A stretch of DNA of 63,393 nucleotides, filler included, from Pseudovirgaria hyperparasitica (taxonomy: Eukaryota): NCBI GenBank assembly GCA_010093815.1. It is 4 parts of 4 records of this genome, joined end to end, with 100 filler letters (N's around TTAATTAATTAA, not from the genome) between each part and the next. Parts side by side here need not be neighbours in the genome. Positions count along the whole stretch, not along the records: positions 17,995 to 48,144 come from ML996601.1; 3 more parts are not named here. One strand, 5' to 3'. Positions 1 through 63,393 of this stretch are shown piece after piece. Within the stretch, counting starts at the first letter, position 1. Every line of letters begins with the position of its first letter. The translations under genes were made by a program, and so were the position numbers. A model generated the notes under the pieces. It ran no database searches, was not told the DNA's origin, and saw only the letters and a list, made by a program, of their open reading frames with translations.

Positions 1-34
1 ACTGAGACCGCCTGTATCGGCGTCAGGGAAGCCA

Positions 35-433
35 TTAAACAATTCCCGCATTCGGTAACTGAAGACTGCGAATGTCCATCCCTGCAAGTACATAGCGATA
101 GCCCCATCTCTGATTCTTTCGTCGCCCCACGAAGGGAAGACCGAAAAGTCTACGGATCTCTATCCACCTAGGCTCTAGTTCGACTCGGACATGATATGCT
201 AGCTTTGGAGTTATACGATAAAGAAGTTCTCCATCCCCCGTGTCAAAGGTCTTTAGTAGCGTGCGAGCCAGGGCTGTGCCCCCAGGGCAGAAGACAAGAC
301 GCCTGGGTTTGCATTGCATACATGTTAGAAGATGATCTTCATAACAGGTAATGATTGATATCTCGTACTCAGTAGGCCCTCGAGAAATTGATCTGACAAT
401 TTGAGGTAAGAAATGGACCGTGGGAGAAGCCAT
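35..433 (-). CDS. Small hypothetical protein with His/Cys motif (EDHLLTCxxC...CPGG...VRVEL)
   Basis: Open frame from ATG at 433 to TAA at 35-37; a frameshifted paralog lies at 51975-52373; TATA-like TATATA about 60 nt upstream (492-497). Confidence 0.55.
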   Translation of the reverse strand: MASPTVHFLPQIVRSISRGPTEYEISIITCYEDHLLTCMQCKPRRLVFCPGGTALARTLLKTFDTGDGELLYRITPKLAYHVRVELEPRWIEIRRLFGLPFVGRRKNQRWGYRYVLAGMDIRSLQLPNAGIV

Positions 434-881
434 GCTTGTCAGTAACTCGTTGTTAACATTCAACTACTCGAAGCGTATGGCGAGACGAATCTATATAAGG
501 CAGGCTTTCCTATCTACTACCCTTGCGTGATTGATCCTGACATTCCACGCCACTCTCCTTGTGTGAACTTTTATCCACACCATCCAGTTTCATCTGTCCT
601 CGCGCGGCGCGACAGTCTCATAATGGTAGCAGATATGAATACACTGCAGTGGTCGCGGTCCGGCCCATTTTTATTCCTGGTACTAAAAATAGCCGTAATT
701 TGGAAGGGCGCTTGAGACGCTTCACACATTGCGCCCCTGTCTATCCCCCAAGAGATGATGGGGTGTCACCACATTCCGAATCCTGCACCGCGCAGTCTAA
801 ATGTACGCCTTAACCACGTTCTCCTCTTCCACTGAGCTTCGTGCGCCGTATCTAAACCCCTTCTCTCAAGTGTAACGCGAC

Positions 882-1070
882 AAGCATGTCCCAGCAAGAT
901 GCTCGGTCACCTCGATTGGTCATGTACCATGACCAGTAAGCATATCCTGGAGCAACTTCAGGCGGCACACAACACTAAACGGGCATCAGATGGCATCCAG
1001 ATGCCTCGATGGATTTGATCCGTTCCAAAGGAATCACGCATGTTATATTGGCGTTCATGCTAAGCTACCA
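882..1070 (+). pseudogene. Truncated 5' remnant of the GH18 chitinase
   Basis: Encodes SQQDARSPRLVMYHDQ-intron-WHPDASMDLIRSKGITHVILAFM like the gene at 49766-51545, but lacks the signal-peptide segment and breaks off at ~1070. Confidence 0.85.
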
Positions 1071-1077
1071 GGCTAAG

Positions 1078-1533
1078 GAGCTAGTTATCGTGACGTAGGA
1101 CAGCTGTAAGAAGATGCAGCAAGCTCAGCATTAACGCCATTTTAGAGAATTTCCCCACCTACCGTGGACGACCCGTAGCGAGTTCTGTGATCCTTCGAGC
1201 GCCCCTGGAATGGAGAAATGAGTGCACACAGTGGGAAGTATCGATGGATCATGCCTGATGCCACACGCCCTCTCTTGGTCCCTGCAGTAATGAGAGCTAC
1301 AGGGCGCGCAGGACGCCTCTCTGGGATATTGACGCTTGAGGCTCAGTAAGTAGGCAACCAGTGGACCGACTTCTAGGCGAGTCTTCATTATTTTACGGCA
1401 CTCTTTAATTTGCTATCCAAGATTCTAGACGGCCAAGACTTTGGCGAGTAAACAATGGCGCCAGTGTGCGCTATAACAGAAGACTCAGTAAACAATACAG
1501 TGCTTGTCCTCCATCAATCACAGCATCCGCTAG
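1078..1533. repeat. Duplicated block, also at 55920-56420 (direct) and partly at 5785-6015 (inverted)
   Basis: Shared strings such as GTGACGTAGGACAGCTGT and GACTTTGGCGAGTAAACAATGGCGCCAGTGTGC in the copies. Confidence 0.88.
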
Positions 1534-2115
1534 TAAGAAAGTACAGTGCTCCATGTAGCCACTAGGGCACCCTTTGCTTCTTTGACACCCTCCACTAGAT
1601 TCTCCCATGACACTCGAGTGTTTCGGTGGTACCTGTGCATGTTTCCCGTGTCAACCCCAGACCTTAAGACCGGCACCAGGGCTATCAGGTCTGCGTAGAG
1701 CTCGGTATTGTTCAGTCGCGGGAAGATGAGTCCCCGTGTATCTTGAACGAGATGGGTGCGGAAATGTGCTAGATAATTATCGTGTCGCAAGAAAGTCTGA
1801 CGACATGGTCCTTTAAGACTGCATTCAGCCCTGTGCACAGTCGCACCAGACCGGTAGTGCGGCCTGCCAACAGCAATCCCCAGCCCCTCCGTACATATGT
1901 CGTCTATAACATGTGGCAATGAACAAATAGAACGGCCATAAAGATTAAGCTGCGAGTTTCGGTAGGTGACAGTATACGGACTGGAGGGTTGATTCTCGGG
2001 CCACTGGCAAGATCAGCTGCCAAACTGCTCATCTAGATACGTAGTCAGTAGAGTATGAATCCGCCTCCAGTCTCGTCCACCACGTACCTGAAACAGAGAA
2101 GTGAAATGTTGACAT
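1530..2115 (-). pseudogene. Divergent C2H2-like zinc-finger gene, one in-frame stop, 3' truncated
   Basis: ATG at 2115, GTACGT...CTGAC...TAG intron (~2033-2087), in-frame TGA at 2013-2015, then CSLKGPCRQTFLRHDNYLAHFRTH. Confidence 0.55.
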
Positions 2116-2205
2116 GACGTCTATCAACCATGAAAGAACACCACTATGCTATATTGTATCTACACCGTAGTAGGATATACTAGGCTCCAGGATTTACAGG
2201 GTTAG

Positions 2206-2345
2206 TGGAGCCGTCTAGATACTGAGCCGTTAAACCCACGATACTGAGCCATGAGATCCACCAAGTCATCGCCGCTCTCCAATCGGCTAAGCCATGCTGA
2301 GCCATAGATTCCGCTAAGCTATCTCGTAATCTATATCTGAGCCAA
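2206..2345. promoter_or_regulatory. Cluster of CTGAGCC(A/G) motifs in a divergent intergenic region
   Basis: About seven exact or near copies (2206, 2221, 2243, 2286, 2296, 2313, 2336); regulatory role is inferred. Confidence 0.4.
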
Positions 2346-2577
2346 ACCATGTCAGTCGCCTTGGCTGTACTAATGATAATACTCTTTTCCTATAGTACCG
2401 CTTGGTTCAGCCATGGCTCTGCCAAAGCCTCTTGACTTATTGCAGATAATTAAGCCTATACTGGGACAGCATATATGTGCTATCAGGCTCGCAGGAGCCT
2501 CTCCTCGAGTCTAATACAGGTACAGACCAAGCCCAGTTAGTAACGATACGACGACACGCAAATTATGCTACTAAACC

Positions 2578-3708
2578 ATGACGGACTTATGTAGGCCAAT
2601 GGAGACAAACACGCAACCATGCTCGCAACAGAGCGCTTCATGCTGGAGTCACGACCACTGGTATGGATATCATATATCTCTAGCGGATGGTTCATGCGAG
2701 ACTGTCCATTCGACCGCGCCGCAGTCACTCGAAAGAATAGAATACTCCGCTGCCAACCCTTCAAAGCCTCAATATTCTTCATATCTAATAAGGCAGACGC
2801 CTGTGGGAGACACGACAAAGGAGAATCAGTCTTGTAAGATTGCGAAAGATTGCAAGACCTTTCCGCACAAAGCGCAGGCTATCCTTGCTCAACGGTTCAC
2901 GCAGCGGCTCGCAGACCCATATCTTACTAGGCAGGAGAGTGAAGAGCTTGCTGCGCTCACCGATCTAAGTGTCCGTCAAGTACAAGTATATTTCGCTAAT
3001 GCTCGTGCGAGGAAGCTCTGTCGAGGACAAGCGAAAGCATCTGCAGGTACCAAGAGTGTCAAAAAGCTTGGCAAATATTCCGACTTGTGTTCTCCACATT
3101 CGAATCTCGACCCCATCCAGAACTACAGACCACCGAAGAAGCGTAGACTGATGACATCACAGCGCATTCAGCCTGATTTTACAGCATCGCTACTCCGGAC
3201 ACCGTCTTCTCCCGATCACATCTTCCAGTGCACTTTCTGTGTGCAGGACTTCAAGCGCAGGTATGACTGGGAGCGACACGAGCAAACTATACATCTCCGC
3301 TTGCAGCAGTGGATCTGCATGCCCGAAAAGGCTGCAACATCTCCATCAATCGCGAAGAAGACTCAGTGTGTATTTGGTGGAATGAACAGCCCCACGTCTT
3401 TGCATCTACAGTCACACGACCTGTGTCAATGTATCAAGAAGGAAGAATCAAGACGTACGTTCACCAGGAAAGACAAATTCATTAAGCATATTGAAAATTG
3501 CCATAAGATTTTCAATCCGAACGAGGATATCTTGTCACGATTTTCAAAGCCCCAGATCGAACCCAGTTACTGGTGCGGTATTTGTGGTTATCTTCTGAAC
3601 TCATGGAAGCACCGTGTTACGCATATCTCGGAGCACTTCAAGCGAGGCGAAGACATGCGTTTTTGGATGGCTGTCCCAGGTGCTGTGCAGTATGTCTGTG
3701 GCACGTAA
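2578..3708 (+). CDS. TALE/KN-type homeobox plus C2H2 zinc-finger transcription factor
   Basis: 376-aa ORF: DPYLTRQESEELAALTDLSVRQVQVYFANARARK homeodomain; FQCTFCVQDFKRRYDWERHEQTIH, FTRKDKFIKHIENCH and WCGICG...HISEHF fingers. Confidence 0.85.
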   Translation: MTDLCRPMETNTQPCSQQSASCWSHDHWYGYHISLADGSCETVHSTAPQSLERIEYSAANPSKPQYSSYLIRQTPVGDTTKENQSCKIAKDCKTFPHKAQAILAQRFTQRLADPYLTRQESEELAALTDLSVRQVQVYFANARARKLCRGQAKASAGTKSVKKLGKYSDLCSPHSNLDPIQNYRPPKKRRLMTSQRIQPDFTASLLRTPSSPDHIFQCTFCVQDFKRRYDWERHEQTIHLRLQQWICMPEKAATSPSIAKKTQCVFGGMNSPTSLHLQSHDLCQCIKKEESRRTFTRKDKFIKHIENCHKIFNPNEDILSRFSKPQIEPSYWCGICGYLLNSWKHRVTHISEHFKRGEDMRFWMAVPGAVQYVCGT

Positions 3709-4283
3709 AGGCTCCATCATTCCTTCATCGTTTATGGAGCCAATCCACGGACATAGCTGGTAGTACCCTCACGCTCAGCTCCCCCATCGGTAGTAAGATC
3801 TGCGACCGCCTGGTCTACACGGACAAACGTTGCCATATTAAGCAGTGAGGTAGCGACCAGAGCAAGCTCTCCTTCAGGCTGCTTCCTGACCGACACGATA
3901 CTTGCACATCCTAGGAAAAGCACAGCGCCGAGGTGAACCAGGCTTCCACTGATTGCACCAGCAGCCCCTTGATGTTGAATCGGGACATGGGCTGTCAACT
4001 ATATGGACTAGGCTAGGCTCTAGGCGGGAGGGATAATACAAACAGCTGCTCGATGGAGAAAGGGATTCTACTGTACTAACCAGTTCCAACGGCGTTGTAA
4101 ATTGTACATTAGAAAGCACCTGGACTCTTTTGTAAAAAAGACTATTGGGCGAAGAATATAACAGCTTAGACTAGAGGAGGCACAGCTTGTAGAGTAAAAA
4201 ATAACTCTACCTAGTAATGCTCGCAACCTACGGCCAATTCTAACAGCTGGTTTGAATGCTCCTGACGGGTGGTCCACCTCGTC

Positions 4284-5255
4284 GACTGAGCGGTTGTATG
4301 ATCCGACAACTGCTTGAGAGACTACTTCGCGAGGGCTGGTTATACCTTGATGAGATGGCTAGATGGGTATACGAAGAGTTCAACCTCACTGTATCCTAAC
4401 AGCTTCTATCTAGAGAGTTGTCTGAGCGAAGCTGGGATCGTAAGCTATTGAAACGTATTAGTAGTGCGCGCCCAGAGACAGCGCCCCCTTCATACCTTGA
4501 GGACATAGCGGAGCTACCAGCAGACTCTTACGTGTTCTTGGATGATGGGTGGAGGCGTCGAGCCAGAGCACCAAAAAGACAGACTCCGACTAAGTTTGGT
4601 ACTCTCGATCGAGGAAGTTTATTTCTCGACGGAAGAGTTCTATACCTGGGTAGAGGTATACCTACTGCCTGCCCTTGCGGTAAAATACCCCGGACGTGCG
4701 ATGACAATCATTATGGATAATCTCGCGCTTCATACGAATTAACAGATTGAGCCACTAATACTCAGCGCTGGCCATATTGTACGATATACGCCACCGTACT
4801 CACCTGGCTTCAATTCTATTGAGCTTTAATAAAGGCATGGATTCGTAGGTGGTACATCTGGACGCGTCACCAATCTCGAACTTTTGAGGACTTCCTCCAC
4901 ATCACCTTTACACATAGCCACACCGACTAGTGAGCTCTACGCTTCGTTACACATGCCGCAGATGGGAATTACATTGATGAGACGCTCCGGTAGAGGGTAG
5001 TAGCTGATTTGGATAGGTTCAGACAGGGTAGAGGTGGTAGAGAGGCTACTGAAGTTGAGGATACTGGGAGACTTTTCTATGAACTCATTATGTGATTCAC
5101 TCGTCGGCGAGTCGGCGATCGCTTAGCTAGCCGGTAATAATCTATACATATGTCCATCTGAGGCACTATTCGTTGAGTATGTAGCCTTAATATATGAATA
5201 TATACTCCTAAATACACTCCAAGAAACACCATACCATCCCTATCTAAACACCAGT
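4284..5255 (+). mobile_element. Degenerate Tc1/IS630-like (DD34E) transposon relic, copy 1
   Basis: YVFLDD, IIMDNLALH and YTPPYSP motifs broken by stops and deletions; homologous to 14500-15630 in inverted orientation. Confidence 0.85.
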
Positions 5256-5569
5256 TGTGCTAAGTAGAACACCTGCTGTCTTCGCAGCTTCATAATGAGC
5301 AGCTCCAGGCCGAGCCATCTCCTGAATATAGCAGTACTGTTGGAGATTGTGGGAAGATTGTTCCTTGATTGATCTGATTTCCTCCCCCTCCTTTCACTGA
5401 GAGGTTGACTGTTTTTATAGACATGATTTCAGGCTTCAAGGCCTCAATTCAACCCTGAAGCCTTATCCGCCGATATACAGTTATCAGCTTGCTTACATAA
5501 TACACTACGGTCGAGGATTGCTCGGCCAACTTTGTCATTGCCTTGTATATAGGTCTCTATTCTGACAAA

Positions 5570-6015
5570 TACAGAGCTCTTCGCAGACCTGATAGCCCTG
5601 GTGCCGGTCTTGAGGTCTGGGGTTGACACGGGAAGCATGCACAGGTACCACCGAAACACGCGAGTTTCATGGGAGAATCTAGTAGAGCATGTCAGAGAAG
5701 CAAAGGGTGCCCCTGTGGCTGATCAGATACTTGTTACCATCTTGGGAGCTTGCTTGAGACATGATGCTCGTGTAGCGCGGTCGTTTTGCTCTTCTGTTAT
5801 AGTGCACACTGGCGCCATTGTTTACTCGCCAAAGTCTTGGCAGTCTAGAATCCTGGACAGCAAATTAAAGATAGTCGAAAGGCTCAGTGCTGACCAGCTT
5901 AGTAGACCTTGTCACAGTGCCGTAAAATAATGAAGACTCGCCTAGAAGTCGGTTCACTAGCTGCCTACTTACTGAGCCTTACAGAGAGGCTTCCTGCGCG
6001 CCCTGTAGCTCTCAT
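5570..6015. repeat. Inverted partial duplicates of 1555-1710 and 1290-1485
   Basis: Same peptides in the ORF track (PVLRSGVDTG.MHRYHRNTRVSWENLVE; MKTRLEVG.L.AYLLSL) on the opposite strand. Confidence 0.85.
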
Positions 6016-6439
6016 CATCAAGCAACTTATACCTATTACAATACATCAGCGAAATGGCACACAGCGTCGGCATGTGGGGCCTGAGCCTTTTCAGACTGTC
6101 TCTTCCGGACATCAGTCTTTTCGAAACTTAGTGTTTAAAGCACTCTTAGTTGTACTTACGCCCGGCAGAATTCTGGAGGGTACTGAATTTCTAGTGTCCG
6201 CCTTGATAGCAAGATGCAGTCGCAAACGCCTCTCGAACCATTGTCAGCGACTTCCCTAGGAGCAGAAACAGAGTTTGAAGTCTTCTCAGATGACCCCTAT
6301 GCTATCTACATACCCCAGCAGCTCAATTATTCCGGGTTGCCTTCTAGGACTTCGAACCAGGTCTGTGGCTCCTACTACCCAGATATGTCAGTAGCCGAAG
6401 ATCCATAGAGCCCAGTATCGGACGCATCAATTGACCTAG

Positions 6440-6952
6440 GGCAACGATTGGACAAGTCAAATTAGCGGTGAGCCAGCGACAAGCGTTCAATTCAATGTGG
6501 ATTGGAATATGCCCTTGGCCAATTACCCGCCAGCATCTCATTCAGTCACAGTACAGACACACCATCGACGGCAGAGACCGAGTACTAGCTACGTCTGCGA
6601 GATACCTATGGAGACACGTACTGGCTGGTCGCCGTGTTCTAAGCAGTTTCGGAAGGAGAATCGCTATCTACAACACTTCGGGTCACACCTGGTGCCAAGT
6701 AGAAATAGTCTCTACCTGCCATGGCTTGTGCTTGACAACGACGAAATTCAGGAAATGGGTGATGCAGACATTGTGGCGTTTGTGGAGAGCCTTCGGTCGG
6801 ACATGTTGAGCGCAAAGCAATGGAATAAATTTAGACACCGCGTTAGTAAAGACGAGAACACCCGTAAGAAGAAGAAAATGACAAGTTATCGATTTAGCAC
6901 AGGCTATTACCTATGTAATGGAATCCACGAGCCCTTCGACGGCAATAAGTAG
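6440..6952 (+). CDS. Divergent C2H2-like protein (5' end uncertain, possibly a pseudogene)
   Basis: YVCEIP...PCSKQFRKENRYLQHFGSH; near-identical paralog at 48245-48742 that has 21 extra internal codons. Confidence 0.5.
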   Translation, partial: GNDWTSQISGEPATSVQFNVDWNMPLANYPPASHSVTVQTHHRRQRPSTSYVCEIPMETRTGWSPCSKQFRKENRYLQHFGSHLVPSRNSLYLPWLVLDNDEIQEMGDADIVAFVESLRSDMLSAKQWNKFRHRVSKDENTRKKKKMTSYRFSTGYYLCNGIHEPFDGNK

Positions 6953-7299
6953 AATCTGCATTGGACGGAGGAGTTATTCAACAATTTAATCTCAGTTCCA
7001 CTCATCGTTCTTATTTTGATGACTCTAGAAATCGGAGAGAGCAAGGTGTTAGACATGACTTGTGAATTAAGTTAGAGGAGGAATAGACGAAGTGAGAAAT
7101 GTGCCTCTGTACATGAAGCTCATTCCGCTCATCCGACGATCGTCTAACCTAAGGGAGGTTATTTACGCGGAGACGTGTAACTTAAGGCCCTATATATACT
7201 TATATTAGTCGAATATATACCTAATAATAGCACGTGCTCGTTAATTTAGCTAACTTAGTCTCCCTATGTCCTTCCTAATTGGGTAATCTTATATAGTAT

Positions 7300-7434
7300 A
7301 AGCGATTCAATTTAACATAAGCAATCTCAATCCCTTAGCATAGATTCCAAGCTCAATCCGTACTTTTAGGGTGACTAATCATACAATCCTAATCTAGGCC
7401 CTCGGATTGTATCCGATTGTATATGCCGAAGTCT
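7300..7434 (-). mobile_element. Possible DNA-transposon (hAT-like) terminal remnant
   Basis: Minus strand starts CAGACTTCGGCATATACAATCGG, followed by several CAATC/GATTG subterminal repeats and TA-rich decayed sequence; no partner end found. Confidence 0.3.
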
Positions 7435-7495
7435 GCATCTGTCACCGTACCGTTGTATTGCTCTCAGGCAGCGCGTGTGTGTGCGGGATCATTAG

Positions 7496-7882
7496 TCAAG
7501 GGCTGCCCTTGACCGGCTCCCAGACGCTGCGAAGCCCGCGAGAGACATCTGACAGGTAGACGTAGCACCGCGCGGCCTGCCGATACCAGCGGAACATCGA
7601 GTTAATCGCCTCAGTGAGCTCGCTGTTGCTCGACTTGTCGATACAGCACGTATCGACCCAGAAGTACCGCAGTCCATCGGCCGCCGCCTGCCTTGCGCAG
7701 AACTGTATCTTGACATAACCCAGCTTGCCTGCAGCTCCGCCTCTCGCCATATCCTGGAAGCTGACCTCTTGCCTGTTGTCTTCGTGCCAGGTGTGGGAGA
7801 GGATTGCGTACGCTGGGGGCGAGTCGCTGTCGACCGTCTCGAGTATAAGGCGGTCGTTCTCGTCGCGCGTTAGGAGGCGCAT
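7496..7882 (-). pseudogene. Truncated HET (heterokaryon incompatibility, HET-E-like) domain gene
   Basis: YAILSHTW, YFWVDTCCIDKSS, ELTEAINSMFRWYRQAARCYVYLSDV; ends before the SxWFTRGWTLQE motif that normally completes the domain. Confidence 0.9.
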
Positions 7883-8107
7883 CGCGGGGTGCGCATGTCA
7901 AAGAGAGCGAGTAGGTTCAATACATTCGGCCAGTTCGGTGGTTTGCAGTATGAGTCTTACGACGAGGTGTAGCTGGACGTTGAGGACGGATGGAAGGTGG
8001 TTCATATACGCAAGGCAGCAATGCGATGTGCTCGAGCCTGGACTCGTCCGTTCGAGGCTCGATAGGATGTCGAGAAAACTGCACGCAGATGCTCCGTTAG
8101 AGGCGCA

Positions 8108-9044
8108 ATGCTCCATGTTCGAAATTCAACAGCGGTATTTAAGGTCTTCATTAGCCCCAAGAAGATATGGCAAGTCGCTCCAGGCCAATACGTTTATATT
8201 TCGATGCCTGGTATCGCACGTCACCGTTTTGGGTTTCTACAGTCGCATCCGTATCTGATAGCCTGGCAACTACCAAACAAAGATCTAATCTTGTTGGTAT
8301 CTCGACAATCTGGATTCAGTAACGACCTTATCACCTCTACGCCTCAATCAACGCTTGTTCTTGATGGGCCATATGGCAGTCCTTATAACCTCGGCCATTA
8401 CGATAAAGTTATATTCTTTGCGCAAGGAATTGGAATCGCTGCACATCTCCTAACCATCAAAAGTCTACTTTACGCCAACAATCAGTTGACAGCTCGGATT
8501 AGACGCCTCATTCTTATATGGTTTCTAGAAGACAAAGGTAAACTTAAATTCAGAAGGCAAAACGAATGTTAACGCGTCGTAGGTTAGAGAATTGGTTGAT
8601 ACCTATCTCAATGAGCTTTTAGATCTCGATGAAAAGGAGAAGAGACATATTTTCAACATCTGCTTATATGCACCATACGAAGCTGAGGGCGATGTGCAGG
8701 AAGGACGTCGAGGGCTTTACGTCATGCACGAGAAGCTAGACTTTTCAAGAACTATTATAGGCGAGGAACACGCAGAAGCTGGTAGTATGGCAATCTCAGG
8801 TACGTAATCATTTCTCATGCATCTAATATACTAATGGAACAGTCTGTGGCTCGGTTTCGAGAACGCTCTTCGAAAAGTGGTCATCAAAAGCAGAGATGAA
8901 ATATATTTCACAAACGTTGGGATCCACGCTATTGATACCGATTTAAGCACGGAATTTGAGGATAGGTTCACAGAGGGGGTATATAATTCGCAAGACATTG
9001 AATTAAAAGTAAGGAAGAGGGGTACAAGTATGCTAGGCGGCTAG
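8108..9044 (+). pseudogene. Ferric reductase/NADPH-oxidase-like gene, C-terminal FAD/NAD-binding part only
   Basis: PGQYVYI, QSHPYLIAW, LDGPYG, FAQGIGIAAHL motifs; GT-AG introns near 8538-8582 and 8800-8842; no transmembrane N-terminus. Confidence 0.8.
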
Positions 9045-9721
9045 CAGAAGCTAGAATCGTAGGAGGCGGCTTTTAAGTTGCCATAAGTCACTATTACCGC
9101 GGACCGATTTTTTTGGTTACAACTATGGTGAAAATCAAAAAAACTTACCTAGGCGTGCTTGGTTGAATTTTAAAACTAAATTTATTTTCTATATGGACGG
9201 CCCGCAAAGAGCACAGAAGGAAGTCGATGTCTAACTTTGACGAGTTATGGACTAAACCCACCTCCAATCCCGTTAAATCAGATCATGACGTCCTTTTGGA
9301 CAACTAGACAAGAACAAGGATAGGCTACCCTAGGCAGATGAAGAACCCCTATCACTAATAAATTTAACCATATATCGAGGATCTCACAGCTGTTCATATG
9401 TTCATGAAAATTCTGCTTCGTGCTTGGATTAAAAAAGGCACTTAAAGCTCAAGCCTAAGGTCCCGCGAAATTACAAGAGTCTTCCACAGAATGTCACTCA
9501 ATTAGGCTTTTCAGGGGCATACCCGTGATAATTGTTCTAGAGAGTACTTTAGCGTAATGCCGGTAGATCTTAAGAAGTACTTACGGTCGTGATACTTCCT
9601 GTAACATTAACTCCATCCTTCGTTGTAGAATAGGCATGCCCCATAATTGTTGTCGATCCTTTCGCGGAACACCACATTGCCTAGGTGAACTCTAAAGTTC
9701 TTCGTAACATTAGTTATGACT

Positions 9722-9943
9722 TTAGTGGTAGAATGTCAGACGCACCTCGTTTTCTCCTAAAAACTTACTACTACGGACATCCAGGTCCTTAGTCCATTGC
9801 TGGATTTTGTGTGAAAGTTTCTTGAAGCCCCCCTGATCCTTGTCTTTGAATCGGCACATTGCAGTATGATCCGCTTCTATCGCTTCCGGCTCGATGCTTT
9901 CTAAAGAAGCGGAATCTTTTGGCACAATTACACCTATCTTCAC
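9722..9943 (-). pseudogene. Fragment: C-terminal end of an alpha/beta-hydrolase (SesB-like NLR effector) domain
   Basis: IVPKDSASL...IEADHTAMCRF matches the typical end of this domain, including the catalytic His region. Confidence 0.6.
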
Positions 9944-9974
9944 TTTCCCCTTGTAAAGTGCAAACTGCTCAAAG

Positions 9975-10602
9975 AAGCAGGCAACTTGTGCGATGGAAGC
10001 AAGATCAAGGTTGCTATGCGATGCACAAGCTGGTGCGCGCGTGGGAATGGGAGCAACTGGATGCGGCAGAGCAGCAGGAATACGGGATAAGCTCGCTGCA
10101 GTTAGTGTACAACGCTATACAACTGTGCGACCAGACACCCCAAGCGAAGCTGCGCCTACTGGCGCATGCGGTTGCGAACTTCACTGCAACGACACGACAC
10201 GAGCACATGTTCCACGCCTCAGCGACCTTGGCTGCCATCGGATGGGTAGAGAAACTGGGTCATTTCGCCGATGGAACGGGTCAACTATCTGAAACATTCA
10301 TGTTTGAGGCATTTACGTATGGGCAGATGAAAGCGGTTCTTGGCCAAGAACACCCCTCCACGCTAATAGCAATGAGCAACCTTGCAGGCACCCTGAATGA
10401 CCAGGGAAAGATGGATGAAGCAGCGGCGATGAAGAGCGAGGCGTTAAATAAGATGAGAAGCAAGCTTGGTGAGGAACATCCAGAAACGTTGATGGTAATG
10501 AAAAGTCTTGCAGCAACGCTGAGAGATCAGGAAACGACGGACGATACTGTAATTATACAAAGAGAGGTATTGGAGAAGCTACAGATGCTGGTCCTGATGT
10601 AG
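9975..10602 (+). pseudogene. Fragment of NB-ARC/TPR NLR gene (winged helix plus kinesin-light-chain-like TPRs)
   Basis: MHKLVRAW motif; TPRs VLGQEHPSTLIAMSNLAGTLNDQGK and KLGEEHPETLMVMKSLAATL; no P-loop upstream. Confidence 0.8.
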
Positions 10603-10604
10603 GG

Positions 10605-11002
10605 ACTTTCGCCAGAATCGATGCCGCTCATCCTGACAACGGAGCTCTCATAGGTACGTGTACCTACAAACCGAAAGCTCATAGCTTACACGCGCAGGCG
10701 CACTGGAGCGACTGGCGAGTGCCGTGTTGGTTTTGTCGGGAAAGATCGACTTAATGCTAGACAAATGCAACGAGACTGATGAGAACATTCTGGCCGTGCT
10801 TAGAGGGCATGAGATGATTCAGGACAGGCTGAAGACGACTGACGAGCCACAAATCTCATCAATTAACTCCAGACTGAGGAAAGAAAAAGATGAGCTAAGT
10901 GGGGATGTCAACGAAGATGATAGCAGGGAGAATAAGCGCAAGGCAGATGATCTAGATAATACAGCTGATGCCCGCAAAAGGCAAAAACGTATCCATTCTT
11001 AG
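10605..11002 (+). pseudogene. 3' fragment of an unknown coiled-coil/charged protein
   Basis: GTACGT...CAG intron at ~10653-10698 leading into the 92-aa frame ending KRKADD...RKRQKR. Confidence 0.35.
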
Positions 11003-11192
11003 CCTCTTCATGCGAGTAGGATACAGACTGCTGCGGTCAGACAGGACGTGTACATTCCCTATAGAGCGACCGTTGTGGAGAAAGAGTGGTAGGGAATGGT
11101 CCAGGCTTAGACCTCAACGACAGCACCATTCTTTGCCAGCATCTGAGTTCCTGTAAAGATTATTAACCCGAGGCAAGACGGTATGGCGACTT

Positions 11193-13535
11193 TCATGTTG
11201 CGCCTAAAACCTTGAGTACGTGGAGCCTCTCTTGAATGAACGCTGTGGCCTCGGAGTTCCTACTCGTCGGTGGCTTCTCTGTCTGTCTCTTCCGCTTTCG
11301 GTTTGGAGATACTTCGCCGAGAGGCGACCTGACCTCCGGCATACGCGCCCGCTCAAAGTCAATGATGGCCACTCGTCGCTCGGCTGGGCACCACAGGACG
11401 TTTCGCAGCTCCAGGTCGCGATGAAGCACCCCGTGCTGATGGATGGAACAGGTCGCTCGTTCCACCTGGGCGCGAATCTCGGCTGAGTGTCTTGCAAGGA
11501 TCTCTCGCGAGATCTTCACGCCACCGAAGCTCATGAACATCATGTGCGTCAGCTCGGCGATCCCGTCATAGTTATAAGGGTGCGTGAGATCGATGTTCCC
11601 AAGGTGCACCGGCACATGCTCCCCTTGGATCGAACGCAGGCGACCATAGACAGCGGCCTCATGTCTGAGATATGACACAAATCCAGCCGTTGTACCCTTG
11701 GCGGCGACGGTGTATCCATGAGACGTGAGGCAGACTCGGAACAAGACGCCACGAGAGCCATGAATACGTACGCACTCCACGTCATGATCCAGATCTCTCG
11801 ACAGCTGCTTGTGCATGAGACGAAGAAAGCCTGATCGGCCGATCCGGTGATTCCGCCTTCCATGTGCCTTGACATTCGGACATTCGTGGTCCAGAGGCCC
11901 TCGCACGTTGAGGCCTCGCAGACATTTCGGGGTGCAGTATTGCCGCTTCTTGCCTTCGCCGGAGCCACCAGTGCGTCGCGTTATTCGCTGTGTCCTGGGG
12001 GTTCTCTCTTGCTTCGCTCGGCATGATGCAGGCCGTCGCGTAGAAGGCACAGGGGTGTCCGGCTCTGGTTCGGTGTCACTACTGCTCCGTTCTTGCGGCT
12101 GTAGGGGACTGCAGGACCCCGCGGCGCGTAGCGACCTCTTCCGCAGTTGAATCGGGGAATGTCTGAGCTGAATCGTGCATGATGGGGGGATGTAGTCCGA
12201 CGTGAGGCGTTCTGGGGTTGGCACCTGGTCCAGTAGCTCCTCGTACGTGACCTCCCAAGGCTCGAGCGAGGTGCGCGCGTCGCTCTTCCACTTCTGGCTC
12301 CGCGGTGTCGTCTGGATCGCCATCAGCGTCAACGCTAGCATGCGTCCAACAGCAGTCATATGCAGGCGATTGGGCTGGTCGAGTGCTGGCGTCCAGCCAG
12401 TATCCACACCAATATCATGCTTGGGTACTGAGAGGTGATAGTAGACGGTGCCAGGATCGTCAAGCACTCGGAGATAGATATAGGCTTCGCCAGTGCAGAC
12501 GCAACCGTACTCGACCCCGATCTGGATCATGTAGGAAAACGCTTGGACGATAATGGCAGCCACCAACCGCTGCAGCTTCGCTTCCACGCCTTCTGTGTCC
12601 TTCACCTGCACCACATCATCCAAGTCCATCTCTTGCAAGCCAGCGCAGATGCATGCTAGTGAAACCTTGTGTGGCGCTTTATACTCAATGATCAATGCCG
12701 GCTGGCGGTACGACTGTTCCCCCGAGCCGACGTGATAGACGCAAAACTGGTCGGCGCGAGGCCGGGATGATCTTAGTGCGGCTGGGTCAGTGTCAGCAGA
12801 GGGCACGATTGAATGAGATGGATGGTGCTGTGACTGAAGCCTGGCCGACCGCCGTTGCGCGTCGGAGATGTCTATGGCCTGAACAGCCTGTTTGATTTGA
12901 CTGTCGGGGCTCAAGGTGTTTCCATGATTCTCGAAGCTCACCGAGCCTTTGAGACCCAACGAAGATCGAAGTTCGTGATCATCCGCAATGGCAGCGACGA
13001 TCTCAGAGACCGGATCCTCCACTGTCAGACGCTGAAAGACAGTAAGATCTGACTCCGAACTACAAAGTCTTCGGCTCACAGACTGCCCTAGCTCTTCTAG
13101 TGTGTTTATGGTCTTGAAGCGACGCGTCTGAAAAAATCCTGACCTTCGAAATGTAGGCCAGATGCAGTTCTGTTGCTCCTCAAAGTCTAGCCAACGACGT
13201 ACATGGCGTGGGCGGAGTTTGTGCTGGGCATTGTCAGGATTGCCTTGTGTGGAACGTGAGGCATCAGTCTGGACCGTGAATCCCAGACACAGATGGAGGT
13301 GACAGGTATGGAGAAATTCAGGAAGTGTCGTTCTTTGGATTCTCAACTCAGCTTCCTCCCGTCTACGCTGTTCATCTTCGCGTCGCTGTTGTTCCTCGAG
13401 TTGTGCTTGTTCTGCCTGTTCGCGTCGTCGTTGCTCCTCGATTTGCGCTTGTCGTGCCTCCTCTCGAGCACGCTCTGCTTCTTCGCGTCGTCGCTGCTCT
13501 TGTTCAAAGAGCTTCTTATAGTCCGGTTCGCTCAT
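11193..13535 (-). CDS. Spok: Spok-like spore-killer protein (coiled coil, PD-(D/E)xK nuclease, Cys cluster, kinase)
   Basis: Uninterrupted 780-aa ORF: EEQRRRE repeats, TTLPEFLHTCH, RADQFCVY...IEYKAPHK, QYCTPKCLRGL...CPN...H, GSRGVLF...VAAKG...LRHEAAVY...HRDLELRN...IIDFERA. Confidence 0.88.
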   Translation of the reverse strand: MSEPDYKKLFEQEQRRREEAERAREEARQAQIEEQRRREQAEQAQLEEQQRREDEQRRREEAELRIQRTTLPEFLHTCHLHLCLGFTVQTDASRSTQGNPDNAQHKLRPRHVRRWLDFEEQQNCIWPTFRRSGFFQTRRFKTINTLEELGQSVSRRLCSSESDLTVFQRLTVEDPVSEIVAAIADDHELRSSLGLKGSVSFENHGNTLSPDSQIKQAVQAIDISDAQRRSARLQSQHHPSHSIVPSADTDPAALRSSRPRADQFCVYHVGSGEQSYRQPALIIEYKAPHKVSLACICAGLQEMDLDDVVQVKDTEGVEAKLQRLVAAIIVQAFSYMIQIGVEYGCVCTGEAYIYLRVLDDPGTVYYHLSVPKHDIGVDTGWTPALDQPNRLHMTAVGRMLALTLMAIQTTPRSQKWKSDARTSLEPWEVTYEELLDQVPTPERLTSDYIPPSCTIQLRHSPIQLRKRSLRAAGSCSPLQPQERSSSDTEPEPDTPVPSTRRPASCRAKQERTPRTQRITRRTGGSGEGKKRQYCTPKCLRGLNVRGPLDHECPNVKAHGRRNHRIGRSGFLRLMHKQLSRDLDHDVECVRIHGSRGVLFRVCLTSHGYTVAAKGTTAGFVSYLRHEAAVYGRLRSIQGEHVPVHLGNIDLTHPYNYDGIAELTHMMFMSFGGVKISREILARHSAEIRAQVERATCSIHQHGVLHRDLELRNVLWCPAERRVAIIDFERARMPEVRSPLGEVSPNRKRKRQTEKPPTSRNSEATAFIQERLHVLKVLGAT

Positions 13536-14499
13536 CTACGCTGGAAGAAGTTTACATTGTCTTCACTGGTGAGCAAACACGGACATCACTGTTCGGTCAT
13601 CCTGGCACGAATGTTCCTTCCGAGGATCTACCGCAGGCACTACTCATGCACTAACTATCAGCCAAGCTTTACCTCACTCAACTCCTTGCACGTAATATCA
13701 CCCACGCAGCTTGATCGATGGGGATGATTTCTTCTATCTGTTATGCGAATATCTTGATATCTTCATACTGGCGATAGACCCAGCGATGACTGAGGATGAA
13801 GGGATTATAGTCGCCCTAGCTACCTTTTGTGACTGGTCATTTCTCGAATTTCTAAAGTGGCTGACTTTTGTCGATAGAATTCTTTGTCCTCCAGCGCCTG
13901 GTCCAAACGGCATTTGAGATCCTCTATGGTTGACCGAGCAGCCTCTACTTCTTTGGAGGCAGCATCCAATTTTGATGCAAGTTCCAGAGATGATGAAGAC
14001 AAGCTCGTCCATACTCAACTGCTCCGTCAGATGGAGTTACAGCGCCACGGCTTTAATCCTAGTCTCCCAATACAAGCACCTATATTTCCTTAACCTCAGC
14101 CACGTCCTATCTCTGCTCATAGTTCGAATCACTCGCCAACACGTGAGATTCGCCGTAAAACGCCCCCTCAGTCTCGAGTCGTGGATCCCTCTAGTAGCCC
14201 AGCACAACCAGGACGACATCAGGCAGATGTGGTACTGTCAGCCCTCGAATGGCGTGAGGAGATTGAGAGTCACGACAAGACAAGAGCAGGGATACGCGAA
14301 CTGAGGCTATACGCAGACGATAACTGTTGTACTTACCGCCATATTGAGGAGATGACTCGGCCTGGAACTGCTTATCACGAAGACAGCAGGTGATCCACTT
14401 AGTATTTTACTAGACGCACGCCTATATCTTCGCAAGTACAAGGAGCAGCTTAAAGTAAGTGAGGCAGCGTCCTCGCTTCAAGCATTCGCTACAAATAGT

Positions 14500-15630
14500 A
14501 CTGGTAGTACGTAGGTGGAGGTGGTGTGGTGTCTCTTTACGTGTATACAGATGTATATATTCATATACTGAAGCCATATAGTCAACGAATATTACCTAAA
14601 ACGGACATATATATATATTGTATCACTGGCTATCTAAGCGACTTATTATCGCCGACTCGCCGATGAGTGATTCACATAATGAGTTCGTAGAAAAGTCTCC
14701 CAATCTCCTCAACTTCAGTAACCTCTCTACCACCTCTACCTTGCCCAAACTCATCCAAATCTACTACGACTCTCCGTCGGAGCGTCTCATCAATATAATA
14801 CCCATCTGCGGCGTGCTTGAAGAAGCGTAGAGCCCACTGATCGGCGTGGCTATGGGTGAAGGCGACGTTGAGGAAGTCCTCAAAAGTTCGAGATTGCTGA
14901 CGTGTCCAGGTGTCCCACCTACGGATCCACGCCTTTATTACCGCCCATACAAGCTCAATAGGGTTAAAGTCGGGAGAGTACGGCGGTGTATATCGTACAA
15001 TATGGCCAGCACCGAGTATGAGTGGCTCGATTCGTTGGTTCGTATGGAGGGCGAGGTTATCCATAATGATTGTCATCGCACGCCCAGGGTACTTTACCTC
15101 AAGGGCAGGTAGTAAGTATACCTCTAGCCAGGTATAGAACTCTTCCGCTGAGAAGTAACCTTCCTTTATCTAATAGCAGACAGATCCATCAACTATAATA
15201 GCACCACAGGCACTATACGTTGGTCCTCGATCGAGTGTACCAAACTCAGTCGGAGTCTATCCCTTCGGCGCTCTACCTCGACGTCTCCATCCGATTTTCT
15301 CATTAAATATAACCTCATCTAAGAACACGTAAGGGTCTGCTGGCAGCTCCGCGATGTCCTCAAGGTATGAAGCGCGTGCTGTCTCTAAGCGCGCACTACT
15401 AATACGTTTCAATAGCTTACGATCCCAACCTCGCTCAGACAACTCCTTCGATAGAAGCTGTTTGGATACAGTGAGGTTAAACTCTTCATATACCCATCTA
15501 GCCATCTCATCAAGCCCACGCGAAGCAGTCTCTCAAGTAGTTGTCGCATCATACAATCACTCAGTCGTCGCGGTGGGCCATGGCGCGCCAGCCGTGGTTT
15601 ATTACTCTGTCCGTTCTCTCGGGCCATATA
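14500..15630 (-). mobile_element. Degenerate Tc1/IS630-like (DD34E) transposon relic, copy 2
   Basis: YVFLDE; IIMDNLALH followed by 34 residues to E in YSPDFNPIE; interrupted by stops; TIRs not identified. Confidence 0.9.
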
Positions 15631-16607
15631 GTACTCTCCCCGGCCAGGACGTGATCCTGCCTACTTCTAGGTACACCAAAGGTCAGAGCCCATTGAAGGG
15701 GTGAGGTCCTTGGAGCCAGCAGTCACTACTATATACCACGCCCCGCCTTCAAGCATGGCTGCTATTCGGTTTCGCGTTGCCCCTAAGGATCTCTCCATGA
15801 TAGGCCGACCGTGTCTTGCAGGCGAGTATCCTCTGAATCCCATACGTGTACACTCGCGTGACGCGCCTAGGCGACTCAGGTATACTCTACCTACTAACCC
15901 GACTTGTTTCCACTACTCTTAATGGGTCCCTGTAGCCGCCTCTTGCCTGTATCCGTGTACCATTGTCTGTGTGCACTAGTATCCTGCCTCCCACGGTAGA
16001 CTGTGACATCTCTCGTGCGCGGGAGCCACTCTACCTATCTACGGTATAAGTGGTATCTCGTATCGAGCGAAAGGTCTTAACAGAGTCGTGCTGCTGGTGG
16101 TCTTGCTAGGCGGCTTAACAAACGTAGTTTAACACTGCAGGAGAGTTAGCCTTAACAAGTTCATCTAGTAGTAGCTTCTAGTTGCCCTCGACGTGATTTC
16201 TCGCTGATCCTCACGTTCTCAGAGCCGTTCAAGCCTCGAGGTGTCCTGTCGCGCTGCTAGGACTTCCGATTTCCCTACCCAGATGGCTAGATAGGTTCTG
16301 GCCTGCTTTCGACACAGCAGCAGCGCGTCGGGTGGCTTTCTTATCCCAGTATCCTCGTAAACTTCTCTTGACGCGTTGATTAAGAACAGGATGGAAGTAT
16401 ATGCTGTCCCAGCTGGTTGTTGTGGTGTGGTCTACTGCTGAGCTGACGCGTCGCGAGAACTCTGCAACCACCCACCCAGCGACGACAACGTCGCCATCAA
16501 TGCCGCTCCGAAACTCTTGCTACTCTCATCAGGATGAGAGCATTGCCCAGCTGCAACGACGTGGACGCGTTTCGTAAGACTCTGCAGCCTACTAAGTATA
16601 TATATAT

Positions 16608-16750
16608 ACTTCAGTTCAGTTCAATCATTTACAGTTCAATACTATCTTAAATTGAAGTTGAACTGAAGCGTCAGTTCTTGGCAAGAGGCCTCAACTGAAC
16701 TGGACTGACCAGTTCTTGAGGCGGTCGAATTGAAGTTGAACTGACTGATA
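16608..16750. repeat. Cluster of short inverted CAGTTCA/TGAACTG repeats
   Basis: CAGTTCAGTTCAA, TTGAAGTTGAACTGA (twice), ACTGAACTGGACTG; resembles a DNA-transposon subterminal region. Confidence 0.5.
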
Positions 16751-16807
16751 GGAAGTCTGAAATTTACCGCCGTATTATCCCTCCATAATATATAAAACTA
16801 TAATACA

Positions 16808-17026
16808 TGTAAGAATAGGGTAAATGGATAGTAGTGTAGCCAGATGAAACAATGAGGTGTATTCTGTCACAGAATGAATTACTGCCGAACCCTCTCGGTA
16901 TATACACAAAGGGGTGCCGATCTGCCCGGCACGTGACCGTTCACCGCCTATGACGCCATTCATCTCCTGACCCAGTCAGCTGAGATGCGTGCGGATCTGG
17001 CCCTCGCCTAATGTTGAGTCCTGACA
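16808..17026. mobile_element. Solo LTR (219 bp)
   Basis: TGTAAG...CCTGACA termini with flanking 5-mers ATACA/ATATA (TSD with one C>T change); non-RIPped island within TA-rich DNA. Confidence 0.65.
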
Positions 17027-17894
17027 ATATATAATAGAAGAAAGCTAGTATAACTAATATATAGTACTATAGATCTTTAATATTCTCTCTATATCCTTCT
17101 AGAGCGCCGTTAAATATAGGAGTATATAGATAGCTAGACCTAAGAATCTCTCTCTATAATCTACTCTCTTTACTCTTTTTCTATAATTTTGGAGATATTA
17201 TAGATAATTTAAAGTAATAAAAAGAGTATAGATATAATCTTAGGGTTATATAAGATTAGTGTATAGTAGTATTTATAATTATAGAGGTATGATATAGCGG
17301 TAATAGATAACAATGTCGTTTGGTAACCGCACTGTCTCTCTAAAAGATTTTGAGACATTTAGGACTCTTCGCCTTATTGGTTTCCATTTACAATGTTTTA
17401 CTGAGTTGCATAGGGTTGTTAACCAGCTCAAATCCATCCAGATCATGCACTGCACTGGCGTTGCGCGATTCCTGAGCCAGATACCACCTGATACGCATGG
17501 ACGAGTTCGAATGTTGTTTGCATTACAGTCATACTGCATCAACTACAAGTGCTATTAAATGGTTTCTTGGGAGAGTTCGTGGTCTACATAAACTAGGACG
17601 GTCTTCACGTCATCCTCTATTCGTCGTCTTTAACAATCATATCTCACTTTCCTACTCCCTTGAGACAGGTACATATGTACTGCGCGAATTTAGGCCTTCG
17701 ACGTAGCGGAAAGTATGAGTTAGGGCAACCTAGAACAAGAAGTCACTATTGAGTATAACGAGAATAAGGACATGTACACGACGATAGTAGGAAAGTCTCT
17801 ACACCGTGTTTCAAAGTCCGAGATAGAACTTGCACCTCATTCTCGATGACAGGGCGCTCATAGGAAACATGGTTAGGCGGGCTATGGAAGCAAG

Positions 17895-17994
17895 NNNNNN
17901 NNNNNNNNNNNNNNNNNNNNNNNNNNNNNNNNNNNNNNTTAATTAATTAANNNNNNNNNNNNNNNNNNNNNNNNNNNNNNNNNNNNNNNNNNNN
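17895..17994. other. Artificial scaffold linker
   Basis: 44 N + TTAATTAATTAA (six-frame stop) + 44 N; identical construct occurs three times. Confidence 0.97.
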
Positions 17995-18089
17995 CCCTAA
18001 CCCTAACCCTAACCCTAACCCTAACCCTAACCCTAACCCTAACCCTAACCCTAACCCTAACCCTAACCCTAACCCTAACCCTAACCCTA
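17995..18089 (+). repeat. Telomere repeat (CCCTAA)15
   Basis: 15 perfect units plus CCCTA at the very start of scaffold B, in left-end orientation. Confidence 0.98.
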
Positions 18090-20027
18090 TAAACTTACTA
18101 TTAAATTAACCGAATCGGGCCTACTAAATTAGTTACTACTATAAACCTAGACTATATATACTTACATTAGACGGATTATTACGTCTACTCTAGTCTACTA
18201 TAATATATATACTACTCTCTTCTTCGAACGTTTTTATTAAATATATAATACTAGACGCCCTCGTCGCTATGGGTATAGTATTTCTACTATATATATTAGA
18301 CTAATATACTAAATTAGTACTATAGCTACTAGTAACGCTATCTATAGATTCTAGGTCCGAAATAGAATTAGAGAATATAGTAATATCTTTATATAGGGCC
18401 GTATTAGTAGTAGATATATCTAATTCTATAGACTTAGACTTCTAATTAATACTTAACGGCTAAATACTAATAGAGTAAACTAAAGAGTTCTATTAACTAA
18501 TATAACTATAAGTACTAAAGCCGCGCCGTAACCCGGTTAATAGTGGTAGCTACGGGCCTAATAGTTATAATAATAATAGTAATATAGTAAGCCGTACTCG
18601 TCTATATAGTTCTAAGTTATAGTACCTATAGATTATATAGTATATACTACTAATCTTTCTACTATAGTATTAGTAGGAGACTACGGTCTATAGTATCTTA
18701 AGATATAGTTACTATAAAGGAAAAATACTATAGTATAATTATTAGTAGATAGTAATAATATAGTATACGGCGGATATTCTAGGCGTATACCGGAAGAAGT
18801 TAGGTGTAAGCCCGTCGAAAGCCCGATATATATCTACTAACCCCTAACTTCTACCCGGCTCTTAGCCCTTTAATTCCTATATATACTTACTTAAAATTAT
18901 TAATAATAACGTATAAGTATTACGCGTCTATAAAAATACTATATTAGTCTATATCTAAACCTTTATTATATCTACTAGCTAGTTATTATCCCGCTACCTA
19001 ATATTATCGTCTAGTAGATTACTAATCTATAGCTAATAAAAATATCTACTAATCTCTTATATATCTTCTCTATAGAACCTCTAATACGGAAGATAGTTAA
19101 GGGACTATCTAGCTACTATAGCGGTAATACTAATAGAAGATAATCTAGTAACTATAGTAAACTAAATAGAATAGATAAATAAAGATATAATATAACGTAG
19201 ACACGTATTAGTATTAATAATAGGGACTTATACGATAGCCATTAATATAAAAAACGTATATATATATACCTAGCTTATCTTAACGCGTTCGTTTACCTAC
19301 TAATAACCTAGTAGTCTAGGTATACTAGTAGCGAATATAGTAGTAACGCCCTATATAGCTTAGATATTACGGTAATATTCTACTATAATAGTAACTAGAG
19401 ATATAACGGCCTTACGTCCTCTTCTCTACTATATTAGCTATCTAGCTTAATAGATAAAGATAGAGAAATAGTAGTAGAGAGGGAACTAACTATCCGTGAA
19501 AAGAGGCGGTTCTATAGAGATAGTCTCTAGCCTTATAAACGAGACTATTACCTCGTAATAATAGAGATTTTAATTACTATAACGTTTTTAGGCCGGTTAC
19601 TACTAGTATTTAACCGCCTTAATATATAGCTAGATAGTAGCCTAGATAGTTTTAGAATACTAGTATAATCGGCCTAGATAGCCGCCAGAGATATTAATCT
19701 TAGTAGCTACTACCTTAATTATAATTTATAAAACATACCTCCCGTCTATATTATTACGCTAGTAAAGAAAGATATAATAGACTTCTATTACTAACTCCTC
19801 TCTAGAGTTAGATAGATAGTATCTAAATACTAGAACTAGAAGATAGCTAAGAAGAGAAAAGCTAGTATAAGTAACCTAATATATAATAACGCGTATATAG
19901 AAGTAAAGGTATATTACTTATATTATATTAGACGTGTTACTAATTATTAGTATAATACTAGCGTAACTTGGAAAATATTTATAGAGCTAGTAGTAATTAA
20001 GGCTCTAAAGTTAGTTCTACTATAGTC
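18090..20027 (+). pseudogene. RIP-degraded subtelomeric sequence, possibly the 5' part of a telomere-linked helicase
   Basis: Extreme TpA enrichment; position next to telomere; weak de-RIPped resemblance to DUF3505-type IICRxCQxGIR near 18735. No helicase motifs seen. Confidence 0.3.
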
Positions 20028-21399
20028 NNNNNNNNNNNNNNNNNNNNNNNNNNNNNNNNNNNNNNNNNNNNNNNNNNNNNNNNNNNNNNNNNNNNNNNNN
20101 NNNNNNNNNNNNNNNNNNNNNNNNNNNNNNNNNNNNNNNNNNNNNNNNNNNNNNNNNNNNNNNNNNNNNNNNNNNNNNNNNNNNNNNNNNNNNNNNNNNN
20201 NNNNNNNNNNNNNNNNNNNNNNNNNNNNNNNNNNNNNNNNNNNNNNNNNNNNNNNNNNNNNNNNNNNNNNNNNNNNNNNNNNNNNNNNNNNNNNNNNNNN
20301 NNNNNNNNNNNNNNNNNNNNNNNNNNNNNNNNNNNNNNNNNNNNNNNNNNNNNNNNNNNNNNNNNNNNNNNNNNNNNNNNNNNNNNNNNNNNNNNNNNNN
20401 NNNNNNNNNNNNNNNNNNNNNNNNNNNNNNNNNNNNNNNNNNNNNNNNNNNNNNNNNNNNNNNNNNNNNNNNNNNNNNNNNNNNNNNNNNNNNNNNNNNN
20501 NNNNNNNNNNNNNNNNNNNNNNNNNNNNNNNNNNNNNNNNNNNNNNNNNNNNNNNNNNNNNNNNNNNNNNNNNNNNNNNNNNNNNNNNNNNNNNNNNNNN
20601 NNNNNNNNNNNNNNNNNNNNNNNNNNNNNNNNNNNNNNNNNNNNNNNNNNNNNNNNNNNNNNNNNNNNNNNNNNNNNNNNNNNNNNNNNNNNAGTATATA
20701 TACGTATAGTATAAATAAGTCTATTACTAACTTATTATCCCTAGTTATAGCTACCTTAACTAGTAGTCTATCTACCCTAACCGATACTTAAATTAAAATA
20801 AAGTTAGATAGTAGCGGACGTTTAAGTTAGGTCTTTAATCTATATATAAAGAGTATATACTTTTAAGAGAAGTCGGATATTAGTATATAACTAGAGAACT
20901 ATATAGACTACCACGAGGCCAAATAGATAATATAAGAGAGAATAAAAATAGTAACTAGAAATATAGAGGGAAGTATCTAGTAGAAGAAAAGGTTATTAAA
21001 GGTAGTTCTAGATAAGGATACCTTTTAATAGATAAAGGACACCGTCTAAAGATAGAAGAAAGGAAGGTCTACTATATTTTATTTTAGCTATATAGTCGGA
21101 GAGAGCTTAGAATAGTACTATTTAATTTAAGTTCCTAGTCTAATTAATTTTAAACCTCTACTCTCTATTATATATTATCTTTCTAGTATTAAATTTAAAG
21201 ACTATAATTAAATATACTAAAGATATAATTTAGAATAATAAGATATATAGAGTTATAGAGATACTTTAGATAAAGATATTACTTTAGAAAAGAGACTTCT
21301 ATTAAAATAGATAGAGTATATAGAATAGATAGAGTAGATAGAGTAGATAGAGAAGCTTAAATACTAGATACTATTTATTCTATAAGAGTTATTAGTATA

Positions 21400-23007
21400 T
21401 AGTAAATAAGTAGTACTAGTAAGCTAATTAGTATTAAGAAAATAACTAGTACTAATTATTCTATTAGTATAAACGGTACGTTTAGTATAAACGGGACGTT
21501 TAATATAACTAGTACGTTCGGTACTAACGAGACGTTTAGTATAACTAGTACGTTCGGTATAAATGGGACATTTAGTATAACTAGTACGTTCGGTATAAAC
21601 GGGACGTTCGATATAAGCGGGATACTTAGTATAAATTATATAAAGCCGTTCTATTAGGATAGATAGTAAGTAGATCCGCCTAATGAATACAATGGAATAA
21701 AAGAATACTTAGGGAGTACTTAGAAGTACTTGGGAGCGCCGTATCTTTCCTAATATATCTAGAACCTAAGAGAACTTATAGAGAAAGAGAGAAAGTTACT
21801 ATAGAAGTTACTATAAAGAGAACTAGATAATAGACTTAATAGAATAGAGACTAGCTTATAATAGATTTAGAAAGAGCTATTCTAAGGTAAGCGCTCTAAT
21901 ATATAGATATAGATTATAGCTATACCTAGAGCTACCGCCCTAAGGACTACTAGAATTATAGATAGAGTATATAGTATATATATTATAATCTAGAATAAAG
22001 ATACTCTTATATAGGTATAATAAGTATCCCTAAAGAAAATTGTAAATAAGATAAATAAATAGAAGAAAATATAGTTAAATATTATAGCTACTAAAGTCAC
22101 GCTAGAAGGGGTAGTACTTACTACTATAACTAATATAGTATAGTAGAGTATCTTATATAACCTAAATATAATAGATAATATCTTCCCTAGCGCGTCTATC
22201 TAGATAGCTATATATCTAATATAGATATATATAGTACTAGTATAGAGATAGACTATTAGTATAGAGAATCTCTTATATATAGAATAAGCTAATAAGTAAA
22301 AATACCTAGGGACTAAGATTACGAAGGCATAGTAGAAGAATCTATAAGAGATTAAGATAAAGACTAAAAAATACTCTACTATAATTATAGAGCTCTAGGA
22401 CCCCGCCCTTATATAACGCGTTATATAGAAGGGATTTCTTATAGAAGGTAAACTCCTTATAGTTAAACTATAGAATAGAGCGTAGATAATAATATAGTAC
22501 TTTAACTATTAAGAGTATAGCTATACTATATAATAGTACTTATAGAAGACTAAATACGGCTAGTATTACAGAGACTATACTATCTAGAAATACCCTTATA
22601 AACCGCGAGAAGATAGACTAAGAAATAAGAATATAGTATAGTATTTAAACTATAATAGAAAATATCTATTATAGTTATTAATATATACTAAATATAGATA
22701 GATTACTAAGTATATTTATATAATAAAAGTAAGAGATATAAGATAGCTATAAAATATAATATCTATTATAAACTCTTCTATTATAATAAATATAATCTTA
22801 ATCTTCTTCTAGAATAGTAATGTAGTAGAATAGTAGACTATCTCTAGAATAATAGAGAGACTAAAAGATATAGTTAAAGCTACTACTATAAGGGGATAGC
22901 TCCGCCTCTAAGAAATAAGTATATAGATATATATACTCTCTAGTATCTAATAAGGGACTATAATATACTCTAAATTATATAGATAAATATATAGTATAAA
23001 AGAGAGA
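21400..23007 (+). mobile_element. RIPped Tad1-like LINE L1, 5' part (ORF1 and start of ORF2); 5' boundary uncertain
   Basis: 21860-23007 aligns with ORF1 of L2 (23660-24786); interrupted at an 18-bp TSD. Confidence 0.75.
21464..21635 (+). repeat. 18-bp tandem repeat, ~9.5 units
   Basis: Units such as TTAGTATAAACGGGACGT / TCGGTATAAACGGGACGT / TTAGTATAACTAGTACGT. Confidence 0.85.
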
Positions 23008-26000
23008 TAAGAAAAACTTCTTATACCCTAACGGACTAAACTAGTTAATTCGGGGTAAAACAGCGATTTACATACATTAAACGATAGAGTATACTAAGTA
23101 TAATAACCTCCGACACACGTGCGTACGTATAGTATATAATACACGATAATACCGATATATAGAGATACTATATATATACGCTCGAAGACTCTTCGATAAC
23201 ATGAGCATAGACTATATCTAATAACTACTAACACGCCGACCCCCTTTTATTAGTTAAGGGCTACCCTTAACTAATAACCATGGCGGCCTTAGGTATCGTA
23301 ATACCCCGGTATACGCCGGATATACCCCTACTAGTACGGTAGAAACGGCCATATAGCGATATTAATATAGATAGCTAGACACCTATCTAAAATATAGAAA
23401 CTAACTAAGGGTGCGAAGTACTATAGATAATCTAGACTAAGGGGACCCTAAGAGGGGAGACCCTCCTAGATAAAATTAAATACTAGGTAATACGTGTAGA
23501 GAGGGACGCCGAGAAGAGAAAGAAGACCCTCCTTTATATATTCCGGGACCTTATCTAGAATCTAAGAGGAATTATAGAGGAAGAAAGGAAGTCGCTATAA
23601 GAGGAACCTAGTAGTAGGCTTAACTAAATAGAAGCTAGCCTACGGAGAATCTAGGAAGAGCTATTCTAAGGTAAGCGCTCTAATACGTAGGCTTAGATCG
23701 TAGTAATACCTAGAGCTACCGTACTAAGAACTACTAGAACCATAGATAGAGTATATAGTATACGTGTCGTAATCTAGGATAAGAACACGCTAGCGTAGGT
23801 CTAATAGGCATCCCTAAAGGAAATTATAAATAAGATTAATAAATAGAAAGGAATATAGTCGAGCGTCGTGGCTACTAAAGTTATACTAGATAGGGTAGTA
23901 CTTACTACTATAACGAATACTACGTAGTAAAACATCTCGCGAGATCCGAACGCGATAGATAGTATCTTCCCTAGCGCGTCTATTAGGGTAGCTATATACC
24001 TAATTATAGTATACATAGTACCTATGCGGGGATAGGCTATCGGAGTAGAGAATATTACGTGTATAGAATAATCTAATACACGAAAATACCTAGGGATTAA
24101 GATTATAAAAGCGTGGTAGAAGAATCTATAGGCGATTAAGTCGACGGTAAAAAAACACTCTACTATAATTATAGAGCTCCGAGACCCCGCCCTCATATAA
24201 CGTATTATATAGAAGGGATTCCTAGTAGAAGGAGAGCTCCTTATAGCCGAGCCATAGAATAGGGTATAGGTAATAATATAGTACTTTAACTATTAAGGGT
24301 ATGGATATACTATATAAAGGTACTTATAGAAGACTAAGTGCGGATAGTACTATAGGGACCACGCTATCTAGAAGTACCCTTATAAACCGCGAGGAGATAG
24401 ACTAAGAAATAGAGATATAGTATAGTATTTAAACTATAACGGGAAACACCTATCGTGGTCGTTAACGTGTATAAAATATAAATAGGTTATAGAATATATT
24501 CGCACGATAAAAGCGAGAGGCGCGAGATAGTTATAGAATATAATACCTACCATAGGCCCTTCCTTTATAATACCCCTAACCTCCCCTCCGGAAGGTAGTT
24601 AGGTAGGATAGTAGACTATCCCGAAGACGATAGGACGACTAAAAGGTATAGTTAAAGCCGCTACCGCGCGAGGATAGTCGCGCCTCTAAGGAATAAGTAT
24701 ATAGATATATATACTCCCTAGTACCTAATAAGGGACTAGAATATACTCCGAATTATATAGATAAATATATAATATAAAAGAGAGAACTAGGCGACGCTCC
24801 TCGAAGAGTCTAGGGCTATAATACTCGCTATCTAGGAACTCTATAAACACTACTAGACGAGTAAACCAACTATACACCCTAGATACTATACTATATACCC
24901 TCTAGAACTAGAAAGACGAGTCCTCTTCTACATTTATAGGTTAATACTACTCTTATTATGGTCGTATACTAAGCGCGATAACCTTAGGATAATACTACAC
25001 CTATAAATAGATATAGGCCCCCTATATATATATAATATATATAACTAATAATATATACTTATACTAGACGAGATGCTCGAGGGTACTATGGAACTAGGGT
25101 AATACATCCTCCTAGGAGACTTTAACCTCTACTACCGATGGTAGGGAGGCCTAGCCGTAGTTAGGGAAGAACTTAGAGTAAGGGAACTACGTACCCGCTA
25201 CTACGACTTTCTATACCTACTTATACCTATAGAATAAGTTATATAGAAAAAATATAAATAGAATGAAGACGGGTCTACGCTTAACCTTACCTTCGCTATA
25301 GAGTATATTAGTTACCGGATCTAATACTACCGCCTAGGCTAGGTATAGACGGATTCCGACCATAAATGCATGGAAACCGTAATAAATATATATACCCCGA
25401 ATAAATAATAGGGACGATAGATATAGAAGAACACTAACTAGGAAAAGTACCTAAAGGACCTAGAATCGGCGATCCTAGATCCCTCTATAGTTAATATATC
25501 TAACGACCTAGCCATAGACTAGGCCGTATAGATACTCCTATAAATATACTAGAATGCGAGAAATAAACACGTACTATACTAAATATACTAGCCCCCGGAA
25601 GTAAAGGGGATTCCTTAAGTACGGGAGAGTAGATAAGACGCCCGAAGGCTATATATACGCGTATACTATATAAGAATACCCGAGTCGTGGAAAGAATAGA
25701 AGGAAGCGATATAATAACGCGATAAAGTCCTCCGTAACGAAAGGCGTAAATAGTAGCATATAATTACTAGTTAATAGATATAATACGTAATAGGGCTATG
25801 GTATATAGTAAAATAGGCTAAGGGCGTAGATACTCTAATACCTTCGCCACTTATGCCTCCCCTAATATATTAGGGGAGAATATACTCCACGAGCCTTAAG
25901 AAAACTAAGGCCCTATAGAAGGCCATGTTCCCTCTCCCGGAACTAGTAGACCTATTAGACGTTCACGGCGTCGAATATCTATACGCGGTAGATATCCCCG

Positions 26001-26480
26001 AAGAAGTTACGGAGGAGGATATACTTAATATTATTAAGATACTCCTAAATAATAAAGTACCTAGACTAGATAGAATTCTAAATCGATACCTAAAAAGTAC
26101 TATAAAAGCGACCCTACCACTTATTACTTATATATTCTAAGTATACGTTACGTAGGGGTACTACCTCTAGAGCTTCCGAGTTATCTATACTATTATACTC
26201 CCGAAACTAGGAAAGAGCCCTAACTCCCTAAAGGGATAGAGACTAATTACCCTTCTCTTCTACCTAGGTAAGATACTAGAGGCTATAATAGTAAAGAAGA
26301 TAAGTACCGCGGTATAGGAATATAATCTCCTCCCTCCGAACTAGAAGGTAAAGGTAGATAGCTCTCTAATAATAGCTATCTAATATATTATTAAAGTCGT
26401 CTAGGCCGTATAGAAATAGGGACGGGTAGTATCGCTCCTCTCTCTTGATATAGCCGGAGCGTTTAATAAGGTAAACTATA

Positions 26481-29400
26481 ATAATAATAATAATATTAGT
26501 AAACTAGGTAGAGTACCACTCTATAGGCGCATACCTCCTCTAGTCTAAGCTACTATATAAGAAGAAACCTACGAATAGGAAAAACTCCCTTATATCCATA
26601 ACTACGCTCTATCTATCCTCTCGTTCTTTATATATATATAGCCCTAGAGGCTACCTATAGGTCTATAGCCTATATTATAATAGTTTACCCTTAGGTAGCA
26701 CGTATAGGTACGGAGATTATTAGTTAAGGGCTACCCTTAACTAATAATCGCGGTTCTCCCGGGGTTCTTCCGACGTATACCGGGGTTCTTCTAGTATATA
26801 TCGGGCTTCTTCCGGTATATATACGCGGGTCTACTAGAACTAGGGGAGAGGAAGGTGTACGAGCATCTATTAGGCGACGTCCTTAGGGTACTTATTAAGC
26901 TATCGCGTAATGTTAGAGGTCCTCGTCATACGTACGAGGGCTTATCTTAGGGTATAGAGGCTAGAGTACGTCGCGAGGTAGTGGCGTATTATACCTCTCC
27001 GGCCGTAGTCCTTGCACTAGGGAGATACATCTAGAACGCCTCTCTAGTAGAGGTAATATAGAGGATCTATAGCGCCTATTCGGGCTTAGAGGAGTATAGA
27101 TACTTAGGCCTTTATTAGCCCTTTATATATCTATTTACTCGGTTCCTTCTAAGGCCCTTAGATCTATTCTAGATACATATCCTATTAGGAGGCCTACTAG
27201 GCTTTAAGTACCTCCCTCTATTTATCCTAGATCCACGACCGTATAACGCGGCTAAGCTCCTTAGGGCTCTATTAGCTTAGGACGGTATCCGGGTTATTTT
27301 GAACCTCCTATATAGTCTAGCTCGAGTCCGCCTCTATATAGTATTTATATTATACTTAAGTTTATCCTATAGTAGAGAGGGTCTAGTAATGCGTGTAGAT
27401 ACGTGTGCGTAGTACGGCGAAGGTATATACTCTATCTCCTCCACGTTCTTATACTTATTATTTAGTAAAGTATATAAGTCTCTATATCTAGTAGAAGTCC
27501 TATATACTTATTACGTTTATCTCGCGTTAGAGGAGCGTTATATTAGTAGCTTTATATACACTAGAGATAAGGCGGAGTATGCGGTTTTATATAGACTTAA
27601 GCTTTACTCGCCGAGCTTATATAAGGGCCGTGTACTAGTACTCGTGTCTATATATAAAGGCTAGGCGTACTAGGGAGACGTATAGCTATCTCGCCTTATC
27701 CCGGGCTATTCTCTACGTGGATACCGTAATCCGGCGTATAGCGGTTTCTATCTAGAGGGCTCTAGAGACGGCGTGTGCCACCTATGGTCCCTATTTTAGC
27801 TTATTATTAATTATAACGCCGAGTACTCGTATACTCTATGCTAGTAGTTCTATAAAGGCGTCGATTTAGGGGCGACGTGCCCCCTCCCTAGTAGCCTATC
27901 CTCTATAGTAGTTAATAAAGTATATAAGCTAGTATTTTTTAGGTGCGAATTTTACTCCGTGGCGCTTTACCTACTAGACGCATTTCTCGTGGTCTCGTTC
28001 GAGTCGTGTATATGTTCTACTAGTACTACTATCGACCGCGAGGAGGTATATATTATCTACGTATCCGACTACCTCTATATATTCTATTCTCTAAAGGAGG
28101 TCTACTATAAAGAAGAGGAAGAGGATTAGGGAGATGGTGCTCCCTTATAGGATGCCGTATACCGTCTCCTTATATTTGCTTCGGTATCCGGGGATATATA
28201 TTTAAGTAGTCCTTTACGCGAGGAAGGACTATATAAATCGTATAATCTACTTAGGTATTCGCCTTATCCGGAGGTTATGGATAAGTCTTATATAGTTTAC
28301 CTTATTAAACGCCCCTACTATGTCTAGGGAGAGTAGCGTGACGACTCGTCCTTATTTCTATATAGTCTAGATAACCTTAAGGATGTGTTAAATGGCTATA
28401 ATTAGGGAGCTTCCTACCTTCGCCTTCTGGTTTACTAGGAGAAGGCCGTATACCTATACTACTATACTTATCTTCTTAGTAATCGTGGCTTCTAGTACCT
28501 TACTAAGGTAGGAGAGGAGGGCGATCGGCCTCCATCCCTTTAGCGTGTTTAGGCTCTTCCCTAGTTTTAGGAGTATAACTATATATACGGTTTGGAAGCT
28601 CTATGGGTGGTATCCTATACGGGCGTACGCTCGGAATATATGGCCTATAATTAGTAAGGTCGCCTATATGGTCCTCTTAAGGCATCAATTCGGAATTCCG
28701 TCTAGCCCGAGCGCTTTATCGTTCGGGAGTGTCTTAATAGCGCCGAGTATATTATCGTCCGTGATTTCCCTAGGGATACTCACGGCTTCCGGGTATTCCG
28801 TACCGTCGATATCTAATAGGTCTATAGGTTCTAGGAGAGGGAATATAACCTCTTATAGGATCTCTATTTTCTCGAGGCTCGTGGAGTATATCTTTTCTTA
28901 ATATATAAGGGGGGGTATAAGTAGTATAGGTGTCGGGGAGGCGGTGCTTTTAGCCTATTTTACTATATACTATAGTCTAGTAGTATTACGTATATATCTA
29001 TCCGTGACTATACGCTACTATTTACGTCGCTCGTTATAGAGGACCTTATCTTATTATCTTCTCGCCTCTCTCTATTTATCCTACGCTTTAGGTATACGGT
29101 TATAGTATACGCGTGTATATAATCTCCGGACTTCTCGCCTATACTCTTATACTTAAGGTATGCTTTTCGGGTCTAGGGGTCTATATATTCGGTACGGCAC
29201 GTGTTTATCTCTTACTCCCTAGTACGCCTATAGGAGTATATTTACGGCCTGGTCGATGGCCGGGCCATTAGATACGTCGACTATAGACGGGTCTAGGATT
29301 ATCGATTCCAGGTCCTTTAGGTACTTTTCCTAGTTAGTATCCTTCTATAGCTATCGCCCTCGTTAGTCTTAAGAGGTAGATACGTCTATTATGGTCTCTA

Positions 29401-31772
29401 TATATTCGTGGTCGGAGTCTATCTATATAAGGCTTAGGCGGTAGTATTAAGTCCTATTATAAATGTATCTAGTGGCTAGGGTGAGGTCGAGTATGGATCC
29501 GCCCTTATCTTATTTATGTTTTCGCTAGGTAATCTATTCTACTAGTGTAAGAAGGTATAGGAAGCCGTAGTATTAGATATATAGTTCTCTAGCTCGAAGC
29601 TCTTCGCGGGTGACGGTTAGTCTACCCTACTAGCTATAATAGAGGTTAAAGTCTCCTAGGAGGATGTATTATCCTAGCTCGGTAGTGCCCTTAAGCATGT
29701 TATCCGCCTAAAGTGATCGGTTCTAATTATATATGTTATGTATATAGAGGGGTCCGATATTCGTCTAGAGGTGTAGTATTATCCGGAGGTTATCCCGTTT
29801 AGTATATAACTATAATAAGAGTGGAATAGACTTATAGATATAGAAGAGGACTCTCCTCTCCGGTCCTGGGGGGTGTATTATATAATATTCTAGGTGTGTT
29901 ATTAGTTTGTTCGTCTGGTAGTATTTATATAGCTCCTGTATAGTAAGTATTATAGCTCCGGTCTCCTCGAGGAGTATCGCCTAGTTCTTATGTTTATACT
30001 ATACGTTTATCTATATAATTAGGAGTATATCTTAGTCTCTTATTAGGTACTAGGGAATATATAGGCCTATATATTTATTCCTCTAAGACGCGACTATCCT
30101 CGTACGGCGGCGGCCTTAGTAATTCCTTAGGGCCGTTCTATTATTAGCTTTCTTAGGATGGTTTACTATTTCTAACCGCTTCCTCGTAAGGAGGTAGTCT
30201 ATAGTAGTAGTATTATAGTAAAGAGAGGAACGGTGGTAGGTCGTATCGTTTATAGCTACTTTACTCCCTTTATCCGGATTAAGTAGATGTATTCGGTGAT
30301 CTATTTACGTTTCGCGCACGTAGCTAACTACGACAGGTGCTTACCGTCGTAGTTAGAGTACTTCGCCGTGTCCCTATCTCTCTAGCCCTCTCCTCGTGTT
30401 CCGTAGGGGCACTCCTAGGTACTATATTCTTATTAATACTATCTATACCTAGTCTTTTAGAAGTACTGCTATACCGTGTACCCGTATCCCTAATAGTTAA
30501 AGTACTATGTTATCGCCTATGCTCTATTCTATGGTTTCGCTATAAGAAGCTCCCCTTTCGCTAGGAATCCCTCTTACGTAATTTAATACGCGAGGGCGGG
30601 GTCCTTAAGCTCTACTATTATAGTAGAGTATACCTTCGATCTAGTTTTAATCCCTTATATATTCTTCTACCATGCTCTTATAATCTTAATCTCTAGGTAT
30701 TTTCGCTCGTTTAACTATTCTATCCGCGTAATGTTCTCTTCTCTAATAACCTATCCGCTTACGGGTATAGAGTATATCTATATCGGGTATATAGCCGCCC
30801 TAATGGAGGCGCCTAGAAAGATACTACTAATCGCGTTCGGATCGCGTAAGATAGTCTACTACGCGATGTTCGTTATCGTGGTAAGTACTACTCCTCCTAG
30901 TATAAGTTTAGTAGTAATAATATTTAACTATATTTCCTTTTATTTATTAATCTTACTTACTATATCCTTTAAGGATACTTGCTAGACCTATACTAGGGTA
31001 TCCTTATCCTAGATTACGACGCGTATACTATACGCCGCGTCGCCGGTCCGGGGGGCCCGTAGTATAGCCTCCGGTATTACTACTATTTATACCTATATAC
31101 TAGGGCGCTTACCTTAAGTAAGTTCCTCCTAGATTCTACGTAGGCTAGCCTCTATTCGGTCGAGCCTACCCTCCGGTCCTCCTAGTTATATCTTCTTCTC
31201 CTTCTCTATAATTCCCTTTAGATTCTAGATAAGGTCCTAGAATATATATAGGAGGGTCTTCTAGCCCTCTCCGGCTTCCTTCTCTATACGTGCTACCTAG
31301 TAGTCGATACGATCTAGGAGGGTTTCCACTCTCGGGGTCCCCTTTATTCCGTCTATCTATAGTAGTATACGCCTTTAGGTGTGTTCTACGTTTTAGATAG
31401 ATATATAGTTACCCTTAGTAATGTTACTATATAGCCTTTTCTATCGTACCGGTAGGGGTATATCTAGTATATACTAGGGTATGTCGGTGCCTAAGGCCGC
31501 CATATTTATTAGTTAAGGGCTACCCTTAACTAATAAAAGGGAGTCGGCGTATCGGCGTTCTAGTAGCGTGGTCCGTGCCTCTATCTCCGTAAGGATTTTA
31601 AGAGGGTATATATATATCTTTATACGGCGATAACGTCTTGGTTTCGACGCTACACGTACGTGCGTATAGTAGTAGTTGGTGTACTTAGTATACTCTATCG
31701 ATTAAGGTGTGTATCTCGCTATATTACCCCGAATGGACCAAGTTAGCCTCTTAGGGATGTAAAAGAAGTTTC
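26481..31772 (-). mobile_element. RIPped full-length Tad1-like LINE L3 inserted in the RT of L2
   Basis: TSD A(T/C)AAGGTAAACTATA at 26466-26480 and 31773-31787; (ATA)n tail at 26481; ORF1 start at 31503; RT GYVDN near 28060. Confidence 0.92.
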
Positions 31773-33018
31773 ACAAGGTAAACTATATAAGACTTATTTA
31801 TAACCTCTAGATAAGACGAATACTAGAATAGATTATACGCTTTATATAGTTATTCCTTATAGGAAGAATAACTTAGATATATATCCCTAGGTACTAGAGC
31901 GAATATAAAGAGACGGTATACGGCATCCTATAAGGGAGTACTATCTCTCTAATTCTATTCCTCTTCTTTATAATAGACCTTCTTTAAGAAATAAAGTATA
32001 TAGAGATAGTTAGATACGCCGATAATATATACCTCCTAGCTATTAATAATAATACTAACCGAACGTATAGATGACTAGAATAGGACTACGAGAGGTACCT
32101 CTAGTAGATAAAATACTACGGAGTAAAGTTCGCCCCGGATAAATACTAGCTTATATACTTCATTAATTATTAAGGGAAATAGATAACTAGAGAAGATAAA
32201 TAACGCCCCCGAATCGATATATTTAACGAACTACTAGTATAAAGTATACGCGCGCTCGGAGTTATACTAGATAGTAAGCTTAAATAGGGACTATAAGTGG
32301 TATACGCCGTCTCTAGAGCCCTCCGGGTAGAAGCCGCTATATAATAGATTATAGTCTCTATATAGGGAACCGCCTAGGATAAGGCACGCTAGCTATATAT
32401 ATCTATAGTACGACCCGCCTTTACATATGGACACGAGTACTAGTATACGGCCCTTATATAGACTAGGCGAATAAAGCTCGAATCCATATAGAACCGTATA
32501 CTTCGTCTTATATTAGACGTATATAAAGCTACTAACACGGTACTACTACGACGCGAGATAGACGTTATAAGTATATATAACTTCTACTAGATATAGAGGG
32601 TAGTATACTTTACTAAATAATAAGTATAGGAACGCATAGAAAACGTAGAATATACTTTCGCCGCGCTACGTGTATAAATTAGTATATATTACCGCGTACT
32701 CCTATATATAGACCGGAATCGAATACGGTATAGGTGCTTAATAGAAGCCGACTCTAGCTAAGTAGTATAAGAAGTCTAAGATAACCTAGACGCTCTCCTA
32801 GACTAGTAGAGCCTTTAAGAACTTATAAAAAATATACGGTTATGGACTTAAGATAAGTAGAAAGAGATACTCCGTGCCTACTAGATCTCCTAGTAGAATA
32901 GGTACCTAGAGTAGATTTAAGGGCCATAGAAGGAACCGAGTAAATAGATGTATAAAGGGCTAACGAAAGCCTAAGTATCTATACTTATCTAAGCCCGAAC
33001 GGGCGCTATAGGACTCCT

Positions 33019-33256
33019 TATAAAGAGTAAAGACGTGGGATAGTAGTCTAACAGTTCATAGAGAGACATAGGAATGTATTTGTAGAGTAATCTCACTCTT
33101 ATACAAGGTTGATTCCTAACGAGCAGGAATCGGTTTATACGGTCTACTTATATAGTGACCTCGCTTAACTTAGCTAACTTAACCCAGCTCTAGCCACTAC
33201 GTGGCTGCATGGATTAGAATAGTCCATATAGGTCCGTTATAGTTCCCGTCCTAATA
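33019..33256 (-). repeat. 3' LTR of the Gypsy element
   Basis: Direct repeat of 40825-41062 differing by transitions. Confidence 0.93.
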
Positions 33257-33735
33257 ATATCCTTCTTCTTTTTATGCTTCGCCCTAAAGCACTTAAGTAT
33301 ATATAATCCTAAGTCTCTATAATCCATCGTGTACCTATATATCCGTGACTAAGTTCCTATAACGTTATAACCATCCTTAATATAGGTGAACTCGAGATTC
33401 TAGTTTACTTTTATTAGTTCATGCACGCGCTTATCCCTTACTTCGTGGCTACTACCTAGGACATATAATTACTACTTTGGTCGAGTATATATTTAGCTTC
33501 GCTCGCCTTTGATTTTATTCTCTAGTATATCCACCTCGCTCTTAAGGTAAGTCGTTAATTCATATACTATCTTCCCTAGTTCAGGTTCAGAAGGGTCTAT
33601 AGTGGTCTATTCTTATTAGAACCGGTCCTATATAACCCATTCGCGTTATTATAGTTACTAATTTAGCTTCGTTAATCGCCGTTAAGGGTAGACGAATATT
33701 CCTTCCTTAGATCTCTAGCTAATATATGTATATAG

Positions 33736-35142
33736 ATATCTAATACTAGTCCTATCTCTAAGCCTACCTTCTCCTCTTATAAGACTCGCTCTAAAGGTAT
33801 CGCCTCCTCCCCGGCCACGCCGGCTAAGAAGCCTACCTATCGCGGTAGTATAAAGGCGCGCTCTAAGTCGGAGAAGAGAGTAGCTAGGGCTACTACTACT
33901 ACTACCTCTACCACTAATATGGCTACTAGTCGCTCTAATCTAGGTAATCCTAGTACTAAACTTATAGATGAAGTGGTCGTAGGTTCTCCTCTCGCTCTAA
34001 AGCGCACGCCGCCTACTCTATCTCCTCTAGAGGATAAAGAAGATCTCGTTATAGACGATGATCGCGAGCCCTCGCGCTTACCCACGCCGCCGTCTCGCCG
34101 CTCTTCCTTCCGGTCTAATATGGACCGATTTAGTCGCTCTAGGTCCTTTTAGGACCTTAATATTTACTCTAAACCCTAGCCTACTAATAATAAGGCCTAG
34201 GTTACCGAGGATACTAAACGTAGTCGCGGTTTACGCCATAGGAAAACGGCGAACTACGGTTTAATATACTATGAGTATATTAAGGGCCATGCGGCCGGCT
34301 CTAAATATCTCTTTCGCTCTAACTCTAACATTAGCTACTACTCTACTAACCGCGACGGGCCTATACGCCCTATCTTTACTCTACCTACCCGCTACCGCCG
34401 CTATGCCGTGACTAGTAAGACTTGTCTATAGGTGAGTATAATGGGCTGTCTTAATCTAGTATAATCCAAAGTAGTCCGCGCTAATATATTCTTAGGTTCC
34501 TATACGTATATAAAATATATATAACGACCTTCGCGTCCGCGAGACCCTCGGGGGTCCTTATAGCCGCCTACCTACTATATAGAGGGAGTTTAGGGAGCGC
34601 TATAAGCTCTTCCTAGAGGTTATTAAAGTATAAGTTATAAGCACGTTAATTGTTTTTAACACCTGTTGATTTTTCTAGCCGCCGTGAGATCCCTAGCGCC
34701 TAGACTACCTATTCTAGGGAGTCTATCCTAGCCATAGAGGCCGTAGAGAGGATTCGCTCTATCCCCCCCCCGTCCGTCTCGCGCTACTAACGGATCTCGC
34801 AAGAGGTCTACTGTTTCTCCCTCTAAGTCGCCTCGTAAGAGGGTATATATTCCCTTCTAGCTTATTCTAGATCGTATTAGCTAACTTTAGACCTAGTCGC
34901 TGCGCTCCGGCGCTTAAGGCTCTTCCCTCTAGGCTCTAACGGATCGGGTTATTACTCTAGAGGCTAAGGTCGTCGTCCTCCGCCGCCATATCGTGTAGTT
35001 AGAAAGAACTATACTAGAGATTAGGACGGATAATAAGATAGAGGAGTAGCTCTATGGTTCTAGCTCTATATATTAGCTCTATGCCTAGCTCTATATGTTC
35101 TAGATCTACTATAGATGGTGCGCGCCGGCTCTATTTACCTAG
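33736..35142 (+). pseudogene. RIPped antisense, intron-containing extra gene inside the Gypsy element
   Basis: Long frame broken mainly by TAG/TAA; GTGAGT...GCTAAT...TAG intron 34432-34495 and a probable second intron ~34630-34678; Y/C pattern compatible with CxxC...CxxCx6C; C-terminal heptad-like segment. Confidence 0.6.
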
Positions 35143-38100
35143 CTTTTATCCATTTTAGTCCTTTTTAGACCGTTTAGATACCCGTCGGCTAGTTTCTAGT
35201 AATTTAATTCTTAACTTAACGATATTATATGTGCGCTCGCTTAGCTTATAACTATCGGTTTCTACATTCTGATTTTCCTTAAGTCACCTAAGTATAGGCA
35301 CCGCATATAAATTAGTTTATCTCTATGAATTCCATTAGAGTACCCGAACTAGTGGCCTAGTGGTTATTAGTTCGGGTACTCTAACCTTTTATATTTCGTG
35401 TTAAGAGTTTAATTCTATGGTGGGGTACCTTTTTTTAGGTTCTTGGTCCTATGTTTTTCTCGTGTATAATGGTCCATGTTAGTCTATTCTAGACTCTTCT
35501 ATGTTGTTCTATTATGGTATATCGCGTCGCGTTCCTAAAATGGTTATTTACGCTTTCTTCGCGTCTAGTAACCGTACGATACTTGAATTATAGGGCTACT
35601 ATATAGAGTTTTCCTAGTGCGCGTCTAGATTTCCTAGTTTGGCACTTCATTCTCTGCGGTATCCTTCTTCTTTTTACGACGACCGCGATGTCGCTATACT
35701 TACATTAATAATGCGCTATTCTATATCTTTTACTTATACGCAGCCATTATAGAACTTAAGATATATACCGCTGGTTCCTAGGTATCCTCGTCCTTAGTGT
35801 AGTCCTTCTAATAGATTCTATATTTCTAAATACCGTCTTCATCGATTCTATATTCGATAATATAGTCTACTTCGAACACGTCTAGTCCATCTTAGGGTAT
35901 AATAGAGTGTAACTATACGTTCGTACGGCCATACACGTTAGATCGAAATCTTTCGAGTAGTAAGACGTGGAACACGTTATGGATTCTTATATCGCTTTCT
36001 AAGTCGAGCTCGTAGGCTCTTATACCGATACGACGTTTAATTCGGAAGGGACTAGCTATTTTATAATCGAGCTTCTTATTTACTCGCGACGTTCGTATGT
36101 TACGGACGTTAAGAAGGACCTCGTCGCCCTCCTCGTACGTCTAATTCTTGGCTAACCTATTATAGTACTTCGTATACGAGTCGTTTACTTATTAGATTAT
36201 AGCGCGATAGTTACGTGCGGTTTCGAAGATTTTAATTGCCAATTCCTGAGCGTGGACGTTCACGTCTATTATTCGATTAAATTAGACCGTCTAAGGCTCA
36301 AAACCTATCCTTAGACTACGTCCGAGGTTCGCCTAGAAAGGTATAATACCTATTATACTATAACGACTATTATTATATACGAACTCTACTATACTTAGTA
36401 GGGAGGCCTAGTCGTCCTACTTAAAATTATAGAATGCGCGTAGGTAGGCCTCGAGCGTCTAGTTCTATCGCTCTATCTAGCTATCCGTCTAAGGATAAAA
36501 TGCTATAGATATGTTTCTATTTATACTTGCCATTTCGTAGAATAACGTCTAGAATTTAGACGTGAAGGTACTTCCTCGGTCCGTAACGATCCTTTTTGGT
36601 ATACTATGGACCTTAATAATCTCGTTCTAGAATACCTACGCTAGTTCTTTAGATATAGTCGTCTTCCACACCGGGATATACCTAGATATCTTTATAAGTC
36701 TATCTACGATAATAAGAATAGAATTATAACTTATTCTAAGTATCTCGCTTAGAGGTAAGTTAACTATAAAGTCTATAGTAACGTCTTCCTATATAAAGAG
36801 GGGGGCTAAAAGAGACTATAAATTCCTATATAGCTTGTGCCTAGGGGCCTTCGTTCTTTGATAAATCGGATAAGTAGCTATCCATTCTTCGATATACTTA
36901 GGCATATCTTTCTAAAAATAGTACTAATGAATTAAGCTTAGGGTACGTACATACCTAAAGTGTCCTACTAGGTTAGCGTCATGGTATCGGCTAACTACGT
37001 TAAATCGCGTGTTACCCGTCGGTATATAGTACTTTCTATTATAGTAAAGTAAGCCGTCCACGAAGGTCCACTTATAGTCTACTTTAGTCTATAATAACCT
37101 ATCTTACTATATTTTACGTAACTTTAAAACTATTAGGTCTATCTTCTATAGATCCACGATTAACTAGGCGAGGTTAATTAGATATTCACGCCGGGTATTA
37201 TCGCCCTTCCCGACAGCGCCAATAAACGGTCTACTAGGGACTTTAGTACCGCGTCTTTGGTTACCGGCTTCGGTCTTAGAGATTTGATTACTAGCATCGA
37301 CGTTAGTATCTCGCTAATCGCCTAATAACTTAAAATCTAACCTCGTCCTTAAGAGTTGGGCCTATAGCTACTCTAGGACCCTATGGCCACTATAATCCTA
37401 GGCGCCTTCTTTATAGTTAGGTCTTCTTAATATTCTATTAGCTAGGTTTATACTTCTAGGTCGATAGTAGATTATAAAGTGAAAGTTCGTAAGCTACTTA
37501 GCCTATTAGACCTATCGACGGTTTAAAACCGTCGTACTTATAAACCCCTTTAAGTTATAGTAATTAGTTAGTAACTTGACGTTATATATAGTACCTTTAA
37601 GATAATATCGCCACTATTTAAACGACTCTACTATTACTAGTAGCTCTTGGTCATAGATAGTATATCTAGTCTTAACATTAACTATTTTGCGTGAGAAGAA
37701 CGCAACTAGATACTATTAGACCTTTTTAGACTTAGTTGGTCTAGGCTAGGAGAGAATGCCTAAGATTATAAATCCTAACGCGTCGGTTTCGACGCGGATA
37801 GGTTTGGTTAGGTCGAAGTATACTAGTAATAGGGTAGTTATAAATGCCTCTTTAATTTTCTCGAAGGAGGCCCTTTCGCCTTCCGATAATTCTATAGGCT
37901 GCGATTTAATATTACGCTGTTTCTGTCTACCGTGGACCGTAATAGACGAATCTATAGTAGTAGTACGCGCGTTAAGCGGTGCTACTAGCCGGGAGAAATG
38001 CTTAACGAATTTTCGGTAGTAATTGGCGAATCTAATAAAGACACGTATGTCTCGAACCGATTTTGGTTCAGGCCAGTCCATGATAGTAGCGACCCTATCC

Positions 38101-40824
38101 CTTTCTATAGTTATACCTTAATTAGTAATAACGAAGCTAAGAAAGTTAACGTAGTCCTAGTAGAACTCGCATTTAGATAGCTTAATATATAGCTTATGTT
38201 TTTCTAGCCTATCTAGGACTACGTGTACGTGCTAGATGTGTTCTTCTTCGTTATTAGAGAAGATAAGGATGTTATCGAGGTATACGATGCACGTCGTGTC
38301 GAGTAGGCCTACTAGCGCGTTATTAATGTACGCTTAGAAGGTTCCTAGCGCGTTAGTTAGTCTAAAAGGGACTACTATATACTTAAAGTATCTATAACGG
38401 GTCCTAAACGCCGTTTTCTACTCATCGCCCTTCTTAATATATAGGCGGTAGTAGACGTCGCGTAGATTGAGCTTGGTAAAGATCTTCGCGCGCCCTAGTC
38501 TATTAATAGACTCGGAGATAAGAGGTAGTAGGTAACGATTCTTTCGCGTAATGTTATTTAGGCTACGGTAGTCGATATATAGACGGAGACTCCTATCCTT
38601 CTTCTTTATAAAGAGGATTGGAGCTCCGGCTAGGGATATACTAGGCCTAATCTATCCTCGCGTAAGGTTCTTTTCAATGTATTCTTAGAGGACCTATAGC
38701 TCGGGTTCTAATAGAGGGTAGATAGGTCCGTATGGGGGTTATTAACCGTCTTCAAGGTTAATAGTAAGGTCGGTAGGTTGGTATTAAGGTAATTCGGACG
38801 AGTCGATCGCTAACGCGATATATTAGTATATTTTATACTAATATAGTAGGTTTTCGTCTACTTTGATACTAAGCTCTCTATTTTAAGTAAGTAAGAGGAC
38901 GTAGATGGCGGAGATTACCTTTTCGTAGTCCTTCTGGAATTATTCATCGTCGACTAGCTGTACTAGGTTCTATTATGGTGGGTACATGCGCTAGCCAGCT
39001 GTTTTCTAGATGAAGTCCAGTTTCGGGTTATATTTTTCAAGCTACGGTATACTAAGGATCATGTCGAAGGGACTATCTACTACAATGAAGGTTAAGTAGT
39101 AGGGTTTCTACTTCCCCCTACTATCCTAGATGCCGTATTTAATGGTGTAGGTACCCTACGATTTAATAGGACCGTCGATGCCATGGAAGGTAGCACCTAT
39201 TAGTACTTAAATATCGACGTTAAGTTCTCGTGCTCGTTAAGTCGATATAACGTTAGTAGCTGAACCGCTATTAAGTATTGCGGTCTAATGTTATCTATAA
39301 GGGACCTTAATAGGCCTAGCCTATAGTTCGATATACTAGTTAGCTAGTTATCCCTCTATTTCGGTTACGTCTATAAGTCGCGAGGGTTCCTCGTAGGTAG
39401 TTAGTTTTTTATATCGTATACCGGGTAGTTAGGCGCGATGTGTCCTAGCTACTAGCACTTATAGTATATAACTAACTTAGTATCTATGTTAGTATTCGGT
39501 AGTTTCCCTAAGCGGTACTCGGGTGCTATATGGTCTATCCTACCATAGGTATAGTAGGTGACTTTAGGTCGTTTATACGAGTCGTTTCTTACGTCTCGAT
39601 ATATCGACTAGTGGAAAGATCCGCGGTACGGGCCTCGTCTTCTCGAGTTCATAGAGTAGTAGCGCCCACGAGGTGTTCCGCGCGATCTATTACTAAACCG
39701 GTCCTCTTTAGACGATTTTACATTAGATTAGATTAATAGGGATAGTCGTGCGCCTATACGACGTTAGTTATTCATTATACGCTAATGTCGTTCTACGAGA
39801 TTCGCGAGTACCTAAAGGTCGGTAGAGATAGACGTTATAAGGTCGATGCGTTCCTTTACGCTCGGGTTAAGGGACCTTTTAAAGTCGTCGTATTATTAAA
39901 CCATACGATCTTCCTCGGCTTCTCTCTAAAGAGGTCGGAGGTATTCGAGGAGTTATAACGGGGATTATCTCTCTCGCTGTTAAGTCTTAAAGATATGGCT
40001 CTAAGCCTATTCGCGTCGCTCGGCTCTATCGCCGAAGTATTAAAGAAGGAATTCGGTGAACGTGTCCTAGTTATACGCATCCTTAGGGTGTTTAATTCGA
40101 TGTGCTATCCAACGTTCAGATGGCGTTAGGTCTAGGTAGTTCTATACGAACCTAATCTTATTACTATCATTCGTGAATAGGTGGAAGAATCGGCTATACT
40201 AGTAAGCCTATTCGTGAAAGCTCCTCCTGGTTTTACCGTCGAAGTAAGGTGGTTTCTTAGGCCAAGGTAACTAGGATAGTAATAGACTTGGTTGGACTGT
40301 TTCGGCTTAAGTTAATCCATATTAGTGTAGATTAGTTGCTACTAGCACTAAAGCGCGTAGTGCGGCTTCGAGTCTAGCGGTTCGTCCTCGCGCTTTATCG
40401 AGTTCGCGAAGTTACTACTCGAGCTAAGCCTAACGCTACCTCTCCGCGTGTAGCTTAGTATATACGTTATCGTGAGGCGTGGTTAACGTTAGTCTATTCT
40501 AACGAATTAATTTATTAACGTTAATAGGGTCTAGTCTTATAGTAAGGATAGGTCTAGTATAGTATAAACTAGACCGCGATAGAGTATGATGGACTCCTTC
40601 CTTATTATCTAGGTAATCTTCTACGGTTATACGGAATGCTATACTAGTTATTAGTGCGATAGTCTATAGGGTATACTTATTGGTGGAGGTGGTCGTAGGG
40701 AGACTATTCTCTTCGTTTAGATTTAGAGAGAGTCTCTCGTGTAAGGTAGTGCCACGGGTATTATAGCGCGTAGTAGGAGCTATCTCTATAAGCTACCGTC
40801 GTGCTATATAGAGAGGAATCAAAA

Positions 40825-41062
40825 TATAAAGAGTAAAGACATAGGATAGTAGTCTAATAGTTTATAGAGAGACATAGGAATGTATTTATAGAGTAATCTT
40901 ACTCTTATACGAGGTTAATTCCTAACGAGTAGGAATTGGTTTATACGGTCTACTTATATAGTAACCTCGCTTAACTTAGCTAACTTAACCTAGCTCTAGC
41001 CACTACGTGGCTACATGGATTAGAATAGTCCATATAGGTCCGTTATGGTTCCCGTCCTAATA
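40825..41062 (-). repeat. 5' LTR of the Gypsy element
   Basis: Direct repeat of 33019-33256, upstream of gag on the minus strand. Confidence 0.93.
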
Positions 41063-41663
41063 CTTCTATACTATATCTATAAGAGAGGCGTTCCCGATAC
41101 CTCCCTATAGTATAAGGCGTATAGCCGAAGAGGTATAATACGCTACTATCTAGCTATATACTCTAACCTCTATATATAATAGTAATAGCTTATCTACGTT
41201 ATAAAGACTTTAGATATTATATAATAGCTTAATAAGTACCCTAAGGACGTCTCCCGATAGATACTTATATATCTACTACTCCTCTAGTACTAGTAGACCC
41301 GGAAATATATACTGGAAGAGACCCGGTATACGCCGGTAGTAACCCGATATATACTAGAAGAACCCCGGGAGAACCCCGATTATTAGTTAAGGGTAGCCCT
41401 TAACTAATAACCTCCATATCTATACGTGCTACCTAAGGGTAAAATAATAGTAATATAGGCTATAGGCTAATAGGCGTACCCTATAGCTATATACTTAAGA
41501 CGAAATAGAGGTTTAACGAGATGTAGTTATAGATATAAGGAAGTTTTTCTCTATAGGGTTTCTTCTTATATAGTAGCTTAGACTAGAGAAGGCATAGGCC
41601 TATAGAGTACTACTCTACCTAGTTATATAATAATATTATTATTATTATAGTATAAAAGAGAGA

Positions 41664-44600
41664 ACTAGGCGATACTCCTTAAAGAAACTAGAGCTATAAT
41701 ACTTACTATCTAGAAGCTATATAAGTACTACTAAACTAATAAGCTAATAATATATCTAGAATACTATACTATCTACTCTACGAGCCCGGATAGAAGAGTA
41801 ATATTTTATATATATAAGTTAATTCTACTCTTGAAATAGTTCTATACTAAATATAATAATCTCTAGATAATATTATATCTCTAGATAAGTATAGAACCCC
41901 TTTATATCTATAATATATATAACTAATAATAATTACTTATATTAGATAATATACTTAAGAATACTATAATACTAGAATAATATATCCTTCTAGATAACTT
42001 TAATCTCTACTATAGATAGTAGAAAGGCCCTACTATTATTAGAGAGGAACTTAGAGTAAGGGAGCTATATATATATAATACTAGAACTTTCTATATCTTC
42101 TTATATCTATATAATAGATTACGTAGAGAAGATATAAATAGAATATAGATAGGTCTATTATTAACCTTATACTTACTACTAACTATATAAGCTATAGAGT
42201 ATAATACTACTACCTAAGCCTAATATAGATAGACTCTAACTATAAATATATAGAGACTATAATAGATATCTCTACTCTTAATAACTAATAAGGAAAGTAG
42301 ATATAAAGGGTACTAACTAGGATAACTATCTAGAGAATCTAGAATCGGTAATTCTAGATACCTCTATAGTTAATATATCTAATAGCCCTACTATTAATAA
42401 AGCCGTATAAACTCTCCTTTAAGTATACTAGAATATAAGAGATAAATATATACTATACTAACTATATAGATCTCTAGACGCGAGGGGTATACCTTAAGTA
42501 TAAGAATATAAAAGAGAGGCCCGTAGACTATATATATACGTATATATACTATATCTAGATAACTAAGGTATAGAATAAGTAGAAAGAGGTAGTATAATAT
42601 CGTAACTAAACCCTCCTTAATAAATAATATAAATAATAGTATATAATTACTAGTAAGTATATATAATAAACCATAGAGCTATAGTATATAGCTAAGTAGA
42701 CTAAGAGCGCTAATACCCCGGTACTACTACTAATACCTTCTCTAATATACTAAGGAAGAATATACTCTATAAGCTAGGAGAAGGTAGAGATTCTATAAGA
42801 TATTATATTCCCTCTTCTAGAACTAGTAGATCTATCTAATATTAAAGGCGCTAAGTATCTAGATATAATAGATATTTTCTAGGAGATTACTAAAGAGGAT
42901 ATACTTAATACCGTTAAAGCGCTCTCTAATAATAAGGTATCTAGGCCAGATAGAATACTAAATAGGTATCTTAAATATACTATACGGGTAACTATACCGC
43001 TTATTAGTCTTATCTTCTAGATATATACTAAGAATAGATACTACTTCTAAAGCTTCTAAGCTATCTATATAGTTATACTTCTAAAACTAGAGAAGGATTC
43101 TAGCTCCCTAAAAGACTAGAGACTAATTACCCTTCTCTTCTATCTTAGAAAGATACTAGAAGCTATAATTATAAAGAAGATAAATATTATAGTATAGATA
43201 TATAGTCTTCTTCTAGTAAACTAGAAGACGAAGACTAGAAGCTCCCTAATTACCACTATCTAATATATTCTTAAAGTTATCTAGACTATATAGAAATAGG
43301 GACGTATAGTAATACTACTCTCCCTTAATATAGCTAGTATATTTAATAAGATAAACTATACTAGACTTATCTATAATCTATAGAGGAGATATATACTAGA
43401 GTAGATTATATAGTTTATATAGTCCTTTCTTACTAAAAGGGTTACCTAGATATATATCCCTAGATATCATAGTAAATATAAAAAAACGTTATATAGTATC
43501 CCTTAAGGAAGTACTATCTCTCTAATTCTCTTTCTCTTCTTTACTATAGACCTTCTCTAGAGAATATAATATATAGAGACTATAGAGTACGTAGATAATA
43601 TATATCTTCTTACTATTAATAATAATACTAGCTAGATATATAGGCGTCTTAAATAGAACTATAAGAGATATATCTAATAGGTATAGCGCTATAGAGTAAA
43701 GTTCGTATCTAAAAAGTACTAGCTTATATACTTTATTAACTACTAAGGGAAATAGGCTACTAAGGAGGGTAAGTAATATTCTAGAATAGACGCCTTTAAT
43801 AAATCTCTAATACTAAATATACGTATACTTAGTATTATAATTAAGAATAAACTTAGATAGAGTCTATAGATAATATACGCCGTTTCTAGGGCCCTCTAGA
43901 TAGAAGCCGCTATATACTAGATTACGGTCTCTATATAGAGAACCACCTAGAATAAGGCGCGCTAGCTATATATCTCTATAGTATAACTAGTCTTTATATA
44001 TAGATACAAGTACTAGTATATAGCTCTTATATAGCCTAGGTAAATAAAACTTAAGTCTATATAGAACTATATACTCTACCTTATCTCTAGGGCATATAAA
44101 GCTACTAATATAATATTATTATAACGCGAAATAAATATAGCTAGTATATAGAACTTCTACTAAATATAGAGGGTAGTATACTTTACTAAATAATAAGTAT
44201 AGGAACGAGACGGGGATACTAAATATACCTTTACTATACTATACACGTGTATTTATATATACTACTAGGTACTCTAATATACCGGCCGGACTTAGATATA
44301 ATATATATACTTAATAGAAGTAGACTTAGAATAGATAGTATAAGAGATTAGAGATAACCTAGATACTATTCTAGGCTAGTAGAGCCCTTAGAAACTTAAA
44401 TAGAGTATATAGATATAGACCCGGGATAAGTAGAAAGAGGCGCTCTAAGTCTACTAGACCTTCTAGTAGAAGAGATACCTAGAGTAGATTAGAGGGCTAT
44501 AGAAGGAACTAAGTAAATAGATATATAAAGGGCTTATAAAAGCCTAAGTATCTATACTCCTCTAAGCCCGAACGAAGACTATAGAACTTCTATACTACCT

Positions 44601-45107
44601 CTATAAGAGAGGCGTCCCTAGTATATCTCTATAGTATAAAGTATATAGCTAGAGAGATATAGTACGCTACTATTTAGCTATATACCCCGACCTTTATATA
44701 TAGAGATAATAGCTTACCTATACGACTAGAACCTCTAATATTATATAATAGCTAAATAAGTACTCTAAGAAAGTCTTATAATAGATACTTATATGTCTAC
44801 TACTCCTCTAGTTCTAATAGATCTAGAAATATATACTAGAGGAGGCCTATTATATATTAGAAGACATCTAATATATACTAGAAGAACCCTAGAAGAACTC
44901 TAATTATTAGTTAAGGGTAGCCCTTAACTAATAACCTCCGTATCTATATCTATATATACTATCTAAGGGTAAAATAATAGTAATATAGGCTATAGACTAA
45001 TAGGTTTACCCTATAGCTATATACTTATAATAAAATAAAGGTTTAATAGAATATAATTATTAGAATAAGGAAGTTTTTCCCTAAGGGTTTCTTTCTATAT
45101 AGTAGTA
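41664..45107 (+). mobile_element. RIPped LINE L1, 3' part (ORF2 APE-RT and 3' UTR, tail missing)
   Basis: Resumes exactly after the TSD; colinear with ORF2 of L2/L3; hairpin at 44904-44934. Confidence 0.88.
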
Positions 45108-45228
45108 TATATATATATATATATATTAGAGGTTATTATACTTGGTATACTTAATCGTTTAATATACGTAAATCGCTATATTACTCTAGATTAACTAGTT
45201 TTAGTCTATAGGGGTGTAAGAAGATTTT
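45108..45228 (-). mobile_element. Short 5'-end fragment of the same LINE family
   Basis: Reverse complement of L2 5' end (23012-23115). Confidence 0.7.
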
Positions 45229-46385
45229 TAATAAGACTTATATAATAATTATTTATACTCTCTAGTATTATTAGAATAGAATCTCTTTACTTTATTATTA
45301 TTATTAGACTAGTTTTCTTATCTAGTAATATAATTCTTAGTAATTAAGAAGTTCTTATCTCTATTTTTTATAATATCTACTACTAGATATTTAGAATAGC
45401 TATCTAAATAAGTTATAAAGTATATATAATCCCTTATAGTAGATGGTAAAGGACTATAAATATTACTATATATAACCTCTAGATATTCCTTAGGTTTAGG
45501 AATATAATTAGACTTATATATTTTAGTATAACTAGCCTTTAGATATATTTTACACTCTTTATATAATAGATTATTATCTAGGAATTCTATAATCTTATCA
45601 TTTTTAAGTTGATTTAATGCCTTTTAATTTATATGGCCTAATCTATTATACTATAAATCTATAGTAGTATTAATAGAACTACTTTAAGTGTCTATAATAT
45701 TATTTTCTATAGAAGTATATAAAGAATTAGATTCTTTATATATAGGAGTTGTCTTAAGAATACTAATATTATTTATTATACTAGCCTTAGCTAATAGCTT
45801 CTTATTCTTTGAATAGATGTAGGCATAGTTATCTTTAAATAATATAGACTTTCTATCTCTAATTATCTTTTCTATAGATAATAGATTTACTCTAAAATTA
45901 GATATATAAAGATAGTTCTTAATTAATATCTCTATATTAGTAGATGTAATTAGAACTCTATAATTATCTATACTACTAGTATTTATAACTCTATTTAAAT
46001 CTCTCTATTTAATAGTATTATTATATTCTTTAATACTAATAAAAAGACTCTTATTAGAGTATATATTAATACTAGGCTCTAAATCTATAATCTAAGAGGT
46101 TTTATAGAAAGAGCTATTAATAGACTCTATTTTTAAATAGTAGAGTTATTAATTAAAGTAGTAAATACCTCTTCTTCTTATTTAGAAGACGTATTTATCT
46201 TCTTATTCTTCTCTTTCTCTTTCTTTAGTTTTTACTTTTCTTTCTCTTCTTTATTAGAAGGTTTTAAATAAGAATATTTTTTAAAATACTTATCTTCTAT
46301 ATAATTTAGTTATAAACTTAATCTCTACTATATCTAATAAGTTTATATAAGGTATTTCCTTATTAGGAATAGCTTAATATTAGTA
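45229..46385 (-). mobile_element. Heavily RIPped Ty1/Copia gag-protease-integrase relic
   Basis: Minus-strand DL*YNRLGHIN*KAL (GAG-pre-integrase WHxRLGH), LEVIYSNIYSP (HSDICGP), KRFYSNNTREY (SDNGxEY); integrase directly follows the protease region. Confidence 0.8.
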
Positions 46386-47225
46386 NNNNNNNNNNNNNNN
46401 NNNNNNNNNNNNNNNNNNNNNNNNNNNNNNNNNNNNNNNNNNNNNNNNNNNNNNNNNNNNNNNNNNNNNNNNNNNNNNNNNNNNNNNNNNNNNNNNNNNN
46501 NNNNNNNNNNNNNNNNNNNNNNNNNNNNNNNNNNNNNNNNNNNNNNNNNNNNNNNNNNNNNNNNNNNNNNNNNNNNNNNNNNNNNNNNNNNNNNNNNNNN
46601 NNNNNNNNNNNNNNNNNNNNNNNNNNNNNNNNNNNNNNNNNNNNNNNNNNNNNNNNNNNNNNNNNNNNNNNNNNNNNNNNNNNNNNNNNNNNNNNNNNNN
46701 NNNNNNNNNNNNNNNNNNNNNNNNNNNNNNNNNNNNNNNNNNNNNNNNNNNNNNNNNNNNNNNNNNNNNNNNNNNNNNNNNNNNNNNNNNNNNNNNNNNN
46801 NNNNNNNNNNNNNNNNNNNNNNNNNNNNNNNNNNNNNNNNNNNNNNNNNNNNNNNNNNNNNNNNNNNNNNNNNNNNNNNNNNNNNNNNNNNNNNNNNNNN
46901 NNNNNNNNNNNNNNNNNNNNNNNNNNNNNNNNNNNNNNNNNNNNNNNNNNNNNNNNNNNNNNNNNNNNNNNNNNNNNNNNNNNNNNNNNNNNNNNNNNNN
47001 NNNNNNNNNNNNNNNNNNNNNNNNNNNNNNNNNNNNNNNNNNNNNNNNNNNNNNNNNNNNNNNNNNNNNNNNNNNNNNNNNNNNNNNNNNNNNNNNNNNN
47101 NNNNNNNNNNNNNNNNNNNNNNNNNNNNNNNNNNNNNNNNNNNNNNNNNNNNNNNNNNNNNNNNNNNNNNNNNNNNNNNNNNNNNNNNNNNNNNNNNNNN
47201 NNNNNNNNNNNNNNNNNNNNNNNNN

Positions 47226-48144
47226 GCTAGATCCTATTATATAACTCTATTTAGATATATATTCCTTATATAAGGAATATTATATATCTATTTATACCTG
47301 CCCTTTTTATAGGTTATGAGCCCGGAGGCTTATAGCTTATATTTAACCGTTTATTACGAATTATACAGCTTATCTCTATTAAGTTATCTTAATAGAAAGA
47401 GATCTACTAGCGTATAGTCCCTACTAGCTAGGCCTCTAGTAATAGAGATTATCTAGTATCTAAGGTATAACTTCTATTCTACTATATACTCTAGACCTTT
47501 ATATATATATATATTTATCTCTATCTATATATATTTATATAAAGGGAACCTTTTAATTATTATATTAAAGGGGACTCTATTATTTATTATAGGGATATAT
47601 TCTATCTCTATAATATTTGAATAGCATACTTAGAGTTTCTAGGCCCTGGAACCCTTAGAAAATTATCTAGTATACTTATAGCTAGCGAGAATATCTATTT
47701 TATAGAGTTTATTATAATAGATATAATATATAAAAAATAGTTTATACTATTACTTTATATATTCTATTATATAAGACTTCTATAGTAAAGGAAAATATAA
47801 GTTTTATATATATAATAACCTTATAATCTATTATATATAATATAAAAGTTATATAGAATAAGAGTCTAGCTCTACTCTATTCTATTCTATAGAAGTACGT
47901 TCTCTAGTATTCTATAGAAGAGTTCTAGTTCTACTCTACTCTAGAGCTATTCTAGCTCTACTCTACTCTAGAGACTAGACTAGACTCTATAACTTCCTTA
48001 GAGACTATAGACTAGGAGACTTATATTAATATAAGCTAGTACTAGCTTATATTTGTAAACTTAACCTCTACTATATCTAATAAGTTTATATAAGGTACTT
48101 CCTTATTAGAAATAGCTTAATATTAGTAATTGATATTACTAATA
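47226..48144. mobile_element. Unclassified RIPped repeat DNA ending in a second copy of the Copia fragment (48056-48128 = 46313-46385)
   Basis: TpA-rich; short CTAGCTCTACTCTA repeats at 47866-47990; direct match to 46313-46385. Confidence 0.55.
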
Positions 48145-48244
48145 NNNNNNNNNNNNNNNNNNNNNNNNNNNNNNNNNNNNNNNNNNNNTTAATTAATTAA
48201 NNNNNNNNNNNNNNNNNNNNNNNNNNNNNNNNNNNNNNNNNNNN
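48145..48244. other. Artificial scaffold linker
   Basis: 44N-TTAATTAATTAA-44N. Confidence 0.97.
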
Positions 48245-48742
48245 CTTCTTACGGGTGTTCTCGTCTTTACTAACGCAGTGTCTAAACACCGTCACGATAA
48301 TCTTAGTAGCCTCCTCGGTAGGCTTCGCTTTCTGAACGGCAGTAATAAATTTATTCCATTGCTTTGCGCTCAACATGTCCGACCGAAGGCTCTTCACAAA
48401 CGCCACAATGTCTGCATCACCCATTTCCTGAATTTCGTCGTTGTCAAGCACAAGCCATGGCAGGTAGAGACTATTGCTACTTGGCACCAGGTGTGACCCA
48501 AAGTGTCGTAGATAGCGATTCTCCTTCCGAAACTGCTTAGAACACTGCGACCAGCCAGTACTTGTCTCTACAGGTATTTCGCACACGTAGCTAGTAGTCG
48601 GTCTCTGCCGTCGATGGTGTGTCTGTACTGCGACTGAATGAGACGCTGGCGGGTAATTGGCCAAGGGCATATTCCAATCCACATTGAATTGAACGCTTGT
48701 CGCTGGATTGCCGCTAATTTGACTTGTCCAATCGCTGCCCTA
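48245..48742 (-). CDS. Divergent C2H2-like protein, paralog of 6440-6952, cut by scaffold end
   Basis: YVCEIP...QCSKQFRKENRYLRHFGSH; frame open into the linker. Confidence 0.55.
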
Positions 48743-49082
48743 GTATGCGTAGACCCAGAAGCACGCTTCCGAAGGAACACCCAATCCGTAGCGTGCTGGA
48801 ATGGACGGAGAATAGGTGTATCCGGAAAAGAACAAGCCATAAGATGCCCCTATCAGAAGCTTTCAAAGCAATGGACTCTCGGAGATCCTGCTGCTCATAC
48901 ATTTGTTTCCCAAATTCATGGTGATGCGGACCTCGAATGGTATATCATGTACGTCACGCGGACTACTCGCGTACTGTTCGTGGAATGATCTGTATTGTAC
49001 ATAGCCTATCATCCCTCTGTCGCAATCACATCATCGGCTACCCTATCTCTTCTCAGTACATTCTCCCAGATGATCAGCGGCT

Positions 49083-49271
49083 TCATCTTGATAGCATCTT
49101 CAGATCTGTCAGCCAAGAGACACCGTCCTCGGAGTCACATATATAAATCCTTTGACCGCGCCTTATGACAATGAAGATATCTGCGCCATAGCTCTTCTTG
49201 AAAAGCACGCCTTTCCGAAGAAAATTGTCTTTAGCCTTGCGGAACTTTTTATTGACCAATTTTTGGCCCAT
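49083..49271 (-). CDS. Small MADS-box (SRF-TF)-like protein
   Basis: KKFRKAKDNFLRKGVLFKKSYGADIFIVIRRGQRIYICDS parallels the MADS consensus F.KRK.GL.KKA.EL..L....V.LII......Y.YSS. Confidence 0.6.
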   Translation of the reverse strand: MGQKLVNKKFRKAKDNFLRKGVLFKKSYGADIFIVIRRGQRIYICDSEDGVSWLTDLKMLSR

Positions 49272-49382
49272 GCTTACGAGTCAGGTAGGGCTATTTCGCA
49301 TAAAGTACCAAGTTGCGAAGTATACCCCAGGTAAAGAGCTCATACCAAGTGACTTACGGTAATGCATGCTCAGTCACTAAGG

Positions 49383-49474
49383 CTTTACTGAGCCGCAGAC
49401 TTTACTGAGCCGTCACACTTTACTGAGCCACTACAATATTCAGCGCTAATATCGTTACGATTGAAACTGAGCCG
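49383..49474. promoter_or_regulatory. Cluster of CTTTACTGAGCC repeats upstream of the MADS-like ORF
   Basis: Three copies at 17-18 nt spacing plus ACTGAGCCG at 49466. Confidence 0.45.
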
Positions 49475-49765
49475 TGAGAGATTCTGTCCTGGTGACTAGT
49501 CGCTAGCTGATCATGAAACCACATCAGCTTCCACCTGCTCTTTCCAGCGAAGAATTTCAGAAGTTCCCACGTTGAAAGGACGCAGGCCCAACGCTGTGTG
49601 CCATTCACCTGTTATAGAGATAGTCATGCCAAGGAGGGAAGAGCTTCATTAATTTCCTATGAAGGTTCTTATCAGAAACTGTGTTACAGCAAGTCAAGAC
49701 ACATCATTTCTATTCCACGTGACTCTCAATAATGTCTGGGGGAATCAGGGCCCAATGATGCAAAG

Positions 49766-63393: not shown

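What the first reader, a model, noticed from the sequence alone, without database searches (positions are those of the whole stretch)
11193..13535. Intact Spok-type toxin-antidote gene amid decayed neighbours
Seen: one uninterrupted 780-aa ORF while the neighbouring HET, FRE, NLR and Tc1 sequences are all truncated or disrupted. Known: Podospora Spok meiotic drivers have the same order of coiled coil, PD-(D/E)xK nuclease (needed for killing), Cys cluster and kinase (needed for resistance) and can travel in Starship elements. Here the nuclease D/E-x-K (RADQ...EYKAPHK), three cluster cysteines (CTPKC...CPN) and the kinase HRD/DF motifs are all retained. Inference: a possibly active, uncharacterised spore killer or addiction module.
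Basis: partly seen in the sequence, partly recalled or inferred. Interest (0 to 1): 0.85.

Follow-up and report, generated by a model that had tools for sequence, protein, structure and literature searches.

The report
Intact, expressed fungal Spok-family gene
This is an intact and apparently transcribed member of a known family of fungal "selfish" genes that encode both a DNA-damaging poison and its antidote; it belongs to a distant branch of the family for which I found no functional test.

Summary
The 780-codon ORF is real, on the minus strand (13535→11193). It is a Spok-family gene. It aligns over 721 aa at 34% identity (E 2e-107) to a curated Fusarium Spok, with nuclease D262/E284/K286, QxxxY, the Cys cluster and kinase D707 in register. 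Predicted folds match restriction-endonuclease nuclease domains and RIO-like kinases. Podospora SPOKs were not retrieved, so they were not aligned. New evidence: contigs from one sample show a spliced minus-strand transcript with an unspliced CDS. The genome holds two more intact paralogs and five broken loci. dN/dS against the nearest paralog is 0.16 overall and 0.05 in the nuclease. The three paralogs form one clade in a mostly Dothideomycete subfamily, well outside the Fusarium Spok clade. Context needs correcting. The window is stitched from separate contigs, so the RIP-damaged block is not a neighbour. HET, FRE, NLR and Tc1 remnants are confirmed, but a near-complete homeodomain ORF and an intact Gypsy pol share the scaffold. 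No Starship captain was found there. Most likely it is a working nuclease-toxin/kinase-antidote gene (about 55%); activity is untested. New member of a known, very large family.

The parts
11193..13535 (-). Spok-family CDS, 780 aa, intronless (P0001)
   Evidence: contigs of X3/X4 cross the CDS with 0 mismatches and 0 gaps
13338..13520 (-). N-terminal E/Q/R-rich coiled-coil helix (aa 6-66), built of short degenerate repeats
   Evidence: AlphaFold helix H6-66; repeats D1/D2; length varies among relatives
12201..13337 (-). 'Domain 1' plus PD-(D/E)xK nuclease (aa 67-445): E161, D262, E284, K286, Q331xxxY335
   Evidence: fold matches BpuSI Z 10.4 (rmsd 3.7, 153 aligned), DrdV Z 8.4, V. vulnificus HsdR 3h1t Z 7.4; residues conserved in 136-145 of 145 aligned homologs
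11847..11936 (-). Cys/His cluster C534-x3-C538-x13-C552-x5-H558-x4-H563
   Evidence: three Cys and H558 in 145 of 145; SPOK3 has x7 before the last His; this spacing varies widely in the family
11331..11837 (-). RIO/Kdo-like kinase domain (aa 567-735): K613, E626, H705-R-D707-x4-N712, D726-F
   Evidence: Pfam Kdo 22.0 bits, cut-off 21.3; best fold match Rio2 Z 14.2, tied within 1 with several protein kinases; K613, E626, D707, N712, D726 in 145 of 145
11286..11303 (-). NRKRKR basic patch (aa 745-750), candidate nuclear localisation signal (inference)
   Evidence: sequence; present in the consensus of alignments A1 and A3
9195..13562 (-). Inferred transcript: 4274-nt contig with the CDS and a 1.9-kb 3' part that runs antisense over the TPR remnant
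   Evidence: record 10 (X3) and record 15 (X4, 9257-13534), one sample
9700..9745 (-). 46-nt GT..AG intron in the 3' part
   Evidence: skipped in X3/X4, present in DNA run X1
9537..9584 (-). 48-nt GT..AG intron in the 3' part
   Evidence: skipped in X3/X4, present in X1
9850..10602 (+). TPR-only remnant of an NLR-type gene
   Evidence: TPR_10/TPR_12; matches only the TPR part of an NB-ARC-TPR protein
8066..8572 (+). Ferric reductase remnant
   Evidence: FAD_binding_8 E 8e-11; matches only aa 315-455 of a 461-aa FRE frame on C35
7496..7897 (-). Truncated HET domain, abutting a repeated sequence
   Evidence: HET 1-89 of 146; 7305-7513 is repeated elsewhere
14334..15580 (-). Decayed Tc1/DDE_3 transposon; inverted second copy at about 4270-5336
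17895..17994 (.). Artificial linker marking the end of the gene's contig

Best explanation
A functional single-gene toxin-antidote element of the Spok family, from a divergent, mostly Dothideomycete subfamily. Shown here: intact CDS, family membership, both predicted folds, all catalytic residues, long-term purifying selection, in-lineage duplication with repeated pseudogenisation, and spliced contigs that indicate transcription. Inferred from Podospora and Fusarium work: the protein enters the nucleus; the PD-(D/E)xK domain (K286 = SPOK3 K240) damages chromosomal DNA; the kinase (D707 = SPOK3 D667) neutralises this while the gene keeps being expressed; a spore or hyphal nucleus that inherits the protein but not the gene is killed. 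That would favour the gene and the repeat-rich, probably accessory segment it lies on, in meiosis or in vegetative growth, while unprotected cargo around it decays.
For: 34% identity over 721 aa to FOXG_14235 (E 2e-107) and 34% over 726 aa to F. poae FPOAC1_013153; both are curated reference Spoks. A Spok homolog only 33-34% identical to Spok1/2 killed spores in Podospora. Nuclease fold hits include HsdR 3h1t of V. vulnificus, matching the best HHpred hit described for SPOK3. dN/dS against the C38 paralog: 0.16 overall, 0.05 nuclease, 0.17 kinase, dS about 0.9. Genome: 3 intact and 5 broken loci, all on scaffolds of 308 kb or less; the 3 intact ones form one clade, SH-aLRT 100. Spliced minus-strand contig with unspliced CDS. 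Spok killing acts through DNA damage and stabilises dispensable chromosomes in F. oxysporum.
Against: No activity data. 4 of 6 tested Fusarium homologs with conserved sites had no effect in yeast, although one of them, FOXG_14774, later proved active in its own host. All tested Spoks are from Sordariomycetes; this gene is separated from the Fusarium clade by several long, well-supported branches. dN/dS between paralogs records past selection, not present activity. Transcription rests on one sample whose run type is not on record, and a contig does not prove a single transcript. No captain on the scaffold. Accessory status is only suggested by scaffold size in a fragmented assembly. Some relatives sit among core genes, e.g. 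L085, L099.
Confidence: 0.55

Rival explanations
1. Antidote-only (suppressor) copy: the kinase protects against other Spoks, including its own paralogs, and the nuclease no longer kills.
For: Resistance-only Spok2 alleles exist in Podospora. Several paralogs in one genome create selection for cross-resistance.
Against: The nuclease is the most constrained domain between paralogs, 91% identical with dN/dS 0.05, against 78% and 0.17 for the kinase. All catalytic residues are kept.
Confidence: 0.18
2. A host-serving cell-death or non-self-recognition gene, or a competitor-killing gene acting after hyphal fusion: same biochemistry, but no segregation distortion. Selfish use would then be a derived trait of the Podospora/Fusarium clade.
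For: Very large, old family (2545 clusters at E<=1e-3). NLR-type NTPase or HET neighbours in 6 of 24 metagenome loci (no background control). The Fusarium paper names co-option as an alternative, though it finds it unlikely. Fusion-dependent killing benefits F. oxysporum.
Against: Frequent pseudogenes (5 of 8 loci here; 5 of 24 metagenome loci), no shared neighbours between independent loci, and near-identical proteins across fungal classes in the sister clade (Xylaria vs Corynespora 88%) fit a mobile selfish gene.
Confidence: 0.17
3. A now-inert passenger: once active, still an open frame, transcribed only because of nearby repeats.
For: Repeats start 137 bp upstream of the ATG. X3/X4 also cover non-genic pieces nearby. 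Other near-intact ORFs persist on this barely RIP-damaged scaffold.
Against: No frameshift, stop or catalytic change in 780 codons. Its branch since the split from the C38 paralog is longer (0.24 vs 0.11) but keeps all conserved residues.
Confidence: 0.1

Closest known systems
Fusarium Spok homologs (FuSpoks; reference genes FOXG_14235, FOXG_16420, FPOAC1_013153, FPOAC1_004007; PMC12693581)
   Same: Full-length alignment at 32-34% identity, same domain order, same catalytic residues, intronless CDS often given false introns by gene callers, multicopy on small or accessory-type scaffolds.
   Different: Separate deep clade; K-to-Q spacing 45 vs 53 and last-His spacing 4 vs mostly 9-11; host is a Dothideomycete; no functional data.
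Podospora Spok1-4 (PMC6660238, PMC4022471)
   Same: All published diagnostic motifs are present in the same order; Cys-to-catalytic-Asp distance 173 vs 174 using SPOK3 C493 (number recalled from the paper's mutants) and D667; nuclease fold hit to V. vulnificus HsdR.
   Different: Not aligned directly, sequences not retrieved. Podospora paralogs are nearly identical with gene conversion; these are 55-75% identical with dS of 0.9 or more. The conserved 5' UTR intron was not shown here; two 3' introns were.
Starship cargo and 'degraded Starship' regions (PMC9156397)
   Same: FRE, HET and NLR-TPR remnants beside a Spok; FRE and DUF3723 remnants on sister small scaffolds.
   Different: No DUF3435 on C36; the only captain found is on C28. 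No boundaries or target-site repeats identified.
Type I / IIG restriction-enzyme nuclease domains (BpuSI, DrdV, HsdR)
   Same: Fold of aa 66-445, Z 7.4-10.4.
   Different: 8-15% identity; fused to a kinase, not to a methylase or helicase.

Membership tests
Spok family | Full-length homology to curated Spok proteins | tested here: met
   FOXG_14235 34% over 721 aa, E 2e-107; reference status from the paper's Supplementary Table 2
Spok family | Direct alignment to Podospora SPOK1-4 | not testable with these tools
   not among the listed hits of three homolog searches; only published motif positions were compared
Spok family | SPOK2_N domain (PF27653) | tested here: met
   precomputed on the public model of this gene, P0002; top Atlas clusters 95-99% PF27653, score 0.97-0.99. 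The HMM itself is not in the local Pfam copy
Spok family | N-terminal variable-length coiled coil | tested here: met
   helix aa 6-66; length varies across homologs
Spok family | PD-(D/E)xK nuclease with catalytic Lys and QxxxY | tested here: met
   D262/E284/K286, Q331/Y335; fold matches to restriction endonucleases
Spok family | C-x3-C-x13-C-x5-H-x7-H cluster | tested here: met
   C-x3-C-x13-C-x5-H exact; last spacing is x4, the commonest value among 270 relatives (105) and variable in FuSpoks too
Spok family | C-terminal ELK-type kinase with catalytic Asp | tested here: met
   K613, E626, D707, N712, D726; Kdo over cut-off; Rio2 Z 14.2
Spok family | Patchy, multicopy, pseudogene-rich, transposon-associated occurrence | tested here: met
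   3 intact and 5 broken loci; no shared neighbours among 24 metagenome loci. Presence/absence among isolates not tested
Spok family | Intron in the 5' UTR (Podospora genes; dispensable for killing) | tested here: inconclusive
   contigs end 1-27 nt upstream of the ATG, and contigs cannot show starts
Active Spok driver | Nuclease-dependent killing | not testable with these tools
   needs expression assays
Active Spok driver | Kinase-dependent self-resistance and biased transmission | not testable with these tools
   needs assays and crosses
Fusarium/Sordariomycete Spok clade | Groups inside the clade holding the reference FuSpoks | tested here: not met
   separated by branches with SH-aLRT 99-100 on both sides; quick IQ-TREE, 50 chosen rows, midpoint root, Podospora absent
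Starship element | DUF3435 captain at the 5' end | tested here: not met
   3 of 3 DUF3435 matches lie at one locus on C28; none in 74 C36 frames of 95 aa or more. C36 has gaps and may be part of a larger region
Starship element | Boundaries with target-site direct repeats and TIRs | not tested
   needs an empty-site allele from another isolate
Degraded Starship (3 or more hits to DUF3723/FRE/PLP/NLR, no captain) | Three or more conserved cargo genes | tested here: inconclusive
   FRE, HET and TPR-NLR remnants within 4 kb; fragments only, not placed in Starship-specific clades; definition

The most novel reading that the evidence does not exclude
The large Dothideomycete/Eurotiomycete/Leotiomycete branch of Spok-like genes, for which I found no functional test, is made of working nuclease-kinase addiction modules. 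In this rust mycoparasite three long-diverged paralogs (55-75% identical) act as independent specificities during vegetative growth and hold captain-less Starship-derived or accessory segments in place. The pair with a 91%-identical nuclease but more diverged domain 1, Cys cluster and kinase (74-78%) would be a natural experiment for what sets resistance specificity. 'Domain 1' would be part of the nuclease fold, supplying the motif-I Glu (E161), not a separate domain.
Probability: 0.3. Interest if true: 0.6.

Novelty: new member of a known kind. Interest (0 to 1): 0.33.

Why it matters
In the papers I read, Spok function has been shown only for Sordariomycete genes (Podospora, Fusarium). How one protein both kills and protects, and why some Spoks cross-protect, is still open. 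A working gene from this distant subfamily would extend single-gene toxin-antidote drive to hundreds of uncharacterised fungal proteins now labelled 'hypothetical', 'protein kinase' or 'BUD32'. The three paralogs offer a compact panel for mapping specificity. As a single locus it is not surprising: it is one of a very large family in a typical setting. A practical gain is that the public gene model (P0002) removes two conserved segments as apparently false introns and should be corrected.

Tried and rejected
Podospora SPOK sequences: three homolog searches listed none. P0150 was chosen for SPOK3-like motif spacing but proved not to be Podospora-like. Local Pfam gave only kinase hits for the protein; a profile search of solved structures listed only kinases in its best 60. 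Foldseek on the whole model listed only kinases and on the nuclease part gave nothing at E<=0.001; only the VIA-align wide search found the nuclease fold. No RNA holder listed among the 5 runs; the RNA nature of X3/X4 is inferred from the joints. Depth values were not used to rank expression. X5 (organism B) gave five short pieces at about 93-97% over the gene only, too sparse to judge presence of the flanks. RIP between paralogs rejected: CpA is the rarest context, 42 of 258 C/T changes. Gene conversion as the cause of nuclease similarity rejected: dS there (0.91) equals the gene average. A composite transposon formed by the two inverted Tc1 copies was considered, but they are only about 85% alike. 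A minus-strand frame at 9725-10114 looked by eye like a lipase-type NLR N-terminus (recalled motif) but had no Pfam hit. 0 of 24 metagenome loci showed DUF3435 in the scanned flank frames. The careful tree did not finish; the quick tree was used. No complex prediction was run. Literature searches for tests of Spoks outside Sordariomycetes (judged from listings only) found none; this is not proof of absence. bioRxiv supplements were closed and may hold relevant alignments.

Full report
Observation. Window 11193-13535 is one 780-codon ORF on the minus strand; the plus strand is closed. The window is not one molecule: three N44-TTAATTAATTAA-N44 linkers split it. Bases 1-17894 equal G000:C36:9236-27129, a gap-bounded contig in a 62,323-bp scaffold; 48245-59676 comes from C38; the RIP-damaged block from 17995 is not what follows on C36. 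Within the true contig the HET, FRE, NLR-TPR and Tc1 neighbours are fragments. But a homeodomain/C2H2 ORF is nearly full length (376 of 393 aa against a 95%-identical copy on C39), and C36 also has an uninterrupted 1451-aa Gypsy pol. 'Intact amid decay' is therefore true locally, not for the whole scaffold.

Identity. The nearest named proteins are labelled Pseudovirgaria hyperparasitica (P0002-P0004), followed mainly by Dothideomycete proteins at about 45-51%. P0002 is this gene under another model. It lacks aa 112-122 and 152-168, which hold W115 and E161, each conserved in 143 of 145 aligned homologs; these look like false introns, a known problem for Spoks. PF27653, present on all 120 listed hits, is SPOK2_N, and the top Atlas clusters score 0.97-0.99. 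The family is very large: 2545 clusters at 50% identity with E<=1e-3 and 728 with E<=1e-30. I reached the Fusarium Spok clade through a Daldinia relative. FOXG_14235, FOXG_16420, FPOAC1_004007 and FPOAC1_013153 are marked as reference Spoks in the supplement of PMC12693581. The protein aligns to FOXG_14235 at 34% over 721 aa, E 2e-107, with nuclease, Cys and kinase motifs in register, and to the F. poae proteins at 32-34%. Podospora SPOK1-4 were not retrieved, so comparison with them rests on published motif positions.

Structure. AlphaFold on a 145-sequence alignment (145 near-full-length proteins picked from the 270 then held) gave pLDDT 84.5 and pTM 0.82, with a 60-residue N-terminal helix and two disordered linkers. 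The C-terminal domain matches kinases, best Rio2 (Z 14.2, rmsd 3.4, 160 aligned), tied within 1 Z with several protein kinases. Residues 66-445 folded alone (pLDDT 88.2) match the nuclease domains of BpuSI (Z 10.4, rmsd 3.7, 153 aligned), DrdV (8.4) and V. vulnificus HsdR (7.4). Two mitoribosomal chains also rank high (8.7, 7.5; rmsd above 5), and most remaining rows are restriction-fold nucleases. The alignments span model residues 9-345, so the region called 'domain 1' in SPOK3 appears to contribute to the same fold. That E161 is the motif-I glutamate is my inference; I could not inspect coordinates. D262, E284, K286, Q331 and Y335 are kept in 138, 143, 141, 145 and 136 of 145 sequences; the three Cys, H558, K613, E626, D707, N712 and D726 in 145 of 145.

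Evolution in this genome. The protein search gave 13 matches: three full-length open copies (C36; C38, 75%; C62, 55%), broken loci on C39, C42, C26, C25 and C43, and one weak kinase-only hit (C19). All eight loci are on scaffolds of 10-308 kb. FRE matches also occur on C35, C39 and C42, and DUF3723 on C35, C38, C26 and others. The only DUF3435 locus is on C28. The three intact copies form one clade (SH-aLRT 100) inside a mostly Dothideomycete group, separated from the Fusarium clade by several branches with 99-100 support. This is a quick tree of 50 chosen rows, midpoint-rooted, without Podospora (same pattern). In the sister group, Xylaria and Diaporthe proteins nest among Dothideomycetes at 83-88% identity, suggesting cross-class transfer; not tested formally. 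Against the C38 paralog dN/dS is 0.16 overall, 0.05 in the nuclease and 0.17 in the kinase, with dS about 0.9 and no CpA bias (Nei-Gojobori counts, my own domain limits).

Expression. No run was on record as RNA. Runs X3 and X4 (one sample) each hold a contig of about 4.2 kb over 9195/9257-13562/13534 with no mismatch, skipping 9537-9584 and 9700-9745. Both skips are GT..AG on the minus strand and are present in DNA run X1. I read this as a spliced transcript of the gene with an unspliced CDS and a 1.9-kb 3' part antisense to the TPR remnant. Limits: one sample, contigs only, no strand, start or level, and a contig need not be one transcript.

Relatives' surroundings. A metagenome scan gave 79 loci (best 80 of 164 confirmed). 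I took 42 long ones (six further loci over 10 kb were left out) and reduced them to 24 non-redundant; 19 of 24 have an open frame of 690 aa or more. Pfam on 98 of 244 flanking frames (those of 230 aa or more) found an NLR-type NTPase-region or HET domain at 6 of 24 loci, FRE at 1, DUF3723 at 1 and DUF3435 at 0; others lie among core genes, and no two loci share neighbours. There is no background control, so enrichment is not shown.

Mechanism. Published work shows that SPOK killing needs the nuclease Lys and resistance needs the kinase Asp, that killing acts through DNA damage, that homologs at 33-34% identity can kill, and that a Starship-borne spok limits loss of a dispensable chromosome and aids competition after hyphal fusion. 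Against easy extrapolation, 4 of 6 Fusarium homologs were inactive in yeast, and antidote-only alleles exist. I put a working toxin-antidote at 0.55, antidote-only at 0.18, a non-driving cell-death or competition role at 0.17 and an inert copy at 0.10. The passages I read describe the genus as a hyphomycete parasite of rusts and name no sexual stage for it, so a vegetative addiction role is as likely as meiotic drive, although RIP-damaged DNA elsewhere in the assembly points to past sexual cycles.

What I saw of each paper. PMC6660238: passages, section 19, supplement list and file 6. PMC12693581: abstract, sections 5, 15, 17, 18 and supplement searches. bioRxiv 10.64898/2026.10.04.756499: abstract and sections 7, 11, supplements not seen. 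PMC9972908, PMC9156397, PMC4022471, PMC3317363: passages only. Others: search listings only.

Verdict. A real, intact, probably expressed and selectively constrained Spok-family gene in a transposon- and cargo-remnant setting typical of the family. It is a new member of a known kind. Its value lies in representing a distant subfamily for which searches showed no functional test. Interest 0.33.

Noticed in passing
window 17895-17994, 48145-48244, 59677-59776: Artificial linkers join unrelated contigs; the piece from 17995 starts with 15 CCCTAA telomere repeats and is heavily RIP-damaged.
   Followed up: yes
window 48245-59676 = G000:C38:30957-42388: This piece comes from the scaffold that carries the 75%-identical paralog about 24 kb away; it holds a GH18 chitinase fragment, also seen on C39 and C26.
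   Followed up: partly
window 2578-3708 (+): Homeobox_KN plus C2H2 ORF, 376 aa, with a 95%-identical 393-aa copy at L035:7920-9098 (C39): a recent duplicate that has escaped RIP.
   Followed up: partly
L031:4196-9864 (G000:C36 about 50.6-56.3 kb, -): Uninterrupted 1451-aa Ty3/Gypsy pol with an upstream 448-aa frame, and a second RT at L032:4720-5922. Little RIP on this scaffold although RIP is strong elsewhere.
   Followed up: no
window 4270-5336 and 14334-15580: Two decayed Tc1 copies in inverted orientation, about 85% alike, bracket the HET-FRE-NLR-Spok group.
   Followed up: partly
window 13672-13985: A 315-bp repeat (91-94% to C49, C43, C116) begins 137 bp upstream of the ATG; an ATG-TAA start-stop lies 22 nt upstream of the ATG.
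   Followed up: no
L024:8330-9668 (G000:C42 about 28.3-29.7 kb): A broken Spok 5' fragment lies beside an 89%-identical copy of the window's FRE remnant: the Spok-FRE pairing recurs.
   Followed up: partly
L033:5920-7609 (G000:C28:181920-183279): The genome's only DUF3435 captain match, in three pieces (introns or breaks not resolved).
   Followed up: no
P0005, P0010, P0013, P0006: Sordariomycete (Diaporthe, Xylaria) and Dothideomycete proteins of the sister clade are 83-88% identical, suggesting recent cross-class transfer.
   Followed up: partly
Atlas rows 4-9: Basidiomycete clusters with kinase labels score 0.95-0.96 to the protein, and an unnamed Basidiomycete cluster scores 0.94 to the nuclease part: possible more distant nuclease-kinase relatives.
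   Followed up: no
run X5 on window 11107-13140: A second organism (organism B) has short contigs about 93-97% alike over the gene, so a close homolog exists outside this assembly.
   Followed up: partly

Follow-up and report, generated by a model that had tools for sequence, protein, structure and literature searches.

In the window analysed here, a 63,393-nucleotide stretch of Pseudovirgaria hyperparasitica DNA, a Ty3/gypsy chromovirus carries between pol and its 3' LTR a segment that is probably what RIP has left, in inactive form, of an accessory gene native to this fungal chromovirus lineage. To judge from its sequence, the gene would have encoded a zinc- and DNA-binding dimeric regulator.

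The chromovirus and the extra DNA beside its 3' LTR

The element is a RIP-degraded chromovirus (Metaviridae) of about 8 kb, lying on the minus strand at 33019-41062. Its 3' LTR (33019-33256, minus strand) and its 5' LTR (40825-41062, minus strand), both 238 nt long, share 94.1% identity, and the 5-bp TSD copies outside them, CTCCT at 33014-33018 on the left and CTTCT at 41063-41067 on the right, differ by one transition. Repeat B is unbroken across the chromovirus insertion. A stretch adjoining the 3' LTR (33257-33285), purine-rich on the minus strand by direct reading, is a putative polypurine-tract region. The gag-pol region (35664-40823, minus strand) contains many RIP stops. By searching it with Pfam, we found RVT_1 (8.9e-23; aa 739-898), RT_RNaseH_2 (3.4e-17; RNase H at aa 981-1114), Integrase_H2C2 (1.8e-9; aa 1272-1326) and SH3_Tf2-1 (9.3e-15; aa 1566-1626), that is the order RT - RNase H - integrase in a single minus-strand frame. 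Pfam Chromo was not reported at E<=0.01 in this RIP-damaged pol. A chromodomain-like stretch is legible past SH3_Tf2-1, the window Pol is ~41% identical to chromodomain-bearing Pol proteins, and PF00385 is present in nearly all of the 120 Pol relatives listed.

With pol ending near 35660, the extra DNA reaches from 33257 to about 35650, that is ~2.4 kb (about 2.3 kb in the initial annotation of this locus). Every bin of this segment was covered by contigs from two DNA runs and, among the positions listed, single variant letters occurred in 24-30 different contigs in the segment vs 27-37 in pol. The contigs of the DNA runs hold 526 variant positions, and none of the 40 of these that were listed falls at a Tyr codon. 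No internal LTRs and no TSD flanking the extra segment were found. We noticed two odd joints in the DNA-run contigs, at 35184 and 35185, which in our reading are compatible with another copy nested there between a 5-bp TSD, not with a deletion variant. Together with the presence of the gene at the same place in the three closest relatives described below, the contig coverage supports the earlier proposal that the antisense gene belongs to the chromovirus itself and did not insert separately. The copy in this genome is dead: its frame is broken by 13 internal stops, and only one of the six Cys codons is unaltered.

The former reading frame, its relatives and its introns

The plus strand at 33736-34431 is clearly a former ORF, which makes up exon 1 (232 codons) of the gene model presented here. 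First, it holds 4 stops, all TAG, vs 18.9±4.5 in dinucleotide shuffles, and 0 of 2000 shuffles had 4 stops or fewer in any frame. Second, its triplet periodicity (chi2 45.8) is the maximum of the element, pol reaching at most 30.6. Third, its stop density is 1.7 per 100 codons, the RT-IN part of pol in the same copy having 1-8 per 100. The former plus-strand frame that had been claimed in the extra DNA is therefore real by both stop depletion and periodicity. Exon 1 starts with ATA (possibly a former ATG) and is Ser/Thr/Pro/Arg-rich, and its product has a long, disordered and basic N-terminus, with a Cys module at the end.

The closest pol relatives among the loci fetched are L001, L078 and L002 (~40% Pol identity), which come from metagenome and IMG/VR contigs. 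In a pol tree built with FastTree, the three form one clade with the window element (SH 97), whose own branch is long. Each of them has an antisense Cys-rich ORF downstream of pol, at the same place as in the window. The L001 gene is modelled with four exons, 296 aa, intron phases 0-2-0 and no internal stops; L078 also has four exons with phases 0-2-0, and exon 1 of L001 matches L078 with E=4.6e-13. In a RIP-aware alignment, the Cys region of the window scored 68 with exon 1 of L001 vs 45.8±7.5, with 8 of 1000 shuffles as high. The corresponding alignments to exon 1 of L078 (181 of 2000 shuffles), to L002, and of exons 2-4 were not significant. The best of the RIP-aware alignments to 27 other related-locus ORFs was with L016 (z=3.4); its score probably comes from basic low complexity, and given the 27 tests we do not count it as significant.

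Other searches with the segment or the relatives were negative. The segment gave no match to 77 related loci by tblastn and tblastx, and the L002 ORF found no relative among the loci. The gene is missing from the sister group, which consists of L003, L005 and L006: when the exons of L001 were searched by tblastn, L003 and L006, which are shorter elements (6.2 kb), gave no match, and L005 gave only 15 residues at E=2. A second IMG/VR scan, made with the module alignment, brought back solely the L078 contig, already known. A word search found no homologue of the window ORF, nor did phmmer among 1.84 billion representatives, and Pfam assigned it no family; the only row in these searches (Hamartin, E=3.5) is taken as noise. 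Searches of the segment for tRNA and Rfam families gave nothing, and a RIP-tolerant 59-nt pattern (34373-34431), checked on the window, had 0 matches in metagenome contigs. As intact relatives carry the same antisense gene, the window gene appears to be an accessory gene, so far scarcely known, of elements of this kind.

A spliced antisense gene with a single intron had initially been proposed. This intron 1 (34432-34495, plus strand, 64 nt, phase 0) reads GTGAGT...GCTAAT...TAG and begins two codons past the last Cys, as in L001 and L078, where its position and phase are the same. Looser intron-like patterns are not rare: on its plus strand, the 8-kb element offers five separate candidates for a 5' splice site. 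Support for intron 1 comes from its conserved position. Three introns are needed, however, and not one. Exon 2 (34496-34629, plus strand) continues the frame of exon 1, with 2 stops in 45 codons (P=0.24). Intron 2 (34630-34703, plus strand), found by enumeration, is the weakest part of the model: its donor ATAAGT is read as a RIP-mutated GTAAGT and its acceptor is ambiguous (34703 or 34688). Its phase 2 matches both L001 and L078. Exon 3 (34704-34842, plus strand) is basic and ends with ...SKSPRKR; its counterparts end with ...SPAKR in L001 and ...TPSKK in L078, both directly 5' of GTAAGT. Intron 3 (34843-34890, plus strand, 48 nt, phase 0; GTATAT...GCTAAC...TTTAG) again has the position and phase seen in L001 and L078. 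Exon 4 (34891-35049, plus strand), placed by the junction model, encodes a heptad-like (coiled-coil-like) tail up to a terminal TAG; in L001 and L078 the gene closes with an exon of comparable length that is helical or charged.

The window gene thus repeats the junctions and phases of the L001 and L078 genes, which run antisense in the interval from pol to the 3' LTR and belong to elements of the same pol clade. The residues at the junctions are also the same in all three, intron 1 following C-[LF]-A and intron 3 following [ST]-P-x-K-[KR]. By their stop counts, exons 2-4 individually have no statistical support. The SPRKR stretch and heptad tail described earlier fail as one continuous frame, which has 11 stops in 123 codons (P=0.83) and no stop depletion; they become credible only via the two further introns, with phases as in the relatives. 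The stops had been described as mostly of RIP type, and all 14 in-frame stops over the four exons are TAG (12) or TAA (2).

The cysteine module and the nature of the product

Six Cys are invariant across L001, L078 and L002, spaced C-x2-C ... C ... C-x2-C-x6-C. By alignment with the Cys of L001 and L078, we placed a putative Cys6 zinc module of the window at 34267-34425 (plus strand), which now reads Y..Y, Y, YY, Y..Y......C. The six aligned places are Y,Y,Y,Y,Y,C, and five of them depend on taking TAY as a former TGY. This way of reading TAC and TAT, already adopted in the initial annotation, agrees with pol of the same copy: Tyr at Cys positions fits RIP because three of the five conserved Cys columns of pol are Tyr as well, and stops stand at 12/16 conserved Trp and 9/13 conserved Gln columns. 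A [CY] pattern taken from L078, its ranges fixed after both sequences had been seen, has one match in 126,782 six-frame codons, at the window module.

A zinc-cluster-like motif had been recognised here, and what holds of it is the half-site spacing in the last three residues. The ORF frame contains one [CY]-x2-[CY]-x6-[CY] half-site (34393-34425) and no second one downstream, and the overall Zn2Cys6 spacing, C-x2-C-x6-C-x5-12-C-x2-C-x6-8-C, does not occur in the window module. With Tyr taken as Cys, the loops of the window module have ~19 and ~17 residues; over the gene type as a whole, 16-19 residues separate Cys 2 and 3 and 17-32 residues Cys 3 and 4, vs 6 and 5-12 in PF00172. Pfam Zn_clus (PF00172) had no match up to E=10 in the window exons or in L001, L078 and L002; in the window a match could be hidden, as RIP turns Cys to Tyr. 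Direct reading of the first half of the module, again with Tyr as Cys, makes C-x2-C-x3-H-x5-C legible, which is near a CCHC knuckle. An AF2 model of the L001-type module was unusable (pLDDT 46.6).

A second chromovirus clade, set apart in the pol tree (SH 100), has canonical Zn2Cys6 plus coiled-coil genes downstream of pol in 15 of 35 eligible loci. These genes (among them L014, L057 and L072, unspliced, and L038, L048 and L060, in which an intron interrupts the frame past the third Cys) are antisense like the window gene, sit 0.4-1.3 kb downstream of pol, and parallel its order of Cys module, basic stretch (SPRGGEKRKR-type) and long helix. Several of them have an intron a few codons past C-x2-C-x6-C, as in the window. 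Unlike the window gene, they show the full Zn2Cys6 spacing given above and an acidic tail. Public metagenome data hold at least 627 proteins of this second type by sequence match, all of them unnamed and without a Pfam family.

Homology between the window-type and the canonical-clade genes is unproven. The last three Cys of the module, which keep the form C-x-R-C-x6-C, line up with the canonical clade's second half-site when the L001-type alignment (A5) is compared with the canonical one (A3) by hhalign, though not significantly (E=0.27 over 15 columns). A profile of seven canonical-clade ORFs (A3), used with hmmsearch on the six-frame window and on the exons, gave negative scores; because of these scores, the 'LILDR' and 'SPR' likeness in a MAFFT alignment to the canonical clade is not claimed. 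Foldseek with a model of L014 found no match at E<=0.001. The best weak fold matches of the canonical clade are the DNA-binding domains of Pho7, Leu3 and Gal4 (E 3-5), and a PDB sequence search with its profile returned designed coiled coils only.

In the explanation that we favour, the gene lies between pol and the 3' LTR, opposite to gag-pol, starting ~480 nt inward of the 3' LTR and running towards pol in four exons. It may be transcribed from an antisense promoter in or adjoining the 3' LTR, and its introns would outlast retrotransposition, since the genomic RNA carries only their complement and so offers no splice signals. In the ancestral product, predicted at ~375 residues, a disordered, basic, Ser/Thr/Pro-rich N-terminus would precede the six-Cys module (C-x2-C, C, C-x2-C-x6-C); next would come a basic SPxK[KR] stretch and, at the C-terminus, a helix of coiled-coil-like character. 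Such a protein could be a nuclear, zinc-binding, dimeric nucleic-acid binder, which might regulate loci of the host or the LTR promoter of the element that encodes it.

It is possible, though rather doubtful, that the gene is real and element-borne but does not encode a DNA-binding transcription regulator. Its Cys module would then bind RNA or protein, as in a chaperone of nucleic acids, a factor for packaging or localisation or a protein that counters host silencing, or the antisense transcript itself would be active. That no DNA-binding family was detected in the window ORF, L001, L078 and L002 would agree with this, as would the spacing unlike Zn2Cys6, the CCHC-like reading and the long, disordered, basic N-terminus. 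The half-site alignment to the canonical clade (not significant) argues instead for a DNA-binding regulator, and so do the order of Cys module, basic stretch and coiled coil found in that clade and the weak fold matches of the latter.

Recent capture of a host gene or fragment by one element family, with no role there, is unlikely. Introns that show no passage through sense RNA would suit it, as would a gene that is missing in the sister group, but position, orientation and intron phases are the same in elements ~40% identical in Pol, and cellular homologues are lacking among the 1.84 billion representatives; an ancient capture followed by co-evolution would agree with the native accessory gene that we favour. 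Very improbable, and already disfavoured, is that there was no gene, only a chance open frame in a GC-richer low-complexity stretch or an unrelated nested insertion: other frames are fairly open too (9-12 stops; one run of 103 codons is open on the minus strand), chance intron-like patterns occur and exons 2-4, taken singly, are not supported by statistics, but against it stand the shuffles, a periodicity above that of pol, the [CY] pattern and splice positions common to the relatives, and a segment free of internal LTRs or TSD, whose joints fit insertion of another copy. Overall, the initial observation is confirmed and its interpretation is partly supported, namely for a spliced antisense gene native to the element and for reading TAY as former TGY; an element-encoded regulator or anti-silencing factor would be a candidate product, and a captured host gene is unlikely unless the capture was ancient.

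Wider meaning and comparison with known systems

LTR retrotransposons are usually regarded as gag-pol machines. Here, intact relatives reached by way of a dead copy show a multi-exon antisense six-Cys gene stably inherited within a chromovirus lineage. A broader reading, which we put forward tentatively, is that chromoviruses of at least two deep clades may carry by the 3' LTR a spliced antisense gene for a zinc-cysteine DNA-binding dimer with which they drive or tune host genes or the LTR of the element itself; in one clade this protein would have an acidic activation tail, like a miniature Gal4. If this is true, it would be a retrotransposon-encoded transcription factor with a layout like that of HBZ of HTLV-1, and hundreds of unnamed metagenome proteins would fall in the accessory-gene class. 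Should the proteins prove to bind DNA, transcription factors would be part of what fungal retrotransposons bring with them, which bears on how elements escape or use host control and on the rewiring of nearby genes in TE-rich compartments. For annotators, this is a reason to keep 'hypothetical' ORFs inside gypsy elements.

HBZ is likewise a spliced antisense-strand gene adjoining the 3' LTR, and encodes a dimerising nuclear factor. It belongs to the bZIP proteins and comes from a vertebrate retrovirus, and its likeness to the window gene is in layout only.

To judge from the passages of the papers cited here, an antisense extra gene in fungi is known from one family, and the closest published precedent is brtn, which in Botrytis cinerea is carried as an extra antisense gene by Boty-like Ty3/gypsy elements (Zhao et al. 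2011, Virology 417:248; via PMC8365987, PMC4227169 and PMC5987419). By description, which is the sole basis of the comparison, brtn like the window gene is an antisense extra gene beside gag-pol in a chromodomain-bearing fungal gypsy element. The supplement of PMC8365987 makes no mention of brtn, an additional ORF or zinc and, if BRTN is in the library of 1.84 billion, the window ORF did not match it. An 'add. ORF' is described in fungal chromoviruses (Novikova et al. 2010, PMC2864245), and aORFs in plant LTR retrotransposons (reviewed in PMC7264820), in both cases with no known function. According to the passages concerned, these are, like the window gene, extra frames beside gag-pol, and many of them lie between pol and the 3' LTR; antisense orientation, introns or a Cys module are not mentioned in those on the fungal frames.

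Finally, the fungal Zn(2)-Cys(6) factors (PF00172; Gal4 1d66, Leu3 2er8, Pho7 6o19) differ from the window gene in their shorter inter-Cys loops and in having a Pfam match, which the window, L001, L078 and L002 lack. They share with it six Cys, the last three spaced C-x2-C-x6-C, and a basic linker and a coiled-coil-like helix after the Cys module.

The host element and copies of its extra segment

GC-normal and AT-rich blocks alternate along the window, and RIP indices are extreme near the antisense gene (TA/AT of 1.4-2.1; (CA+TG)/(AC+GT) of 0.2-0.55). The element carrying this gene is bounded by two direct repeats of 238 nt each (LTRs at 33019-33256 and 40825-41062; 94.1% identical), flanked by the five bases CTCCT on one side and CTTCT on the other. 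A second RIP-degraded repeat (21756-33018 and 41062-45105), present in several copies in both orientations with 67-80% mutual identity, hosts this nested chromovirus. Since the sequence spanning the element's flanks is uninterrupted in another copy of that repeat (43342-45105), the 8,044-bp element inserted into it. Using Pfam, we found RVT_1 (8.9e-23), two RNase H models, Integrase_H2C2 and SH3_Tf2-1 in a single minus-strand frame. A chromodomain-like stretch comes after SH3_Tf2-1; Pfam made no Chromo call in this RIP-damaged copy, and PF00385 was present in nearly all of the 120 Pol relatives listed, of which the best is 41% identical to the window. Pol stops near 35660, leaving about 2.4 kb up to the 3' LTR, and no Pfam family was found in the three plus-strand frames of 33257-35600. 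The LTR pair, the flanks, the Pol domains and these ~2.4 kb bear out the element described in the initial annotation, a chromovirus with extra DNA between pol and the 3' LTR.

Two DNA runs from one sample contain the window stretch, and we used their contigs for variants and joints. These reached every one of the 30 bins across 33019-40824. Individual variant letters within the segment (34273 and 34328) were carried by 24-30 different contigs, and pol letters by 27-37. Thus many copies of the segment exist, contrary to its absence from other copies, which the initial annotation had considered as an argument against the gene. There were two joints, each on a single contig, one from the LTR end to 35184, the other from 35185 (plus three letters) to the LTR start. 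A segment-lacking form of the element was set aside as their explanation; we take them to mark the two ends of a further copy that integrated at 35184-35188 and duplicated 5 bp.

Other features were noticed along the way. A C run in exon 3 (34763-34772) differed by one base in length in a minority of contigs (3 and 2 in the two runs), a change that would alter the exon 3 frame. A short tandem-like AGCTCTAT... repeat (35059-35114) varies in number among the contigs (joints of 35082, 35083 or 35114 to 35059). The stretch separating the antisense gene from pol holds an inverted repeat (35335-35384) of two perfect 17-bp arms around a 16-nt loop; it matches neither a tRNA nor an Rfam family, and its perfection is odd given the heavy RIP mutation of the surrounding DNA. 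Elsewhere, a long array of 8-bp units (20004-21400 and 17887-18003; 183 registered copies) lies in a block of 9% GC, and 48346-48743 is an inverted duplicate of 6436-6833, 41 kb away in GC-normal DNA (398 nt, 95.7% identity).

Open frame and exon structure of the antisense gene

The plus-strand frame with RIP-type stops claimed in the initial annotation was confirmed for exon 1 (33736-34431), with 4 stops in 232 codons, all TAG, compared to 9-46 in the remaining five frames. In 2000 dinucleotide shuffles the stop count per frame was 18.9±4.5, and it never fell as low as 4 in any frame. Exon 1 has thus suffered less than pol, whose frame in the same copy shows 1-8 stops per 100 codons across its RT-IN part. 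Also, triplet periodicity was maximal at exon 1 (chi2 45.8, p 3e-8; pol maximum 30.6) and faded out near 34430.

The window ORF had no match by word-index search, by phmmer against 1.84 billion representatives or in Pfam up to E=10. Scanning metagenome contigs with a RIP-tolerant pattern gave no match, and neither did plain tblastn and tblastx of the segment against 77 metagenome loci. Relatives were instead gathered through pol, from an alignment of ten Pol relatives, yielding these 77 metagenome loci and five IMG/VR loci. Most similar to the window's pol were L001, L002 and L006 (about 40% identity) and L078 (40.5%), whose contig is circularly permuted and overlaps at its ends by 123 nt. In the FastTree pol tree, the window, on a long branch, groups with L002, L001 and L078 (SH 97), next to a sister group of L003, L005 and L006.

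These closest relatives have the same antisense gene, which is decisive for the window. L001 carries an antisense ORF with nine cysteines, the first exon of which matches L078 with E=4.6e-13. In L001 the modelled gene comprises four exons, its 296 codons are free of internal stops, and its introns of 49, 72 and 58 nt have phases 0, 2 and 0, the same as in L078. In both loci the last cysteine lies two codons before the end of exon 1 (C-L-A|GTAAGT and C-F-A|GTATGT), the third intron comes after SPAKR or TPSKK, and the final exon is helical and charged. In the window, the junction of exon 1 and intron 1 reads ...TCL(TAG)|GTGAGT at 34431/34432, and that of exon 3 and intron 3 reads ...SKSPRKR|GTATAT at 34842/34843, with the branch site GCTAAC and TTTAG further on, at 34880-34890. 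The phase-2 donor at 34630 reads ATAAGT, the exact outcome of a RIP TpG-to-TpA change on GTAAGT, and either 34703 or 34688 could be its acceptor. The resulting three-intron model is in frame throughout (376 codons, phases 0-2-0) and contains 14 stops including the terminal one, 12 TAG and 2 TAA; intron-like strings are not unusual, with five distinct candidate donors on the element's plus strand. Hence the spliced antisense gene stood, with phases and junctions as in the relatives, but with three introns where one had been named. Likewise, SPRKR and a heptad-like tail could not be retained as one continuous frame (11 stops in 123 codons, P=0.83), whereas SKSPRKR does precede intron 3 in the new model, and 3 of those 11 stops fall within that intron.

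The cysteine module and the canonical genes of a second clade

Six cysteines are invariant in L001, L078 and L002, arranged as C-x2-C, C, C-x2-C-x6-C. By scoring each window codon by the residues possible before CpA-to-TpA changes, this RIP-aware alignment placed Y, Y, Y, Y, Y and C of the window on these six positions, and all eight L078 cysteines fell on window Y or C. With exon 1 of L001 the score was 68 compared to 45.8±7.5, reached by 8 of 1000 shuffles; the score with exon 1 of L078 was reached by 181 of 2000, and the alignments of exons 2-4 and with L002 gave no significance. A [CY] pattern modelled on L078 had a single occurrence among the window's 126,782 six-frame codons, at 34267 and stop-free, a weaker test than it appears as its ranges were chosen with both sequences already seen. 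As an internal control, the window has Y, C, C, Y and Y at five pol columns with cysteine in at least 9 of 10 relatives; of the other conserved columns, 12 of 16 for Trp and 9 of 13 for Gln are stops in the window. Tyr also stands in the gag knuckle, judged by eye from the translation, at sites expected as C-x2-C-x4-H-x4-C. Reading TAC/TAT as former TGC/TGT is thereby upheld, by the relatives' six invariant positions and by 3 of the 5 pol cysteines. Regarding the proposed Zn2Cys6-like motif, only one half-site fits and the full spacing is absent: in the window the module's two loops span about 19 and 17 residues, and their counterparts in the relatives 14-16 and 21-32. Pfam found nothing in L001, L078 or L002, and the AF2 model of the L001-type module was unusable.

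Canonical Zn2Cys6 genes belong almost wholly to elements of a separate pol clade (25 rows, SH 100, 15 with the motif; FastTree). Run on the 77 loci (605 kb) in six frames, the full regular expression had four matches, always on the strand opposite pol and about 0.4-1.2 kb past its end (L014, L022, L057 and L072). Canonical antisense ORFs include L014:3650-4228(-), L057:12324-12725(-), L072:5240-5908(-) and L038:9467-10018(-), among others. In L038, L048, L050, L067, L060, L069, L077 and L021, a GTAAGT/GTGAGT intron lying a few codons past the third cysteine separates the half-sites, and first loops are longer in L009, L016, L027 and L035. Among the 35 eligible loci, which include the pol C-terminus and extend 1 kb or more beyond it, 15 had a stop-free antisense C-x2-C-x6-C within 2 kb, a density of 4.0 sites per 10 kb compared to 0.46 on the sense strand and 1.1-1.2 on the antisense strand elsewhere. 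Past the cysteine cluster, these ORFs have an SPRGGEKRKR-type basic stretch, a long (coiled-coil) helix and an acidic tail. The L014 AF2 model (overall mean pLDDT 64) has a helix at residues 100-152 with block-mean pLDDT of 85-95, and sequence matches of canonical ORFs in the PDB were designed coiled coils. Pfam Zn_clus was sub-threshold in 4 of the 10 ORFs tested (14.6-17 bits, cut-off 21). Foldseek gave no significant match for the L014 model; five of its six best weak rows were the Pho7, Leu3 and Gal4 DNA-binding domains (E 3-5).

Of 8000 candidates scored with a profile of seven canonical ORFs, 627 proteins matched at E<=0.001, and all 120 matches listed were unnamed, without Pfam domain and from metagenome sources. 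This profile did not detect the window, and profile-profile comparison with the L001 type gave an alignment confined to the last half-site (15 columns, E=0.27).

Cys/His-rich sense ORFs, with no relation to the antisense genes, lie right after pol in other related elements (L055:13251-14216(+), of 321 aa, and L032:10296-10589(+)). A circularly permuted 8.3-kb contig has a 929-aa sense ORF downstream of pol (L020:5388-8177(+)).

Putative role and comparison with known elements

It is highly probable that the segment held an ancestral four-exon ORF, antisense to gag-pol and inherited with the element; the window copy is a fossil in this genome. Transcription would start from the 3' LTR side, and the introns would have been kept because the genomic RNA is their antisense. 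The product may have been nuclear, zinc-binding, dimerising and nucleic-acid-binding, with the element's LTR or host loci as putative target. That it was a DNA-binding regulator is a tentative reading, which we rate slightly below even. The interest of the window gene is raised by the wider pattern it revealed, antisense cysteine genes in related chromoviruses.

Our literature search, with subscription journals mostly outside its coverage, returned no paper on an antisense Zn2Cys6 gene in a retrotransposon, and the terms "antisense", "binuclear" and "additional ORF" do not occur in Muszewska et al. 2011. A figure legend in Novikova et al. 2010 describes an "add. ORF" of unknown function drawn in fungal chromoviruses. 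One precedent has already been published: the Boty-like gypsy elements of fungi carry an extra gene, brtn, in antisense (Zhao et al. 2011). Passages citing that work mention neither cysteines nor introns. The window gene is a spliced, element-borne antisense gene of putative function, with a conserved cysteine module distinct from the canonical zinc cluster.
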